From assembly GCA_964229355.1 (NCBI GenBank), contig CAXRDE010000025.1, positions 218,823 through 282,822 on the forward strand: 64,000 nt of DNA, given 5' to 3'. Made by a program: the position numbers and the translations under genes. The DNA comes from Candidatus Sericytochromatia bacterium. Its GTDB lineage: Bacteria > Cyanobacteriota > Sericytochromatia > UBA7694. Positions 1 to 64,000 of the stretch are shown here, piece after piece; the stretch's first letter is position 1; each line of letters begins with the position of its first letter. The notes beneath the pieces were generated by a model. The model was not told where the DNA came from and made no database searches. It saw only the letters and a list, made by a program, of their open reading frames with translations.

Positions 1-515
1 ACCCCTACGATTTGGCCATTCAGGGCGATGGCTTCTTTCGGGTGATTCAGCCCGATGGCTCCATTGCCTACACCCGTGATGGTTCCTTTAAAACCGATGC
101 CAACGGCACCCTCGTCACCGACAACGGCTACCGTTTAGACCCCAATATTACCATTGCGCCGAATGCCTCAAACGTTACCATTGGCTCTGACGGCAGCGTC
201 TCACAGACCATCGCGGGCCAGACCAATATCGTGGGGCAAATTCAGCTGGTGCGCTTTACCAACCCCGTGGGCTTAAGCACCATCGGTAAAAACCTCTACC
301 AGGCCACCCCTGCTTCGGGCAACGAAGTCACCGGCATTGCCGGTACCGACCCCGGCTTTGGTTCACTGGCCCAGGGCATGTTAGAAATGTCCAACGTGCG
401 GGTAGCCGACGAAATGATTCGCATGATCGTCTCCATGCGCGCCTATGAAGCCAACTCCAAGGCCATTCAAACCGCCGACGACATGCTGCAAGTGGCCAAT
501 AATGCCAAACGTTAA
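1..515 (+). CDS. flgG: Flagellar basal-body rod protein FlgG/FlgF, 5'-truncated by the window edge
   Basis: The C-terminus ...LEMSNVRVADEMIRMIVSMRAYEANSKAIQTADDMLQVANNAKR matches the conserved flagellar rod-protein C-terminal domain. The ORF is open to position 1, so the gene starts upstream of the window. Confidence 0.75.
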   Translation, partial: PYDLAIQGDGFFRVIQPDGSIAYTRDGSFKTDANGTLVTDNGYRLDPNITIAPNASNVTIGSDGSVSQTIAGQTNIVGQIQLVRFTNPVGLSTIGKNLYQATPASGNEVTGIAGTDPGFGSLAQGMLEMSNVRVADEMIRMIVSMRAYEANSKAIQTADDMLQVANNAKR

Positions 516-546
516 GGGCGTCGCTGACGCCAGTCTGCTCCAGGCA

Positions 547-891
547 TTGTCCAGCTCACGGGCCACAGGTACCGCGAGTCACGGCAGTCAAAACACCGTT
601 TTTGAACTCAAAGGCCCTGCCCTGCAGGCAGCCCGCGAGCAAGAGCAGCTGGCAAACGTGGATCCCAAAGTGCGTCAGGCCGCCCAGGACTTTGAAGCCT
701 TCTTTTTGGGCCACCTGCTCAAAGACATGCGCAATAGCCTGCCCAAAGGGGGCCTGTTCCCCGAGTCCGGCGAAAGCCGCATGATGCAAGACATGATGGA
801 CGAAAGTCTCGCTGAGGATCTCGCCCACAAAGGCCGGGGCATTGGCCTGGCCCAGGTGCTCATGAAGCAATTGCAGCAATCCCGCAGCTAA
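547..891 (+). CDS. FlgJ-type rod-binding protein (rod-binding domain only, no muramidase domain)
   Basis: The sequence NVDPKVRQAAQDFEAFFLGHLLKDMRNS...ESGESRMMQDMMDESLAEDLA is typical of the rod-binding domain. The track ORF starts at 445 but would overlap flgG by about 70 nt, so I placed the start at an internal TTG (547). The start remains uncertain. Confidence 0.55.
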   Translation: MSSSRATGTASHGSQNTVFELKGPALQAAREQEQLANVDPKVRQAAQDFEAFFLGHLLKDMRNSLPKGGLFPESGESRMMQDMMDESLAEDLAHKGRGIGLAQVLMKQLQQSRS

Positions 892-904
892 GCGCCACAG
901 CGCC

Positions 905-2143
905 TTAGCGCATGGGCAGGGGATGTTCGCCCCGCAGCCCCGGATCGGGCGCGTCAAAGGCCTCGGTCACCAGTTCAAACACCCCATGATCAAAGGGCTG
1001 ACCCGGCGCTGCATGTTTTGGCACCAGCCGCTCGCGCAAGCCCTGTTTTTGTAAGCTTCGGGCCCGAAAATGGCAATAGGGATTATTGCCCGGTTTACCA
1101 AAGAGGGCATGGGCCGTAAAATTGCAGCCCCCCTGACACACCGCCCCAAAGGGGCATTCCCCACAAAAGCCCCACAGCTCCAGCGGCTGACGCCGAAAGG
1201 CCAGGGCATCACTCTCTTGCCAGATCTCCGCGAGGCTTTGCTCTCGCAGCGAACCGCCAATATACGCCGGTTGCAGCGAAGGGCAGCCTTTAACGGCCCC
1301 CTGCGATTCAATGCCCATAACAAATTTACCAGCCTGGCAGCCCTGAAAATGCTCCGCAGGCCGTGAAGCATCAGGCGGCAGCGGCGAGCGCAGCAAGGCC
1401 TCTTCGGGGCCAAAATACCCCAGGTTATTGCCGGGCATAATCAACAGGCCCTCTTGAAAGCCGCGCCGCTTTAAAGCCGCCAGACGGGGCACAAAGTCCA
1501 AAAGATCCCATGGTTGAAAAAGCATCTCGGGTTGGTCCGCTGCCCGCCCCAGGGCTGCGGTGATCTGCACCTGCCAACTGCGCACCCCCTGGGCCTTAAG
1601 ATGTTCATACAGCCCTTCCAGATCGGCCAGGTTCCAGCGGTTAAAGTGGGTATTGGCACTGGCCACCATGCCCGCCGCCTGAATGGCCTGCAGGGCACGG
1701 GTGGTCTGGGCAAAGCTTTGCCGGTGACGGCGAATGTGGTTGTGGGTGGCTTCTAAGCCATCAATGCTAATCGAGACCCGTTGCAGGCCCGCCTCGGCCA
1801 TGGCCTGCGCGCGCCGAGCGTCAATGCCCATGCCCCCGCTGGTCATAACAGGATTAATGCCCGCATCCCGCAGGGCAGATACGAGCGTCAAAAAGCCATC
1901 GTGCAGATAGGCTTCGCCACCAATGAGCACCACCTCACGGGTGCCCAGAGCCGCCAGTTGGGGCACCACCTGCAGGGCTTCGGCGGTGGTGAGTTCCTCC
2001 GGGCGGGGTTTAACCGCCCGCGAGCCACAGTGACGGCAGGCGTGATCGCAACGCAAGGTCAGCTCCCAGACCACATAGGCCGGATGGTAAACGTCCGCCT
2101 GGACGTCGACCCGCCGCCCTTGCAATTGCTCTGCCAGATTCAT
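905..2143 (-). CDS. Radical SAM / SPASM-domain protein (peptide-maturase-like)
   Basis: The CDHACRHC segment carries the CxxxCxxC radical-SAM cluster motif. The C-terminus has a Cys-rich SPASM-like region (CQAGKF...GCPSL...CGECPFGAVCQGGC). The start ATG (2143..2141) abuts the TAA of the upstream ORF (2144..2146). Confidence 0.85.
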   Translation of the reverse strand: MNLAEQLQGRRVDVQADVYHPAYVVWELTLRCDHACRHCGSRAVKPRPEELTTAEALQVVPQLAALGTREVVLIGGEAYLHDGFLTLVSALRDAGINPVMTSGGMGIDARRAQAMAEAGLQRVSISIDGLEATHNHIRRHRQSFAQTTRALQAIQAAGMVASANTHFNRWNLADLEGLYEHLKAQGVRSWQVQITAALGRAADQPEMLFQPWDLLDFVPRLAALKRRGFQEGLLIMPGNNLGYFGPEEALLRSPLPPDASRPAEHFQGCQAGKFVMGIESQGAVKGCPSLQPAYIGGSLREQSLAEIWQESDALAFRRQPLELWGFCGECPFGAVCQGGCNFTAHALFGKPGNNPYCHFRARSLQKQGLRERLVPKHAAPGQPFDHGVFELVTEAFDAPDPGLRGEHPLPMR

Positions 2144-2494
2144 TTAGGAAGCGGTTTCTTCAGTGGTAGCTTCGCTGCTGTCGGCTGAAGGCGCAGGCGA
2201 GGGTGAGATGGGCACACAGGGCGCTTCGGTAGTCTCGCCGTTTTCGGCGGTGGCTTCCTGGGTGGCGGTTTGCGTTTCGCTGGTTTCGGTTTCGTCGCAG
2301 GGGGGCAGGCTATTGGGTGGCGGGGCACCGTAGCAGGCGCTCAGGGTCAGGGCAGCTCCTGCGCCCAGCACCAGTTGACCCACGCGCTTGAGCGGGCGGG
2401 GCAGACCTGTACTCAGTAAGCGGGCGTCGCAGTGGGGACAGCGGGATGCATGGGCAGCGGTCAGGAAGCCTTCACAGTGGGAACATTGTTGCAT
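2144..2494 (-). CDS. Small zinc-ribbon membrane protein with acidic, Cys-containing T/E/S/P-rich C-terminal tail
   Basis: The N-terminus CSHC-x7-H-x3-CPHC is a zinc-ribbon / zf-HC2-like motif (H-x3-C-x2-C). One predicted TM helix follows (VGQLVLGAGAALTLSA). The low-complexity tail has 4 Cys. There is zero-nt spacing to the rSAM gene. Confidence 0.5.
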   Translation of the reverse strand: MQQCSHCEGFLTAAHASRCPHCDARLLSTGLPRPLKRVGQLVLGAGAALTLSACYGAPPPNSLPPCDETETSETQTATQEATAENGETTEAPCVPISPSPAPSADSSEATTEETAS

Positions 2495-2551
2495 GGGGAG
2501 TACCTCTTAAAAAACATTTACTTTTTAGTAATGGTATTATCATACGCGAAA

Positions 2552-2578
2552 GGGCGCAAGTTGTAAAGCCCTGCGCCC
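2552..2578. other. GC-rich hairpin (7-bp stem GGGCGCA/TGCGCCC, 13-nt loop) in divergent intergenic region
   Basis: Read directly from the sequence. There is no downstream T-tract, so it is not a typical intrinsic terminator. It could be an operator or RNA structure between the divergent genes. Confidence 0.3.
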
Positions 2579-2619
2579 CATAACGCTAAAGTCAACGCAA
2601 ACACAAGAGGTGATCCCCG

Positions 2620-3321
2620 ATGGAATTTAGCCCCCAAAACCCTGTGGTCAAATGCTGCCTGCAAGGCAATCCCCAGGCCGCCTGGGAACAGGCCAGCAAC
2701 GACCACGAGAAGTTTATTGCCGCCCATTTTTTGGCCCAGCAGCAGCACGCGCCCGCCCACAAGCTGCCCTGGCTCGAAACCGGTTTGCAACTGGCAAAAG
2801 CCCTGAATGACAATCGGGTACAGAGTGCCCTGCCCAGGCTGTATGACGAGCTGGCCAGCACTTACACCGCCCTGGGAGACACCGACAAAGCGCAGCACTA
2901 CCAGGCCCTGGCCGAGGGCTTTGAGGAGACCGTGGTGGATGCGGGGCCGTTTTTTCATGGCACCAAAGCCGATTTACAGCCCGGCGAAGCCCTGACCCCA
3001 GGGGGGCTCTCGAATTATCAGGCGGATTTGAAGATGAACCACATTTACTTTACGGCCCTGGCCAGCGGTGCCGGATTAGCCGCCGCCATGGCCCAAGGTG
3101 ACGGCCCGGAGCGGGTGTATCTGGTGGAGCCCACCGGCCCCTACGAAAACGATCCCAACGTCACCAACCAAAAGTTTCCGGGCAACCCCACCCGCTCATA
3201 CCGCTCCAGCCTGCCCCTGACGGTGTTGGGCGAAGTGCGCGACTGGCAAAAACAAAGCCCCGAAGAACTTCAGGCCTGGCGTGAGCGGCTGGCGAAGAGC
3301 ACGGGGGAGATTATTAATTAA
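2620..3321 (+). CDS. arr: Arr-family NAD+--rifampin ADP-ribosyltransferase domain protein with a ~100-aa N-terminal helical extension
   Basis: The C-terminal half contains PFFHGTKADL, HIYFTAL and YLVEPTGPYENDPNVTNQKFPGNPTRSYRS. These are near-identical to the hallmark Arr motifs of the mycobacterial enzyme (FYHGTKA / YIVEPTGPFEDDPNLTNKRFPGNPTQSYR). A strong RBS (AAGAGG) precedes the ATG at 2620. Confidence 0.8.
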   Translation: MEFSPQNPVVKCCLQGNPQAAWEQASNDHEKFIAAHFLAQQQHAPAHKLPWLETGLQLAKALNDNRVQSALPRLYDELASTYTALGDTDKAQHYQALAEGFEETVVDAGPFFHGTKADLQPGEALTPGGLSNYQADLKMNHIYFTALASGAGLAAAMAQGDGPERVYLVEPTGPYENDPNVTNQKFPGNPTRSYRSSLPLTVLGEVRDWQKQSPEELQAWRERLAKSTGEIIN

Positions 3322-3340
3322 GGTGGGGTTTTTGTGGGGT

Positions 3341-3397
3341 GTTAAACCCGTCGCTTAAGAGCTTCTTGCTGCGTGTTTGACCTTTACCCCGTTTAAC
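3341..3397. repeat. 57-bp element bounded by perfect 7-bp inverted repeats GTTAAAC ... GTTTAAC, immediately 3' of arr
   Basis: Seen in sequence. It is followed at 3399-3438 by an 8-bp-stem hairpin (GAGCAGTT...AACTGCTC) with a nested AAGCAA/TTGCTT stem. It marks the transition into AT-rich DNA. Confidence 0.35.
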
Positions 3398-3690
3398 GGA
3401 GCAGTTAGTTAAGCAACACATTGCTTTTCAAACTGCTCAGGGCTTACATGGCCCAAAGTTAAGTGTATTCGCTGGCGATTGTAAAATGTTAAATGTGTTA
3501 AAACACATGAAATTAGAAGACAGCCGATCGGCGACAAAACCATTGCTTTAAGTTGCCCCCTCAAACAAACAACCTGAACACAGTGATTAAACTTAAGGAC
3601 GGTAGAAATATATTGTTATGGAACAATTGTCATTTTTTATCGTCACTTAAAAAGTATATAAAACAAGCGTTCTGTTTGAAAGGTCATTTT

Positions 3691-5178
3691 ATGCGTCAAT
3701 ACCTCTTTTTCCCTCTGATATTTAGCGTAGCCTGTCAAAACACAACAGCAGTAACCCCTCCAATCCCACCTCAAGTCTCAGCATCCATGCAACCATCAGC
3801 AAATCCTGCTCCAAGCCCTTCTATCCAGGCCTCTTCACCTCCTCCCATCGAGCCTACCCCAGGCTACTCCATTTCTCCTCCAAGTACCACCCCAGAGCCA
3901 ACACCTGCTCAAACGCCAATGATGATCCCATCCTATCAGCCTCAACCTTCTGTCTGGCCTACCAATATTCAACCTCAGGGCCCTGTTCAGACACCTCTTC
4001 CCCCGGCTCATCCCGATACGCAAAACTGTAGTGTCAGTGTAAATGTGAAGTTTGAAGATTATTCCCATCCCCTTTGGTCTCCGAATAGCCAGTGGCTGAG
4101 TTTTCACAAGGCGAACCATTCATTTTTCTATGACGGAGGGACTTTTTGTGGCGAGGGCGGGGGCTACACTTTAGATAATTTGAGCTTTTTAAACCTGAAT
4201 ACCAATGAGCAAGTGATGTATCAACCGAATGTGCAAAGTATTGAACCTATCGGGTGGATGAACAACAACACCTTTTTCTTTTCACAGCCTAATGAAAATG
4301 GTGGATATTCTTATCTTCACTCTTTTTCACCCGCAAATGAAACCGTTGAAAAAGACTTAAGCTATGCCCTTATTCCAAGGATTCACGCTATCAATCAGGA
4401 TAATCAGCGGATCGCTCTCTGGGGCAGCGATACACCTCAAAAATTAAATTATGCAGTGGTAGAATATGATGCTTCTGAAAATGTACAGTCCCACTGGAAA
4501 AAGTTAAGACCGTTTACTCGAGACAGTGGTCTAGAAGCTTTAAGCTGGGTAAAAGATGAGCTTTTAATTAGCCAACTTAAAGGGACTGACTTCTCAGCAA
4601 AAATCTTTCATATCAATACCCAGGGCGAGTTACAAATGTGGTGGGATCAACCTGTACTGGCTCAACCACAGTCCGTTCTTGCAATGTTTCCCTCTCCCAA
4701 TGGTCAGCATATCGCACTGATCATGCTAAAGAAAACATTGAACAGCAAGCAATCTGGCGTGTATGATCAACAGCATTTGTATTTGGCCGAGCTGAAGCAA
4801 GGGCAAATGCACAATCTACACCGCATCATGGCACTTGAACGGGTAGGCAAAACACTGAGTTGGTCTCCAGACAGCCAATTTCTTGTTTTGTCAGAAGGCA
4901 CAGGAGAGTCCACTGAACCCTTAAATGAAAGCCTATGGATTTTAAAGCGAGAAGATGAAAGCTTAAAATCCTTATTGGCTGCTGAACCCACAAAGTATCC
5001 GGTTTACCACACCATGCCCGCCTGGTCTCCTGACGGAGAGTGGATTGCATTTGTGTCAAATCAAACCTCAGATTTTGAAAAAGACATCCAGCGTCGTCGC
5101 GATATTTTTAGAATACGCCCCAATGGTGCAGACCTGGAGCAGCTTACCCAAAGTGTCTACACGCAAACCACGCGCTAG
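3691..5178 (+). CDS. TolB-like / PD40 beta-propeller lipoprotein with Pro/Ser-rich linker
   Basis: There is a signal peptide with a lipobox (LIFSVAC|Q) and a long P/S/T-rich linker. The protein contains repeated WSPDG(E/S)... motifs (WSPNSQWLSF, WSPDSQFLVLS, WSPDGEWIAFVS). The gene is markedly AT-rich relative to its surroundings. The start was moved to an internal ATG (3691) that has an RBS. Confidence 0.7.
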   Translation: MRQYLFFPLIFSVACQNTTAVTPPIPPQVSASMQPSANPAPSPSIQASSPPPIEPTPGYSISPPSTTPEPTPAQTPMMIPSYQPQPSVWPTNIQPQGPVQTPLPPAHPDTQNCSVSVNVKFEDYSHPLWSPNSQWLSFHKANHSFFYDGGTFCGEGGGYTLDNLSFLNLNTNEQVMYQPNVQSIEPIGWMNNNTFFFSQPNENGGYSYLHSFSPANETVEKDLSYALIPRIHAINQDNQRIALWGSDTPQKLNYAVVEYDASENVQSHWKKLRPFTRDSGLEALSWVKDELLISQLKGTDFSAKIFHINTQGELQMWWDQPVLAQPQSVLAMFPSPNGQHIALIMLKKTLNSKQSGVYDQQHLYLAELKQGQMHNLHRIMALERVGKTLSWSPDSQFLVLSEGTGESTEPLNESLWILKREDESLKSLLAAEPTKYPVYHTMPAWSPDGEWIAFVSNQTSDFEKDIQRRRDIFRIRPNGADLEQLTQSVYTQTTR

Positions 5179-5232
5179 CGTATCACATGCTCCAGAACGT
5201 TTCTAATACACGTTATACACCAACAGAACACG

Positions 5233-5238
5233 TATAAT
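5233..5238 (+). promoter_or_regulatory. Candidate -10 box (TATAAT) with nearby ACACGT direct repeats upstream of hsdM
   Basis: TATAAT lies 37 nt upstream of the hsdM ATG. ACACGT motifs occur at 5209 and 5228. A -35 element is not convincing. Confidence 0.25.
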
Positions 5239-5274
5239 GTATAAAAAACGAATCACGGGGCCTGTTGCAGAACC

Positions 5275-6981
5275 ATGCAGAACATTGAACAAGCATTTTT
5301 AAACGACTTAGAAAAAAAGCTGTGGACCGCCGCCAATAAGTTACTACCGTCACTGGATGCCGCCGTGTACAAGCACGTGGTACTGGGACTGGTGTTTTTA
5401 AAGTATGTGTCCGATGCCTTCGAAGAACGCCAGGAAGAACTCCGGGACATCTTTCAGAATGAAGCCGATGACAATCTCTACGCCCTGTTGCGTGGGGATT
5501 ATGACAGCGACGAAGCCTATCAACAGGCTTTGGCCGAAGAACTGGAGCAGCGCGACTACTACATTGAGAAGAACGTGTTTTGGGTGCCCCAGAACGCCCG
5601 CTGGTCGAGCCTTCAGAAGTATGCCAAGCTGCCTGCCAATACCGAACTCTGGCAAGACGCCCAGGATAACCCCGTTAAAATGCGCTCGGTGGCCTGGCTG
5701 ATTGACACCGCCATGGAGGCCATTGAAAGAGAGAACCCCAAACTCAAAGGCATTCTCAATAAAAACTACACCACCTACCAGATTATTGACAGCAAGCTGG
5801 GCGAATTGATCGACCTGTTTTCAGACGCCCATTTTCACGCCAAAACCTACAAGGGCCAGCCCCTTGAAATGAAGTCCAAAGATATTTTGGGCCATGTGTA
5901 CGAGTACTTTCTGGGTGAGTTTGCCCTGGCCGAGGGCAAAAAGGGCGGCCAGTACTATACGCCCAAGTCGATTGTCAGCCTGATCGTTGAAATGCTCGAA
6001 CCCTACGAAGGCCGCGTGTATGACCCTGCCATGGGTTCCGGGGGCTTTTTTGTCCAAAGCGAAAAGTTTATCGAAAAGCACGCCAAAACCCGTCATTACA
6101 ACGCCGCTGAGCAAAAGAAGCGGATTTCGGTCTATGGTCAGGAGTCCAACCCCACCACCTGGCGACTGGCGGCCATGAATATGGCCATTCGGGGCCTTGA
6201 CTTTAATTTTGGCAGCCGCAACGCCGACACCTTTAACAACGACCAGCACCCCGATTTGCGCGCTGACTTTGTGATGGCCAACCCGCCCTTTAATATGAAG
6301 GAGTGGTGGAGCGAGTCACTGGCCGACGATGTGCGCTGGCAACACGGCACCCCGCCCGCAGGCAACGCCAACTTTGCCTGGCTGATGCATATGCTGCACC
6401 ATCTGGCCCCCACGGGCAGCATGGGCTTACTCCTGGCCAATGGCTCAATGTCGTCGAGTACCTCTGGTGAAGGCGAGATTCGTAAAGCCTTGCTCCAGGC
6501 CGATTTAATTGAATGCATGGTGGCCCTGCCCGGCCAGCTCTTTACCAATACCCAGATTCCGGCCTGTATCTGGTTTTTAACCAAAGACAAGGGGGCTCAC
6601 AAAGGCAAACGGGATCGCAAGGGCGAAGTGCTCTTTATTGACGCCCGCCAATTGGGATATATGAAGGACCGGGTCTTAAGAGACTTTACCGAAGAAGATA
6701 TTCAGCAGGTCTCCGATACCTTTCATGGCTGGCAAAAGGGCGAAGGTTACGCAGACCAGCCCGGCTATTGTTATGCCGCCAAGCTCGATGAGATTGAAAA
6801 ACACGACTTTGTGCTGACCCCAGGACGTTATGTGGGCGCACCTGAGGAAGAAGAGGACGACGAGCCCTTTGCTGAGAAAATGGAACGGCTGACGGCCCAA
6901 TTGGCAGAACAATTTGCCGAGAGTGCGACCTTAGAAGCCGAGATCAAGCAGAATCTGGCGGGGCTGGGGTATAGCTTATGA
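5275..6981 (+). CDS. hsdM: Type I restriction-modification system DNA methyltransferase subunit HsdM
   Basis: It has an N6-adenine methyltransferase motif I (DPAMGSGGFF) and motif IV (MANPPFN). The length and layout are typical of HsdM. Confidence 0.95.
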   Translation: MQNIEQAFLNDLEKKLWTAANKLLPSLDAAVYKHVVLGLVFLKYVSDAFEERQEELRDIFQNEADDNLYALLRGDYDSDEAYQQALAEELEQRDYYIEKNVFWVPQNARWSSLQKYAKLPANTELWQDAQDNPVKMRSVAWLIDTAMEAIERENPKLKGILNKNYTTYQIIDSKLGELIDLFSDAHFHAKTYKGQPLEMKSKDILGHVYEYFLGEFALAEGKKGGQYYTPKSIVSLIVEMLEPYEGRVYDPAMGSGGFFVQSEKFIEKHAKTRHYNAAEQKKRISVYGQESNPTTWRLAAMNMAIRGLDFNFGSRNADTFNNDQHPDLRADFVMANPPFNMKEWWSESLADDVRWQHGTPPAGNANFAWLMHMLHHLAPTGSMGLLLANGSMSSSTSGEGEIRKALLQADLIECMVALPGQLFTNTQIPACIWFLTKDKGAHKGKRDRKGEVLFIDARQLGYMKDRVLRDFTEEDIQQVSDTFHGWQKGEGYADQPGYCYAAKLDEIEKHDFVLTPGRYVGAPEEEEDDEPFAEKMERLTAQLAEQFAESATLEAEIKQNLAGLGYSL

Positions 6982-8345
6982 GCATGCACCCGCTGGCTGC
7001 AGAAATTGCCGCCGGAGAGCATAAGGGCCTTGAATTTAAAACCCAATTGCCGCAAAGGTCGCAAATTGCCAAAACGGTGATTGCTTTTGCCAATACCGGC
7101 GGCGGCAAAATTGTGCTGGGTGTTGACGATCAGCGGCAGATTATTGGACTCAAGGATACAGATATTTTTGAGTTACAAGATCGCATTAGCTCAATCATTG
7201 CTGACAGCTGCTCACCGGCATTACTGCCTGAGCTTTACACCGTCAACTTATCGGGGCAACTGGTGCTGGTGATCGAAGTCTTTAGAGGCTCAGCGCCGCC
7301 TTATTACCTCAAAAAAGAAGGGCCTGAACAAGGCGTTTATGTGCGCCTGGGGGCCACCACCCGCCGCGCCGATCGGGTTCAGATACAAGAACTAGAGCGA
7401 CAGCGTTTAAACCTGAGCTTTGACGAGGAGCCCAGCTTTGAATTTGAGCTGGAGGTATTGGATTTGAGCCCGCTCAACGCACGGTGTGCAGATAAGCAGA
7501 TTGTACTCGATGACGCCGCCTTGCTAAACCTTAAATTGGTGGTCAAAGCCCAGGGCGTGCTGCGCCCCACGCAAGGGCTGGTGCATGTGCTGGGGCTATT
7601 GGACCATACAGAAATCCAATGCGCGCGCTTTAAAGGCACAGATATGTCTTTATTTATTGACCGCAAAACCTATAGCGGCGATCTGTTCTCACAACTGGAA
7701 GCCGCCGAGCAGTTCTTATGGAATCATTTGCCCCTGCGGGGAGAGATCACGGGCTTACAACGTACCGACACGCTAGAAATTCCCCCCGTGGCCCTGCGAG
7801 AAGCATTGGTGAATGCAGTCGTACACCGCGATTACACCCGCCGGGGCAGTAATATTAAAGTGGCGGTGTTTGATGACCGGGTGATGATCCTTTCACCAGG
7901 GGCACTGCTCCATGGCCTGAGCACAGTGGACTTTAAAGCGGGCCGCTCTGAACTGCGTAACCGTACCCTGAGCCGCTTGTTTAAAAAGCTAGGCCTGATT
8001 GAACAGTGGGGCAGCGGCTTTCAGCGGATGAAAGAAGCCTGCGAAAGTCAGGGGTTATTGGCTCCTGAAATTTGCGAAGATGACACGTTCTTTGAAGTGG
8101 TGTTTCGACGGAAAAAAGTATCGGATAGCACCACAAAAGTATCGGAAAAAGAACAGCAAATTTTAATCTTTTTAGCTGCCCAAAAGCAAATTACTTCAGC
8201 ACAGGTTATGGACCTTACCGGCTTAAAAGAAGCCCGCGCTCGCAGAATCTTAAAAGAAATGTGTGAAAAGCATTTATTAGTTCGACAGGGAAAAGGTCGA
8301 AGCACATCGTACAAAATCAATTTAAAAAATGGTCAAAACAAATGA
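6978..8345 (+). CDS. AlbA_2 (Schlafen-like 'divergent AAA') + HATPase_c-like + C-terminal wHTH ATP-binding protein, embedded in the Type I RM operon
   Basis: The N-terminus (EHKGLEFKTQLP...AFANTGGGKIVLGVDD) matches the AlbA_2 domain. The middle region is histidine-kinase-like ATPase fold. The C-terminus is winged-helix. Its ATG overlaps the hsdM stop (ATGA). Confidence 0.75.
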   Translation: MSMHPLAAEIAAGEHKGLEFKTQLPQRSQIAKTVIAFANTGGGKIVLGVDDQRQIIGLKDTDIFELQDRISSIIADSCSPALLPELYTVNLSGQLVLVIEVFRGSAPPYYLKKEGPEQGVYVRLGATTRRADRVQIQELERQRLNLSFDEEPSFEFELEVLDLSPLNARCADKQIVLDDAALLNLKLVVKAQGVLRPTQGLVHVLGLLDHTEIQCARFKGTDMSLFIDRKTYSGDLFSQLEAAEQFLWNHLPLRGEITGLQRTDTLEIPPVALREALVNAVVHRDYTRRGSNIKVAVFDDRVMILSPGALLHGLSTVDFKAGRSELRNRTLSRLFKKLGLIEQWGSGFQRMKEACESQGLLAPEICEDDTFFEVVFRRKKVSDSTTKVSEKEQQILIFLAAQKQITSAQVMDLTGLKEARARRILKEMCEKHLLVRQGKGRSTSYKINLKNGQNK

Positions 8346-9700
8346 ACGATAGTAGAAAGAGCTTTAAACTTGATGAGTTGATAGAAATCAAACATGGATG
8401 GGCTTTCAAAGGATCTTTTATGAATGAAGATATAGACGAAGGTCCAATTGTCGTTGCCATTGGTAACTTCAACTATTCCGGGGGATTTCGGTTTAAATCT
8501 ACACGAATAAAAAGATATACTGCAGATTATCCAAAAGACTATGTGCTGAACCCAGGCGATATTTTATTAGCCATGACTTGTCAAACTGCTGGAGGAGAAA
8601 TTCTCGGTATTCCAGGAGTCGTTCCAAACGATAATGAAGTTTACTTACATAACCAGCGACTCGGTAAACTCGTAATAAAAAAAACTCAAATCATTGACAA
8701 AGAATATCTTTACTGGCTTTTTTTAACTAAAAACTTCAATCACCATTTGTTTGTTTCTGCATCTGGAACAAAAATTTTACATACGTCTCCAACAAAAATT
8801 TGCAATTATAAAGTAACTATTCCCCCAATATTTGAACAAAAAAAAATAGCAAGCATTCTCTGGAACATACAAAAAAAAATCGAACTCAACAACCAAATCA
8901 ACCAAACCCTCGAAGCCATGGCCCAGGCCCTTTTCAAAAGCTGGTTTGTAGACTTTGAACCCGTCAAAGCCAAAATCGAAGCCAAAGCCGCTGGCGCTGA
9001 TGCCAAAGGCGTGACGTTGGCGGCGATGGAAACCATCTCTGGCCAGAATGCCGAAGCCCTGACAAAACTGGCGCAGACAGATCCCGAACGCTATGCAGAG
9101 CTGAAGGACACCGCCGAGTTGTTTCCTGATGCGCTGGTGGAGTCTGAGTTGGGCGAGATTCCGGCTGGATGGGAAGTACACAAAGTCAAAAAGATTTTAC
9201 AACGATTGAAACCAAAGAAAAGATATACGAAGAAGCAAGTACTGAATTATGGTAGAACACCTGTATTAGAGCAAGGCTCAAAAATAGTAATGGGATTTCA
9301 TAACGAATCTCCAGACTTCTATGCGTCTAGTGACGATCCTGTTTTTATATTTGGAGATCACACCTGCGTTACATACTTGTCTTGCCAACCTTTTGATATC
9401 TCACAAAATGTAATTCCATTGAAAGGTGCTAAATTGCCAACCTTATGGGTTTACTACTCTGTGAAAGATTTGCAAAAATTTCAAGAATACCGCCGACATT
9501 GGTCAGAGTTAATTGTCAAAGATGTAGTTACACCCAGTTTAAAACTAACGCAGCTATTCTCAACGAAGATTTCAACTTTCCACAAAATTATTGAAGCCAA
9601 CCTTAAAGAGAATGCAAACCTTGAATTATTGAGAGACATCCTTCTTCCCAAACTCCTGTCGGGTGAAATCAGCATAGAAAATCTGGAGGTCCAATCATGA
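8342..9700 (+). CDS. hsdS: Type I restriction-modification system specificity subunit HsdS
   Basis: It has two AT-rich target-recognition domains flanking a GC-rich conserved central region (LEAMAQALFKSWFVDFEP) and a C-terminal conserved helix (LLPKLLSGEI). Its start overlaps the upstream stop (ATGA). Confidence 0.9.
   Translation: MNDSRKSFKLDELIEIKHGWAFKGSFMNEDIDEGPIVVAIGNFNYSGGFRFKSTRIKRYTADYPKDYVLNPGDILLAMTCQTAGGEILGIPGVVPNDNEVYLHNQRLGKLVIKKTQIIDKEYLYWLFLTKNFNHHLFVSASGTKILHTSPTKICNYKVTIPPIFEQKKIASILWNIQKKIELNNQINQTLEAMAQALFKSWFVDFEPVKAKIEAKAAGADAKGVTLAAMETISGQNAEALTKLAQTDPERYAELKDTAELFPDALVESELGEIPAGWEVHKVKKILQRLKPKKRYTKKQVLNYGRTPVLEQGSKIVMGFHNESPDFYASSDDPVFIFGDHTCVTYLSCQPFDISQNVIPLKGAKLPTLWVYYSVKDLQKFQEYRRHWSELIVKDVVTPSLKLTQLFSTKISTFHKIIEANLKENANLELLRDILLPKLLSGEISIENLEVQS
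8838..8879 (+). repeat. Two A9 homopolymer tracts (8838-8846, 8871-8879) forming a 12-nt direct repeat ACAAAAAAAAAT, at the TRD1/conserved-core junction of hsdS
   Basis: Read directly. The two tracts are 33 nt apart and encode ...EQKKIASILWNIQKKIE... Confidence 0.9.
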
Positions 9701-10605
9701 CCAGCCGAACCCAGATGATACTGACTATTCTCAAAAGCCAGCCCAATACTCCGTTTACAGCCAGAGAACTAGCCCAACAGATATTTATGCAATATGCCGA
9801 AGAGTTACAGGAAAAAAGAAGCAATCCCAAATTTGAATCCGACGAGGACTTTATTATCCAGCTTGCCGCTGAAATCGGAGGCAGCGCCACCAAAACCATT
9901 CAGCGTAACTACCCACAGGTACAAACCCGAGATCAACCCCGCCCCCGACTTTACTACTGGTCAGAAACCGAAAACCTTGATCTGTCAGAGCCAGATATTG
10001 AGTCTGAACCATCTGCTGCTTCCTATAGCGAACATGAACTTTACCCCTTGCTGATCGCTTATCTTTTTGAAGAACAAGGGCTTTACTGCCGACGCATTGA
10101 CGAAAAACGTTCACGCAATGATAAGGGCAATGGGGGCAACCACTGGCTTTACCCGGATATTGTGGCCCTTGAAACCCAGGGCATCCACTGGCAGCCGGTG
10201 GTCAAAAGCTGTTTACAGAATCATTTATCAAGGCTTTGGTCATTTGAGGTCAAACGCAAGCTCAACCGCAGTAATGTGCGTCAGGCTTTCTTTCAAGCGG
10301 TCAGTAATTCATCATGGGCGCATTATGGCTATCTGGTAACGGCAGAAATTAACGAAGACCGCCATAATGGAGTGCTCAAAGAACTTCAAATGCTTTCAGC
10401 CCTGCACGGCATTGGCGTCATGGTCCTTGACACCCACGACTTGGCGGAGTCCAAAGTCTTGCTACCTGCCCGTGACCGCTTGCAAGTGGACTGGGACTCT
10501 GTGAATCGGCTCGTCGAAGAAAATCGAGACATGGAAGATTTTATTGAACTGGTGAGCATGTATCACCAGACGGGTAAAGTACGCAAAGTGGAATGGAATA
10601 AGTAA
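9697..10605 (+). CDS. Winged-helix + PD-(D/E)xK nuclease-fold protein (HrgA/COG2958-like), embedded between hsdS and hsdR
   Basis: The N-terminus is HTH-like (PFTARELAQQIFMQYAEEL). The C-terminus has a candidate PD-(D/E)xK core: YPDIVALE ... SFEVKRK. Its ATG overlaps the hsdS stop. Confidence 0.55.
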   Translation: MTSRTQMILTILKSQPNTPFTARELAQQIFMQYAEELQEKRSNPKFESDEDFIIQLAAEIGGSATKTIQRNYPQVQTRDQPRPRLYYWSETENLDLSEPDIESEPSAASYSEHELYPLLIAYLFEEQGLYCRRIDEKRSRNDKGNGGNHWLYPDIVALETQGIHWQPVVKSCLQNHLSRLWSFEVKRKLNRSNVRQAFFQAVSNSSWAHYGYLVTAEINEDRHNGVLKELQMLSALHGIGVMVLDTHDLAESKVLLPARDRLQVDWDSVNRLVEENRDMEDFIELVSMYHQTGKVRKVEWNK

Positions 10606-11964
10606 GTGCCCGAAGATCAGCACATCGAGTACAAAGCCAGCTGGCGAGACGAATACCTGAAGTGGATTTGTGGCTTTGCCAATGCCCAGGGCGGCACGCT
10701 GATCATTGGCCGGGCCGACAACGGCGAACCCGTGGGCATTGCCAACGCCGCTGAGCTGCTGGAACGGCTGCCCAATCAGGTGCGGGATCTGCTGGGTATT
10801 GTCATCGATATTCAGCGCCTGTACGAAGGTGGCCATGAGCTTTTAAGTATCCACGTGGATCCCTACCCCACCCCCATCAGCTACAAAGGGCAATACCATT
10901 ACCGCAGTGGCAGCACCAAACAAGAACTCAAAGGAGCTGCACTGGACCGCTTCTTGCTGCGCAAACAAGGCCGTCACTGGGACGGTGTGCCCGTACCTTA
11001 CCTCAAGCCCACAGACTTAGATCCCCAGGCCCTGGAACGCTTTCGCCACAAAGCCGAGCGCGCCCAGCGTTTGAGCCAGGCAGACCTGAGTAGCCCCGAT
11101 ACCGCCTTGCTCAAGCGGCTGCACCTTTACGAAAACACCTATCTCAAACGGGCTGCAGCCTTGCTCTTTCACCCAGAGCCCGAAGCCTTCGTTACCGGTG
11201 CGTATATTAAAGTGGGGTATTTTGCCAACGACAGCGATATTCTTTACCATGACGAAATTCATGGCCCACTCATCACCCAGGTGGAGCAAGCACTGGATCT
11301 GATCTGGCTTAAATACCTCAAAGGCTGGATCTCTTATGACGGGCTGCAACGGGTCGAAACCTATCCCGTGCCCCGCAGCGCCCTGCGAGAGGCCCTGCTC
11401 AATGCCGTCATTCACAAAGACTACGGCAGCGGTGCGCCCATTCAAATCCGCGTTTATGACCACAAGCTCACCATCGGCAACGCCTCAGTGCTACCCGAAG
11501 ACTGGCAGGTGGAAAACCTGACCCAGGAACACGAATCGCGCCCCTTTAACCCCGACATTGCCCATGTGTTTTTTCGCGCCGGTGAAATTGAGTCCTGGGG
11601 CCGAGGCATTGAAAAGATTTTGCGGGCCTGTGCTGAGGCGGGCTTTCCCTTGCCCACTTACCAGGACACCGGTGCCACCCTGCGTCTGACCTTTGCCTAT
11701 GCCCCTGAACTGGTGGCCTTAGAAAAAAGCAAAAATGAGGGAATAAATGAGGGAATAAATGAGGGAATAAAATTAACCCCTACAGATCAAGAGATTTTAA
11801 AAGCCCTCAAAGCACAATATAACCTGACGATTAGAGATTTGATAACGCAAACCGGGCGTACCCACAGCACAATCGAGCGCAGCCTCAGCAAGCTGCAAAA
11901 AGCGGGTTGGATTGAACGAGTAGGTTCTCGTAAAACCGGTCACTGGAAGGTACATAAAGCATGA
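10606..11964 (+). CDS. Second AlbA_2 (Schlafen-like) + HATPase_c-like + wHTH ATP-binding protein, paralog of 6978..8345
   Basis: It has an AlbA_2 N-terminus ([39 protein letters not shown]), an ATPase-like middle and a C-terminal HTH. The GTG start follows directly after the upstream TAA. An in-frame 12-nt x3 tandem repeat encodes [12 protein letters not shown]. Confidence 0.75.
11737..11772 (+). repeat. Three tandem copies of a 12-nt unit (GAGGGAATAAAT) inside the second AlbA_2 gene
   Basis: Read directly. It is in-frame and encodes (EGIN)x3. The third unit ends in A instead of T. Confidence 0.9.
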
Positions 11965-14900
11965 ACGAAGACCAACTCGAACAACTCTGCCTGGAATGGT
12001 TCCGTGACATTGGCTGGCAGTTATTACACGGCCCTGACATTGCCCACGATGGCCCCCGACCCCTGCGCCAGGATTATAAAGATGTGTTTCTGCGGCCTGA
12101 ACTGCGTGAGGCCGCTGCCCGCATCAACCCCCATTTGCCCGCCGATGCCCTTGAACAAGCCCTCGACAAAGTCTTCAAGCTTCAGGCGCTCGACCTGCGC
12201 GAGAACAACCGAGCCTTTCACCGCTTTTTACTGGATGGCGTGCCCGTCGAGTACCGTACCGAAGCGGGGCAAAAAGCCGACCGGGTCTTTCTGATTGATT
12301 TTGAGGCCAGCGTCAACAGTTCCACCAATCGCTTTCAGGTGGTGAATCAGTTCACCGTGCAGGGCTCCCGACAGCCCCGCCGCCCGGATATTGTGGTCTT
12401 TATTAACGGGATGCCTTTGGCAGTCATCGAGCTCAAAAGCCCCGCCGATGAACATGCCGACATCTGGCAGGCCTTTAACCAACTGCAAACCTACAAAAAC
12501 GAAATCCCTGAGCTGTTCCATAGCAACGAAGCCCTCGTTATCTCCGATGGCTATAACGCCCGTGTGGGATCATTGACCGCCAACGAAGAGCGCTTTTTGC
12601 CCTGGCGCACCATTCACAACGAAGACGACAAACCGCTGCTCGAATGGCAGCTCGAAACCCTGGTGCGGGGCTTTTTTAAGCGGGATCTTTTCCTCGACTA
12701 TATCCGCTATTTTGTGCTCTTTGAAAGCGATGGCGACACCCTGATCAAAAAGATTGCGGGCTACCACCAGTTTCACGCGGTACGCGAGGCAGTGAGCGCC
12801 ACCATAATTGCAGCACAGGTGCCTGAATTGGGCCAGGTGGTAGAGCGCCGGGCCACTTATGGTAGCGAAGTGACACCCGGCAGCAAAAAAGCCGGTGTGG
12901 TCTGGCATACCCAGGGTTCAGGCAAAAGTATTTCCATGTGTTGTTACGCCGGTAAGCTGCTCCAGCAAAAGGAAATGCACAATCCCACCCTTTTGGTGGT
13001 GACCGACCGCAATGATCTCGACGGCCAGCTTTATGCGACCTTTAGCAATGCCAAAGAGCTGCTCAAGCAAACGCCCGTGCAGGCCGACAACCGCGACGCC
13101 CTGCGTCAGTATTTGGGAGAGCGTCAGTCGGGCGGCATTATTTTTACCACAGTGCAAAAATTTGCGCCTTTAGAAGGCGAAGCGGTCCACCCCATTCTGA
13201 ACCACAGACATAATATTGTGGTGATCTCCGATGAGGCCCACCGCAGTCAGTACGGGCTAAAAGCCCAGCTGAGCGCTGACGGGCAGTACAAGTATGGCTA
13301 TGCCAAACACATGCGCGATGCCTTGCCCAATGCGGCCTTTATTGGCTTTACGGGCACGCCCATTTCCTCTGTAGACAAAGACACCCGTGCGGTATTTGGC
13401 GACTATGTGTCCATCTACGATATTCAAGACGCCGTCGACGACGGGGCCACGGTCCCCATTTATTATGAGTCACGACTGGCAAAACTGGATCTCAACCACG
13501 CTGAAATTGAGAACCTCTCAGAACAGGTGGAAGAAATTGTCGAAGACGAAGAAATCAGCGACCGCGAACGCACCAAAAGCCATTGGAGCCGCCTCGAAAA
13601 ATTAGTGGGCGCGTCCCCTCGGCTTCAGAATGTGGCTTCAGACCTGGTGGCTCACTTTGAACAGCGCACCAGCACCCTTGAGGGCAAAGCCATGATCGTG
13701 GGCATGAGCCGCGAGATTTGCGTTAATCTCTATGATGCCATTGTGGCTTTACGCCCTGACTGGCACGACCTGGACCCTGAAAAGGGCGCGATCAAAATCG
13801 TGATGACGGGCTCGGCTTCAGATCGCGAGCACCTACAGCCCCATATTTACAACCGCGCCACCAAAAAGCGCCTCGAAAAGCGTTTCAAAGATCCCAGCGA
13901 CCCGCTCAAACTGGTCATTGTACGCGATATGTGGCTCACCGGTTTTGACGCGCCCTGTTGCCATACCATGTATATTGACAAGCCCATGAAAGGGCATAAC
14001 CTTATGCAGGCCATTGCCCGCGTTAACCGGGTCTTTAAAGACAAGCCCGGCGGCCTGGTCGTCGACTATATCGGCATTGCGAATGAGCTCAAGCAGGCTC
14101 TAAAAACCTACACAGATGCTAAAGGCAAGGGTGCGCCTGCCCTCAGGGCCGAGGAGGCCTTTGCCATTCTCTTAGAAAAGCTGGATATTATCCGCGCTCT
14201 CTTTCATGGCTTTGACTACAGTGCCTTTGAGACAACGCCCCATCTGCTGCTGGTGCCCGCTGCCAACCATATTTTGGGGCTTAAAGACGGCAAACAGCGC
14301 TTTTTAGACACCGTATTGGCCATGAACAAAGCCTATTCCCTCTGCTCCACCCTCGATGAGGCCAAAGCCCTGCACACAGAACTGGCCTTCTTTTCGGCCA
14401 TTAAAGCCGCCATTAGCAAATTCACCTCAGTGGATGACAAACGCAGTCAGGAAGCCAAAGACTCTGCCCTTAAACAGATTCTCGACAACGCCATTGTGGC
14501 CGATGGCGTGGCAGATGTCTTTGAATTGGCGGGCATTGAAAAGCCCAATATAGGTCTGCTGTCCGATGAGTTTTTAGAAGATGTACGCCGTATGCCCCAG
14601 CGCAATCTGGCGGTAGAACTGCTCGAAAAACTGCTCAAAGACGATATTAAAGCCAAAACCCGCCATAACGTCGTGCAAGAGAAAAAGTACTTTGACCGCC
14701 TCAAAGAAACCCTGCGCAAATACCATAACCGGGGCATCGAAACCGCCCAGGTCATTGAAGAATTGATTCAGATGGCCAAAGCGTTTCAAGAAGCCATGGA
14801 GCGCGAGGCGAACCTGGGCTTGAATCACGATGAAATTGCCTTTTATGATGCCTTAGCCAGCAATGAATCCGCCGTGCGAGAATTGGGTGACGATACCCTA

Positions 14901-15104
14901 AAAAAGATTGCCGTTGAGATCACCGACAAGCTCAGAAAATCCACCACCGTCGATTGGCAAGTGCGCGAAAGCGTGCGGGCTCAATTGCGCATTTTGGTGC
15001 GAAAAACCCTACAGCGCTACAAGTATCCGCCCGACAAAGCGCCAGAAGCCATTGAACTGGTACTTAAGCAGGCTGAAGTCTTAAGCAATGGTTGGTCAAA
15101 ATAA
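11961..15104 (+). CDS. hsdR: Type I restriction enzyme endonuclease/helicase subunit HsdR
   Basis: It has an SF2 helicase Walker A (HTQGSGKSI), a DEAH box ([12 protein letters not shown]), and a length of 1047 aa. Its ATG overlaps the upstream stop (ATGA). Confidence 0.95.
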
Positions 15105-15625
15105 TGGGCCGAAACATTTATATCTATCGTAATCCCTACACCACTTTGTACGATTTTTTACGCGCCCAATACCCTACCATTCGTGAGTGGGCCCTTTCGT
15201 ACAGAAATCCCGCTTGCGGTTACTATCCCGTAGAGGACTTAACGGATTTTTCTTTTACGCTGATTGACAAAATAGGAGCGGAATTGCCCCCACCAGAGCA
15301 GGTGAACCAGTTGAGTCAAGAAGAGCTGGATCATCTTCGCGATCTCACAATGCTTGGCTATGAAGATTATTTATCAATGAAGAAGAAAAACCATTTGTCG
15401 CTTCTCGATGATTTGCCTGGTCTCCAAAGTTCCTATCTTGTAACTCAGTTTATTTGGAATCTCTATTTTCTTGAGGATATTTTGGGCGAAAAACAATATA
15501 GGGTGCATTTGATTTACCGGAATTACACACTCTCTGACACCTCGCCAGGGTCAGAGGAGGTGGGTTACTGGACGTCTGAAGAGTGCGCGCTTTTTAAGCG
15601 CTCTGTTTCAGAGCATTGTGGATGA
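15104..15625 (+). CDS. Hypothetical protein (173 aa), AT-rich, translationally coupled to hsdR (TAATG)
   Basis: Its ATG at 15104 shares an A with the hsdR TAA. There are no recognisable motifs. GC is low. An alternative TTG start lies at 15092. Confidence 0.45.
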   Translation: MGRNIYIYRNPYTTLYDFLRAQYPTIREWALSYRNPACGYYPVEDLTDFSFTLIDKIGAELPPPEQVNQLSQEELDHLRDLTMLGYEDYLSMKKKNHLSLLDDLPGLQSSYLVTQFIWNLYFLEDILGEKQYRVHLIYRNYTLSDTSPGSEEVGYWTSEECALFKRSVSEHCG

Positions 15626-15806
15626 AAACCACAAAGACTATTTTGAAATGGAGCGACGCATGACAGACGACTTTCAAAGAAGAGGAGCTGTGGCTGACGA
15701 TCTAACTGACTTTTTGAACGGCGTCCGCCTTGTCATTCAATGCTTGCTCGATAACCTCAATGCACTTAAAGAAAACGAAGGAATGATCGGTGTATTTTCT
15801 TACTAA
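15618..15806 (+). CDS. Hypothetical small helical protein (62 aa)
   Basis: Its GTG start overlaps the upstream stop (GTGGATGA). It is AT-rich. It could equally be the product of a frameshifted continuation of the upstream ORF. Confidence 0.3.
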   Translation: MDENHKDYFEMERRMTDDFQRRGAVADDLTDFLNGVRLVIQCLLDNLNALKENEGMIGVFSY

Positions 15807-15818
15807 GGGCTCACGTCA

Positions 15819-16244
15819 ATGACCTACCCCAAAGCCATTCACGAAGACAAAGTCGGCACTTACCCGGCGGCCGTAAAAGCGGGTGGGGGTTACGTGTGGG
15901 ATGCGGTGCTGGAGTATCGCGTGTGGTGTCATCCTGAGCGAGGCGCACCCGATCTTGAAGAGGGCCATGATTATTACTACGCCTTTGCAAGCTATGACGA
16001 AGCCCTGGCCTATGCAAAGCACCTCGTGGGAGCTGACGAACCCCTTGCCCTGGTCTTGCAAGAAGAATACCTTGATGAGCCAGAGCCAGGAAAATACCGC
16101 CATGTAAAAGCCCAACGCATCACCGAATGGCCTGTGGTTTTTCTAAAGCGTCCAAAACGCACACCGCAAACCATTCCTGATTTTTTGGCACCGGACGCAC
16201 CGCCAAATCGACTGGATATCTTGCGGGGGCTCAGTGAGCCCTAA
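15819..16244 (+). CDS. Hypothetical protein (141 aa)
   Basis: It is an intact ORF with GC-rich codon usage consistent with the host. There is no recognisable domain. Confidence 0.45.
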   Translation: MTYPKAIHEDKVGTYPAAVKAGGGYVWDAVLEYRVWCHPERGAPDLEEGHDYYYAFASYDEALAYAKHLVGADEPLALVLQEEYLDEPEPGKYRHVKAQRITEWPVVFLKRPKRTPQTIPDFLAPDAPPNRLDILRGLSEP

Positions 16245-17608
16245 TAAATACTGACCGTTTTAATATTCACAAACTCGCGAATGCCCAGATGGCTGAGTTC
16301 ACGGCCATAGCCGCTTTCTTTAATGCCCCCAAAGGGCAGACGGGGATCGGATTTGACAAAGTCGTTGACGAAGCACGCGCCCGCTTCGATTTCTTCGATG
16401 GCCAGTTTTTCTGCCCGTTCACGGTTTTGGCTAAAAATACCTGAGCCCAGGCCAAACACCGAGTCATTGGCCACGCGAATGGCTTCGGCTTCGCTTTGCA
16501 CCCGAATCACGCTGGCGACCGGGCCAAACAACTCATCGTCATAGGCCGGCATGCCCGGCGCCACATCCACCAAAATAGTGGGGGGATACATGGCTCCCTC
16601 ATGTTCGGGAATGTAGCCTCCGATCAGACAGCGGGCCCCCTGGCTTACGCTTTGCTGGACCTGTTCATGCAGTTCGTCTCTAAGATCGTGACGGGCCATG
16701 GGACCCAGGGTGGTGTCGGGGTTCATGGGGTCGCCCATGACCTGGGTCTCCATTTCCCGTTGAAAAGCCTGTAAAAACCTGTCGTAAACGGCATCCACGA
16801 CCACAAAACGTTTGGCCCCAATACAGCTCTGGCCAGCGTTTAAGAGACGGCTCTCGGCGCATTTTTGGGCCGCTAGCTCAAGATCGGCGTCTTCGAGAAT
16901 CAGGTAGGCATCGCTGCCGCCCAATTCCAGCACGGTTTTTTTGAGTTGGCTGCCTGCAATGGCCGCCACGGACTTGCCCGCCGGGCCGCTGCCGGTCAGG
17001 GTGGCCGCCTTCACGTGGGGGTGTTTAAGAATGCTTTCGACCTTGTCGCTGTGCACCAGCAGGGTTTTAAAGAGCCCTTCGGGGCAACCGGCCTGTACAA
17101 ACAGGTTCTCGATGGCCTGGGCACATCCGCTGACGTTAGAGGCGTGCTTCAACAGGCCAGCGTTGCCCGCCATAATGGCGGGAGCGGCAAAGCGCATCAC
17201 CTGCCAAAAAGGATAATTCCAGGGCATCACCGCCAGAATGACCCCCAACGGCTGGTAAGCCATCAGGGTCTTTTCGGCATCGCTGTCGAGCGGCTCGGGG
17301 GTTAAGAAGCCTTCGGCCTGTTCGGCGTAATAGCGACACACCCAGGCACATTTTTCAATCTCAGCCCGGCCACCACTCAGGGTTTTGCCCATTTCCTGGG
17401 TCATCAATTGGGCCAGATCGTCTTTTTGATTCTCAAGCGCCTCTGCCACCTTGTGCAAACACGCAGCGCGCTCTGCAAAGGCGGTGCGTCGCCAATAATG
17501 GTGTTGGGCATGGGCGGTTTCAATGGCCGCGTTTACCTCAGCGTCGCTATGGGCCTCGTAAGTGGCGATCACTTTATTTGTGTAGGGATTTTTGCTTTCA
17601 AAGGACAT
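16241..17608 (-). CDS. NAD(P)-dependent aldehyde dehydrogenase (succinate-semialdehyde dehydrogenase-like)
   Basis: It has an ALDH superfamily architecture over 455 aa, with the catalytic Cys/Glu region (ELGGSDA, GQSCIGAKR). Confidence 0.9.
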   Translation of the reverse strand: MSFESKNPYTNKVIATYEAHSDAEVNAAIETAHAQHHYWRRTAFAERAACLHKVAEALENQKDDLAQLMTQEMGKTLSGGRAEIEKCAWVCRYYAEQAEGFLTPEPLDSDAEKTLMAYQPLGVILAVMPWNYPFWQVMRFAAPAIMAGNAGLLKHASNVSGCAQAIENLFVQAGCPEGLFKTLLVHSDKVESILKHPHVKAATLTGSGPAGKSVAAIAGSQLKKTVLELGGSDAYLILEDADLELAAQKCAESRLLNAGQSCIGAKRFVVVDAVYDRFLQAFQREMETQVMGDPMNPDTTLGPMARHDLRDELHEQVQQSVSQGARCLIGGYIPEHEGAMYPPTILVDVAPGMPAYDDELFGPVASVIRVQSEAEAIRVANDSVFGLGSGIFSQNRERAEKLAIEEIEAGACFVNDFVKSDPRLPFGGIKESGYGRELSHLGIREFVNIKTVSIY

Positions 17609-17625
17609 AGGGTTATACCAACTTT

Positions 17626-19242
17626 CTAAAAAACATCGGGGTTTTGGGCGTAGTCGATGTGCACATCAAACACATGGACGCCGCCCTGGGTCTGGGCCTG
17701 TTGCAAATGGCTCACAAGATCTTGAGCGGTGCGAATGGTATGCCCCACGGCACCATAGCTCTGGGCGAGCAGGCAAAAATCAGGGTTGCCATAGCGCAGC
17801 CCAAAGTCCGGCTTATGCTCATTGTCTTGTTTCCAGCGGATCATGCCCAGCGTGCCGTCATTGAGCACAAGCACCACCAGATCCAACTGTTCTCGCACGG
17901 CGGTTTCAAGGCTTTGGCTGTTCATTAAAAAGCCGCCGTCTCCGCACACGGCCACCACCGGCACCTCGGGGCAGGTGATTTTGGCGCCAATGGCAGAGGG
18001 CAGGCCCGCGCCCATGCTGGCCAGGGCATTATCCAACAGCAAGGTATTGGGTTCAAAGGCCGGATAATACCGGGCAAACCACAATTTGTACATGCCGTTG
18101 TCCAGAGCCACAATACCCGCAGGCGGCATCTGTTGACGCAGCGCCTGAATCATCTCCAGCAGGGGCACATGGTCCTGTGAAGCACTGGACATGGGCGCTC
18201 CCGAGAGGATCTGTTGCAGCCGCTCCTGATAGGTTTGTAAATAAGGGGTAAACACGGTGGTGTCAAAGCTCAGGCCCTCGGCCCGTTGCGTCAGGGCCTG
18301 CAAGCTCAGGGCAATGTCTCCACAGAGGGTGTACTGGGGGAAATAAAGGGGGTCAAAGGTGGGCACCTCATGGTGGATGTGGATAACGTCGGTGTTCTCC
18401 ATACGAAAAGGCGGCTTTTCAATCACATCGTGGCCAATATTCAGAATCAAATCTGCGTGTTTTAAAGCATCGTGGGCAATTTCCTCTGAAGAGAGCGCTG
18501 CCGTGCCCAGGCACAGCGGATGGCGTTCATCGACGACCCCTTTGCCCATTTGACTGGTAAAAAAGGGCAGTTGTAAGGCGTCAATCAAAGCAGGCAAGGA
18601 TTTGCAGATGGGTTTGCGGTTGGCCCCTGCCCCAATCATAATCAGGGGCGATTTGGCCTGTTGAAGACGTTGACACACGGTGTCAAGGGCCGCATCGGTG
18701 GGCGCAGAAGCCGCTACTTCAAAGGGAGCAAAAGGCCTGGCCTCGGTTTCTTCGGTGGCAATATCTTCAGGAAGTTCTAAATGCGTGGCCCCCGGCCGGG
18801 GCTGCATCGCCTGGGCAAAGGCATTGTGCGCCAGCGCGGGCACCCAGGAGGCATCCTGAATACACTTCGCGGAGTGGGTGACGGGTTCCATCATGTTCAC
18901 CACATCCAAAATCTGAAAAGCGCCTTGCTTGCTGGAGCGAATGGGCTTTTGTCCGGTAATCATGAGCAAAGGCATCGCGCCCAACTGGGCATAGGCGGCG
19001 GCCGTCATCAAATTGGTGGCCCCTGGACCCAGGGTCGAGAAACATACCCCGGCCCGGCCCGTTAATCGCCCCTGCGTGGCGGCCATCAAGCCACCGGCTT
19101 GTTCGTGGCGCACCAGCACAAAGCGAATGCTGCTCTCTGCCAGGGCCTCTAAAAAATCTAAATTTTCTTCACCGGGCACCCCAAAGATGTGGGTGACGCC
19201 CTCATTTTCAAGACATTTAACAAGTAATTGTGCTGCTTTCAT
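17626..19242 (-). CDS. Thiamine-pyrophosphate enzyme, acetolactate-synthase-like
   Basis: The N-terminus MKAAQLLVKCLENEGVTHIFGVPGEENLDFLEAL is an ALS/TPP N-terminal domain. A C-terminal GDGGF TPP-binding motif is present. The start was set at the internal ATG (19242) with a GGAAG RBS, which avoids overlap with the Rrf2 gene. Confidence 0.85.
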   Translation of the reverse strand: MKAAQLLVKCLENEGVTHIFGVPGEENLDFLEALAESSIRFVLVRHEQAGGLMAATQGRLTGRAGVCFSTLGPGATNLMTAAAYAQLGAMPLLMITGQKPIRSSKQGAFQILDVVNMMEPVTHSAKCIQDASWVPALAHNAFAQAMQPRPGATHLELPEDIATEETEARPFAPFEVAASAPTDAALDTVCQRLQQAKSPLIMIGAGANRKPICKSLPALIDALQLPFFTSQMGKGVVDERHPLCLGTAALSSEEIAHDALKHADLILNIGHDVIEKPPFRMENTDVIHIHHEVPTFDPLYFPQYTLCGDIALSLQALTQRAEGLSFDTTVFTPYLQTYQERLQQILSGAPMSSASQDHVPLLEMIQALRQQMPPAGIVALDNGMYKLWFARYYPAFEPNTLLLDNALASMGAGLPSAIGAKITCPEVPVVAVCGDGGFLMNSQSLETAVREQLDLVVLVLNDGTLGMIRWKQDNEHKPDFGLRYGNPDFCLLAQSYGAVGHTIRTAQDLVSHLQQAQTQGGVHVFDVHIDYAQNPDVF

Positions 19243-19294
19243 GCTTCCAGCATAAGAACAGACCTGACTTGAGGGCACCCCCGTCAGTGGGGTT

Positions 19295-19717
19295 TTAACG
19301 GGATTTTGATGTTGCCTGTTCTGCGATGTCGAAAAGCGTAATGCCCGCATATTGTTCTAAAAGGTTTTGCTCCGCGGCTTTTAAGGCGGGTTCCAGAAAA
19401 AAGCTGACCGATTGTTCCACAGGGCAGTGGGGATGGTCTTGAGAGAGGCCCATGGCCAGCAGTCCGGGCTCTCCTAAGGCCCGGTAAATATCTAACACCG
19501 AAAGTGTGGCGGGGTCGCGCTGCAATTGCCAGCCGCCGCCCCTGCCGTTATGGGATTGTACATAGCCCAAATTGCGCAGGTTCGCCATCATTCTTCGCAC
19601 CACTACAGCATTGGTGCCCAACATCTGGGCAATGGTTTCTGAGGTGGCCGCCCCCTGATGCAGATGAATATGCACCAGGATGTGCAACATGCGGGAGAGT
19701 TTTTCGTTGGGTTTCAT
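19295..19717 (-). CDS. Rrf2 family transcriptional regulator
   Basis: The sequence MKPNEKLSRMLHILVHIHL...TSETIAQMLGTNAVVVRRMMANLRNLGYV is a typical Rrf2 wHTH. The start was set at the ATG with an AAGAGG RBS (19717). Confidence 0.85.
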   Translation of the reverse strand: MKPNEKLSRMLHILVHIHLHQGAATSETIAQMLGTNAVVVRRMMANLRNLGYVQSHNGRGGGWQLQRDPATLSVLDIYRALGEPGLLAMGLSQDHPHCPVEQSVSFFLEPALKAAEQNLLEQYAGITLFDIAEQATSKSR

Positions 19718-19744
19718 GTTTACCTCTTTGGGACCTTTTGCCCT

Positions 19745-19771
19745 ATATCGTAACACAACCAGTTACAATAT
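19745..19771. promoter_or_regulatory. Imperfect palindrome ATATCGTAAC-N7-GTTACAATAT in the divergent Rrf2 / hydrolase intergenic region (candidate Rrf2 operator)
   Basis: Read directly. The arms match in 9 of 10 positions. It lies about 25 nt upstream of the Rrf2 start. Confidence 0.35.
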
Positions 19772-19824
19772 ATGATAAAAGTAGCTATACTAAAAGCAAA
19801 TAACACCTTTGGAACGGCAGGTTA

Positions 19825-20823
19825 ATGATGATTTCAACGCAATACATTACGATCAACGGCAGCAAACACTTTACGCTCTGCGCTGGCACAGGGCCACTCG
19901 TGCTCTTATGTCATGGTTTTCCTGAAACGGCTTACGCCTGGAGACACCAGCTCAAAGCCCTGGCCGAAGCCGGCTTTTGTGCGGTGGCCCCCAATCTGCG
20001 CGGGGTAGGCAAGACACCCGGCCCAGAAGCCGTTGATGCCTATACCCTGATGCATTTGGTGGGTGATATGGTGGGCCTGGTTCATGCCCTGGGCAGAGAA
20101 ACAGCGATCATTGTGGGCAATGATTGGGGGGCCAGTCTGGCCTGGCAAGCAGCACTGGTACGCCCTGATATGTTCACCGCCGTGGCCGCCCTGGGTGTGC
20201 CCATGATGGGGCAAGCCCCCGTACCCCCAACGCAGATCTTTCCCCGGACACCTGAAGCGCTCTTTTACACGCTGTACTTTCAAGAACCCGGTCGCGCAGA
20301 GGCCGAGTTGAGCCAGGATATTGAAGTCACCCTGCGCAAAATTTTGTTTAACGCCTCTGCCGATGCCCGTGGTGATGCTGGTAACAATCGGCCTACCGCT
20401 GGCGCTCAGCGTCCCAACCCCTTTGCCATGGTGTCTCAGACCGATGGCCTTCTGGCTCCCCTGCACAATCCCGAGGTGCTGCCACCCTGGCTCACGGCCG
20501 CTGATCTTCAGCATGCGGTCGAGGCCTTCACCCACAGTGGTTTTCAAGGGGCCTTAAACCTTTACCGCAATCTTGATCGCAATTGGGAACTGCAAAAGGC
20601 CTTTGTGGGTCAAAAGGTACAGGTTCCGGCCTTGTTTTGCATCGGTGAGCATGACGTCGGTTGGGATATACCGGGCATGAAAGAGATGATCGCGCAGCAA
20701 GATCGTTTGGTGTCGAACTTGCGCCCCACCGTGGTCATTCCTGACAGTGGCCATTGGCTACCCCAGGAGCAACCTGAGGCCCTGAACACTCACCTGCTGG
20801 CTTTTCTGACACAGCTGAATTGA
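19825..20823 (+). CDS. Alpha/beta hydrolase (epoxide-hydrolase-like)
   Basis: It has the motifs LLCHGFPETAYAWRHQ and GNDWGA (nucleophile elbow), and the length (332 aa) is typical of the family. Confidence 0.85.
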   Translation: MMISTQYITINGSKHFTLCAGTGPLVLLCHGFPETAYAWRHQLKALAEAGFCAVAPNLRGVGKTPGPEAVDAYTLMHLVGDMVGLVHALGRETAIIVGNDWGASLAWQAALVRPDMFTAVAALGVPMMGQAPVPPTQIFPRTPEALFYTLYFQEPGRAEAELSQDIEVTLRKILFNASADARGDAGNNRPTAGAQRPNPFAMVSQTDGLLAPLHNPEVLPPWLTAADLQHAVEAFTHSGFQGALNLYRNLDRNWELQKAFVGQKVQVPALFCIGEHDVGWDIPGMKEMIAQQDRLVSNLRPTVVIPDSGHWLPQEQPEALNTHLLAFLTQLN

Positions 20824-20870
20824 AATGCTAAAATGCGACAATCTTCCCTGTAAAGAGAGCCCTGCCTATT

Positions 20871-21572
20871 TTGCCCTTACACGCTTTTGAAGCCTTTTTA
20901 AACTTTTACTATCCCTGTCTGCTCACCACGGGTCTGGTGGCCGATTTGCCCCGGTTCAAAAGTGAAGACCCTGAAGTACAGGCCGTGGTGCAGCAGCTCT
21001 ATGAGGCGTTAACAGGGGGCAAAGATTGGGAAAGCGCTTTGCGCGGGCTCTCACCTGCGCTGCCTGAAGTCTTGACCGAGCTGCTAATAGCGGGGGCCGC
21101 CCAGGCCCGGTTGGATCATGTGATTGCAGAGATGCTCACCCATTATCAGGAGCACACCGACGAAGCAGAACTGTATCAGGCACTGTCGCAGCAATTGGCA
21201 CACCTTGAAGTGGGACCACGTCCCGCGCTGATTTGCCAGAACTGCCTGGTTCAAAGCTTCGAGAAACTGCTGGCCCGCGCAGCCCTCGAAAAAGCCCAAC
21301 GTGTTTTGCTTAAGCAAACAGGCCACAGTTTTTTTGAACAGGCCTATTTGGGCAGCAAGCTGGTACAGGTGCGTGAAGCCAGCCACGCCCACACCTACCG
21401 CAGTTTATGGCAACTGCTCAACAGGGCCTGTCAGCAGCATTCATTCCCGGGCGAAGGCTGGATGCAGGCTTACACCGTCCACCCCCTTGAACCCTCAAGC
21501 TTCTGTATAAGCAGCGCCCATCAGACCCTGGTATGTGTCTTTCTTACACCTCTGTCTGACTTGCCTGCATAA
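20871..21572 (+). CDS. Hypothetical helical protein
   Basis: It is an intact 233-aa ORF with no recognisable motif. Confidence 0.45.
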   Translation: MPLHAFEAFLNFYYPCLLTTGLVADLPRFKSEDPEVQAVVQQLYEALTGGKDWESALRGLSPALPEVLTELLIAGAAQARLDHVIAEMLTHYQEHTDEAELYQALSQQLAHLEVGPRPALICQNCLVQSFEKLLARAALEKAQRVLLKQTGHSFFEQAYLGSKLVQVREASHAHTYRSLWQLLNRACQQHSFPGEGWMQAYTVHPLEPSSFCISSAHQTLVCVFLTPLSDLPA

Positions 21573-22197
21573 GCCCAACGTCCGCATGGGTAAGATACTG
21601 CTTTTGCCGCGCAATCAACAGCTGAAAAACCGCCATTAATCCCTCAGGGTTGAGGCTTCGGGGGCAGACCTCTGCCTGCTGTAGTTCTTTGATGAGGTAA
21701 TAAGCAGACTCAATGGTGGAAAGGCAGGTCGCTGCAGGCTGTCTTTTGATCTCAAACTGGGAGCGATAATCCCTACGAAACGAGAGTTGGGGCAGGGCTT
21801 GCAACGAGGCGCTGCGTGTCATCATTTTGTAGGCAAAGGTCCAGGTGGCATCAATTAAAAAGATCAGCAGCTTTTTGTGGTGCAGAGCCGAGGCAAAAGG
21901 AAAGGTCTCGGTGGCCTGTGCCGTTTCACCTGGGTAGAGCACCATGGGATAATAGGCGGGGTCTTTTAAGAGGGCCTGGGTTCTGAAGTTGTTATCGAAG
22001 GTGGTGTCCACAATAATCTCTGAGTCCATTAGCGCCAGATGGGTTAAGCGGCCCGTACCGGTTTTTTGCTTAAAGGCTTCTTTGGGATGCATTAACACCA
22101 CAAATTTAACCCCGGCATCAATGGGGGTGATGGCATCGCAATAACAGGTTTTAATGGGTCGAAAGCACCGGTAGCATTTACTGAGCATAGAGCACAA
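21544..22197 (-). CDS. DTW-domain protein (tRNA-uridine aminocarboxypropyltransferase-like)
   Basis: It has N-terminal Cys motifs (CYRCFRPIKTCYC) and a D-x-T-W motif (LIDATW). Confidence 0.75.
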   Translation of the reverse strand: MCSMLSKCYRCFRPIKTCYCDAITPIDAGVKFVVLMHPKEAFKQKTGTGRLTHLALMDSEIIVDTTFDNNFRTQALLKDPAYYPMVLYPGETAQATETFPFASALHHKKLLIFLIDATWTFAYKMMTRSASLQALPQLSFRRDYRSQFEIKRQPAATCLSTIESAYYLIKELQQAEVCPRSLNPEGLMAVFQLLIARQKQYLTHADVGLMQASQTEV

Positions 22198-22331
22198 TCT
22201 AGCACAGTCTATGCCCTGAGCGCTGTAGGTTTAGCAGCTTTATCAAAACCGTCTTCTTTTTTTAATCCCAAGCGAGTAAAGCCCGGGCGCGTATAATAGA
22301 TGACACTGAGGTTTAAGGAGGCCATCTTTAC

Positions 22332-22574
22332 ATGCAGTTCAGCGATCTCAAGAAAAAGGTATCCATCCTGCCTTTACTGCTTGTGCTCTGTGGCTTTCTG
22401 TTTGAGTTTCTGTATCAATTCACATGCGGGGCTTGCTATTACACGGGAACCATTACCTGGTGGCAGCGTTTTCTCAGTGACGCATCTCCGGTTTTGTTTT
22501 ACGCAGGAACGCTGGGCTTATGGGCTTCTTTTTTTAAAAACATGTATGCTATTTTGAAGCGCAAACCGGAATGA
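22332..22574 (+). CDS. Small two-TM membrane protein, hypothetical
   Basis: It is an 80-aa ORF with an AAGGAGG RBS 11 nt upstream and two hydrophobic helices. It lies in an AT-rich patch. Confidence 0.35.
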   Translation: MQFSDLKKKVSILPLLLVLCGFLFEFLYQFTCGACYYTGTITWWQRFLSDASPVLFYAGTLGLWASFFKNMYAILKRKPE

Positions 22575-22621
22575 ACCCTCGCCCTGCGTGAGACAAAGTA
22601 GCTGCTAAAGGCCTGTAAAAT

Positions 22622-22650
22622 TTGACATCGTAACCGATTTTATTTATGCT
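22622..22650 (+). promoter_or_regulatory. Sigma70-like promoter: TTGACA - 17 nt - TATGCT upstream of the P-loop NTPase gene
   Basis: Read directly. The -35 (22622-22627) is a perfect consensus, the spacer is 17 nt, and the -10 is at 22645-22650. Confidence 0.4.
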
Positions 22651-22705
22651 AGAAAAGCATTCTATTCTCTAATTTACAAATCAACACATTTTCTGAATTG
22701 GAGGC

Positions 22706-23220
22706 ATGTTATCGGGCGTAAAAATTATTTAATTGAAGGCATTGCAGGCACAGGAAAAACTGCCGTTTGTTATAAGCTGCGGGAGCTGGGTTACCACGCC
22801 CTGGACGGAGATGTCTCACTGGCCTATCAGGGGGATCCCCACACCGGAAAACCCGTAAAGGGCTTTTCGCCTCAGCACCATATCTGGGATATTCAGAAGG
22901 TGAAGTTTCTGGTGGCAGACTCCACCTATCGTGTCTCGTTTTTTTGTGGCGGCTCCAGAAACTTCAATCATTTTATTGACCTTTTTGATGGCGTCTTTGT
23001 TCTTCACGTGGCCGACTGGCATATATTGAACCGCCGCCTTGCACAACGCCCCAATGGCATCTGGGGTGGAGGCGTTAAAGAACGCCTCTGGACTGCACAC
23101 CGCCACCATACCCAGGAAGGTCTGCCTGAACACGCCATCGTTGTGGATGCCACCCAGGAACTGTCAGCAGTGGTACAGCGCATTTTAAAGGCCGCCAAAC
23201 TTGCACAAGAAGCATTCTGA
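22706..23220 (+). CDS. P-loop NTPase / nucleotide-kinase-like protein with an apparent frameshift at the start codon
   Basis: The Walker A motif GRKNYLIEGIAGTGKT is right at the N-terminus, but the RBS-associated ATG (22706) is in frame 2 and runs to a stop after 8 codons. The protein frame begins at 22708 with no canonical start between the upstream stop (22606) and the Walker A. A 1-nt indel near 22708 (ATGGTT -> ATGTT) would restore the frame. Confidence 0.55.
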
Positions 23221-23230
23221 TCTTAAGGTA

Positions 23231-23680
23231 TCACCGGACAGGCGCTGCCAGTATCGCTTTGGCTCGGTCAAGCAACGCCACACTCCCCGCTATGCGATTG
23301 AGCTCCTCCGGGTTCACCGTATATTGTTCCAGGGTCTTGTGTAAAGCCCTGAGTCGCTCTGTTTCTGTGCTTTCAATCCGGTAATCCCGCTGCACCAGGG
23401 TATCTGACTCGGTCAACAACACCCGCACACTCTTCAACTCAGGATTTTCACCGCCCGTGTGCTCAAGATACACCTGCTCGCCAAGGTTTACATCAGCGCT
23501 CCGAAGAAAGATAACAATGGTGCTATTCGCCTCGTCATTTGCCACGGACTCGACTTTTCCGACGCCCACAAGTTGACGACTCGACACGCTGTTCACCATA
23601 ACAGTTGGAGGAACGGCCATGAGTTGGCAAGCTGTTAAAGCCACTGAAAATAAAAGTAAAGAGAGCATTTGCTTGTACAT
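23231..23680 (-). CDS. Hypothetical lipoprotein
   Basis: It has a signal peptide plus lipobox (LTAC|Q) and is 149 aa long. Confidence 0.5.
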   Translation of the reverse strand: MYKQMLSLLLFSVALTACQLMAVPPTVMVNSVSSRQLVGVGKVESVANDEANSTIVIFLRSADVNLGEQVYLEHTGGENPELKSVRVLLTESDTLVQRDYRIESTETERLRALHKTLEQYTVNPEELNRIAGSVALLDRAKAILAAPVR

Positions 23681-23832
23681 GGTAATTCGACCTTCGTGCT
23701 TGAGAATGACCCCATGCTAGCACGCTGGCTTCACCACACGTTGCAGCCTGAATTTACAGAATGCAACAAGCTGTTCATGCTATATTCATGTCCATAAGGT
23801 ATGCTGAAAGAAAACAACGTAAAGGTTAAACC

Positions 23833-24342
23833 ATGAACAAACGAAAACTCGGCATTGTCTTCGCGGCACTGGCAGTGGGCTTTGGCATCATTCAGTTGAT
23901 TCCTGTAGACTTTACCAACCCCCCGGTACAGGCTGAACAGGACTTTTTGGTGGTCACCCAGGCCAGTGAACAAACTGCCCAAAAGATTCAACAGTCTTGC
24001 TATGACTGCCACTCCCATAAAACCCAATACCCCTGGTACAGCAAAGTGGCCCCCGTATCCTGGTTATTGAAAAGCCACATTGACGACGGACGCCGCCATT
24101 TGAACTTCTCCACCTGGGAGAGCTATGACCTCAAGAAAAAGGACCACAAGCTGGAAGAAATGTCAGAGGCCCTGGAAGAGGGCTGGATGCCCATGGACCA
24201 GTACGTCTGGATGCACAAAGAAGCCAAGTTGAGCCCTGAAGAGCGCCAGGAACTTTCCAACTGGGTCAAACAATTACGCGGTGAGCTCAACGTGCCCGCA
24301 GGCCAGGCCGACGGGCACGCAGAAGGGCATGAGGGACATTAA
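23833..24342 (+). CDS. Haem-binding-domain protein (single CxxCH)
   Basis: It has an N-terminal TM/signal, a CYDCHS haem c motif and a His-rich C-terminus (HAEGHEGH). Confidence 0.65.
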   Translation: MNKRKLGIVFAALAVGFGIIQLIPVDFTNPPVQAEQDFLVVTQASEQTAQKIQQSCYDCHSHKTQYPWYSKVAPVSWLLKSHIDDGRRHLNFSTWESYDLKKKDHKLEEMSEALEEGWMPMDQYVWMHKEAKLSPEERQELSNWVKQLRGELNVPAGQADGHAEGHEGH

Positions 24343-24374
24343 AAACTCAGCGATAGCCTGATTTTAGCGCCCTA

Positions 24375-25331
24375 CTACTTCAGTTTGGGCAATACGTGAT
24401 TGGGCTCTTTGGCATAGATGTTCCAGAGCCAGTAATCTTTCTCTGACACCACCATACGCTCAGGGGGCTGAGTGCTTTCTTGCTGACGCCCCTGGTAAAC
24501 CACCTTGCCACCTTTGACGTCAAAGGCGTAGCGGCGCACCGATTTCCCATCCAGGTTGACATCGAGCTCGTATTTGCCGTCTTTTAAGTCACCGGGCTTA
24601 AGACCCGCATTGCTTTTGGGGTCCACAAGGGGTGCAGTAAGCATGGTGGTGTACGCATAAATGTTTTGCGGCTGGGGCGCGTTGCCCACACTTTTGGCCA
24701 CCAGTTGACCGTTGCGCTTCAGCGAAAGGCTCATTTTTTTGACCACCGTTGATTGGTCGCCCACTTCGGCTCCGGCACTAAGACCTACATCCACAATCAG
24801 TGAGCCTCTTCCCCCGTCGTTAAAATACAGTTTGGCCATGTTATCGTGGGGCAAAATGGTATAGCTCTTTTGGCCCTTGGCAAAACGGCCTTCACCCTGA
24901 CCATAGCTGCGTACTTCAAACCATTCCGCCGAAAACACCTTGCCTTTTTCAGAGAATACAATCCAATAAACCCCAGGCTTTAAGGCCACCTTGCTGGGAC
25001 CATCCAGACATTGCCCACTGGCGCAGGCGTTAACCCAGGAATCAATTTCACCCAGAGCCTGACCATTTTTGTATTTGTGCACCCGCTCTTTGCTGCTGAG
25101 AATATTTCCCTCAGCATCTACAATGTCGATACGGGTTTCGACGTCGCGCTGGGGCACATACACGAACATGCTCAACAGCTTACGTCCAAAATACAATTGT
25201 CCATTTTGATCCAGATTAATAAAATCGGGCATTTGCTCATAGGCCATCGCCGGTGGATAATCCTGAGACCAGGCTGGCCCCGTTAACAAACAACTGCTCA
25301 ACAGGACCAACGCCCATTTTTTTAGATTCAT
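24375..25331 (-). CDS. Secreted hypothetical protein
   Basis: It has a signal peptide (MNLKKWALVLLSSCLLTGPAWSQ). No recognised domain. Confidence 0.55.
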   Translation of the reverse strand: MNLKKWALVLLSSCLLTGPAWSQDYPPAMAYEQMPDFINLDQNGQLYFGRKLLSMFVYVPQRDVETRIDIVDAEGNILSSKERVHKYKNGQALGEIDSWVNACASGQCLDGPSKVALKPGVYWIVFSEKGKVFSAEWFEVRSYGQGEGRFAKGQKSYTILPHDNMAKLYFNDGGRGSLIVDVGLSAGAEVGDQSTVVKKMSLSLKRNGQLVAKSVGNAPQPQNIYAYTTMLTAPLVDPKSNAGLKPGDLKDGKYELDVNLDGKSVRRYAFDVKGGKVVYQGRQQESTQPPERMVVSEKDYWLWNIYAKEPNHVLPKLK

Positions 25332-25464
25332 GGTTACCTTATATCCTCACTGTTTTTCTTTAAACGACACAAAATTGTAACATATTTCGCTTAAATCTGC
25401 TTTTTTCGGCAATGTGCTACACTGCAGGTGCAGAGATTGACGAAAAGAAAGCGTAAAGCGACCC

Positions 25465-26082
25465 ATGGACCCCCTGGAACTGGGAACAAAATACGACCGC
25501 ATTGCCCACTGGTGGCAACAGCATCACCAACACTCAGAATATGGCCTGCATGCTTTAGAACGGGCTTTACAATGGCTCCCTCACACCGGTCAAGCCCTGG
25601 ATGTGGGCTGCGGGGCCGGCGGACGCCTGGTTCATCGCCTGGTCCAGCACGGCTTGACGGTGACGGGACTCGATGTGTCGCACACCATGGTGGAGCTGGC
25701 CCGCCAAAATCACCCTGAACAGCACTTTTTGCATCAGGATATTTGCCAGTGGGAAAGTCAGGACGCCTTTGATCTTATTCTCGCCTGGGACAGCCTGTTT
25801 CACCTGCCCCTTTCACAGCACGAAGCCGTTCTGAACAAATTGTGCCGTCACTTAAAACCCGAAGGCATCTTGCTGTATACCCTGGGCAACGCCGCTGGCG
25901 AACACACCGATACCTGGCGCAACGACACCTTCTATTACAGCTCCATTGGCATCAATGCCAACGTACAGTGTCTGATCAAGGCGGGATTAACGCTGTTGCA
26001 TCTGGAGTTGGATCAATATCCCGAAAAGCATGTTTATCTGATCGCCACCCGCCCCGCAGGGGACGTCATAGCCCTGGGTTAG
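25465..26082 (+). CDS. Class I SAM-dependent methyltransferase
   Basis: It has motif I (LDVGCGAGGRL) and a conserved acidic residue at the motif II position. Confidence 0.85.
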   Translation: MDPLELGTKYDRIAHWWQQHHQHSEYGLHALERALQWLPHTGQALDVGCGAGGRLVHRLVQHGLTVTGLDVSHTMVELARQNHPEQHFLHQDICQWESQDAFDLILAWDSLFHLPLSQHEAVLNKLCRHLKPEGILLYTLGNAAGEHTDTWRNDTFYYSSIGINANVQCLIKAGLTLLHLELDQYPEKHVYLIATRPAGDVIALG

Positions 26083-26519
26083 GGTTTGGCAACGTATTGG
26101 GCAGCAGCCACCAGATTTGAAGTGGATCTAACCAAAAGCTTGCCTTCTGCATCATGCAGGGTACCCTGCATAAACACCACGCTACGGCCTGACTTGATCA
26201 CCTCCGCAGTGGCGATAACATTTTCACCCACCCGCACATTGGCCAGAAAATCCACGTTCAGATTCACGGTGGCAAAAAATGCCTCGCGCTCCAGACTGTA
26301 CACGGTCAGGCCCATGATATCGTCGAGAATGGTGCTGGCCATACCGCCGTGCAAAATACCGGCGGGGTTGGCCATTTCTGGGCGCACGGTGTAAGTGGCC
26401 TTGATACAGCCCGGTTCCACCTGTAAGAGCGTACCGTTCAGCCAAACGCCCGTGGGAGAGCGGCTATACTCGGCCATGGGAACACCAATAAGAGATTGAA
26501 GGTGTTGTAATACAGACAT
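26079..26519 (-). CDS. PaaI-family hotdog-fold thioesterase
   Basis: It has ILHGGMASTILDDIMG and a hotdog-fold length of 146 aa. Confidence 0.8.
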   Translation of the reverse strand: MSVLQHLQSLIGVPMAEYSRSPTGVWLNGTLLQVEPGCIKATYTVRPEMANPAGILHGGMASTILDDIMGLTVYSLEREAFFATVNLNVDFLANVRVGENVIATAEVIKSGRSVVFMQGTLHDAEGKLLVRSTSNLVAAAQYVAKP

Positions 26520-26523
26520 GGGC

Positions 26524-26880
26524 TTAAGAGATCAGAGCCTCTGGCAATAAAGGTTCATAAAGCTGTAGATCCAGGAGCACATCCAGGTTTTTTTCTAAGT
26601 AATCGGGTGCCTCAGGGTGCTCAAAAAGCTGAGGGTGGTCGCTAAGCGCCTCAGGCTTCATGGTGTAATGCACCCATTTTCCGTCCTCAATAAAGTGCGC
26701 TTCAGGCGCAAGGGTTTTAAGAGAGACCGGCAAGGCCTGCAGCGAAAGCACCAGCTCCGAGGGGGGAGATATATTTTGCCCCCGTACCCGGAACGACAGT
26801 AAACGCAAGGTTTTGCCCGTCTCAACATGCTTGAGTACGGCCTGGCCTGTAAAGGTTAGATCCAAATGCGACTTAGTCAT
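26524..26880 (-). CDS. Hypothetical small protein (119 aa) overlapping the stop of the 905-aa gene (ATGACTAA)
   Basis: The start was reassigned to the internal ATG (26880), which overlaps the upstream TAA by 8 nt. There is a 4-nt gap to the thioesterase gene. Confidence 0.45.
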   Translation of the reverse strand: MTKSHLDLTFTGQAVLKHVETGKTLRLLSFRVRGQNISPPSELVLSLQALPVSLKTLAPEAHFIEDGKWVHYTMKPEALSDHPQLFEHPEAPDYLEKNLDVLLDLQLYEPLLPEALIS

Positions 26881-29590
26881 TGGAGTTATACAATACCGTT
26901 CCTGCAGAGATGCTGACATTGCCGTTAACGGAACCAATGAAGGTTCCATTGGAGACCGACTTTTCGTAATCATAGGTCACGGAGTTGTTATTGACAATCT
27001 GGAAGCTGCCGTCATTGTTAATGGCCACCGCTAAATTTACTTTGCCGCCGGCGGTAGAAACGCCGGGATCACGCATAGTGCGGGTCAGGGCCGCCGTCAA
27101 CTGCCCCTGATTAATGCCGTTGGGCAAAGGAATTCTCGATTGTCCTCGCAGATTGTCCATGACGCGGCCAAAAGTGCCCGATGGATTGGCGGCAAAGGCT
27201 GCAGCGTCAAGCTGTAAACCAATGACTACCCGTGATACATCTGCGGTTCCGGTGCGTCCACTGCTGTGATTGCTGGAGACAATGCGGGAATTTTGACGGC
27301 TGTAGGTGACGCCGATGCCTCCAGCATCAAAGGTCAGGCGTTCGTTAAAGTCCTCGGTGTTTTGCTGGGTGCGCACTTCACCTTCGTCATAGCGGTTATT
27401 GTTATTGGCATCTTCATAATCGCGATAGGAACTGGTGCTGCTTTCCCGGTTATAGCTCATGGAGACACCGGTGGCTGCTTTGACTTCAGCATTAAAGGTG
27501 GTGCTGCGCCCTGAATAGGCGTGGTCCTCCATAAAGGCGTCGAGCTCACGGCCCCGGCGTAAAATTTCAGCACGATTGCCCACCGGATCGCTCATGAGTG
27601 ACATAATACCTGTCACCTGTTCCCCAAAGGCCTGGACATCCTGGAGTTCATAGAAGGCCACCCCGCCGCTAAAGGCACGCTCTAAGCCCGCACTGGCTTT
27701 AAACAGACCTGCAATTTCAGCCTGGGCGCGCACATCGACAGCAATCTCACCTTTGAGAATATACCCTGCCCCGTGGCCGTAACCCACTTCAGCGGTCAGT
27801 TTCACATTCATACCGGCGGTGACATTGGCAGCCTGGTTACCCAGACCCACCCGGAATCCCAGCCCCACCGAGAAGTGAGAGCCCGGAGCCAGCTTGCCCA
27901 ATTGATCCACCATATACGAAATCTGGGCATCAGGGTTTTCAGCGGCTTGAACCCGCTCTTCAATTTGACCGGCTTGTAAGTCACTGCTGGCAAAACGCTC
28001 TTCGATCAGCGCGTTCACCCCTTCGATTTGTCTGGCCTGCTCTTGCAAACGACCGAGGTCGCTGTCGACCTGACTGGTAAATTGAGACAACTCGCCTGAA
28101 TAAGCCGAAGACTTGACCCGGGTATTGGCATCTCTGGCTTGCACCATAAGATCCAGGGCCTGATCGCGAATGCGCATCGCCTCCGCTGACTCCCCTTGAC
28201 TCTGGGCTTTTAAGGTCTCATATTGGGCCAGTAAGGTGCGGGCCTGATCCAGGTTCTGCGAGGCGGCGTCCACCTGGCTCTGGGCCTGTCCCTGGGTGGC
28301 CAACGCTTGCTCCGAAAGCGCACTGGCTTCGTCCATGCGATTTTCAGCTTCCTGGGTCTTCCATTGGGCCTGGGCCAGATCGCTCACCGCTGCCTGAAAG
28401 CGGTTTGAGGTGCCCGGCACGGCATCGCGCATGGCCGCCTGGTATTCGGCTTCATTGGCAAAGGTGCCGTTTTCTAAGCCCGATTTGAGCTGTTCAAAGC
28501 GCTGAACAAAGGTGCGCATATCGGTGGCATCGTTGGTATAGGTTTGTAAGGCCCCCTGAATATCCGGGGTTTCAGAGGCTCGCGTGCGGCTTCCCGAGGC
28601 GGCACTGCCGTCGATCTGACGCTGGCGCTGAATGGTTTTGGCGGCAAATTTATCAAAGGCGGTATCGGCACTGCCTTTACCCGCGAGACCGGGAAAGGCC
28701 ATGGCCATGGCTGAAATGTCGTTAATATTCTGGCGAATCTGGCGCCGGGATTCGGGATCCATGGCGTCTTCAGGAATGGCGGCCAGGGTTTCCAGGGCTT
28801 TGGTGGCTTCTTCGAGAATGGCTGCCGCTTCATCGCTGCGGGCCGTGGCCCCTGTGCTCTGGGCTTCGCTCACCTGGTTGTACAGCGCACCCATTTGTTC
28901 TGCCAGAGGCTGTAAAGCAGGGTTGGAGGTAGCATAGTCTGCCGCCAACCCTGTAAAGGTCTCTGCCTGTACCGCAAAGAAACCCTCTTGTTGGCGGCTG
29001 GTGGGCGCAGCGGTCATCATAAAGTTATAACTGGCATCGTAAGGTCTACGGGGAGAGCTTTCTCGATCCAGGGCGGTGGTGCGCTCCGTCAGATTGCTGT
29101 TGCTGGCCAAACCCTGCCCCGATTCTGTGGGCATTACGTAAAGGCGATCAACGGTGCGAATTTGGAGCCCTTGTTGCGGCACTTCCACCCCTTCCTGGGT
29201 GGCAAAAGCACCAATATCTTCGGTGGGAATGACAGGGTTGAGCTGTGTTTGTTGTTCGCTGGTTAAATCGTCGAGTTGAATGGTGTTGTTTTGTAAAAGG
29301 TTTTGCAATTGCTCGCGCTCGCCCGCTTCCAGGAGACCGTCTGCAAAAAAGGCCTGCACGTTTGCCATGGCTTCAGATTCAGGAGAAGGGGGTGTGGTTG
29401 AGGTTTCAGAGGTACTGAGTTGAACCTGTGAGGCGGCATTGGGGGCTTCTTCAACAGCAAGGGTTTCAGGGGGTGTACTGGTTTCAGAATCTGTGGGAGC
29501 GGTCGAAGTGAGATCCGAGACATTTCGAGGCGTTACTGGCGTTGCGGGATTGGGAAAGGGGCTGATGACTTTTCTATCTAAATGGGGCAT
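26873..29590 (-). CDS. Large (905 aa) leaderless protein: S/T/P-rich N-terminus, long Q/A/E-rich coiled-coil centre, Gly-rich beta C-terminal domain
   Basis: It is an intact ORF with no signal peptide. Heptad-like coiled-coil segments run from about residue 400 to 560. There is no database-recognisable catalytic motif. Confidence 0.65.
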   Translation of the reverse strand: MPHLDRKVISPFPNPATPVTPRNVSDLTSTAPTDSETSTPPETLAVEEAPNAASQVQLSTSETSTTPPSPESEAMANVQAFFADGLLEAGEREQLQNLLQNNTIQLDDLTSEQQTQLNPVIPTEDIGAFATQEGVEVPQQGLQIRTVDRLYVMPTESGQGLASNSNLTERTTALDRESSPRRPYDASYNFMMTAAPTSRQQEGFFAVQAETFTGLAADYATSNPALQPLAEQMGALYNQVSEAQSTGATARSDEAAAILEEATKALETLAAIPEDAMDPESRRQIRQNINDISAMAMAFPGLAGKGSADTAFDKFAAKTIQRQRQIDGSAASGSRTRASETPDIQGALQTYTNDATDMRTFVQRFEQLKSGLENGTFANEAEYQAAMRDAVPGTSNRFQAAVSDLAQAQWKTQEAENRMDEASALSEQALATQGQAQSQVDAASQNLDQARTLLAQYETLKAQSQGESAEAMRIRDQALDLMVQARDANTRVKSSAYSGELSQFTSQVDSDLGRLQEQARQIEGVNALIEERFASSDLQAGQIEERVQAAENPDAQISYMVDQLGKLAPGSHFSVGLGFRVGLGNQAANVTAGMNVKLTAEVGYGHGAGYILKGEIAVDVRAQAEIAGLFKASAGLERAFSGGVAFYELQDVQAFGEQVTGIMSLMSDPVGNRAEILRRGRELDAFMEDHAYSGRSTTFNAEVKAATGVSMSYNRESSTSSYRDYEDANNNNRYDEGEVRTQQNTEDFNERLTFDAGGIGVTYSRQNSRIVSSNHSSGRTGTADVSRVVIGLQLDAAAFAANPSGTFGRVMDNLRGQSRIPLPNGINQGQLTAALTRTMRDPGVSTAGGKVNLAVAINNDGSFQIVNNNSVTYDYEKSVSNGTFIGSVNGNVSISAGTVLYNSND

Positions 29591-29657
29591 ACTCTTTTAC
29601 CTTTATCGCAGAAATAAAATACAAGGCCAAGAGAACTTATACCCCATCTTAAACGTT

Positions 29658-30008
29658 TTAAAACACGTTTGGGTTAAAATCGCGTAACAAAGGCAAATTT
29701 TGAACGGTGGGAATGGGCGCAGCACTGTTTTCTTGATCCAAAAAATCCAGCAACGTTTTGACGTGGGGGTTGTGGGGTTCAATCTGGCGGGCTTTGCGTA
29801 ACAGGGTATACGCTTCATCGTCAAAGCCGTGGCGTACCGCCAAATAGCCCACGGCCAGATAGGGCTCGGCAGAGGCTTCAGGAAAGTCCTGAATGGCCTG
29901 CTGATAAATGGCAATGGCCTTCAGAACGCCCGCGTCGGAGGCGTCCTGAGCCAGTGCTTCTCGCACGTCTTCTAAGTAGATATCGATGTGCTGAGGTTTA
30001 AGCGTCAT
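29658..30008 (-). CDS. Small TPR-like helical protein (chaperone-like)
   Basis: It has TPR-like helices (AIAIYQQAIQDFPEASAEPYLAVGYLAVRHGFDDEAYTLLRKARQIEP). It is adjacent to the transglycosylase gene on one side and the 905-aa gene on the other. Confidence 0.5.
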   Translation of the reverse strand: MTLKPQHIDIYLEDVREALAQDASDAGVLKAIAIYQQAIQDFPEASAEPYLAVGYLAVRHGFDDEAYTLLRKARQIEPHNPHVKTLLDFLDQENSAAPIPTVQNLPLLRDFNPNVF

Positions 30009-30010
30009 CT

Positions 30011-31276
30011 CTAAAACAGGCTTCCGCCAAAGAGGGTTTTGTACTCGTCGTTCACTTTGTTGGCATAGGTGCTGACATTGGGATCACCGTAACGTTTAAG
30101 GGCTTTTTCGACCCCACGGCCCAGATGCGCGCGGTCGTTGAGTTCATAGCTCATGTACGCCGTCGAGGTCCACACGTTGGCCTTGATATTAAAGCGTTGT
30201 TCGATGGCTCGGGTGCTCTGTACAAAATTGCCTTTGTGCGCATTGTAAGGGGCTTCGCCACGGAATCCCTTGGCAATTCCCGACATGTGGTGCACCTGAC
30301 GAATGGCAATGCCTGTCAACTGGCCCAGGCCGCCTGCACCCGTGTGGCTTTTGGCGCGGGGGTTAATGCCGCCACTTTCATGGGCGAACAGCGCCAGCAT
30401 CATCTTGGGGTCCACCCCAAACTCACGACCCGCAGCGTCGAGTTCCACGGCGATTTCGCGCATTTGTTCGGGCGTGGTGCGGGTGCGTTGGGTATTGCCC
30501 AGCGCCGCATGGTGCTGCTGGTAACGCTGCATGGCTTCGAGTAACTCAGTGGCGCCCGCAGTCAAGCCCGAAGCATCCACAACGGCGGCGGCATCAGTGG
30601 CCGTGGTGCCCTGAGCATTATCACTGTCTTCTACGGGTGCATGACCGTTAGGAATTTTTAACACCATGCCGGGCTGCAGGGCATTGGGTGTTTTTAATTG
30701 ATCGCGGTTGGCTTCAAAAATTTCCATATAGCGCTCAGAATCATCTAAAGTACGCAGGGCCACGATACTCAAAGACTCACCCCGTTTGACGGTGTATTCC
30801 GTAAAAGCGGGCTCGGTGGCGGGTTCGGCAGGAGTTGACGGGGTGGCAGGCGCGGCAGGCGTGGCCGGGGTCTGATTTGCGGGCGGGTCAGGAAAACTCA
30901 CCTGGCGTTCAGCGGGTACGGGAATCTTTAAGGTCATGCCAATGCGCAGGTCACCGGGGTTCATGAGTTGATCGCGGTTGGCTTCAAAAATTTGATTGAA
31001 GTTCTGGGTGCTGCCCAGAAACTTTTTGGCAATCTGACCCAGGGTGTCGCCGCGCTTGACGGTATACATTTCGTACTGAGGCTCCTGGGGTTCGCCAAGG
31101 GCTAAAGACGGGGTGGCACTGCCAAGGGATCCCGCTTGAAACTGGTCTTTGGTTTCGGCCGGGGGCTGCGCGTTGGGAAAGGCCAAAGGCTGAGAAGCAG
31201 TGGGGGTAGCGGGCGCGGCGGGCGTAACCTGAGAAGGAAACGAAAGCTGGCCTGGGGTTGAGTTGATGCGCGGCAT
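30011..31276 (-). CDS. LysM-domain (x2) lytic transglycosylase (SLT domain)
   Basis: It has two LysM repeats (YTVKRGDTLGQIAKKF..., YTVKRGESLSIVALRT...). The C-terminal SLT catalytic region is ALFAHESGG...GLGQLTG. Confidence 0.85.
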   Translation of the reverse strand: MPRINSTPGQLSFPSQVTPAAPATPTASQPLAFPNAQPPAETKDQFQAGSLGSATPSLALGEPQEPQYEMYTVKRGDTLGQIAKKFLGSTQNFNQIFEANRDQLMNPGDLRIGMTLKIPVPAERQVSFPDPPANQTPATPAAPATPSTPAEPATEPAFTEYTVKRGESLSIVALRTLDDSERYMEIFEANRDQLKTPNALQPGMVLKIPNGHAPVEDSDNAQGTTATDAAAVVDASGLTAGATELLEAMQRYQQHHAALGNTQRTRTTPEQMREIAVELDAAGREFGVDPKMMLALFAHESGGINPRAKSHTGAGGLGQLTGIAIRQVHHMSGIAKGFRGEAPYNAHKGNFVQSTRAIEQRFNIKANVWTSTAYMSYELNDRAHLGRGVEKALKRYGDPNVSTYANKVNDEYKTLFGGSLF

Positions 31277-31384
31277 AGGTTAAAAGACTCCCGTCTAAAG
31301 ATCAGCATAAAAGCAATATGCTTATGATTATACCCGTTGACGGCAGTAAACTTGCGCCTTTTTAAAGGATTTTAATACAGAGGC

Positions 31385-31711
31385 TCAGTGCGAAACCCAC
31401 TTGAGACCGATCAAGGAGACTATCAAAGTGCTCAAAAAAAAGAGACGTCCCGGATTCACCGGTTCTTTAAACACCCAAATGCCCACCAGCACGGTACCCA
31501 CGGCTCCAATCCCCGTCCAGACGGCATACGCGGTCCCGATAGGCAACGACTGCGTGGCCTTCATAAGCAGAAGCATGCTGCACGTCAAACACAGCAAAAA
31601 CCCACCATACCAGTACATGGCCATTTGACCTGTGGCGCTTTTGGCCTGCCCTAAACAGCTGGCAAAGGCCACTTCAAATAAACCCGCAACAATTAAGAGT
31701 ATCCAGGCCAT
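31385..31711 (-). CDS. sugE: SMR-family quaternary-ammonium/guanidinium efflux protein SugE
   Basis: The 108-aa, 4-TM protein is near-colinear with E. coli SugE (MAWILLIVAGLFEV... GTAYAVWTGIGAVG...IGLKWVSH). Confidence 0.85.
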   Translation of the reverse strand: MAWILLIVAGLFEVAFASCLGQAKSATGQMAMYWYGGFLLCLTCSMLLLMKATQSLPIGTAYAVWTGIGAVGTVLVGIWVFKEPVNPGRLFFLSTLIVSLIGLKWVSH

Positions 31712-31811
31712 GACATGTTCCTTTCAGAGGATGCAACAAAATGCTGCATCGACAATAAACCGTCCCTATTCTACAGTTAAACATATCTTAAAACATCGCA
31801 GAGGCCTGTTT

Positions 31812-32288
31812 ATGCATCTTCCCATTCCCCCCGCTAGCTTTTGGAGCGCAATGCTGCTCACAGGGTTGCTCGTGCTGCCTGTCTCTGCTCATGGCGGCCA
31901 CAGCAAAGATCCCTATCATCAACATCAACAGGTAAAACAGACCGAAGTGACCCTGCAATACCAACGTGCTGCGGCCTATGCCCAGGAACAAAAAAAAGCC
32001 AAAGTGCCGCTGCCCGCAAACTTTCATGCACAACAGCCCGTTCTCAAAGTGGTGCTACAACGTGAACACAAAGGGATACAAACCCGTATCAAAATCAAGG
32101 TCACCGATGCACAGGGCAAGGCTGTGGGATCTGCTGCAGGCATCACCCCCACGCTGGTGAGTCCTTCTGGCGCAGACCCCCATTACATGCTCCAATTGCC
32201 CCTCAGCAAGGGACGCTACTTCATCATGGTGCAATTTATGACCCCAGAAGGCCTGCAGCGTGCCGCCTTCAGCTTGCCTGTTTCATGA
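31812..32288 (+). CDS. Periplasmic His-rich hypothetical protein
   Basis: It has a signal peptide, HGGHSKDPYHQHQQ and a beta-rich remainder. The start was set at MHLPIPP (31812) to avoid antisense overlap with sugE. Confidence 0.5.
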   Translation: MHLPIPPASFWSAMLLTGLLVLPVSAHGGHSKDPYHQHQQVKQTEVTLQYQRAAAYAQEQKKAKVPLPANFHAQQPVLKVVLQREHKGIQTRIKIKVTDAQGKAVGSAAGITPTLVSPSGADPHYMLQLPLSKGRYFIMVQFMTPEGLQRAAFSLPVS

Positions 32289-32794
32289 GTACCCCCCCGG
32301 ACCCCTGGGATCTCAGTGAGGTAGATGCCCACACGATACAGCAGTTCACCCATCAGCCCCTGGGATGGCAAGATATTCCCTGGGCTGAGCATCTGAGCCA
32401 CCACTGGCACAACCGGTGGGTCTCGTTTCCTATTGTGTTGGCAGTGGTGCTCGTCGTGATCAGTGGTCGTTACGGTCGCCAACCCGCTTTTCATTCCCTT
32501 CTTAGGGGGCTTTGGCTGGCCCTCCTGGGTACCGGCTGGTTAGCGGTGGCCCTGGGGGAATGGCAGTATCGTCATTTTGATGCGGGGCAATGGAGCAATG
32601 TTGCCCAGGTACACCGTTGGGGCGGTTATTTTAGCCTGAGCCTGGGGACCCTGGCCTACGGTGTCTGGGGACGTCGTCAAACATGGCCCGCTCAGCATCT
32701 GGCTTATGGCCGATGGTGGTGGGGCTTTGTGTCATGGTGTGCATTGCTATTCGGCGTGGGACTTCTGGGAGGCCTTTTGAGCAGCGCCCATTAA
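32285..32794 (+). CDS. Integral membrane protein (4 TM), hypothetical
   Basis: Its start overlaps the upstream stop (ATGA). It has HLSHHWHNRW and hydrophobic helices. Confidence 0.5.
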   Translation: MSTPPDPWDLSEVDAHTIQQFTHQPLGWQDIPWAEHLSHHWHNRWVSFPIVLAVVLVVISGRYGRQPAFHSLLRGLWLALLGTGWLAVALGEWQYRHFDAGQWSNVAQVHRWGGYFSLSLGTLAYGVWGRRQTWPAQHLAYGRWWWGFVSWCALLFGVGLLGGLLSSAH

Positions 32795-32895
32795 AAAAAC
32801 ACCGCAGATGCAACAAAATGCTGCACCACCATCCCCTCGAACTTTGCAGAACGCACTGTTACATTACCTGCATAAGATATTTTAAGGAGTTTTTT

Positions 32896-33861
32896 ATGTC
32901 TCGTTCTTTCGTTTTACGTGCCTTTACCGGCTTAACCGCCCTCAGCATCTTCACCGCTTGCGGTGCGCCTGCAGGGGTTTCGAGCCTTGAAGCCAACGGT
33001 GAGGCTTTACCCACCGCTGAAACCCAGGCCATGCGCATTCAATTTACCCCCGAAGTCAATGGCGTTCCTTTCCGCTGTGGTCAGAGCTATACCGGCATTG
33101 GCAGCACCCAGTCGACCCTGACCCCCAAAGACTTTCGCTTGTACGTTAACCAGGTTCAACTGGTGAATGCTGCTGGAGAAAGCGTTCCCATGACCCTGAC
33201 CCAGAACGCCTGGCAGCACGACGACCTGGCGTTGTTAGATTTTGAAGACAAAAGCGGTGACTGCGAAAGCGGTACGGTAGATACCAACTTTGAAATTACC
33301 GGTACCGTGCCAGCAGGCGAATACACGGGCCTTAAGTTTGAGCTGGGTGTCCCCTTTGCCATGAACCACCAGGATGCCAGCAAAGCCCCGTCTCCTCTCA
33401 ATCTCACTTCTATGTTTTGGGTGTGGCGCTTTGGCTACAAGTTTACCCGCATTGACTTTGCCACCACCGGTCAACCCCAGGGGTACTTCATTCACCTGGG
33501 TTCAACGGGCTGTACCGGCACCGCCACAAAAGACACCGAGCACACCATGCATGTACAACATGAAGGCCATGATCACGGTGAAGAGGCTGAAAGCTTAACC
33601 ACGGCACCGCTTCAGTGTGAATACCCCAACCGAGGCACCATTGCGCTGAATAACTTTCAACCCGAAAGCGACAGCATTGTGGTGGATCTTGGCGCTGTGC
33701 TCAAGGACAGTAATGTGGACATTAACCAGCCCGAAACCCCCGGCGGCTGCATGAGCGGTGAAGATGACAGCGACTGTGATGCCATCATGCCTGCCCTGGG
33801 TGTGGCCTTCAAAGGAAAGCCTGCACAACAACGCCTCTTTAGCGTACGCAGCGCCCAATAA
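32896..33861 (+). CDS. MbnP-like periplasmic copper-binding lipoprotein (paralog 1, with His-rich insertion)
   Basis: It has a perfect RBS (AAGGAG) and a lipobox (FTACG). It is paired with a second paralog and a MauG-like di-haem peroxidase, as in MbnP/MbnH. It carries an HTMHVQHEGHDHGEE insertion. Confidence 0.45.
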   Translation: MSRSFVLRAFTGLTALSIFTACGAPAGVSSLEANGEALPTAETQAMRIQFTPEVNGVPFRCGQSYTGIGSTQSTLTPKDFRLYVNQVQLVNAAGESVPMTLTQNAWQHDDLALLDFEDKSGDCESGTVDTNFEITGTVPAGEYTGLKFELGVPFAMNHQDASKAPSPLNLTSMFWVWRFGYKFTRIDFATTGQPQGYFIHLGSTGCTGTATKDTEHTMHVQHEGHDHGEEAESLTTAPLQCEYPNRGTIALNNFQPESDSIVVDLGAVLKDSNVDINQPETPGGCMSGEDDSDCDAIMPALGVAFKGKPAQQRLFSVRSAQ

Positions 33862-33882
33862 ATGACCCATCAGGAGTAGCCC

Positions 33883-34533
33883 ATGAAAGTGAATGTTTTC
33901 TTAGCCAGTGTTGCCAGCGCGTTGATCAGTGTAAGCCCTGCGGCCTTTGCGGCAGCGCAGCCCGTCACCCTGAATTTTCAGGCCACGGTGAACGGTAAGG
34001 CCTTCGACTGTCAACAGGACTATACAAACATTGGCACCCAAAAGAGTACCGTTCAAGTGCAGGATTTTCGCCTGTATGTGAGTGGGCTACGCCTGGTGAA
34101 TGAACAGGGAGCAGAGGTGCCCCTGACCCTGGATCAAAACCCGTTTCAGTATCAAAATGTGGCACTGCTGGATTTTGAGAATGCCACCGGTATGCCTCAG
34201 GGCTATTTTATTCACCTGGGCTCTACCGAATGCCTGGGCTCGGCCAAAGGCAGTACACCAGAACGGGCCACCGAAGCTCCGCTCCAATGTGAACGGCCAA
34301 ACCGCCCGACCATCACCCTTGACGGCTTTGCTCCCGAACAATCTCAGCTTCCGATTCGTCTGGATTTAGGGCGCTTGCTCAGCACCAGCAATGTGAACCA
34401 GAATCAACCCCAAACCGCGGCTGGCTGCATGGCAGGCAAAGACGACACCGATTGCGCAGCCCTCTTTGAGCAGTTGGGTTTGGGCCAGGGCCCCCAGCAG
34501 TTTTTCTTCTGGGAAACGGAGGTCACCCCCTAA
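33883..34533 (+). CDS. MbnP-like periplasmic protein (paralog 2)
   Basis: It is colinear with 32896..33861 (FDCQQDYTNIGTQKSTVQVQDFRLYV.. vs FRCGQSYTGIGSTQSTLTPKDFRLYV..; GYFIHLGST in both). It has a signal peptide. Confidence 0.45.
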   Translation: MKVNVFLASVASALISVSPAAFAAAQPVTLNFQATVNGKAFDCQQDYTNIGTQKSTVQVQDFRLYVSGLRLVNEQGAEVPLTLDQNPFQYQNVALLDFENATGMPQGYFIHLGSTECLGSAKGSTPERATEAPLQCERPNRPTITLDGFAPEQSQLPIRLDLGRLLSTSNVNQNQPQTAAGCMAGKDDTDCAALFEQLGLGQGPQQFFFWETEVTP

Positions 34534-35676
34534 ATGCAACGCTCCTGGTTTCCTTTATTGGCCTGTAGCATGCTGGGCGTGACCGCCTTTTTATCGTGTC
34601 AAAGCCAGGCCGCCGTCTCTCAGCCCCCTGTGCCCGCACCAGCAACGGCAGTAGCAGCCTATCGCTGGGCCCTGCCAGAGGGATTCCCTGTACCCAACGT
34701 GCCCGCCAACAACCCCATGACCGCCGCCAAAGTAGAGCTGGGACGCCACCTGTTTTACGACAAACGCCTGTCCAGCGACGGCAGTATGTCTTGCGCCAGC
34801 TGCCATGAGCAAGCCCGCGCCTTTAGCGATGGCAAAACCGTACCCACCGGTGTCACCGGCGAAAGCCACAGCCGCAATAGCATGGCCCTGTTTAACCTGG
34901 CCTACACCCCCGTGTTGACCTGGGCCAACCCCCAGTTGACCCATCTCGAAACCCAAATGCTGATTCCCCTCTTTGGCGAAGACCCGCCCGAGCTGGGTAT
35001 GGTGGGCAAAGAGCAAGCGCTGTTGCAAACCCTGGCCGCTGTCCCTTTGTACCAAACCCAGTTCAAGGCTGCTTTTCCAGGGGTCGAAAACCCCTTTACC
35101 TTACAACACTTAACCGAGGCCCTGGCAAGCTTTGAACGCAGTTTGGTGTCGGCCGATAGCCCTTATGATCGGTATGTGTATGGGGGAGACGAGACGGCCA
35201 TGTCAGCTTCGGCACTGCGGGGAGAAGCCCTGTTTTTTAGCGAGCGGCTGGAATGCTTTCACTGCCACGGCGGCTTTAACTTCTCAGACAGCACCCAGCA
35301 CGCGGGCAGCACCTTTTTAGAGTTTAACTTTCACAATACCGGGCTTTATGCTGAGTACCCGGCCAACGCCCAGGGTCTCAAAGATGTGACCGGTAAAGCG
35401 AGCGATAGCGGCAAATTCAGAGCACCAAGCCTGCGCAACATTGCCGTCAGTGCACCGTATATGCACGATGGCAGCGTAGCGGATCTTGAAGCCGTTATCG
35501 ACCACTATGCCGCAGGGGGACGGGCCGATCATGTCAACAAAAGTGGCTTTGTCAAAGGGTTTACCCTCAACGCCCAGGAGCGCGCCGATCTGCTGGCCTT
35601 TTTAGAGAGCCTGACCGATGAACGTTTTTTAACAAACCCGGCCCACAGCGATCCCTTTGCGTCAAAGGGGTTATAA
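34534..35676 (+). CDS. Di-haem cytochrome c peroxidase family protein (MauG/MbnH-like)
   Basis: It has two CxxCH motifs (CASCHE..., CFHCHGGF) and a signal peptide. Its 380 aa are typical of CCP/MauG. The ATG directly follows the upstream stop. Confidence 0.85.
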   Translation: MQRSWFPLLACSMLGVTAFLSCQSQAAVSQPPVPAPATAVAAYRWALPEGFPVPNVPANNPMTAAKVELGRHLFYDKRLSSDGSMSCASCHEQARAFSDGKTVPTGVTGESHSRNSMALFNLAYTPVLTWANPQLTHLETQMLIPLFGEDPPELGMVGKEQALLQTLAAVPLYQTQFKAAFPGVENPFTLQHLTEALASFERSLVSADSPYDRYVYGGDETAMSASALRGEALFFSERLECFHCHGGFNFSDSTQHAGSTFLEFNFHNTGLYAEYPANAQGLKDVTGKASDSGKFRAPSLRNIAVSAPYMHDGSVADLEAVIDHYAAGGRADHVNKSGFVKGFTLNAQERADLLAFLESLTDERFLTNPAHSDPFASKGL

Positions 35677-35678
35677 GT

Positions 35679-36200
35679 CTACGGCACAAGCCGATCAAAC
35701 TGCTGCAAGTGCTGTTGTTTTAAAAGAAGGTAGGTTTCATGGGTTTTTGCCTTGTCCCAATAGGTTTTAAAAATACGTGCACTCGCCGCTTTTTTCGGGT
35801 CTATTTGTCGCGGTAAAATCTGCTCTCTCAGGTGCTTGCTTTCTTCTGAAGTGGCCGCTTGCTGAGGGTTGGACGGGTATTTTTTACCGCCCTTGTAATT
35901 GGCGTAGCGACGGGATCGGGTGTAACCCATTTGCAAGAATTTGCGGGCCATATCAGCGCCTACAAAGTCTTTATTTTTAAGGTATTCACAAAACAGGGCA
36001 TAAATGGCAACAGCTGAAGCTTCTGCAATTTCTGGCGTTTTAAAACGCCAGTGGGGCAAAATTTCGGACTTATAGGGTTCGACGAGTAAGACCCCCTGTT
36101 CGCCCTTACCAACGCGATAAAGTTCAGGATGTTCACGAAAATTCAACGCTTCAAAATTTAGGCTGTAGTCAAAAATATACTGTAAATGCTTCATAAGCAC
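35679..36200 (-). CDS. Conserved hypothetical protein
   Basis: It is an intact 173-aa ORF with no motif recognised. Confidence 0.5.
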   Translation of the reverse strand: MLMKHLQYIFDYSLNFEALNFREHPELYRVGKGEQGVLLVEPYKSEILPHWRFKTPEIAEASAVAIYALFCEYLKNKDFVGADMARKFLQMGYTRSRRYANYKGGKKYPSNPQQAATSEESKHLREQILPRQIDPKKAASARIFKTYWDKAKTHETYLLLKQQHLQQFDRLVP

Positions 36201-36339
36201 GATTATCTCAAAGGTCTCTGCTTGTACTGCAAGATGATCACCCTGGAGAATCCCTGCTTTTAATAGAACTTAAACACCCCGCAAGCCGCAAAAGCCCGCT
36301 ATACTACAGCATCACCCATCACAGGTAAAAGGTTCTTAC

Positions 36340-37296
36340 ATGTCTACCCCATCCCAGGCCAAACCCGGCCTTCACCCCCGCAACCCCCACCGCTTTCGCT
36401 ACGATTTTGCGGCCCTGCTCAAGAGTTATCCTGAGCTCAAAGTCTTTCTGATCGAAACGCCACGGGGCGACACCAGCATTAATTTTGCCAATGCCAAAGC
36501 CGTTAAAGCATTAAACCGCGCCTTGTTGGCCCATTTTTACAAATTGAAAGATTGGGACATTCCCGAAGGCTATTTGTGCCCCCCCATTCCCGGTCGCGCT
36601 GACTACATTCACCACCTGGCGGACATTCTGGCAGAGACCCATCAGGGCATTATTCCCACGGGCGCACGGGTCAAAGCCCTGGACATCGGCACCGGTGCCA
36701 GCGTGATTTACCCGATTATTGGGCACCGTGAATACGGCTGGTCTTTTGTGGCCAGCGAGTTTGACCCCACCGCTGTCAAGGCCGCCGAAGACCTGCTGCA
36801 CAACAACCCCGATCTGGAACGCCGCATTGAGGTCCGTCAACAGCGCTTTAAAACCAACATTTTTAAAGGGGTGGTGCAGGATCATGAGGTGTATGACATG
36901 ACCCTCTGCAATCCACCCTTTTACAGTTCTGCCAAAGCCGCACAAGCCGCCAACCAACGCAAAAACCGCAATTTAAAACGCCCCGTGGGCAAAACCAAGC
37001 GCAATTTCGGGGGACAGGATCATGAACTGTGGTTCCCCGGCGGTGAGCGCGCCTTTGTGGAAAATATTATTCGTGAGAGCAAGGACCTGGGCGAGCGTTG
37101 CCTGTGGTTTAGTGCCTTAATCTCGGATCAGGACCACCTGCCCAAACTGCAGCACGTGCTGCAAGAGGTGGGGGCCGACACCCATCTGGTGCGCGAGATG
37201 GCCCAGGGCCAAAAGAGCAGTCGCTTGCTGGTGTGGAGTCACCAGAGCGCTTCCGATCGCCAGCAATGGGTCAAACGGCGCTGGGGCAAGGCTTAA
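36340..37296 (+). CDS. rlmF: 23S rRNA (adenine1618-N6)-methyltransferase RlmF
   Basis: The N-terminus KPGLHPRNPHRFRYDFAALL and the NPPF-type motif LCNPPFYSS are colinear with E. coli RlmF/YbiN. Confidence 0.85.
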   Translation: MSTPSQAKPGLHPRNPHRFRYDFAALLKSYPELKVFLIETPRGDTSINFANAKAVKALNRALLAHFYKLKDWDIPEGYLCPPIPGRADYIHHLADILAETHQGIIPTGARVKALDIGTGASVIYPIIGHREYGWSFVASEFDPTAVKAAEDLLHNNPDLERRIEVRQQRFKTNIFKGVVQDHEVYDMTLCNPPFYSSAKAAQAANQRKNRNLKRPVGKTKRNFGGQDHELWFPGGERAFVENIIRESKDLGERCLWFSALISDQDHLPKLQHVLQEVGADTHLVREMAQGQKSSRLLVWSHQSASDRQQWVKRRWGKA

Positions 37297-37299
37297 AAC

Positions 37300-38607
37300 C
37301 TAGGCCTCCGATTGATCATAGTCGGGTTCTTCCAGGCGGGCAATCACGGCGGTAGCCACAATGTCGCCCGCCACATTGAGCACCGTGCGGGACATGTCTA
37401 AAATGCGATCCACACCCAAAATAATGGCGATGCTTTCACCAGGGGCGCCCACGGAGATCAAAATGCTGGCCATAAGCGGCAAGGAACCCCCGGGCACACC
37501 AGCGGTACCCACCCCCGCGAGAATCGACATAAACACCACGGTGGCCTGCTGAGCCAGGGTCAGCTCCACCCCAAAGCACTGGGCCAAAAACAGCACGGTC
37601 ATGCCTTCAAAAAGCGCCGTTCCGTTTTGATTGGCCGTGGAGCCAATGGTGAGGACAAAATGGGCGATTTTTGGAGGCAGCTTGAGCTTTTCTACCGAGA
37701 CCTGAATGGCAGTGGGTAAGGTGGCGTTGCTCGAAGAGGTGCCAAAGGCCGTGATCATGACCTCTTGAATCTTTTTAAAAAAGTCCAGCGGAGACAGCTT
37801 TGCCACAAATTTAAGGATCAAACTGTAGACGCCAAACAATTGCAGGGCCAGAGCCAAAAGCACCGTGAACACGTAATAGAGCAAGACCTGCAACAGGGCC
37901 ATTCCGGTGGAGGATACCAGCACAAACAAAAGCGCCGCCACCCCGTAGGGGGCCAACTTCATGCCAAAGCCAATGACCTGCATGACCACTTCATAGACGC
38001 CTTCTAAAAAGGCCTTCACGGGAGCCACTTTTTCTTGATCAGACACCGACAGGGCCAGGCCCAGAATCAGGGCAAAGCACATAATGGCCAGTAAGCCACC
38101 GCCCGTATAGCCGCTTTCAAAAGCCCGCGCCATGTCTTCAAAGGGGTTTTTGGGCACCAGTTTCACCAGGGTGTCGGCAAATGAAGTCACCGGCGCACTT
38201 TGTAAGCCCTGTTGGAGTTTTTCACCCTGGCTGCCAAACTGGGCCATGAGCAACTGGCGATTGGCTTCGGTCAGGCTCTGGGCAGGCTGTAAAAGGTTAA
38301 ACACCCCCAGCCCCACCAGCACCGAGCTGCCTGAAGCCAGCACCGTATAAACCAGGGTTTTCAAGCCAATGCGGCCGATGCGACTCACGTCGCCCAGCTC
38401 CGCCATCCCCAGGGTTAACGCCGATAAAATCAAAGGGATCACCATCATAAACAGCAGGCGCATAAACAAATCGCCCACGGGCTTCACCCATTGATTAATG
38501 GCAGCGATGGTGTCGGCAGAAAGTCCCAGCCATTGCACACAGGCACCGGCCACAACGCCGACCACCATGCCGATCAGAATTTGGGTATGAAGGGGCATAA
38601 GAAGCAA
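37300..38607 (-). CDS. Dicarboxylate/amino acid:cation symporter (DAACS family)
   Basis: The 435-aa multi-TM protein has the conserved DAACS C-terminal region (NQNGTALFEGMTVLFLAQ, DRILDMSRT...NVAGD). Confidence 0.9.
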   Translation of the reverse strand: MLLMPLHTQILIGMVVGVVAGACVQWLGLSADTIAAINQWVKPVGDLFMRLLFMMVIPLILSALTLGMAELGDVSRIGRIGLKTLVYTVLASGSSVLVGLGVFNLLQPAQSLTEANRQLLMAQFGSQGEKLQQGLQSAPVTSFADTLVKLVPKNPFEDMARAFESGYTGGGLLAIMCFALILGLALSVSDQEKVAPVKAFLEGVYEVVMQVIGFGMKLAPYGVAALLFVLVSSTGMALLQVLLYYVFTVLLALALQLFGVYSLILKFVAKLSPLDFFKKIQEVMITAFGTSSSNATLPTAIQVSVEKLKLPPKIAHFVLTIGSTANQNGTALFEGMTVLFLAQCFGVELTLAQQATVVFMSILAGVGTAGVPGGSLPLMASILISVGAPGESIAIILGVDRILDMSRTVLNVAGDIVATAVIARLEEPDYDQSEA

Positions 38608-38618
38608 TCCTCTATTTC

Positions 38619-41564
38619 TTAAAACGTCGGCCCAAACAAGGGCTCATACACGGGTTTCCACAGGCGGTCATAACCTAAACCAACCCCCAGAATAAAACTG
38701 GCACCCAGTTGGGAAGTGGCGGGCAACTTGCCCTGAAACACATAGGTGTCAGCAAAAAAGCGCAAAGACAAATTATCGGTAAGCGACAGGCGCAGCGAAG
38801 ACACCCACTGGGCCGTTAGGCCCAGACTGGAGGCATTGTCGTTGGGCGAGGGCAAGAAGTAGCGGGCGTCTAAGTCGTTGTGCCAGGTGAGAGCGCTGTT
38901 GACAGGCTGCTCGTGCACAAACTTAAGGTCCACACCGCCCTCTAAGTTATTGGGCACGTTAAAATCTCGGCGCAAGGCCAGACCGGTTTTAAAGGTTTTT
39001 AAACGGTCACCGCCGGGAATACTGAGTCCAAAGACCCCCCGCAATTCGGACTGCAGGGGATTGCGCTGCTGGGTGTCTGCATTGAGCGTTGGGGTAAATT
39101 CGGTGTCATAAAACCCCTCCAGAAAAGGGGTTAGCGACAACTGGGCGTCAAACAGGGAAAACTTAAACAAGCGCAATTGCAATTCGCTCGAAAACAGCAG
39201 ATCATCCTGGTTTTCAGTAAACCGCTCCCCGGCGTCAGTGGCCGTCACATCCACCACCGACAGGCCTTCATACTTGGCCTGGATGGCATTGGTCCAGCCC
39301 ATCCAGGGATTGTCTAAACCGCTATAAAGACGGGTACGGGCCCCAAAATTAAAGCTATTGGGGGAGATGACACGGGTTTCCCGCACCTCAGTATAAGCCT
39401 GGTTGTTGACGGCATTGTACCCACTAATATTCAATTGCAAATCGTCGAGCCCCAGGGTAAACAGGGTTTGTTTTTCGTGCCAACGGGGCCGCATGCGTTG
39501 GGCCAGCTGTGCTGCGGTGTCGGGTTGTTGGGCCAGCTGTTCCAGCTCTTTTAATAACACATTGCGCAAATAAATATCGCGGGGGGCCTGATTGGGAGCG
39601 CCCTGCAACACCTGCTGCACGGCACTTAAGCGGGCTACCCCTGAGGGCATCAGCACCCGGTAATACACTTTTTTGCCGCCCAGGGGCCGCCCCCACACGG
39701 TGTTATCGCTGGTGCGCAATCCGCCAAAGGTCAGTTTTTCGCTGGTGATCTGACTTAACGCTTTAAGCTGGTCTCCGTTGAGGGTGTACATATGCAGGGT
39801 GTCGTTCAGCTTGAGCCGCTCGTACACCAACATACGGGGCATGGCTCCCGGTACGCTCAGCGCATCCTGACCACTTGCCTTAAACACCACCACCTCGCTC
39901 TGGTAGCGATCCATCAACAGGTTCATTTCTAAGTTGTACAACAGTTCGCGGGTAATATACGGCTGGTAAATTTGCAAGAACTCTGTATCAGAAAGGGCGC
40001 GATAACCACTGAGGCGCTCCCGGGCAGCTAACGTGGTGGCCGAATTTAAAAAGAGTTTTAACAATTCGGGGTCATTGCGCAGCACGGGCCCCATATTGGG
40101 AATCAGTTCGTCCAGCGCATCTTTATACACGTCCTGGCGAATGGCCAAAATCGCGGGTAAAAAACGGGGCAAAGGGGGCAAATCAAAGGTAATGGGGTAC
40201 AGTTCACTGCGCAATTGCAAGTGCTGGTTATCAGCATGGACATGAATTTTGCTCAATGCATGGGCGTTGCTGCGCGGTACAAAAGCCCGGGGGGGACTAT
40301 CGATGGGGGTGGTTTGTGAGGCCTCTAGCTTTTGCAAGGGCGATTCGGTATCGGTCAGCACCAAATGGGCATCGCGGTTGTATTTTTCAAGGGCCTGCAA
40401 TTGGCTTTCATTGAGATCCCCCAGAATGACGACCACATCGGGCTGCGCTTCGCGTTTTAACAGGGGTAGAACCTGCTCTAACGCCGTGCGGGGCGGTAAG
40501 ATTTCAGTGTCTTCAGAAATCACCTCAAGGGCGCGCAAGGCATTGATCTCTTCGGGATCTGTCAGCCCAATAAACGCAATTTTTTTGTCGCCCACCTGAT
40601 GCGTTTTATACGGGGGGAACACATAGGTGCCTTGCTGACGAATACTGGCGGAAATAAAGGGCAATTGATGGGTTTCTTGCTCCCGTAACAGATTGAGCAG
40701 TCCACCCCGCAGCTCTTCTTTGCCCACATTAATGGCAAAATAGCCCATTTGCTGCGCCATCTTAAGGGAGTTGGCACGCTGCAGAGACAAATGGTCCGTC
40801 AACACGGAGCTTAACCCTTCCAGGAGGTTCCCTGAGTCCACCAGCAAACTGTCGGGCGTGCGCAGGCGCTCAATGAGGGCCATACGGCGTGTGCCCTCGC
40901 CAAAGGGTTTTCCAATGAGCTGTAGGGTACTGCTGGCCTGGGGAGCACCGTCCGTACGCTGAAAATGCAAATCAAAACCCAGGACCATTTCCCACAGCAA
41001 GGGATTATCAGGGCGTTCCTTAACCGCTTCAGGTAAACGCAAGTGCTGGACGCCGCCAGGATAGGTGGTCAGAACTGCATCCTGCCAGCGCACCTGCTTT
41101 TGATAACGGGGATGGGCCTGAATAAAGGCGCTCAGAGCCTGAAACAAGTCAGGATCGCTACCGGGCAAGATTAAACTGTCATTTGCAGTGAGTACCCGCA
41201 GGTTTTCGCGACGCAGCGGTACCGTGGACGGAGCATCCGCTAAAAAAGGTTTTAGCGCGGCAACCCCAAATTGATTGCCCCACAGATAGTGTCCCTGGGC
41301 GTGAAAGTACACGGTGGTACGGGCCACGCCAAAATCTTGAATGGCCAGGGCCTGACTTTGATTTTGGACAAAGTCAGAGGTCATAAAGTAAGGCAAACGC
41401 ACGTCGTAAAGATAACTCGAAGCCAGACCTTTTATGTCTCCCGTATGAAAAATATTCACATCAAGAGAGGCGTTCTGTGCCCAAAGGGGAAGACAAAGGA
41501 CACCGCTCAGTCCCAGGCCGAGCAAAAGCTGAGGAAAAAATCGAGGCATGGTAAAGGTTCTCAA
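38619..41564 (-). CDS. Large (981 aa) secreted protein, possibly outer-membrane beta-barrel at the C-terminus
   Basis: It has a signal peptide. The C-terminal third has alternating hydrophobic patterns and ends in ...FGPTF (terminal Phe as in OMPs). No catalytic motif recognised. Confidence 0.6.
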   Translation of the reverse strand: MRTFTMPRFFPQLLLGLGLSGVLCLPLWAQNASLDVNIFHTGDIKGLASSYLYDVRLPYFMTSDFVQNQSQALAIQDFGVARTTVYFHAQGHYLWGNQFGVAALKPFLADAPSTVPLRRENLRVLTANDSLILPGSDPDLFQALSAFIQAHPRYQKQVRWQDAVLTTYPGGVQHLRLPEAVKERPDNPLLWEMVLGFDLHFQRTDGAPQASSTLQLIGKPFGEGTRRMALIERLRTPDSLLVDSGNLLEGLSSVLTDHLSLQRANSLKMAQQMGYFAINVGKEELRGGLLNLLREQETHQLPFISASIRQQGTYVFPPYKTHQVGDKKIAFIGLTDPEEINALRALEVISEDTEILPPRTALEQVLPLLKREAQPDVVVILGDLNESQLQALEKYNRDAHLVLTDTESPLQKLEASQTTPIDSPPRAFVPRSNAHALSKIHVHADNQHLQLRSELYPITFDLPPLPRFLPAILAIRQDVYKDALDELIPNMGPVLRNDPELLKLFLNSATTLAARERLSGYRALSDTEFLQIYQPYITRELLYNLEMNLLMDRYQSEVVVFKASGQDALSVPGAMPRMLVYERLKLNDTLHMYTLNGDQLKALSQITSEKLTFGGLRTSDNTVWGRPLGGKKVYYRVLMPSGVARLSAVQQVLQGAPNQAPRDIYLRNVLLKELEQLAQQPDTAAQLAQRMRPRWHEKQTLFTLGLDDLQLNISGYNAVNNQAYTEVRETRVISPNSFNFGARTRLYSGLDNPWMGWTNAIQAKYEGLSVVDVTATDAGERFTENQDDLLFSSELQLRLFKFSLFDAQLSLTPFLEGFYDTEFTPTLNADTQQRNPLQSELRGVFGLSIPGGDRLKTFKTGLALRRDFNVPNNLEGGVDLKFVHEQPVNSALTWHNDLDARYFLPSPNDNASSLGLTAQWVSSLRLSLTDNLSLRFFADTYVFQGKLPATSQLGASFILGVGLGYDRLWKPVYEPLFGPTF

Positions 41565-41660
41565 GGCATGTTTTTGTTGTTCTTAAGCATACCGGAAAAG
41601 CTGCAGCCTTGTTATACTTGAGTGCAAAATATTCAAAACATATGAGATAGAGGTCACTTC

Positions 41661-41999
41661 ATGAACACCCGCACATTAACCCTCCGCCTGATGGCTCTTA
41701 TGGCCATTGCCAGTTTCGGCGCCACATCTTGCTACCCTGAACTGTACGAAGAAAAAGACACCTATTTAGAGGCCATTAAAACCTCGCAGCAGGGCATTGG
41801 TCACGGCGGCGAAGAGCACGGTGAAGAGCACGGTGAAGAGCACGGCAAGGGTGAGCACGGCGAAGAGCACGGGGGTGACGCCACCCATGGCGATGCAACA
41901 AATCATGGCGATGCTGCCCACGGTGACGACACCCACGGGGAAGGTCATGACAAAGGCCATGACAAAGCCAATAGCGAATCTCACGGCGAAGGCCACTAA
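41661..41999 (+). CDS. Histidine-rich lipoprotein with (GEEHG)n repeats
   Basis: It has a signal peptide plus lipobox (GATSC). Residues 50-112 are about 35% His, with repeated GEEHGEEHGEEHGKGEHGEEHG, HGDATHGDATNHGDAAHGDDTHGEGHDKGHDK. Confidence 0.6.
   Translation: MNTRTLTLRLMALMAIASFGATSCYPELYEEKDTYLEAIKTSQQGIGHGGEEHGEEHGEEHGKGEHGEEHGGDATHGDATNHGDAAHGDDTHGEGHDKGHDKANSESHGEGH
41808..41870 (+). repeat. Tandem 12-nt repeats GG(C/T)GAAGAGCAC (5 units, one degenerate) encoding the GEEH repeats
   Basis: Read directly. Confidence 0.85.
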
Positions 42000-42015
42000 A
42001 AAGACCGCAAGGCCC

Positions 42016-42885
42016 TTATTTTTGAATCAGGGCCTTTACCAGCTGTTCTGCGCGCACAATGTCCCCTAAAAACACCCGTTCATCTTTTTGATGATAAGGG
42101 TAAATGGCCGGTTCTACCGCCACACAGGGAACCACGTGCGCGTCTTGCTGTTGATTCAAACAGCGGCCGTAATTTAAATAGTCATTGGTGTTATTGGTCA
42201 GATGCAAATGGGGGTCCACGCTTAAAGCCCATTGCTCTAATTCTGCGGTGGCCTGCTGCAGGGCAGCAGAGGCCGTGAGGCCGTTTTTCTCCCAGTGTTT
42301 GGAGTACAGGGCCACGCCGGGCTCCCCGCGAAACAAGGGGGTCGTGTCGATGGTAATCACCCGTGAAGGCAAGGGCAGGTGCTCCAGCACATAAGCAGAC
42401 AGTCGCTCAGCCCCGATGCCCGAGTATAAGCCCGCCCCGCCTTCAAACAAGCGTTCCGGATGGCGTTTCAGCCCAAAACTTTCTTCCATTTCTGAAAATA
42501 GCAGATACAGGGTGGGAAAGCGCTCAATCGGACTTTGAAACATCAGACTCAGGGCCATTCCAAGGCCCACCGTATCATCCATTTGCCCGGTAATTTCCTG
42601 GTTATCGACGCTCACGGGCAAGCGCGCTGGCGGCTGCGTGGGGGTTCCCGCTTCGTGAAAGTGATCAATTTTATCCAGGTGGGCTGACAGCGCCACCGGG
42701 GGAGCGTCATCTCGCCCCTGTACCTTGATCAAAAGATTGTGTCGCGGCACAGGTATCAGCTCCGCATAGGGACAACGGTCCACCAGCTCCTGAATCAAAG
42801 GGTGTAAACGGTCTTCATAGGAACTAAAAGCGGGGACCTCTGCACAAGCCTGAATGAGCTGAAGGGTGGAAGGAGTCGATGACAT
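42016..42885 (-). CDS. Putative metallopeptidase-like hydrolase, hypothetical
   Basis: It has SAHLDKIDHF and DDTVGLGMAL, which resemble M42/M20-type metal-binding segments. The assignment is weak. Confidence 0.4.
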   Translation of the reverse strand: MSSTPSTLQLIQACAEVPAFSSYEDRLHPLIQELVDRCPYAELIPVPRHNLLIKVQGRDDAPPVALSAHLDKIDHFHEAGTPTQPPARLPVSVDNQEITGQMDDTVGLGMALSLMFQSPIERFPTLYLLFSEMEESFGLKRHPERLFEGGAGLYSGIGAERLSAYVLEHLPLPSRVITIDTTPLFRGEPGVALYSKHWEKNGLTASAALQQATAELEQWALSVDPHLHLTNNTNDYLNYGRCLNQQQDAHVVPCVAVEPAIYPYHQKDERVFLGDIVRAEQLVKALIQK

Positions 42886-43015
42886 ACAACACGGGCCTTT
42901 TCGTTTTTGTTTTCACGTTAGCAAAGTCCGAGCGGCAAAACTGTGAGTCCTTCACATTTGTCTCTTGACAGGAGCGCCTTCCTCTCTTACGGTGAAGGCA
43001 GAAAAAGAGGTGTTT

Positions 43016-44083
43016 ATGAAAACCATTGATCGTTCTTGCCCTGTCATGGTGACAGGTGCCACAGGTTATGTGGCCGGTTGGCTGGTCAAACGGCTACTGG
43101 AGGAAGGCTTAACCGTCCATGCACCGGTCCGCAACCCCGATAACCTGGAAAAGCGGAAATACTTAGACGCCCTTGCCGAAAAAACCCCGGGAAATATTCG
43201 CTATTTTAAAGCCGATCTACTGGATGAAGGCTCTTATGACGAAGCCATGGCCGGGTGTGAACTGGTTTTTCATACGGCTTCACCGTTTTTGAGTCAGGTG
43301 AAAGACGCCCAGCGGGATCTGGTGGACCCCGCCCTGAAAGGCACTTTAAATGTGTTAAACAGCGTGGAGCGCACCCCCAGTGTCAAACGGGTGGTGTTGA
43401 CCAGTTCCTGTGCGGCCATTTATGGCGATAATAAAGATCTCCAGGCCCTTCCCGATGGCACCCTGACCGAAGCGGTATGGAACACCTCTTCCAGTTTGAC
43501 CCATCAGGCTTATTCTTACTCCAAAACCATCGCCGAAAAGGCCGCCTGGGATCAGGTAAAACAGCAGAGCACACCGGAGCGCTGGGATCTGGTGGTGGTG
43601 AACCCTTCGCTGGTGATTGGCCCGGGCATTAACCCCTACGGCACTTCAGAAAGCTTTCAAATCGTCAAGCAACTGGGAGACGGCACCATGCGCATGGGCG
43701 CCCCCGACTTAGAAATTGGCGTTGTTGACGTCCGGGATCTTGCAGAAGCGCACGTTCAGGCCGGGTTTCGTCCAGCGGCGGAAGGACGCCATATTGTCTC
43801 CGCCGAAGACAGCAGCATTCTGACACTGGGGCAATTGCTGGGCAAACGCTTCGGCTCGGCTTACCCTTTTCCCAAAAAGCCACTGCCCAAAGGCCTTCTG
43901 TGGCTTCTGGGACCTTTTGTGGGGTTTTCTCGCCAAATGATTCAACGCAATCTGGGTTATCCCTGGCGTGCCGATAACACCAAAAGCAAAACCGCACTGG
44001 GCATCAATTACCGACCCGTAGAAACCTCCATTGTCGAATTTTTTCAACAATTGATCGATCACGACATTGTATCCCCGCGCTAA
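43016..44083 (+). CDS. NAD-dependent epimerase/dehydratase family SDR (cinnamoyl-CoA/dihydroflavonol-reductase-like)
   Basis: It has the Rossmann motif VTGATGYVAGWLVKRLL and the YxxxK segment YSYSK. The start was set at the ATG with an AAAGAGG RBS (43016). Confidence 0.85.
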   Translation: MKTIDRSCPVMVTGATGYVAGWLVKRLLEEGLTVHAPVRNPDNLEKRKYLDALAEKTPGNIRYFKADLLDEGSYDEAMAGCELVFHTASPFLSQVKDAQRDLVDPALKGTLNVLNSVERTPSVKRVVLTSSCAAIYGDNKDLQALPDGTLTEAVWNTSSSLTHQAYSYSKTIAEKAAWDQVKQQSTPERWDLVVVNPSLVIGPGINPYGTSESFQIVKQLGDGTMRMGAPDLEIGVVDVRDLAEAHVQAGFRPAAEGRHIVSAEDSSILTLGQLLGKRFGSAYPFPKKPLPKGLLWLLGPFVGFSRQMIQRNLGYPWRADNTKSKTALGINYRPVETSIVEFFQQLIDHDIVSPR

Positions 44084-44159
44084 GCACTGCGACACAGGGA
44101 GCATGCCAGAAGCATCAGTTATGTTAAAATAAAGCAAACACCACATAAAGGAGCGCGCT

Positions 44160-45590
44160 ATGGGAAACTTACCTCCCGTTCATAACGCTTCAAGCCCCTC
44201 CCTTTACACACCCCGCACAGCCCCTGAGCCTCGCGGCATAAGTACGTCCCCTGAGTCCGCCACGCCGCCCGAGGAAGCATCTTCTTTACAGGACACCGCT
44301 TCTTTGGCTTACCGTCCCCTGAAAAAAGGCCTGGCAAAGCCCATGATGGATATGCAGTCCCTGTTTGCCGTCGGCCCCCTGGAGGATCTTTCCGGGACGC
44401 CCATCGGACAGGACGAGCGCGGCATCGTGGTCTATCTGGGCGAGCGTCTACACCAGCATCTTGCTGACGAAAAAGAAGCCCTGGCGCTGGCCCGTCAGCG
44501 AGGCAGCGTTCTGGACCAGCCCGACAGTGCCGTGGTGCAAAACCGCAGCGGTACGTACGACCTGTACAACCTTGAGCGCGATCGCGGATCCTGGCGCAAA
44601 GAAGAGCACGATTTTAACGGCTATCATCGCCTGCGAGCCGCTCAATTTCAAGATCCGGGCACCCGAGGCGATCGTTTGACTGCCGTGGTGTCTGAAGACA
44701 AACAGGTACGTTACCTGGGCTCAGAACCCAGCCCGGCCCGTTACCCACAAATTGCCAACCCTGCCCCTTTATTGCCCACTAACGCGCCCGCCGCCCTGCG
44801 CCAGGAAACCGTCCAGCATTTACGGGGACAGGCTGTAGCTGTGCTACATCGCCTGGAAGCCATGGAGAAAGACCTTGGCGCCCAAAAGGATCACCGGGGC
44901 GTTTTTAGCGCCATGTATCGGGTGATCACCGAACGGGGCGTCGCTGAGCTGGACCGCTTTATTGCCCAGGGAGATTTGCGCGCGGCAGAATTTGAGGGGG
45001 CCCTACTGGTTAATTTTGCCAACCGTTATTTTGCCGCCTATGATGCCTACGCCGCAGGAAACATGGCCGAAGTCCCTGAGGTGTGGCGTTCAGCGTTTGA
45101 CGGGGGACGTCACGCAGAATCCCAGAATTATCCCAAAGCCAGCGTCACCGAAATTGTCAGCTCATCAATGATTGCCCACATTATTAACGATTTGCCCCAA
45201 ACCCTGCAAGACATTGGCTACCCTGCCGCCAGCGATCGCCAAAAGCTCGACGCGGTTTACGACAGCTTTAACGGTGCACTGATGGAGGAAAAAAGTCGTA
45301 TTATGGACGCTGTGGCAACCCATTACGGCCACACCGACATGCATTTTTTGGACAGCCTGGCCACCACCTTACTGACACCTCATGTCTGGGGCCCTGCCGG
45401 CGATAACATTCCCGAGCTGCTCAAACGCCCCTGGGGACAGCAGATAACGCAACGGGCGCAGGGTGAAGTCTTTACCCTGATGCGCACCCTGGCAAAACAG
45501 CGCGCGCTCAGTGATTCACCCTCTGAGATTCAACACAAAGCACGGGGCATCTCTGATGCAGCCCGCATCTTAACACCAGGCGGCAACTAA
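44160..45590 (+). CDS. Hypothetical protein with disordered S/T/P-rich leaderless N-terminus
   Basis: It is a 476-aa ORF with no signal peptide. The first ~60 residues are rich in S, P and T. The remainder is helical (HRGVFSAMYRVITERGVAELDRFIAQGD...). Confidence 0.55.
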   Translation: MGNLPPVHNASSPSLYTPRTAPEPRGISTSPESATPPEEASSLQDTASLAYRPLKKGLAKPMMDMQSLFAVGPLEDLSGTPIGQDERGIVVYLGERLHQHLADEKEALALARQRGSVLDQPDSAVVQNRSGTYDLYNLERDRGSWRKEEHDFNGYHRLRAAQFQDPGTRGDRLTAVVSEDKQVRYLGSEPSPARYPQIANPAPLLPTNAPAALRQETVQHLRGQAVAVLHRLEAMEKDLGAQKDHRGVFSAMYRVITERGVAELDRFIAQGDLRAAEFEGALLVNFANRYFAAYDAYAAGNMAEVPEVWRSAFDGGRHAESQNYPKASVTEIVSSSMIAHIINDLPQTLQDIGYPAASDRQKLDAVYDSFNGALMEEKSRIMDAVATHYGHTDMHFLDSLATTLLTPHVWGPAGDNIPELLKRPWGQQITQRAQGEVFTLMRTLAKQRALSDSPSEIQHKARGISDAARILTPGGN

Positions 45591-45599
45591 AGGGGGCTG

Positions 45600-46436
45600 T
45601 CAGGCAGCGGGTTCTTCCTCAAGGGGGGTGAGCTGCTCAGGGGCATAGTCCACCAAAAACAACAGGGTCATTAAGGGAAGTAGGGTTTTGGCCAATAAAT
45701 AGGCCATATACGTGAGCATGACCACGAGCACCTGGCCGGTTAACGCCGACAGCACAAAAAACACGTGTACCATCACCCAGGCCGCTGCAAGGGGCAATAA
45801 AGGTCGCCAGGCCTGCAGCATAAAACGTCGACTAAAACGCCAGGCTTCACGCCAGCGCATGCCGTACAGCACCACGTTATAGGGCCAAAAGAAAATACTC
45901 AGTAAAAACAGGCCCAACACCCCCATGGCCGCGAAGAAAATCACCAACACCTTGCCAATTTGCGCCTGCAATTCGGGTTGCCCTTGCACAAAGGCCCAGA
46001 GTTTTTGATTGTCTCCGGCGGCCGCCAGGTTTTGCAGCTCCGTGAGCACTTCCGTTTGGGGCGCGGGCACCACAAAATTAATGGCCAGCGAACTCACAAA
46101 CATGACCGCCAGCAGCACGAGCAACAAATAGCCGCCGCCCACCAACATGCGTCCCGCATGCAGCGAAACCCCCGAGAAAAAATCTCCCCAGGTCGTCCGA
46201 TATCCGGGCTGTAGCGCAATGCGCTTCATCTGATAAAACCAGCCCCCCAGTACCACCAGATGTAGGTAAATCATCAGCACGAAGAGCAGCGGGTTTAAAC
46301 CGCCTGCCTGTCCCCCCAGTAAAAAGAGGCTGAACAGGGTTTCTAGCATCATGATGCCAAAGAGAATCCAATTGTTTTGTAATAAAGCCCAGGCACGGGC
46401 TGTAAGCGCCCGAATGCCGGTGTGTTGTAATGTCAT
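45600..46436 (-). CDS. Polytopic membrane protein, hypothetical
   Basis: It is 278 aa with about 6 TM helices. Confidence 0.55.
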   Translation of the reverse strand: MTLQHTGIRALTARAWALLQNNWILFGIMMLETLFSLFLLGGQAGGLNPLLFVLMIYLHLVVLGGWFYQMKRIALQPGYRTTWGDFFSGVSLHAGRMLVGGGYLLLVLLAVMFVSSLAINFVVPAPQTEVLTELQNLAAAGDNQKLWAFVQGQPELQAQIGKVLVIFFAAMGVLGLFLLSIFFWPYNVVLYGMRWREAWRFSRRFMLQAWRPLLPLAAAWVMVHVFFVLSALTGQVLVVMLTYMAYLLAKTLLPLMTLLFLVDYAPEQLTPLEEEPAA

Positions 46437-46458
46437 GAAAGCGTGTTATTTCGGCCTT

Positions 46459-48213
46459 TTATTTACTTGCGGTTTGGGTGCGCACGGGCATATGCTCATA
46501 GGCCAGTGGCAGTTGTGGGTGGGCAGCAAATTGCCCGACCCGTGGCGACACCAGCTGATAATCCACCGGATGGTACAGGAAAATCCAGGGGGCATCTTCA
46601 ATCAGCAGCCGCTCGGCTTCCTGGTACAGTTCATAGCGTCGGGGTTCATAGGTGATGTCTTCCGCCTGCACAATGAGTTTTTCCACATCGGCCTGGGCGT
46701 AGCGGCTCAGGTTATAGCGACTTTGGCTATAAAAGGTGGGAAAAAACAATTCGCTGGGGTCTAAGATATCTGGCTCCCAGGCCCCATGAAAGAAGTCGGG
46801 TAAACGACCGGGATTCATGGCCTGAAAGCGGCGTAAAGGTTGAATCTGAATGGTGACGCCAATTTTTTTGAGATCCTGTTGAATCTTCTGGCACATTTCA
46901 AAAGACTGGGGCCGCTCATTGTGATAATACAGCACCAGGTTCAGCCGTGGATTTTGCCAGGGTTCAATGTCGCCATCGTAGTCCTTATCGCGCCAGCCCG
47001 CTTCAAACAGCAGCAAGCGGGCCTTTTTGAGGTCTTGCTCGTACAGCGCCTCGGTGCGGGTTGCCCCCGGAAAACCGGGCGGAAAAATACCGGTCATGGG
47101 ACGGGCATAAGACTTGAGGGTCTGGTCAATAATGGCCTGCTTGTCCACCGCATAATTAAAGGCCTGGCGCACCTTTTCATCATTGAAAGGAAAAGCCTGG
47201 TTGTTCATGCTAATGAACTCACTGTGCCAACGGGGCAGCTTCACCGTACGGGTCAGCGACAGATTGTTCAGACTGTTGGCGTTTTTCGCCACCACCGGGC
47301 CCACGGCATTCCACTGGGGATCGTTGAGCACCTTCGGCAAATAGCTTTCGGGGACGGGCGCGTGATCAATTTCTTTGCGGGTAAAGGCCAAAAATTGGTC
47401 TTTCACCGTGGGAATCACCTTTACCTGAATGGCCTCATTGGCCACCTCCGGCAGCGCATAAAAGTCGCCTGAACGCTGCAAGACAATGGTTTTGTCGTTC
47501 ATTTGAGATACAGCGTAGGGGCCTGCACCCACGGGCTGCTTGCCAAAGTCTTCCCACCATTTTTGCACGTTCTCGCGGGGCACGATCGAAAAGATGGGCA
47601 AAGCCAGCAGTTCTAAAGCGTAGGGAATGGGCTGATCCAGTTGGATTTGTACGATGTCGTGGTCAATGACTTCCACCCCCAACAAATGGGGCTCCTGAAT
47701 GCCAGCGCGGCGTGCCGCCTGGTAACGCTTTAAGCCAATAATACCGAGGCGTTCCATGGCCCAGGTATCCACCGCATTGAGATTGGGGTTAGCGGCCCGC
47801 TCAATGGAGTACTTCACGTCTTCGGCGGTCACCTGACGGCCGTTTTGAAAGCGCGCTTCAGGGTTGAGCTTAAAAATATAGCTTTTGCCGTCCGAGCCCA
47901 CCTGCCAGGAGCTGGCCACCGCAGGAATCACCTGGTGGTAAGCCCCGTTGCGGGGAGGCAAAATGGTGGGCGAATAGCTCACCAGCCCCCGGTGTACCAG
48001 ACGGCTCACCGCTTTCGCTGCTTTGCCTTGCACGTAGAGCGGGTCCAGGCTTTGCACCGGCTCAGACACAAAGGTTTTTAAGGTGTCGGCGGGCAGCGCC
48101 TGGGGCTTACTGGCGGCATTGGGAGCTGTTTGGGCCAGGGCCTGAAGCGGTGTAAACACCGTGGCCAGACTTAAACTCAACAGCGTGGCAGACAAAAGCG
48201 GTGACTTGATCAT
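46459..48213 (-). CDS. ABC transporter substrate-binding protein (peptide/nickel family 5)
   Basis: It has a signal peptide and, at 584 aa, the family-5 SBP layout. Confidence 0.85.
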   Translation of the reverse strand: MIKSPLLSATLLSLSLATVFTPLQALAQTAPNAASKPQALPADTLKTFVSEPVQSLDPLYVQGKAAKAVSRLVHRGLVSYSPTILPPRNGAYHQVIPAVASSWQVGSDGKSYIFKLNPEARFQNGRQVTAEDVKYSIERAANPNLNAVDTWAMERLGIIGLKRYQAARRAGIQEPHLLGVEVIDHDIVQIQLDQPIPYALELLALPIFSIVPRENVQKWWEDFGKQPVGAGPYAVSQMNDKTIVLQRSGDFYALPEVANEAIQVKVIPTVKDQFLAFTRKEIDHAPVPESYLPKVLNDPQWNAVGPVVAKNANSLNNLSLTRTVKLPRWHSEFISMNNQAFPFNDEKVRQAFNYAVDKQAIIDQTLKSYARPMTGIFPPGFPGATRTEALYEQDLKKARLLLFEAGWRDKDYDGDIEPWQNPRLNLVLYYHNERPQSFEMCQKIQQDLKKIGVTIQIQPLRRFQAMNPGRLPDFFHGAWEPDILDPSELFFPTFYSQSRYNLSRYAQADVEKLIVQAEDITYEPRRYELYQEAERLLIEDAPWIFLYHPVDYQLVSPRVGQFAAHPQLPLAYEHMPVRTQTASK

Positions 48214-49700
48214 TTTTGAGACCTCATATGGGGAAAGAGTAAAACATCACGAATCGAAGGCGCGTCGGTGAGTAGCATGACCAGACGATCGATACCGATC
48301 CCCAGGCCACCGGCTGGAGGCATTCCATGTTCCAGAGCCTGCACGTAGTCATGATCCATTTCATGGGCTTCGTCGTCTCCAGCAGCACGGGCGTCCAGTT
48401 GGCTTTCAAAACGCTCTTTTTGATCAACGGGGTCATTGAGTTCAGAGAACGCGTTGGCTAACTCACGTCCCATAATATACAACTCAAAGCGTTCGGTCAA
48501 TTCTGGGTCATGACGATGGGCTTTGGCCAGGGGTGAAATTTCTTTGGGAAAGTCGGTGATAAAAGTAGGCTGAATCAGCTTCGCATCAACGGTTTCAAAG
48601 ATTTCGTTGAGAATTTTGCCCTTGCCCATGCTGTCGTCAATAGCAATGTGCAAACGTTTGGCCGCAGCGCGCGCTGACTCCAGGGTATCAAAGTCTGCGG
48701 GGGTACAATCGGTGTACTCGCAGGTGGCTTCAAGCATGGTCATGCGCTTCCAGGGACGATCCCCAAAGTGCAGGGTGGTATCCTGGTAGTCTAAGGTGGT
48801 GCTGCCGTGAATTTCTTGCACCAGATGACAAATCAGGTCTTCGGTCAATTGCATCATATCGCCGTAGTCCGCATAGGCCTGGTACAGCTCTAACATGGTG
48901 AATTCAGGGTTATGGCGTACCGAAACCCCTTCATTGCGGAACACGCGGTTCAGTTCAAAAACCTTGTCAAAGCCGCCCACAATCAGGCGCTTTAAATACA
49001 ACTCAGGGGCAATGCGCATATACAATTGCATATCTAAGGCATTGTGGTGGGTAATAAAGGGACGGGCCGCAGCACCACCGGCAATGGGGTGCAGCATGGG
49101 AGTTTCCACTTCCATAAAGTCTTGAGCCGTCAAAAATTGACGAATCAGGCTCAGGGTTCTGCTGCGAATTTTAAAGGTGTCCCGCACTTCAGGATTCACA
49201 ATCAAATCGAGGTAGCGCTGACGATAGCGCAGCTCCACATCGGTGAGACCGTGGTATTTTTCGGGCAGCGGGCGCAAGGCTTTGGCCAGCAGTTCACACT
49301 GGTTGGCGGCAATGCTCAACTCTCCGGTGCGGGTTTTGGCCACGTGGCCGGTTAAACCTAAAATATCGCCCACATCATAGAGTTTGGTGCGTTCATAGGC
49401 TTCTTCGCCCAGACGGTCCAGCATCAACATGGCCTGAATACGACCTTCGCTGTCTTGCAGGTCAATAAAGGTCATTTTGCCCTTGCGGCGACGGGCGGTA
49501 ATGCGCCCTGCAATGGTGACTTCGTCACTGGATTTATCGCCACCAGGCTCTAAGGTTTCTTCGTAGGCCGCGCGCACTTCCGCAAAGGAATGGCTGCGGG
49601 TAAAGTGATAAGGATAGGGTTCAATGCCCGCTTCTCTTAAGGTGTTGGCCTTTTCTCGGCGCACCTCAAATTCACTTTGGTGGGTTGTTTGTTCTGACAT
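48210..49700 (-). CDS. lysS: Lysine--tRNA ligase (class II)
   Basis: It has an N-terminal anticodon-binding OB fold and class II motifs (FRNEG, GGLGIGIDRLVMLLT). It is colinear with LysS. Confidence 0.95.
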   Translation of the reverse strand: MSEQTTHQSEFEVRREKANTLREAGIEPYPYHFTRSHSFAEVRAAYEETLEPGGDKSSDEVTIAGRITARRRKGKMTFIDLQDSEGRIQAMLMLDRLGEEAYERTKLYDVGDILGLTGHVAKTRTGELSIAANQCELLAKALRPLPEKYHGLTDVELRYRQRYLDLIVNPEVRDTFKIRSRTLSLIRQFLTAQDFMEVETPMLHPIAGGAAARPFITHHNALDMQLYMRIAPELYLKRLIVGGFDKVFELNRVFRNEGVSVRHNPEFTMLELYQAYADYGDMMQLTEDLICHLVQEIHGSTTLDYQDTTLHFGDRPWKRMTMLEATCEYTDCTPADFDTLESARAAAKRLHIAIDDSMGKGKILNEIFETVDAKLIQPTFITDFPKEISPLAKAHRHDPELTERFELYIMGRELANAFSELNDPVDQKERFESQLDARAAGDDEAHEMDHDYVQALEHGMPPAGGLGIGIDRLVMLLTDAPSIRDVLLFPHMRSQK

Positions 49701-49782
49701 GAGAATTCCATCTAACTAAATTTTTCGTGTATTGCTTCAATTGTAACACTCTGCGCCCTCGGTGGCAGGGCGATGGCGCGCT

Positions 49783-50763
49783 TTAAAGCTTACCTTCTTT
49801 GATCCACTGGGCCAGTGCCCGGGTGTGATACGAGATAATAATATCCGCCCCGGCGCGCTTAAAAGAGGTCAGGGTTTCTAAAACAATCTTTTCTTCATCA
49901 ATCCAACCCGCCTGAGCGGCGGCATGAATCATGCTGTACTCACCAGAGACATTGTAAAGCGCCACGGGCACATCGACACTGTCAGCAATTTGGCGCACCA
50001 AATCCAGATAGGCCAGCGCGGGCTTGACCATGACAATATCTGCTCCCTCTTCGAGATCCAGTTGCACCTCTTTAAGGGCTTCACGGCCGTTGGCCGGGTC
50101 CATTTGATAACTGCGGCGATCGCCAAATTGAGGGGTGGAGTCTGCCGCCTCGCGGAACGGACCGTAGTAAGCCGAAGCAAACTTGGCGGAGTAGGCCATA
50201 ATGGGAATGTTTTCAAAGCCCTGATCGTCTAAGGCGTCGCGCATGGCCCCCACGCGACCGTCCATCATATCTGAAGGGGCCACCATATCGGCGCCGGCCT
50301 CGGCATGAGAAACCGCCGTACGCGACAGCAAATCTAAAGTTTTGTCATTGTGCACATCGTGGCCGTCTAAAATGCCACAGTGGCCGTGATCGGTGTATTC
50401 GCAATTGCACACGTCAGTCACCAGGTAAAAGGTGTCTTGAAACTGCTGTTTAATGGCACGTAGACCCTGTTGCACAATACCGTTTTCGGCATGGGCCTGG
50501 GTGGCCACCGCGTCTTTTTCACTGGGAATGCCAAACAGCAAGAGGTTTTTAACGCCCAGCTCTGCCAATTGCTCTAGCTCTGCGGGCAGGGCTGCCAGGC
50601 TAAAGCGGTCAATACCGGGCATAGAGCCAATGGGGGTTTTGCCCGCGGCTAAGGTTTGGTCAATAAAAATGGGGTAGATAAAGTCATCGAGATGCAGGCG
50701 GTGCTCACGCACCATGCTGCGGATATGGGCATTGCGGCGAAGTCGACGGGGTCGGTGAAGCAT
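49783..50763 (-). CDS. hemB: Porphobilinogen synthase (delta-aminolevulinic acid dehydratase)
   Basis: It has MLHRPRRLRRNAHIRSMVRE, the active-site lysine segments, and a typical length of 326 aa. Confidence 0.95.
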   Translation of the reverse strand: MLHRPRRLRRNAHIRSMVREHRLHLDDFIYPIFIDQTLAAGKTPIGSMPGIDRFSLAALPAELEQLAELGVKNLLLFGIPSEKDAVATQAHAENGIVQQGLRAIKQQFQDTFYLVTDVCNCEYTDHGHCGILDGHDVHNDKTLDLLSRTAVSHAEAGADMVAPSDMMDGRVGAMRDALDDQGFENIPIMAYSAKFASAYYGPFREAADSTPQFGDRRSYQMDPANGREALKEVQLDLEEGADIVMVKPALAYLDLVRQIADSVDVPVALYNVSGEYSMIHAAAQAGWIDEEKIVLETLTSFKRAGADIIISYHTRALAQWIKEGKL

Positions 50764-50799
50764 CAGAAAAATCCTTTTTTAGGGGCAATATATCACAGG

Positions 50800-51087
50800 C
50801 TATTTCTTCGTGGCCTGCAAAAACTCCACATAGAACGTTACAGCCCCCTGGGGAGCCACTTCATGCAAGACCTGGGGCTCCACGATGCCCGGTTGACCGG
50901 GCGTCAGCAGATGCTCTTCTACCGTGGGTTCTAAAATACGATACCGCAAAGCACCCGCCGTGACCTGAATGCGTCCCCAGGTACCCGCTCTGGTCTGGTG
51001 GGACTTGAGCAGCCCGGCAGGCACCGTCGCTTCGGTAAAATCGGGGGTTCGCTTGTAAACCTGCACATCAGGGGGCAAAGGCTTCAT
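50800..51087 (-). CDS. DUF1971-family small protein (TehB N-terminal-domain-like)
   Basis: It is 95 aa with a WGRIQVTAGALRYRI...LTPGQPGIVEPQVLHEV pattern. Confidence 0.55.
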   Translation of the reverse strand: MKPLPPDVQVYKRTPDFTEATVPAGLLKSHQTRAGTWGRIQVTAGALRYRILEPTVEEHLLTPGQPGIVEPQVLHEVAPQGAVTFYVEFLQATKK

Positions 51088-51287
51088 GGCTGTGAGGTCT
51101 CCTCTTCTTGAGATGTGCTGTCAGATCCCCCCGTGGGCAGGGACCATGAAACATGGTGTTGACTCTGTTGCTGGCTGCTGCCATTGCCCGCCTGCTGTGA
51201 ACCCTCATAGGCAAAATTGAGTGCGCCTGTGGGCTGGCAGGCGGTGAGTAAACATAAGGTATAAAGCAGGCCGTAGAAAATACGCAT
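51084..51287 (-). CDS. Small lipoprotein, hypothetical
   Basis: It has a lipobox (LLTAC|Q) and is 67 aa. It overlaps the upstream stop by 4 nt. Confidence 0.35.
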   Translation of the reverse strand: MRIFYGLLYTLCLLTACQPTGALNFAYEGSQQAGNGSSQQQSQHHVSWSLPTGGSDSTSQEEETSQP

Positions 51288-51400
51288 ATGCCCTTAATTA
51301 TAAGCAAAGTTGATCAAGAACACAAAATTTGCTTGTCCTTTGTACAAATGCCTGCCATAATTGCGGTATTGAGCAGTTGATTTTCTATGGAAAAGACAAA

Positions 51401-52090
51401 GTGGTGAAAACGACAAAACGGCGACTTTTATTTACTTTTGGGGGTCTGGGATTCTTGTGGGCTTGTGCTCCCTTAACGCCCCCCTCCACTGCGTATACTT
51501 CATTGCCTGTGAACCCTCCTCCTTCAGCTTCTGTCTCAGTGCCCGCTGAGGGGTCATCTCTTCCGACTGAAGGGGCCCCCATAGAAACGCCAGCCCCTGA
51601 AGCGCCTCAGCCTTCATCCACCGTGCCCCCCTCTTCAGCCCCTGTAAGTTCGAATACAGAGCCCCTGTCCACCCTTTTGGCTGAAGCCGTACAATTGCGT
51701 CTGCGCTATAAGGCGTTACTGGTGCGTCAGGAGGAAGATGTGACGCTGGATATTCAATTGCTGGATCGCCAGGGGGCAGCCCTAAACCTTCAAGCCCGTG
51801 ACTTTTTGAGTGCTTCCCCCCCACCCAATGCTTATGCATTGGTCTACGAAAGCAGCCAACCCGATGTCATCGCCATTGACCCAGATGGGCGTTTGAAGGC
51901 TTTAAAAGCCTCTGGCAGCAGCCGGATTACCGCCCGGATCACGGGAACATCTCTGGAAACCACTGAGATCTTTGTGGCGGGTGCGGCCACAGGCTCCAGT
52001 GGCGGCGGAGGTGGCGGTGGCGGAGGCGGAGGTGGTAACAACGCATCGCCTCAGGAGCGCGTCAGCGGAACGGTCCGTTTTCAGTTTTGA
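51401..52090 (+). CDS. Lipoprotein with P/S-rich linker, bacterial Ig-like (Big_2-like) domain and poly-Gly(13) tract
   Basis: It has a GTG start with a lipobox (FLWAC|A). The Ig-like segment is AYALVYESSQPDVIAIDPDGRLKALKASGSSRITARITG. A run of 13 Gly lies near the C-terminus. Confidence 0.5.
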   Translation: MVKTTKRRLLFTFGGLGFLWACAPLTPPSTAYTSLPVNPPPSASVSVPAEGSSLPTEGAPIETPAPEAPQPSSTVPPSSAPVSSNTEPLSTLLAEAVQLRLRYKALLVRQEEDVTLDIQLLDRQGAALNLQARDFLSASPPPNAYALVYESSQPDVIAIDPDGRLKALKASGSSRITARITGTSLETTEIFVAGAATGSSGGGGGGGGGGGGNNASPQERVSGTVRFQF

Positions 52091-52122
52091 GCAAGAAATA
52101 TAGCATAAGAAAGGTTTTCCTT

Positions 52123-55095
52123 ATGAAATACCCACAATGGGGTCTGTTATTACTCAGTGCGAGCCTGGTGGCCTGTACCAGTCCATCGCTTGAGGTGAGC
52201 CCGAAATCTGAAGATGCTTTCGAGAGTCCCTTGCAGGGCCAAGCGACTCAAAATGTGGAGCGCGTGCGCTTTGTTTACACGGCTGCCCATTCCTTTAAAA
52301 CCCAGGCAGTTGAAACAGCGGCAGTTAAGTTTTTACGGCTCACCCTCGTTGGCGATGGGATTTCGACCCCTTTACGACATCAGGGTGAAGAATACATTCC
52401 CGTCCATGCCGAAGGCACAGATCTCGTCATCGATAATATTCCCACCCAGGCCGGTAAATTACGGGTGGTCACCGTTCAGGGCTATGACGAAAATCGACAG
52501 GCGTTGACCGCGTTTGTGGGCAAAGGCTTTTATCTGTCCCGCCAGGCTGGCGATGTGCAAGTGGAAGTGGACAGACGCCACCTGCTAAGCGGTCTGGCTC
52601 TCGAGCTGTTTCTGGCAGAAAATGCAGCCGCAGCCTCTGCGGTAGACCTTGCTGCGCTACAGCAAGTGGTGGATCAGGCAACCGAATTTAATGACGACAC
52701 CCAGCAATTTGGCAAGGACCCTCTGCGCTTTAATCCACAGCGCCTGCTCACCTTGTTAATGAACAACCAACTCACGACCGAAAACCTCAGTGATCAGGGA
52801 GAGTATAACCCTGTTCCCGTGCGCTTTTTCACACGCACACCCGACAATTGTGCTTTTCAAGCCCCGCTGGTGCTCACGGTGGATGCTCCCGGTGTTCCAG
52901 CCCAGACCATTGCCCCGGGGACCCATGGAGTAAGTCCCACAGACTGGTCGCTTTACCCAGGACTTTGGCGGGTACAGGCCAGAACAGAGGCGGGCACGCT
53001 CCTGGACCAAACCCATTTTGAAGTCACGGGCGGAGGACTTGTTAATTTTTTGAGCGGACCAGGGGGGCCAGGGGGAGGTAGTTTTCAAAGTGCCTGGGCC
53101 CCCGAGGGCTTGCCGGGACGCATTGAGGCTTATACGATTTCCACAGTGGCTGGCGGCGGTGTGGGAGATGGCGGAGAGGCCGCTGAGGCCAGCCTCAATA
53201 ATCCCCAGACCATGGTGCGGGATGCCCAGGGAAATGTGTATATTTCTTCGGCCTTTCGGATACGCAGGGTCAATACTTCAGGGACGATTGAGACCATTGC
53301 AGGCAATGGTGTTCAGGGTTTTAGTGGGGATGGTGGCCCTGCTACATCAGCGCAGATTTCAGGGGTTACGGGCATGGCCATTGATGCGCAAGGCAACCTC
53401 TATTTGGCGGACACTTTTTCACACCGGATTCGCAAGGTGACGCCCGAGGGAATAATCAGCACCATTGCAGGGACCGGCCAGGCGGGCTTTGCGGGCGACA
53501 ATGGCCCGGCCCTACAGGCGGATCTGAAAGAGCCCATGGGGCTGGAGATAGACAGCCAGGGACGCCTTTGGATAGCAGATAATAAAAATTATCGCATTCG
53601 TCGCATTGAAAACGGTGTCATAACGACCGTGGCAGGTACAGGAACGCCTGGCAAACCGGAAACAAGTCAAACTGCCTTGCAGGCGAATATTGCGACCTCT
53701 CAACTGGCTTTTGATACCAGCGGGAACCTACTCATAAACAATACCCTTTATGGCACCCTTTACCGCATCCATCCAGATCAGACCCTGAGCATTGTGGCGG
53801 GAAATGGCATCTCAGGCTCACCTGGCACAGAGGGCTCGCTGGCTACAGACAGCTCTTTTTCACAGCTCTCTGATTTTGAAACCCTGGCGGATGGCAGTGT
53901 GGTATTTAGTGCCAATTGTCGGGTTTTTCAGCTGGCTGCGAATGGGACCTTTACTACCCTGGCGGGTTCAAACTGTACGCCAGCCCTTGAGTATGAAAAT
54001 GAGGGGCTTGAAGCCACTGCGGCACGCTTTGGTTCAAGTTTACGGGTGGCACACACCGCCAGTGGAGACCCCTTGATTGCGGATGTTGCAAGCCACCGGG
54101 TTTTTCAACTCAAAAATGGTCAACTGCAAAGATTTGCCGGGGGGGGAGCTGGAGATGGCTCGCCCGGAACCTCCGCACAACTGGACTACCCCCGAGGACT
54201 TGCCCTGGATGCCGAGGGCAATCTCTTGATTGTGGATAATGGTCATTATCGTGTGCGCAAACTGAATGCCCAGGGCGTGATCTCGACGATTGCCGGTAAT
54301 GGTTTAAAAGGCATGCTGGGCGATGGCGGACCTGCCGTTAATGCCCGACTTTATTTGCCCCAGGGCATTGCAGCCGATAGTACAGGAAATGTGTATATCG
54401 GGGACTCAAACAATAACACGATTCGCAAAATTGACCCCCAGGGGCAAATAAGCACTGCAGCGCATACTGCATATCCCGTGGGTCTGGCCATAGGGAGTGA
54501 CGGTCAACTTTACTTTTCTGAGCCCGATAACAACCGCGTGCGGCTGTGGGATCCTGTAACAGATCTGTTTTCGCTGTTTGCAGGACAGGGCAATATCATG
54601 GCTGATTATGCAGGTGATGGCGGACCGGCTTTACAGGCGCGGTTTTCTTTGCCCTGGAGTGTTTATGTGGCCCCCAATCAAGATGTGTATATTAGCGATG
54701 CCCACAATTCAATGATTCGGCGTGTGGATGCGCAAACGAAAATAATTTCTCGCTTTGCGGGGACTTTGTATGATGGCGCTCGGCAGTTTACAGGAGAGGG
54801 CGGTCCCGCGGATCAGGCCAAATTAGGCCAAATTTTTGGGGTAACAGGCGATCGTTGTGGCAATATCTACTTCTCTGATGCCCTGGGACGTATCGTCCGC
54901 GTGGATGCCAGCAGTCAAAAAATGGAGACCATTGCAGGCGGTACCATCGGTGGCTTTGCAGGAGACAATGGTCCTGCTTTGCAGGCCAGATTTAACTTTC
55001 CTCGGGATTTGGTAGTGGATCAAACCGGCAATATTTATGTATCAGACAGTTCCAACCAACGGATCCGTAAATTAACACCTCAGTTTGCGCCCTGA
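52123..55095 (+). CDS. NHL-repeat beta-propeller lipoprotein (about 990 aa)
   Basis: It has a lipobox (SLVAC|T). There are more than 10 NHL-type repeats (e.g. AGNGVQGFSGDGGPATSAQISGVTGMAIDAQGNLYLADTFSHRIRKV). The start was set at the ATG with an RBS (52123). Confidence 0.8.
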   Translation: MKYPQWGLLLLSASLVACTSPSLEVSPKSEDAFESPLQGQATQNVERVRFVYTAAHSFKTQAVETAAVKFLRLTLVGDGISTPLRHQGEEYIPVHAEGTDLVIDNIPTQAGKLRVVTVQGYDENRQALTAFVGKGFYLSRQAGDVQVEVDRRHLLSGLALELFLAENAAAASAVDLAALQQVVDQATEFNDDTQQFGKDPLRFNPQRLLTLLMNNQLTTENLSDQGEYNPVPVRFFTRTPDNCAFQAPLVLTVDAPGVPAQTIAPGTHGVSPTDWSLYPGLWRVQARTEAGTLLDQTHFEVTGGGLVNFLSGPGGPGGGSFQSAWAPEGLPGRIEAYTISTVAGGGVGDGGEAAEASLNNPQTMVRDAQGNVYISSAFRIRRVNTSGTIETIAGNGVQGFSGDGGPATSAQISGVTGMAIDAQGNLYLADTFSHRIRKVTPEGIISTIAGTGQAGFAGDNGPALQADLKEPMGLEIDSQGRLWIADNKNYRIRRIENGVITTVAGTGTPGKPETSQTALQANIATSQLAFDTSGNLLINNTLYGTLYRIHPDQTLSIVAGNGISGSPGTEGSLATDSSFSQLSDFETLADGSVVFSANCRVFQLAANGTFTTLAGSNCTPALEYENEGLEATAARFGSSLRVAHTASGDPLIADVASHRVFQLKNGQLQRFAGGGAGDGSPGTSAQLDYPRGLALDAEGNLLIVDNGHYRVRKLNAQGVISTIAGNGLKGMLGDGGPAVNARLYLPQGIAADSTGNVYIGDSNNNTIRKIDPQGQISTAAHTAYPVGLAIGSDGQLYFSEPDNNRVRLWDPVTDLFSLFAGQGNIMADYAGDGGPALQARFSLPWSVYVAPNQDVYISDAHNSMIRRVDAQTKIISRFAGTLYDGARQFTGEGGPADQAKLGQIFGVTGDRCGNIYFSDALGRIVRVDASSQKMETIAGGTIGGFAGDNGPALQARFNFPRDLVVDQTGNIYVSDSSNQRIRKLTPQFAP

Positions 55096-55191
55096 GCCGG
55101 GGATTTTTGAGAGGCTTGTGTTAATGTCTGACACAATGGGTATAATAAGAAGAAGCCTCTATAACACGCTGCCTAAAGGATTGTCTGCTTC

Positions 55192-56016
55192 ATGATTAGT
55201 CACATTCGCCCCGGTATCCAAACCCCATCGAACCAGCCCCTTCAGTTCCCCTCTTCGGTGACTCCTGCTTCAAGCCCCGATGGTTTAGGACCAATGCCCA
55301 CCACCACCGCCGAGCTCAATTATGGTAACACCAACGCCGTAAAAAATCGAAGCAGCGCTGGGTTTGACCCCAACGGTCTCAGCTTTGGTAAAGGCGCCGC
55401 CAATGATGACAAAGCCATTGCCGATCTAAAAAGCACCTTTGTACGGGGCGGCCGCGTGGGCATTAGCAAAATGAAAGCCCTGGACACCAAAGTGGACCAA
55501 CTTTTAAAAGATCCTGGCATGCGCGAAGCCCTGATTGAGCGCTATGGTTTAAACTCTGCCGACAACCGCAAAGCTTTAATGGCCGTGGGCACCATGGAGT
55601 CGGGGGGCAACGGCGACATGGGTGAAACCATGACCGCCACCATGAACCGTGCCCTGGTACAAAACCTCACCCGTGAAATCACGGGCAAAGGGGGCCGCAT
55701 TAGCATTAAAGATGTGGTCAACCAGAAGAACCAGTACGAATCCGCACCCCGTGTGAATGCCGTGATCAACGGGGGACGCACCCACGAAAACTGGAACGCC
55801 TACAAAGGCCAGGCCGGGCAAATCGCCGACCAGATTCTTGAGGGCAAATCCACCTTTAAGCAAGATGCTTCAGACATTTACTATTTCCGGGGCGGTAGCT
55901 TTGGCAAGAGCACGGAGTTTAAAATTGGCAAGCACAGCTTTGATGACACCCTCAACGGACAAAACTACGTGCAAGAAGGCCTGCGTCTGGCCGATCGCAT
56001 TAACCACAACAGCTAG
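55192..56016 (+). CDS. SleB/CwlJ-like cell-wall hydrolase domain protein with leaderless S/P-rich N-terminus
   Basis: The C-terminal 150 aa are ALMAVGTMESGGNGDMGETMTATMNRALVQ...YYFRGG, consistent with the Hydrolase_2 (SleB) core. The N-terminus (MISHIRPGIQTPSNQPLQFPSSVTPASSP) has no signal peptide. Confidence 0.5.
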   Translation: MISHIRPGIQTPSNQPLQFPSSVTPASSPDGLGPMPTTTAELNYGNTNAVKNRSSAGFDPNGLSFGKGAANDDKAIADLKSTFVRGGRVGISKMKALDTKVDQLLKDPGMREALIERYGLNSADNRKALMAVGTMESGGNGDMGETMTATMNRALVQNLTREITGKGGRISIKDVVNQKNQYESAPRVNAVINGGRTHENWNAYKGQAGQIADQILEGKSTFKQDASDIYYFRGGSFGKSTEFKIGKHSFDDTLNGQNYVQEGLRLADRINHNS

Positions 56017-56984
56017 ATTTCTAAATCTTTATCGCTCAGGGGAAGATCCAACTGGACTTCCCCGATTTTGAGGGAAAACACCAGTTTATCGCCCTCGTAC
56101 ATTTCATGAATGCGCATAAAATAATCCTGCATATCGATGCCGAGCAGTTCGCGGGTGATTTTGCTGTCAAAATCGTTGGCACGGGTGTACTCCAGAATGG
56201 CAATGGTGCGCCCGTTTAACTGGGTTTTACCCAAAACCTTCGGGGCGTGTTTGCCCCCCAACAGACGCTGCGAGATCGCAAAGGCGTCGATTTGGTCCAG
56301 ACGATACCCTCTCGGCGTTAACAAACGCTCATCGTTCATTTGGGTATCGAGTTTGACAAAGCCCAGGGCGCCACCGGGCCGCACCGAAATCGTGTCTGAG
56401 CCGGCCTGGTAACCCATTTTCACGCCAATATACAGGCTATTTGTGTGTTTAAACACGTCCAATTTGGCGCGTCCATTGAGCGCGGTCATGTAAAAAGAGA
56501 GGTTGGTGGGTCCTTTGGCATCGTTGGCCTCATAACCTTCAACGGTCAATTTAAAGCTTTTTAAAGACTGAAAACGGGTAACGGCTTTTTGCAGCAATTG
56601 CTGGGCCGCAGACAGCTGGGGTTTTGCGGTCGCCGGGGCTTTGGCGGGTGTGGCAGTGGGTTGGGGTGTAACCGATCCCGGCGCAACAGGGCGGGTAGCG
56701 GTAGGGCGAGCACTGGCTTGCACCGTGGGCTGGGCAGCTGATGAACCCGATGGGGCACCTGGCGATGCGGGATTGGGCATCGTTGCTCCCGATAACGGGG
56801 GTGTCGAGATCTGCGGCACGCCCTGCTGACCGGCGGGGTAGGCCTGTTGTTGCTGGGGTATTTGCTGAGGCATTTGCTGAGGCGCAGTGAAGGCGCCCGT
56901 AGAGCCGTTGACATAGGTTTGGCCACCGCAGGCCCCCAGAAGCCCCAGGCTCAGGGCAAAAACCAGGTATTTTTTCTGCAGCAT
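56013..56984 (-). CDS. Lipoprotein with P/A/Q-rich linker and C-terminal LolA-like/DUF domain
   Basis: It has a lipobox (LLGAC|G) and a low-complexity linker. The C-terminus is globular. Confidence 0.5.
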   Translation of the reverse strand: MLQKKYLVFALSLGLLGACGGQTYVNGSTGAFTAPQQMPQQIPQQQQAYPAGQQGVPQISTPPLSGATMPNPASPGAPSGSSAAQPTVQASARPTATRPVAPGSVTPQPTATPAKAPATAKPQLSAAQQLLQKAVTRFQSLKSFKLTVEGYEANDAKGPTNLSFYMTALNGRAKLDVFKHTNSLYIGVKMGYQAGSDTISVRPGGALGFVKLDTQMNDERLLTPRGYRLDQIDAFAISQRLLGGKHAPKVLGKTQLNGRTIAILEYTRANDFDSKITRELLGIDMQDYFMRIHEMYEGDKLVFSLKIGEVQLDLPLSDKDLEI

Positions 56985-57060
56985 GCAGCATTCTCCCGTA
57001 CTTCAGGCTTTCAATTCCCATGGTTTTGCGGTACAGTGGCCAGAAGAAAAGGAATGGATC

Positions 57061-57957
57061 ATGCCCCCTCTGCCGTGGCTCATTCGCATTGAGCGCTGTT
57101 TACACCCCAAAATCAAGGAAGGGATTGCAAAATCCCTTGTGTACTATTTTACCATTAAAGAAGCCCGCACCTATCAACAAGCGCGCTATCAAGGGCACCC
57201 CCACTGTTTTGACACCTTTGAAGGTCCGCTTTGCGTTGCCCACAGAGGCTTTTCGGGCAAATACCCTGAAAACTCCCTTGCGGCGTTTCAAGCGGCCCTG
57301 GACCATGAGGCTGAGGTCATTGAGTTGGATGTGCAATGCAGTGCCGAAGGTCATCTGGTGGTGTGTCACGATCCCGATTTGGAACGTCTGACCGGGCTCC
57401 CGGCCTTTGTACGGGATTTGTCGCTGTCGCGTTTACAGGCCCCTGACATGGGACTGGTAACCCTGGAGGAGGTCTTTGCCACCCTGCCCGCAGACACCCT
57501 GATCAATATCGAGATCAAACACGAGGCCACCCACTTTTTGCAATGGCACACCGAACAGGCGGTGGTGGATTGTGTGCGTGCCTGGGGGCGCAGCAAACAG
57601 GTGGTGATTTCCGCTTTTAACCCCATGATTGTCCACCGCATTCGCAAATTGGCCCCGGAGCTTTCTACCGCCTATTTGATCACCCAGACCCTGACCCCCC
57701 TCTTGATTTTTTTGCTGGCACGGGTTAACGCACGCTATGTACACGTGGACCAGCGCTATCTCAATCCACGGGTGGTGCGTGCCTTACAGCGCAAGGGCAT
57801 TCAGGTTTTGGGGTATACTTTAAATACTGCAGAAGCCTTTCAATGGGCGCAAAAACTGGGGCTCACAGGGGTAATAACCGATTATCCCGATCGCTGGCGT
57901 CAATTTTGCACCTTGAAGCCTGCTGAAACCCTGCCACGGACACAACCCTTGCCATGA
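57061..57957 (+). CDS. Glycerophosphodiester phosphodiesterase family protein
   Basis: It has the GDPD signature VAHRGFSGKYPENSLAAFQAA...EVIELDVQCSAEGHLVVCHD. The track ORF starts at 56983. I preferred the ATG at 57061, which has an RBS. Confidence 0.8.
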   Translation: MPPLPWLIRIERCLHPKIKEGIAKSLVYYFTIKEARTYQQARYQGHPHCFDTFEGPLCVAHRGFSGKYPENSLAAFQAALDHEAEVIELDVQCSAEGHLVVCHDPDLERLTGLPAFVRDLSLSRLQAPDMGLVTLEEVFATLPADTLINIEIKHEATHFLQWHTEQAVVDCVRAWGRSKQVVISAFNPMIVHRIRKLAPELSTAYLITQTLTPLLIFLLARVNARYVHVDQRYLNPRVVRALQRKGIQVLGYTLNTAEAFQWAQKLGLTGVITDYPDRWRQFCTLKPAETLPRTQPLP

Positions 57958-59102
57958 TAACCGCCACAGAGCGTCTGCGCTATGACGCCATTCAAGAGGA
58001 TTTTGACGCCTTGCAAGCCCGCTACCGGGCCCAGCTGGGGGCTGAAGACGTGGCCTACATTCGCAAGTTGCGTCGCTACAGCCGCCGGTTTGAAGCCCTG
58101 GGTCGAGGGCTTCTGTGGTTTGGTTTTGATCCCATCAGTTTTGTTTTGGGCATTGGCTTTTTGTTTTTGCATCGCAACTTAGAGAGTATTGAAATCGGCC
58201 ACAATGTGCTGCACGGCCAGTACGACTATTTCCCCGAAATCCCGGAATTCCACGCCAAAAACTTTCGCTGGAAGTCCCCCATTGACGAAGAGGGCTGGCG
58301 GCGCGAGCACAACAATATGCACCACGTGTTCACCAATGTGTACGCCAAAGACCCGGATCTGACCCACGGCATTTTACGCACCAACGATCGCCTGCCCTGG
58401 AGCCCCTGGCATCGCTTTCAGTTTCCCATTTACGTGCTGTATTTTTACCCCTTTATGACCTACAAATTCAACGCCCAAAACCTGGGCTTTAACACGTCAT
58501 TCATCGAAAAGCACTTCCCGTCCACCGAAGGCTACGCGTCCCTCAACTACGTCATTGACGACGGCGACGAAAAAAAGCTGCGCCAGCGCGATTTTCGGGC
58601 CAAAGCCCGCGTCATTTTTAAAGAGTACTATGTGTTTCCGCTGCTGGCCCTGTGCACGGGCTTTTCGTTTTTACGGGTCATGTTTGGCAATCTCATCGCC
58701 GATGTGATCAACAGTTTATGGATGACCATGACCCTGCAAAGCAGCCATTTTACCGAGCCCTTACAGGCCGAAGACTGCCTGGAACACAAGGGCAAATGGT
58801 ACGCGTCACAAATTCTCTCCACCATTAACTTTAAAGGCCGTTACCGCTGGCAATCCATTTTATGGGGACATATCGACTACCAGATCGAGCATCACCTCTT
58901 CCCGGATATTCCCTCGCGTCATTACCCGGCCATGGCCTTAGAGGTGCAGGCCATCTGCCAGCGCCACGGCATTGCCTACAAGTGCAACCCCCATATTTTC
59001 AAGGCCATTTACCGCTACCTGGAGGTATTTTGGCGCTATTCGTTCCCCCCCAAAAGCAGCGAAACCGTAAGCAGCGATCAGCCCTCAGGGCAACTTCTGT
59101 AA
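57954..59102 (+). CDS. Membrane fatty-acid desaturase family protein
   Basis: It has three His boxes (HNVLHGQ, HNNMHHV, HIDYQIEHHLFP). Its start overlaps the upstream stop (ATGA). Confidence 0.85.
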   Translation: MITATERLRYDAIQEDFDALQARYRAQLGAEDVAYIRKLRRYSRRFEALGRGLLWFGFDPISFVLGIGFLFLHRNLESIEIGHNVLHGQYDYFPEIPEFHAKNFRWKSPIDEEGWRREHNNMHHVFTNVYAKDPDLTHGILRTNDRLPWSPWHRFQFPIYVLYFYPFMTYKFNAQNLGFNTSFIEKHFPSTEGYASLNYVIDDGDEKKLRQRDFRAKARVIFKEYYVFPLLALCTGFSFLRVMFGNLIADVINSLWMTMTLQSSHFTEPLQAEDCLEHKGKWYASQILSTINFKGRYRWQSILWGHIDYQIEHHLFPDIPSRHYPAMALEVQAICQRHGIAYKCNPHIFKAIYRYLEVFWRYSFPPKSSETVSSDQPSGQLL

Positions 59103-59897
59103 AATCTGCGGTTCGGGAATCCGGGGTAAAATCACCGCTGTCCGGGCTTTAAGCTGAGACCAGTGCAAGGTGGGTTGCTCATGGTGGGCCACATGGTAGC
59201 CAATGTTTAAACTGATAAAATTAAAAACAGGGCCGGTGTACATATTGGTGGAGGTGTAAATGTCTTCGGCAGGCACGTCCAGGTGGTGCCAGTAAGCCCC
59301 CAGCCACACCAGCGCCCGGTTCACGAGGTTTGCACCTAAAAAAAAGCCCAGCGCCATGAGGCCATAGACCCAAATCAACAGCGCGTGTATGGCCACCCAG
59401 AACACCGTTTCATAAATCAGGGTCCACAGATAGCGGGGTTTGCCCTGGCGGTAAAATTGCCAGGCCATACGACAACAATCCGGGTAAATCTTCAGGGTGC
59501 CTGACCAGATATACTGCCATTTGCTGTAATAGGCACGGGTGGTGGGATGGCGCACCGAAGAGGTGTCAGCCAGCGAGTTAATGGGGTTACCGTGATGTCC
59601 AATATTGTGGTGCAGGGTCCACTCTGAGCACAGATGCCCTGCCGTGATCGCCAAGAGCAGATCAAAGACAATATTGAGGGGTTTCGCGTTAAACAGAGCA
59701 TAGTGCACATGGTTGTGCTGAATCAGCGACACAATGGGCTTAAAAAACACGAGCAGCACCACCACCGCCACAAGTGCCCACAGGCTGAGCGGTTTCACCA
59801 GCGGCAGCACGCTCAGGGCCAGAACACCCAGGGTGATCAGGATCGAGACGGCATCAATGGGGTAACGCAAGAGTCCGGTGCGAGAGGGAGCTTTCAC
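59085..59897 (-). CDS. Fatty-acid desaturase / carotenoid-ketolase-like His-box membrane enzyme
   Basis: It has His boxes HNHVHY, HNIGHHGNP and HVAHHEQP, in a 270-aa membrane protein. Confidence 0.7.
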   Translation of the reverse strand: MKAPSRTGLLRYPIDAVSILITLGVLALSVLPLVKPLSLWALVAVVVLLVFFKPIVSLIQHNHVHYALFNAKPLNIVFDLLLAITAGHLCSEWTLHHNIGHHGNPINSLADTSSVRHPTTRAYYSKWQYIWSGTLKIYPDCCRMAWQFYRQGKPRYLWTLIYETVFWVAIHALLIWVYGLMALGFFLGANLVNRALVWLGAYWHHLDVPAEDIYTSTNMYTGPVFNFISLNIGYHVAHHEQPTLHWSQLKARTAVILPRIPEPQILQKLP

Positions 59898-61147
59898 GAC
59901 GGGTTCCCCTGCACCCCATGCAGGAGCACTTCGGTAATACGCGCAGCGGCCTGAGGCTTGGGAAAATCCACCAAACGCTGTTTGAGAACCCGATAATCTT
60001 CAGGGGACTGTACCAATTGACTCAGGCGGGCCAGAAGACCCTGGCGGGAGCGAAAGGCAAAGCCCAGACCGTGCTCTTCAATGTATTGGTCATTGCCCCG
60101 TTCCTGCCACATGATAAAGTGAGAGGCATCAATGAGCAGGGGTAGGTTTTGACTCAGGCTTTCGGCAATGGACACCGAACCGGGTTTGGTGAGCAAAAGA
60201 TCTGCCACCTGCATGAGTTCGGGCATATCGCGGGTAAAGCCCAGGGCATGAATCGGGGTTTGGGAGCGGGCCGCCAGGGCACTGACCTGCTGACGAAGGC
60301 GCTGACTGTGACCACAGCAGGCAATGATCTGAATGGGCAGGCGCAGACGTTCAATCTGCTGGCAATAGCGGTGAATGCTCTGAGAGCCATTGGCCCCCAT
60401 CACCATCAGCAGGGTAAAACGGTCCGGGTCCAGGCCGTATTTCTGCTGAAGTTCGCTGCGATGCTGTGCATCGGGCGGGGTAAAACGGGGGTGTACCGGC
60501 AGGCCCGTCACCTCCATTTTTTCAGCGGGAATGCCCTGGCCGAGAAAATAGTCGCGGGCTTCTGGGGTGGGCACAAAGCTATAGGCTTGCTCTGGCATAA
60601 TCCAGTTGTGGCGCATGCTCACCAGATCCGTAATCACCGTATACAGCGGCACCGTATCGGCTTTGCGCAAAAATTGCAGGGCATGGTAGGTCAACTCCTG
60701 GGTGGCAGGCACAAAAGCCACCACCGCCTCAGGCTGAAAGGCATCAATAATCTGGGCATTGCGCAGGGCAATATACTGGTGAATCACAGGCAATTCCATC
60801 ATGTACACCGAGTTAAACAGCATGGGTTCCATCCAGTAAGCGCCCCATTGAATGGCCTTGTTATACGCTTCTTCAATACCGCGAGAAAACAAGCGCTGGG
60901 GATGGTTGAGAATATCCACGGCGGGCATGAGGTAAACGCAGGCATCAGGCACCTGTTGCAATAACTGGGCCTTGACCGCATTGGCGGTGGTGCGATGTCC
61001 GCCCCCCGAGTCCGCAATAATAAACAGGAAGCGCCGGGCCGCTTCACGCTCGGAGGCCGTGGGCAAGCGCCGCAGGGCCATGTTTTCAAAGCCGGTGAGC
61101 TGATCCACAGGAGAGAGTAACTGGTCCAGGGCTCGCATTATACGCAT
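59894..61147 (-). CDS. MGDG-synthase-family diacylglycerol glycosyltransferase (GT28-like)
   Basis: It has an N-terminal FLFIIADSGGGHRTTANAV (GGGH motif) and a C-terminal GT-B half. The track ORF (to 61747) carries a ~200-aa antisense extension over the next gene. The start was set at ATG 61147, with an alternative at 61138 (TAATG overlap). Confidence 0.75.
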   Translation of the reverse strand: MRIMRALDQLLSPVDQLTGFENMALRRLPTASEREAARRFLFIIADSGGGHRTTANAVKAQLLQQVPDACVYLMPAVDILNHPQRLFSRGIEEAYNKAIQWGAYWMEPMLFNSVYMMELPVIHQYIALRNAQIIDAFQPEAVVAFVPATQELTYHALQFLRKADTVPLYTVITDLVSMRHNWIMPEQAYSFVPTPEARDYFLGQGIPAEKMEVTGLPVHPRFTPPDAQHRSELQQKYGLDPDRFTLLMVMGANGSQSIHRYCQQIERLRLPIQIIACCGHSQRLRQQVSALAARSQTPIHALGFTRDMPELMQVADLLLTKPGSVSIAESLSQNLPLLIDASHFIMWQERGNDQYIEEHGLGFAFRSRQGLLARLSQLVQSPEDYRVLKQRLVDFPKPQAAARITEVLLHGVQGNPS

Positions 61148-61872
61148 GGGTGGGAAGGTCTTTCTGTAAGGTATTTGGGAGCCACGTACATCCCCAACTG
61201 GTGCATTTCGGCATAGTCTTCGGCGCTGGGCAAACGGTGACAGCCCCACACCAGATCGCCACCAAAGAGCAAATTGTAATTGCAATGGACGTATTTGTGG
61301 TGCAAAAAGTGATGCTGGGCCAGGCGCCGAAAGTAAGGGGTGTACAAAAAAGGGCGCATCAAGGGAGAAGCTTTTTTCAAGGCCTCGTGGTAATTCATAT
61401 GCAAATAAGGGTGCGCAAAATGGGCCAGCCACTGGTAAAAGAAGACCGGCAACAGGGCCCCCAGGGTAAAGCCTGCCCCGCCCAGATAACACAGCAGGGC
61501 GTAATGGGGCACATGGGGGTACACATACTTCACAAATTCTTTGGGACTGCCAATGCGCAGGCCATAAGAGTTTAAGGCAATTTGACGTTTGCCCCGCCGT
61601 GTTAAGTCGGCTTCCAGTTTGTGTTCTTCTTCGGCGGAGGTAAATTGCGTGACATAGTCCTGGCGAAAGGTGCGGTAATGGTGCACCACGTGGTGAGAGT
61701 ACCAGGAGTTGTGAATGTAGCGCCCCATCGTGCCCATGCGCTGCCAAAATTTGCGAATTTTAGGGCTGGCGTGTAGAAAGTGGCGATGAGAGGCCGACTC
61801 ACTGACACACAAAACACCGTAGCCAATCAACAGGCCTTTGAGCATCTCTTTAAAAAGTTCGGGGGAGATCAT
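61138..61872 (-). CDS. Fatty-acid hydroxylase / sterol-desaturase superfamily membrane protein
   Basis: It has His boxes HHVVHHY and HHFLHHK. It is 244 aa long. Confidence 0.75.
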   Translation of the reverse strand: MISPELFKEMLKGLLIGYGVLCVSESASHRHFLHASPKIRKFWQRMGTMGRYIHNSWYSHHVVHHYRTFRQDYVTQFTSAEEEHKLEADLTRRGKRQIALNSYGLRIGSPKEFVKYVYPHVPHYALLCYLGGAGFTLGALLPVFFYQWLAHFAHPYLHMNYHEALKKASPLMRPFLYTPYFRRLAQHHFLHHKYVHCNYNLLFGGDLVWGCHRLPSAEDYAEMHQLGMYVAPKYLTERPSHPCV

Positions 61873-61887
61873 GGTTCGTGCTCCATT

Positions 61888-63000
61888 TTAATGTCCAAGC
61901 ACCACCCGTGAGGAACGGGCGTAGGCCTGACAGACGTACACGGCCTGACCGTGGGTTTGCCCCTGTACTTCACCCTGATGCAACACCAGTTTACAGCTGC
62001 CGCAATAGCCCTTGCGACAGCCCTTTTCTAAATTCAGGCCCCGCGACAGCCCCAGCTCTAACAGGGTTTTGTGCTGATCCTCAGGCTGCATTTGAATGCG
62101 GGTCTGGTGCTCACGAAAAATCACCTCGGGCAAATCACGGCCCGTCTCCCATTGGGGTACTGAAGCAGCCTGCGTCTGAAAATGCTCCACGTGCAGCTGC
62201 GACAGGGGAAACTGCCGCTGCTGCAGGGCATCGAGATAGGCCTGTTTAAAGCCTTCAGGGCCACACAAATACACGTGATAATCGCTGAGATCGGCAAAAC
62301 GGTCCAGCCACTGCGCTGCCGATGGCGGAGGCTGTACACCGGCATCTGGCACCTGAGAATAGGCCACTTCACACTGAAAACGCGGGTGAGACTGCGCCTG
62401 CCAACGGGCCAAATCTGACGCAAAAAGCGTGTCTTCGGGTCGCGAGAATTGACCATAAACCTGCAGTTCTGGACGCTGTTCCGCAGGCAGGGCCAGCAGC
62501 TCGTTGATCAGAGCATAACAAGGGGTCAGGCCCGTGCCCGCAAAAATCACCAGGAGTTTGGGCTGCCCGGCGTAAACAAACGCACCAAAAGGCCCCTGAA
62601 GCTGCAAACGTGTGCCCGGTTGCACCTGATCATGCAATTGCGGTGACAAGAAACCACCGGGCTGCTTTTTAACGGTAATCCAAAAAGTGTGGGGGGTCAC
62701 CGCTGAAACCGAGTAGGCCCGAGACTCGGACTGCCCGAGCAAAGAGACCTCGACGTATTGGCCCGCCCGGGGCTGTCGCCAGTGTTGATTGGGCAAAATC
62801 TCAAAGCTGACCACCTGAGGGGTATCCTGGCGACGGCGCAGCACCAGTCCTTGCAACTCATAACTCCACAAAAAGGGGTTGAGACGACGGTTCACCACCG
62901 TCATGGTATTGCTGCACAGGTACGCGAGCCGATCTCGCCCCCAAAAGCGGAGCGCGGCATGGTGCAGGCGGGCATTCAGACGTTGTACTCTCACGGGCAA
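61888..63000 (-). CDS. FNR-type oxidoreductase with C-terminal 2Fe-2S ferredoxin domain
   Basis: It has FAD/NAD-binding segments (RAGQYVEVSL, LLVIFAGTGLTPCYAL). The C-terminal CRKGYCGSCK...C is plant-type ferredoxin Cys ligands. The start may be TTG (63000) or ATG (62904). Confidence 0.8.
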   Translation of the reverse strand: MPVRVQRLNARLHHAALRFWGRDRLAYLCSNTMTVVNRRLNPFLWSYELQGLVLRRRQDTPQVVSFEILPNQHWRQPRAGQYVEVSLLGQSESRAYSVSAVTPHTFWITVKKQPGGFLSPQLHDQVQPGTRLQLQGPFGAFVYAGQPKLLVIFAGTGLTPCYALINELLALPAEQRPELQVYGQFSRPEDTLFASDLARWQAQSHPRFQCEVAYSQVPDAGVQPPPSAAQWLDRFADLSDYHVYLCGPEGFKQAYLDALQQRQFPLSQLHVEHFQTQAASVPQWETGRDLPEVIFREHQTRIQMQPEDQHKTLLELGLSRGLNLEKGCRKGYCGSCKLVLHQGEVQGQTHGQAVYVCQAYARSSRVVLGH

Positions 63001-63114
63001 GGTGTCTTTGACATGGATTTGATAAAGGTATTATACCCGCTTTTGGCAAAGGCGAAAAAAACAGGGCGTAAATGTAATTTACACCCTGCGGGGTTTACAA
63101 GGAGACTTCAGACT

Positions 63115-63897
63115 TTACGCGTTACCATAAAGATTAGACTCACCGCCATCAATGGCCAGGGTTTGACCACTGACATAATTGTTCTGGCGGCCAATCAAAA
63201 AGGCCACGGTTTTGGCCACATCTTCGGGTTGTCCCAGACGGCGGGTGGGATTGCGCTGGGCGTATTCTGTTTCAGCGGCTTTGGGGTCTTCGGGATTGAC
63301 CTGTTTAAAGGCCTCGGCCACCATGGGCGTCAGAATGGCGCCGGGGGCAATGGCGTTGGTTAAAATACCGTCTTTGCCATACTCGATGGCGGCGTTTTTG
63401 GTCATCCCGGACACCGCGTGCTTACTGGCTACATAGGGCATTTGGTTCACCACACCACGAATACCGCCCACCGAAGCCACGTTGACAATACGGCCGTACC
63501 CCTGTTTTTGCATCACGGGAATCACGTGACGCAGTCCGTAATAGACGCCCATCAGGTTAATATCGATGACTTTTTTAAATACGTCCAGATCATAGTCCAC
63601 AAGACTGGCCTGACGACCTTCGATACCCGCATTGTTATACAGGCCATGAACGGTGCCAAAGGTCTCTACTGCTTTCTGCACATAGTTTTTAACCGCCGCT
63701 TCATCCGACACGTCGGCCACCACGGTAATGGCTTCCAGTTCAGCATGGGTTTGCTTTAAGTCCGCCAGCGCCTTGTCCAACGCCTCCGGGTTGTAATCCA
63801 CCAGCACCAGTTTGGCACCCTGTGCCGCAAACTCCTGAGCAGCGGCCAGCCCCAGGCCCATCGCAGCTCCTGTAATAATCATGACATCATTTTTCAT
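63115..63897 (-). CDS. SDR-family oxidoreductase (3-oxoacyl-ACP-reductase-like)
   Basis: It has the Rossmann motif ITGAAMGLGLA, a NAG motif and a YVASK catalytic segment. Confidence 0.9.
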   Translation of the reverse strand: MKNDVMIITGAAMGLGLAAAQEFAAQGAKLVLVDYNPEALDKALADLKQTHAELEAITVVADVSDEAAVKNYVQKAVETFGTVHGLYNNAGIEGRQASLVDYDLDVFKKVIDINLMGVYYGLRHVIPVMQKQGYGRIVNVASVGGIRGVVNQMPYVASKHAVSGMTKNAAIEYGKDGILTNAIAPGAILTPMVAEAFKQVNPEDPKAAETEYAQRNPTRRLGQPEDVAKTVAFLIGRQNNYVSGQTLAIDGGESNLYGNA

Positions 63898-64000
63898 GGG
63901 TCATTTTCCTTTCTTTTCAGAGAAGATTACTCCATTTATTTTATGCTTAAAATATTATCATGTGAAAAATGTTAGCCACTCAGCACCAAAGATAAAAAAT

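Follow-up and report, generated by a model that had tools for sequence, protein, structure and literature searches.

Organization of the locus

The window analysed here is a 64,000-nucleotide stretch of a Candidatus Sericytochromatia contig. Between positions 5275 and 15104, six genes lie on the same strand in the order hsdM, g2, hsdS, g4 (hrgA), g5 and hsdR (Table 1). Our ORF check returned exactly the coordinates of the original prediction; the order of the genes, their overlaps and domain architectures, and the candidate nuclease core that it gave were also found to be correct by reading of the junctions, Pfam searches and conservation of the nuclease motif in 14 homologues. The seven genes that it counted in this interval are six, since the seventh ORF, which is frameshifted, begins only at 15104. 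Four of the five junctions are ATGA overlaps (at 6978, 8342, 9697 and 11961), while g4 and g5 abut, with the TAA stop followed directly by GTG (10605/10606).

Table 1. Features of the Type I R-M locus and its flanking gene
Feature	Description	Coordinates	Strand	Remarks
Leader	Region upstream of hsdM; candidate promoter/operator	5179..5274	+	AT-rich, TATAAT
hsdM	Type I methyltransferase subunit	5275..6981	+	568 aa
g2 (SlfA)	Schlafen/AlbA_2 + GHKL ATPase + C-terminal wHTH	6978..8345	+	455 aa; hsdM-hsdS slot
hsdS	Specificity subunit	8342..9700	+	452 aa
g4	HrgA/COG2958-family protein	9697..10605	+	302 aa
g5 (SlfB)	Schlafen/AlbA_2 + GHKL ATPase + wHTH	10606..11964	+	452 aa; GTG start
hsdR	Restriction/translocase subunit	11961..15104	+	1047 aa
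g7	Near-orphan gene	15104..15806	+	ATG overlaps hsdR stop (TAATG)

The sole gap within the unit is the intergenic leader before hsdM. It contains an imperfect inverted repeat (5207-5218 / 5232-5243), which is short and could be due to chance, and a consensus promoter scan listed no promoter in this leader. Inside the operon, neither promoter-like sites (12 versus 10.4±3.5 in shuffled sequence) nor terminator-like sites (20 versus 14.6±3.3) were in excess, counts that are compatible with a single transcript without proving one. Judging from the absence of gaps, the six genes would be read as one transcript from a promoter upstream of hsdM.

Domains and motifs indicate that the three Type I R-M genes, hsdM, hsdS and hsdR, are intact. 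HsdM matches N6_Mtase (4.4e-111) and HsdM_N (1.8e-18) in Pfam and MTase_I (3e-187) in PADLOC, and carries an NPPF motif. HsdR contains the HSDR_N, SWI2_SNF2, T1R_D3-like and T1RH-like_C domains (Pfam), scores 626 bits against TIGR00348 (cut-off 285), and has the nuclease residues D143...E157-x-K159 and a DEAH motif. HsdS matches Methylase_S (Pfam, 4.8e-19) and, over residues 5-449, Specificity_I (PADLOC, 1.9e-86). The NCBI call of this gene starts 26 codons downstream, giving 426 aa; because the profile alignments begin at residues 5-6, we favour the start at 8342. The GC content of hsdS is low (0.39, versus 0.48-0.54 in its operon neighbours), and in a comparison with locus L204 the central region alone (8874-9175) is 94% identical, against 44% for the whole protein.

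The accessory genes

g2 and g5 encode proteins of the same architecture, in which the AlbA_2 and HATPase_c_4 domains of the original prediction were confirmed by Pfam. The matches of g2 are SLFN_AlbA_2 (1.8e-25) and HATPase_c_4 (1.3e-24), with sub-threshold wHTH matches; those of g5, which sits directly upstream of hsdR, are HATPase_c_4 (5e-18), AlbA_2 (3e-15) and HTH_24 (2.4e-7). The predicted paralogy of the two holds, though it is distant (23% identity, E 1e-25), and both have kept their nuclease and ATPase motifs: EHKGLEFK of g2 (E14/E19/K21) aligns with the corresponding motif of g5, g2 has the N-box EALVN at residue 275, and E3/E8/K10 and E262/N266 of g5 are invariant in 17 homologues. 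Their C-terminal wHTH resembles MarR, TrmB or Lrs14-type domains. Sources name homologues of these proteins "transcriptional regulator".

The combination of AlbA_2 and GHKL, with or without HTH, is the commonest pSlfn architecture, described as the "Schlatpase" supradomain and reported before from Type I operons (PMC13056530; bioRxiv 10.64898/2026.05.29.728809). The HisKinase-HTH class makes up 34% + 19% of pSlfns (PMC13056530), and 60,692 Schlatpase proteins are known, with an HTH in >90% of C-terminal tails; in Poribacteria Type I operons, a stand-alone Schlatpase gene and another fused to HsdS were noted earlier (bioRxiv 10.64898/2026.05.29.728809). g2 and g5 agree with this class in PF04326 + PF13749, the Ex4(E/D)xK motif, the GHKL E...N residues and the C-terminal HTH; what sets the window apart is that a single Type I operon carries two divergent copies. 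Prokaryotic Schlafens act as tRNases upon activation by phage, and in SLFN-pAgo an ATP-dependent tetramerisation driven by the GHKL domain activates the Schlafen nuclease (PMC13056530; bioRxiv 10.64898/2026.05.29.728809, respectively). The characterised pSlfn and SLFN-pAgo members differ from g2 and g5 in having other sensors (pAgo, an Ig-like domain, DUF262). Tests in E. coli included HisKinase-type pSlfn constructs, and protection came only from DUF262 and Ig-like fusions (PMC13056530), so a defence role of the GHKL-wHTH architecture is putative; this architecture may require a partner.

The product of g4 has an N-terminal winged helix and a C-terminal candidate PD-(D/E)XK nuclease core (D154, E184, K186), whose PDIVALE...FEVKRK sequence is invariant in the 14 homologues. 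It had no match whatever in the Pfam copy used, PF04373 included; homologues with 61% identity carry the names HrgA or COG2958 (NCBI, UniRef). Proteins of the HrgA/DUF511 (PF04373)/COG2958 family are likewise about 300 aa long, were predicted earlier to combine an N-terminal winged helix with a PD-(D/E)XK core (PMC3045609; group 101, PMC3424549), and are physically linked to R-M genes. The family was first described as the hpyIIIR replacement at the HpyIII Type II R-M locus of Helicobacter pylori, whereas g4 is in a Type I context, between hsdS and hsdR. The 2010 paper found no conserved methylase neighbourhood for DUF511, in contrast with the about 60% of g4-like loci (among the best 80 hits) that have hsd genes.

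Downstream of hsdR, g7 is frameshifted at about 15597: frame 0 stops at 15625 and the remainder continues in frame +1 to 15806. Two loci with 98.7-99.2% DNA identity (L210 and L211) keep the gene intact, with 233 aa. Only 9 relatives of g7 were found among 1.84 billion representative proteins, and family searches gave no match.

Recurrence and exchange of the accessory genes

The proportions that follow are rough, as each query contributed its best 80 hits and many of the metagenome contigs are short. When 5 kb or more of sequence was required on each flank, 53 HrgA loci remained; hsd genes occur in 32 of these, and in 14 HrgA is enclosed by hsd genes of its own strand. The commonest immediate neighbours of HrgA are HsdS upstream (13/67) and HsdR downstream (14/68), and 10 of the 16 HrgA operons that belong to the same Type I family as that of the window read M-S-HrgA-R without any Schlafen gene. 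For g5-type genes, hsd genes are present in 28 of the 51 loci with usable flanks and directly adjacent in 18, with hsdM-hsdS-Slf-hsdR with 4-nt overlaps as a recurrent layout. Outside any hsd context we found 23/51 g5-type and 21/53 HrgA loci, including a stand-alone glyS-linked context. A g2 relative with 43% identity is embedded in a BREX-1 operon, between brxC and pglX. Each accessory family embeds alone in Type I operons, the Schlafen family in BREX as well, and either recurs independently in the same slots.

The original prediction had treated the three genes as a unit. The neighbourhood analysis essentially found no conserved co-occurrence: HrgA occurs in none of the 51 g5-type loci with usable flanks, and a Schlafen-type gene in only 6 of the 80 HrgA loci, where it belongs to three subfamilies at differing positions. 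In the nearest g5 relative among the best 80 hits (locus L082), the Slf protein is 86% identical and its gene lies directly upstream of an 88%-identical hsdR, with a DUF3644 gene replacing HrgA after hsdS. In a near-identical strain representing the closest lineage (L205), HrgA (85% identity) and g5 do co-occur, separated by a DUF4268 gene of 1.14 kb whose insertion point, flanked by the stop of HrgA and the start of g5, is exactly the TAA-GTG junction of the window; the GTG start of g5 in the window lies at this cassette scar. Neighbouring cargo is therefore polymorphic for presence or absence at exact gene boundaries. Since cargo embedded in other operons shows identical 4-nt overlaps, tight junctions do not argue against independent insertion, and the claim that the genes are "not independent insertions" is unsupported.

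In two further genomes, L013 and L026, the hsdM-hsdS slot also contains a g2 orthologue (48-51% identity), and both show the arrangement M-SlfA-S-...-HrgA. Two Schlafen genes together with HrgA were seen in the window and L026 only, the latter with a different order and a second Schlafen gene of another subfamily. When operons were sampled through relatives of the HsdR protein, without regard to HrgA or Schlafen cargo, the S-R slot was empty or contained SIR2_2, SIR2_2+Abi_2, Peptidase_M78+Abi_C, Abi_C, DUF4268 or IS elements. In Arcobacter, a Type I operon has five cargo genes, one of them a Schlafen gene. Schlafen genes were present in 6 of 38 HrgA-bearing Type I operons versus 0 of 22 in a small HsdR-conditioned sample (Fisher p = 0.055); from this borderline value, a weak functional affinity between HrgA and Schlafen genes is conceivable.

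Comparison with known systems

PrrC pairs an ABC-type ATPase with an anticodon-nuclease domain of its own, and its gene lies between hsdS and hsdR in the prrABCD/EcoprrI locus. This Type IC-embedded protein, activated when T4 Stp inhibits EcoPrrI, provides a second-line abortive defence (PMC12707154), and PrrC is almost always embedded in Type I R-M (bioRxiv 10.1101/2024.01.29.577857). With PrrC and its relative RloC, the window shares accessory genes within a Type I operon and an NTPase coupled to a tRNA-cleaving nuclease. Nevertheless, there is no homology, the window having a GHKL ATPase with Schlafen/AlbA_2 and wHTH, and Schlafen-GHKL genes, unlike PrrC, often lie outside Type I loci as well. 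For PrrC it has been demonstrated that the R-M complex keeps it latent and that an anti-restriction peptide triggers it; for the cargo of the window both are possible by analogy.

In Vibrio cholerae, the Type I R-M operon of VPI-2 contains TgvAB, a GmrSD-like Type IV system; there, too, extra genes interrupt a functional operon, and TgvAB gives complementary phage defence without need for hsdR restriction activity (PMC11411939). It is the best precedent for embedded genes as independent cargo, although its families are of DUF262/DUF1524 type and it was validated experimentally as a two-gene system.

Type I operons are indeed landing pads for accessory defence genes, as had been proposed: such embedding is common in Type I R-M, BREX and DISARM (bioRxiv 10.1101/2024.01.29.577857), and the "guilt-by-embedding" PDC/HEC candidates of Payne et al. 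(PADLOC) reflect the same phenomenon, with 17,432 non-redundant genes (3,231 families) embedded in these three systems. No PADLOC v2.0 model has any of the three cargo proteins among its members; g2 gave only partial weak matches (PDC-S50, E 2.5e-4, in the AlbA_2 region alone) and HrgA none. Both families have already been described, and the statement that no characterised system has exactly this gene set stands.

Interpretation

One or more of the cargo proteins could be PrrC-like guardians that bind HsdM/S/R, are held latent and fire when a phage anti-restriction protein disables R-M, with tRNA cut by the Schlafen RNase or DNA cut by HrgA. We consider this unlikely, even though g5 and HrgA share the hsdS-hsdR slot with prrC and the Type I linkage of g5-type loci is 35-55% among the best 80 hits. 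It would also fit the pairing, in g2 and g5, of an NTPase with a tRNA-nuclease-type domain (Pfam; PMC13056530), the embedding of a g2-type gene in BREX, another methylation-based system, which is inhibited by Ocr (PMC11317158), and the lack of reported protection by HisKinase-type pSlfns outside their native context (PMC13056530). However, the cargo is unrelated in sequence to PrrC and RloC, both families have many homologues that lie outside any hsd context, and the example of TgvAB shows that an embedded gene need not be a dependent one (PMC11411939).

That g2, HrgA and g5 form one co-evolved sensor/effector triad gated by the R-M complex, as originally proposed, is very improbable. The three genes do share one tightly packed operon, HrgA and a Schlafen-GHKL gene meet in a Type I operon in those 6 of 80 HrgA loci and in L205, SlfA and HrgA recur together in L013 and L026, and the enrichment is borderline; against this stand the absence of HrgA from g5-type loci, the same-family HrgA operons without a Schlafen gene, the mixed subfamilies and positions of co-occurring Schlafen genes, the DUF3644 partner of the nearest g5 relative, the DUF4268 gene that splits HrgA from g5, and the restriction of the full set to the window and a differently built L026. 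We likewise give very little credence to the Schlafen-GHKL-wHTH proteins as transcriptional regulators or controller proteins of the operon, with HrgA as a degenerate or replacement restriction nuclease. The type of their wHTH, the source name of their homologues and the possible operator-like repeat before hsdM would suit such a role, but a plain repressor would not need the Ex4ExK and E...N residues that are invariant in homologues, the proteins have a length of about 450 aa and are present as two divergent copies, the same families embed under unrelated promoters, BREX included, and no replacement nuclease is needed because hsdR is intact.

The reading that we favour as probable is an intact Type I R-M operon whose two internal slots have taken up, through cassette exchange, three accessory genes of two families, g2 in the M-S slot and HrgA and g5 in the S-R slot. 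On this reading, the three genes form a stack particular to the lineage and did not co-evolve as one machine; they are interchangeable members of families already catalogued, and constitute no new three-part system. PrrC-like dependence on the restriction complex, including its physical gating of the cargo, is possible by analogy. As a working model, the cargo would act as additional, individually working anti-phage effectors, co-expressed and co-transferred with the R-M system. An assembled, active Schlafen RNase would cut tRNA and abort the infection, with the wHTH serving as a nucleic-acid sensor or anchor, and HrgA would be a winged-helix-directed DNA nuclease against invaders that escape Type I restriction. 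Given their independent recurrence and swapping, the accessory genes of this operon add a further example to the defence genes that reside inside Type I operons, comparable with PrrC and TgvAB.

Organization of the operon

The six ORFs of the operon lie on one strand at exactly the coordinates of the original prediction, which spoke of seven genes in this interval; this was a miscount, as six are present and the ATG of a seventh ORF, g7, overlaps the hsdR stop codon. Its junctions were likewise found as described, with ATGA at 6978, 8342, 9697 and 11961 and a TAA-GTG abutment at 10605/10606. There are no gaps within the operon, and hsdM is preceded by an AT-rich leader of 96 nt. Promoter-like and terminator-like consensus sites inside the operon were not enriched over shuffled sequence; therefore, a single transcript is plausible, and the same scan neither supports nor excludes sub-operons. 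The leader holds an imperfect inverted repeat (TACACGTTATAC / GTATAATGTATA) that overlaps a TATAAT; this repeat could be a candidate operator for a wHTH protein, and it is short enough to occur by chance.

Coordinates of the operon genes and neighbouring features in the window
Feature	Start	End	Strand	Remark
Arr ORF	2620	3321		rifampin ADP-ribosyltransferase, 233 aa
Low-GC stretch	3000	5200		GC 0.43-0.50
Leader inverted repeat	5207	5243		upstream of hsdM
hsdM	5275	6981	+	
g2 (SlfA)	6978	8345	+	M-S slot, between hsdM and hsdS
g2 linker repeats	~8115	~8150	+	residues ~380-390
hsdS	8342	9700	+	GC 0.39, GC3 0.38
hsdS centre	8874	9175	+	
g4 (HrgA)	9697	10605	+	S-R slot, between hsdS and hsdR
g5 (SlfB)	10606	11964	+	S-R slot
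g5 linker repeats	~11730	~11765	+	residues ~375-386
hsdR	11961	15104	+	
hsdR-g7 overlap	15102	15106		TAATG
g7	15104	15806		
g7 frameshift	~15597			net +1 nt

Judged by profile and motif, hsdM, hsdS and hsdR are all complete. HsdM matched the Pfam families N6_Mtase (371.6 bits) and HsdM_N (67.9 bits) and contains the NPPF motif. HsdS matched Methylase_S (69.6 bits, residues 6-191) and aligned with the full-length PADLOC Specificity_I model (residues 5-449, E 1.9e-86); on these profiles, it was scored as a specificity subunit with two target-recognition domains. HsdR comprises the Pfam domains HSDR_N, SWI2_SNF2, T1R_D3-like and T1RH-like_C, reaches 626 bits against TIGR00348 (cut-off 284.55) and contains the nuclease motif D143...E157xK159 together with DEAH. 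The GC content of hsdS is much lower than that of its operon neighbours (0.48-0.54). The conserved centre of HsdS is 94% identical to that of a near-identical strain, while the whole protein is only 44-47% identical, a pattern typical of target-recognition-domain swapping. The NCBI call for hsdS starts 26 codons downstream (426 aa).

Flanking region

The g7 ORF is intact (233 aa) in two contigs that are 98.7-99.2% identical at the DNA level. In the window, AAGTCTCTG is changed to AAGCGCTCTG, and g7 would be either a pseudogene or the product of an assembly error. Profile searches gave no domain or family match for g7, which is a near-orphan with two relatives in an indexed search and nine in a full HMMER scan of 1.84 billion representative proteins; its AF2 model (pLDDT 48.6) was too poor for a fold search. 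On the other side of the operon, the Arr profile covers only residues ~105-226 of its ORF, which suggests either a true start codon at a more downstream position or an unusual N-terminal extension of the protein. The low-GC stretch contrasts with the ~0.60 GC further upstream, and GC rises again past ~16000. Directly upstream of hsdM, it contains an ORF of 541 aa that starts with TTG and has a PD40 beta-propeller repeat, and it may be part of the same acquired island as the operon. The tRNA and Rfam scans of the window gave no match, and thus no tRNA gene marking an integration site.

The Schlafen genes g2 and g5

The architecture proposed for g2 and g5 was borne out: in both proteins, SLFN_AlbA_2 (PF04326) is followed by HATPase_c_4 (PF13749) and a C-terminal winged helix. 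The two Pfam domains scored 90.2 and 86.5 bits in g2 and 57.1 and 65.3 bits in g5, against gathering scores of 25.3 and 26, respectively. At the C-terminus, g5 matched HTH_24 (30.7 bits, cut-off 21.9), and g2, which had only sub-threshold wHTH matches (DIP2311-like_C, 22.8 vs 27), aligns with the g5 winged helix in this region. As motif matches, both retain the Ex4(E/D)xK residues of the Schlafen nuclease (PMC13056530; g2 E14/E19/K21; g5 E3/E8/K10) and the GHKL E...N residues (g2 E275/N279; g5 E262/N266), the latter corresponding in kind to the Mg/ATP residues E314/N318 of RzAgo (bioRxiv 10.64898/2026.05.29.728809). The g5 residues of both motifs are invariant across 17 homologues, and those of g2 align to them. 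Since g2 and g5 are merely 23% identical and each has closer relatives elsewhere, a recent duplication was ruled out and they are old paralogues. No g2 relatives were found in viral contigs. Short tandem peptide repeats occupy the GHKL-wHTH linker of both proteins; P0122, a 485-aa member of the 90%-identity cluster of g2, has about five copies of SDSTTKV against one in the window, and it seems that the linker changes length through expansion of its repeats.

The AlbA_2-GHKL pair has been named the Schlatpase supradomain and is found in 60,692 proteins, most of which have nothing beyond the pair or else a short HTH at the C-terminus; in Poribacteria, a Schlatpase has been noted in Type I operons, either stand-alone or fused to HsdS (bioRxiv 10.64898/2026.05.29.728809, a 2026 preprint). 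Among prokaryotic Schlafens, the most frequent architecture joins the domain to a histidine-kinase-like ATPase, either followed by an HTH or lacking one (34% + 19% of 5,930 proteins; PMC13056530). When seven constructs, including HisKinase fusions, were tested in E. coli, the DUF262 and Ig-like fusions alone protected (PMC13056530). Transfer RNA cleavage, ATP-driven oligomerisation and phage defence have been reported for RorSlfn5, EcoSlfn7 and RzAgo only (PMC13056530; bioRxiv 10.64898/2026.05.29.728809).

HrgA

Searches of g4 against Pfam, NCBIfam, PADLOC and PHROGs gave no match, even at E up to 10, nor was PF04373 (DUF511) matched at this threshold, its presence in the Pfam copy being unconfirmed; searching PDB sequences with a profile of HrgA returned nothing meaningful. 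The identification of g4 comes solely from homologue names, literature and fold. It is 61% identical over 100% of its length (E ~1e-120) to proteins of Salmonella, Klebsiella and Enterobacter annotated as HrgA protein or COG2958 family protein, names that the sources give to its ~2,700 homologues. Its N-terminal winged helix is followed by a PD-(D/E)XK core in which the three motifs are all present, and the candidate nuclease core put forward for this gene stood, with D154, E184 and K186 invariant in homologues. Mrr has the same general wHTH and PD-(D/E)XK layout; this is a mere resemblance. In Pfam at E up to 10, g4 matched neither Mrr_N/Mrr_cat nor DUF262/DUF1524, the domains of Mrr-type and GmrSD-type Type IV restriction enzymes. 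The fold is consistent with the literature, in which HrgA/DUF511 was predicted in 2010 to combine a winged helix with PD-(D/E)XK, 3dnx being the nearest structure (PMC3045609), and DUF511/PF04373/COG2958 forms group 101 of a PD-(D/E)XK superfamily survey (PMC3424549).

Genomic neighbourhoods of the two families

We annotated the best 80 HrgA loci of reference genomes with iterated HMMs. Flanks of at least 5 kb were present on each side in 53 of them; hsd genes occur in 32 of these 53, and in 14 of the 32 HrgA lies between same-strand hsd genes. Based on Pfam scans of immediate neighbours, the commonest upstream gene is hsdS (13/67) and the commonest downstream gene is hsdR (14/68). Operons in the Type I family of the window (HsdM 61-72% and HsdR 63-73% identical) are usually arranged as hsdM-hsdS-hrgA-hsdR, and 10 of 16 such HrgA operons are without any Schlafen gene. 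One HrgA locus has a DpnII-type neighbour, which recalls the H. pylori locus. A second conserved context of the HrgA family is outside R-M: in Acinetobacter and other Moraxellaceae, homologues stand alone directly downstream of glyS, which encodes the beta subunit of glycyl-tRNA synthetase, and have no hsd gene nearby (loci L041, L045, L048, L051, L059, L063 and L071).

For g5-type Schlafens, the best 80 metagenome loci were sampled, 51 of them with a flank of 3 kb or more on one side. There are hsd genes in 28 of the 51, directly adjacent in 18 of these, and hsdM-hsdS-Slf-hsdR with 4-nt overlaps is a recurrent layout (Slf, Schlafen-GHKL gene). Orthologues of g2 occupy the M-S slot of L013 and L026, and a 43%-identical relative lies between brxC and pglX in a BREX-1 operon. 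Heavily stacked Type I operons occur elsewhere too: the Arcobacter plasmid L203 (CP146529, 1-12067) has hsdM-RhuM-hsdS-hyp-SLATT-DUF87-Slf-hsdR-SprT, and the Pseudomonas MAG L026 (3132-11915) has hsdM-Slf-hsdS-Slf(673 aa)-HrgA-Abi_2. A Fic-HTH gene follows the Schlafen gene in L069.

Schlafen-GHKL genes of three subfamilies occur in 6 of the 80 HrgA loci, before HrgA, after it or one gene off. Weak Slf-like phmmer matches in these loci were retained after Pfam identified genuine AlbA_2 and HATPase_c_4 domains, which ruled out spurious hits. For a base rate of Schlafen and HrgA embedding independent of the Type I family, the one unconditioned sample comprised 34 prophage or viral contigs, 22 with a visible junction. 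Schlafen genes in HrgA Type I operons were not significantly enriched over the small and biased HsdR-conditioned sample (0/22; Fisher p = 0.055), nor when this underpowered, biased comparison was limited to the same Type I family (p = 0.21). Among relatives of HsdR, which were sampled without regard to either cargo, about half have an empty S-R slot, and the others carry SIR2_2, SIR2_2+Abi_2, Peptidase_M78+Abi_C, Abi_C, DUF4268 or IS elements.

Cargo exchange at the HrgA-g5 junction

The neighbourhood analysis argues against the conserved triad of g2, g4 and g5 that had been proposed: HrgA is present in none of the 51 g5-type loci, and the closest relatives settle the matter. In L082, whose g5 and hsdR are 86% and 88% identical to those of the window, a DUF3644 gene stands at the place of HrgA. 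In L204-L206, an 85%-identical HrgA is followed by a DUF4268 gene; in the near-identical strain L205, this 1.14-kb gene (1796-2939) sits precisely at the boundary of HrgA and g5, after the stop of the one and before the start of the other; it is absent at 10605/10606 of the window. The ORF after it matches g5 without a difference over 99 nt, beginning at codon 3. The junction reads ...TAA-ATG-DUF4268-TGA-AT-ATGAACCGC-GAAGATCAG in the relative and ...TAA-GTGCCC-GAAGATCAG in the window, g5 thus starting with ATGAACCGC in the former and with GTGCCC in the latter. Therefore, the abutment and the GTG start of g5 mark the point of insertion or deletion of a cassette, and they lend no support to the idea of an indivisible unit. 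HrgA is directly followed by DUF4268 in L207 as well, and L169 and L185 have hsdS-DUF4268-hsdR.

Discussion

At this locus, defence cargo is embedded in a Type I operon, and both cargo families are already catalogued. The observation behind the original prediction is confirmed, and its interpretation is supported in part: the embedding and the domain assignments stand, and the triad as one unit is not supported. We favour, as the probable reading, a working Type I system whose second-line effectors were acquired independently, form a stack specific to this lineage and are expressed from the hsdM promoter. If they act like the Schlafens characterised so far, g2 and g5 would be tRNases that are gated by ATP and cause abortive infection; HrgA is a putative winged-helix-directed DNA nuclease. 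An integrated triad of g2, HrgA and g5 is very unlikely, and a purely regulatory role for the cargo also seems highly improbable.

PrrC and RloC join an ABC-type ATPase N-domain to the PrrC anticodon-nuclease C-domain. In Pfam, NCBIfam and PADLOC, g2, g4 and g5 matched no PrrC/RloC-named or ABC-ATPase family, and the embedded operon position is all that this cargo has in common with PrrC. None of the three matched a PADLOC PDC/HEC model over its full length; g2 had a partial match to PDC-S50 (E 2.5e-4, residues 28-144 only) besides HTH-only matches, g5 had HTH-only matches and g4 had none. PrrC and TgvAB are worked examples of embedded genes (PMC12707154, PMC11411939), and a systematic survey of Type I, BREX and DISARM operons lists 17,432 embedded genes in 3,231 families (bioRxiv 10.1101/2024.01.29.577857). 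A PrrC-like dependence of the cargo on the R-M complex is unlikely here, and it is doubtful that stand-alone Schlafen-GHKL-wHTH proteins, possibly HrgA too, are R-M guardians in the PrrC sense. As such guardians, they would bind to the methyltransferase/restriction complexes of Type I (and BREX) systems and stay silent while the complex works; a phage inhibitor, e.g., a DNA mimic, that disables the complex would then trigger tRNA or DNA cleavage. Of the readings still open, this one is nevertheless the most interesting, since it would account for the negative outcome with HisKinase-type Schlafens assayed alone or outside their native context. If true, the commonest prokaryotic Schlafen architecture would form a very large family of abortive-infection effectors gated by restriction.

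Returning to the favoured stack of independent effectors, the locus adds another case of accessory defence genes inside a Type I R-M operon, and the useful part is the comparative result. Overlapping start and stop codons are no proof that genes form one functional module. Two large families, Schlafen-GHKL-wHTH and HrgA/COG2958, recur in Type I operons, each at a slot that it prefers, and the cargo of these slots turns over at exact gene boundaries between near-identical strains.
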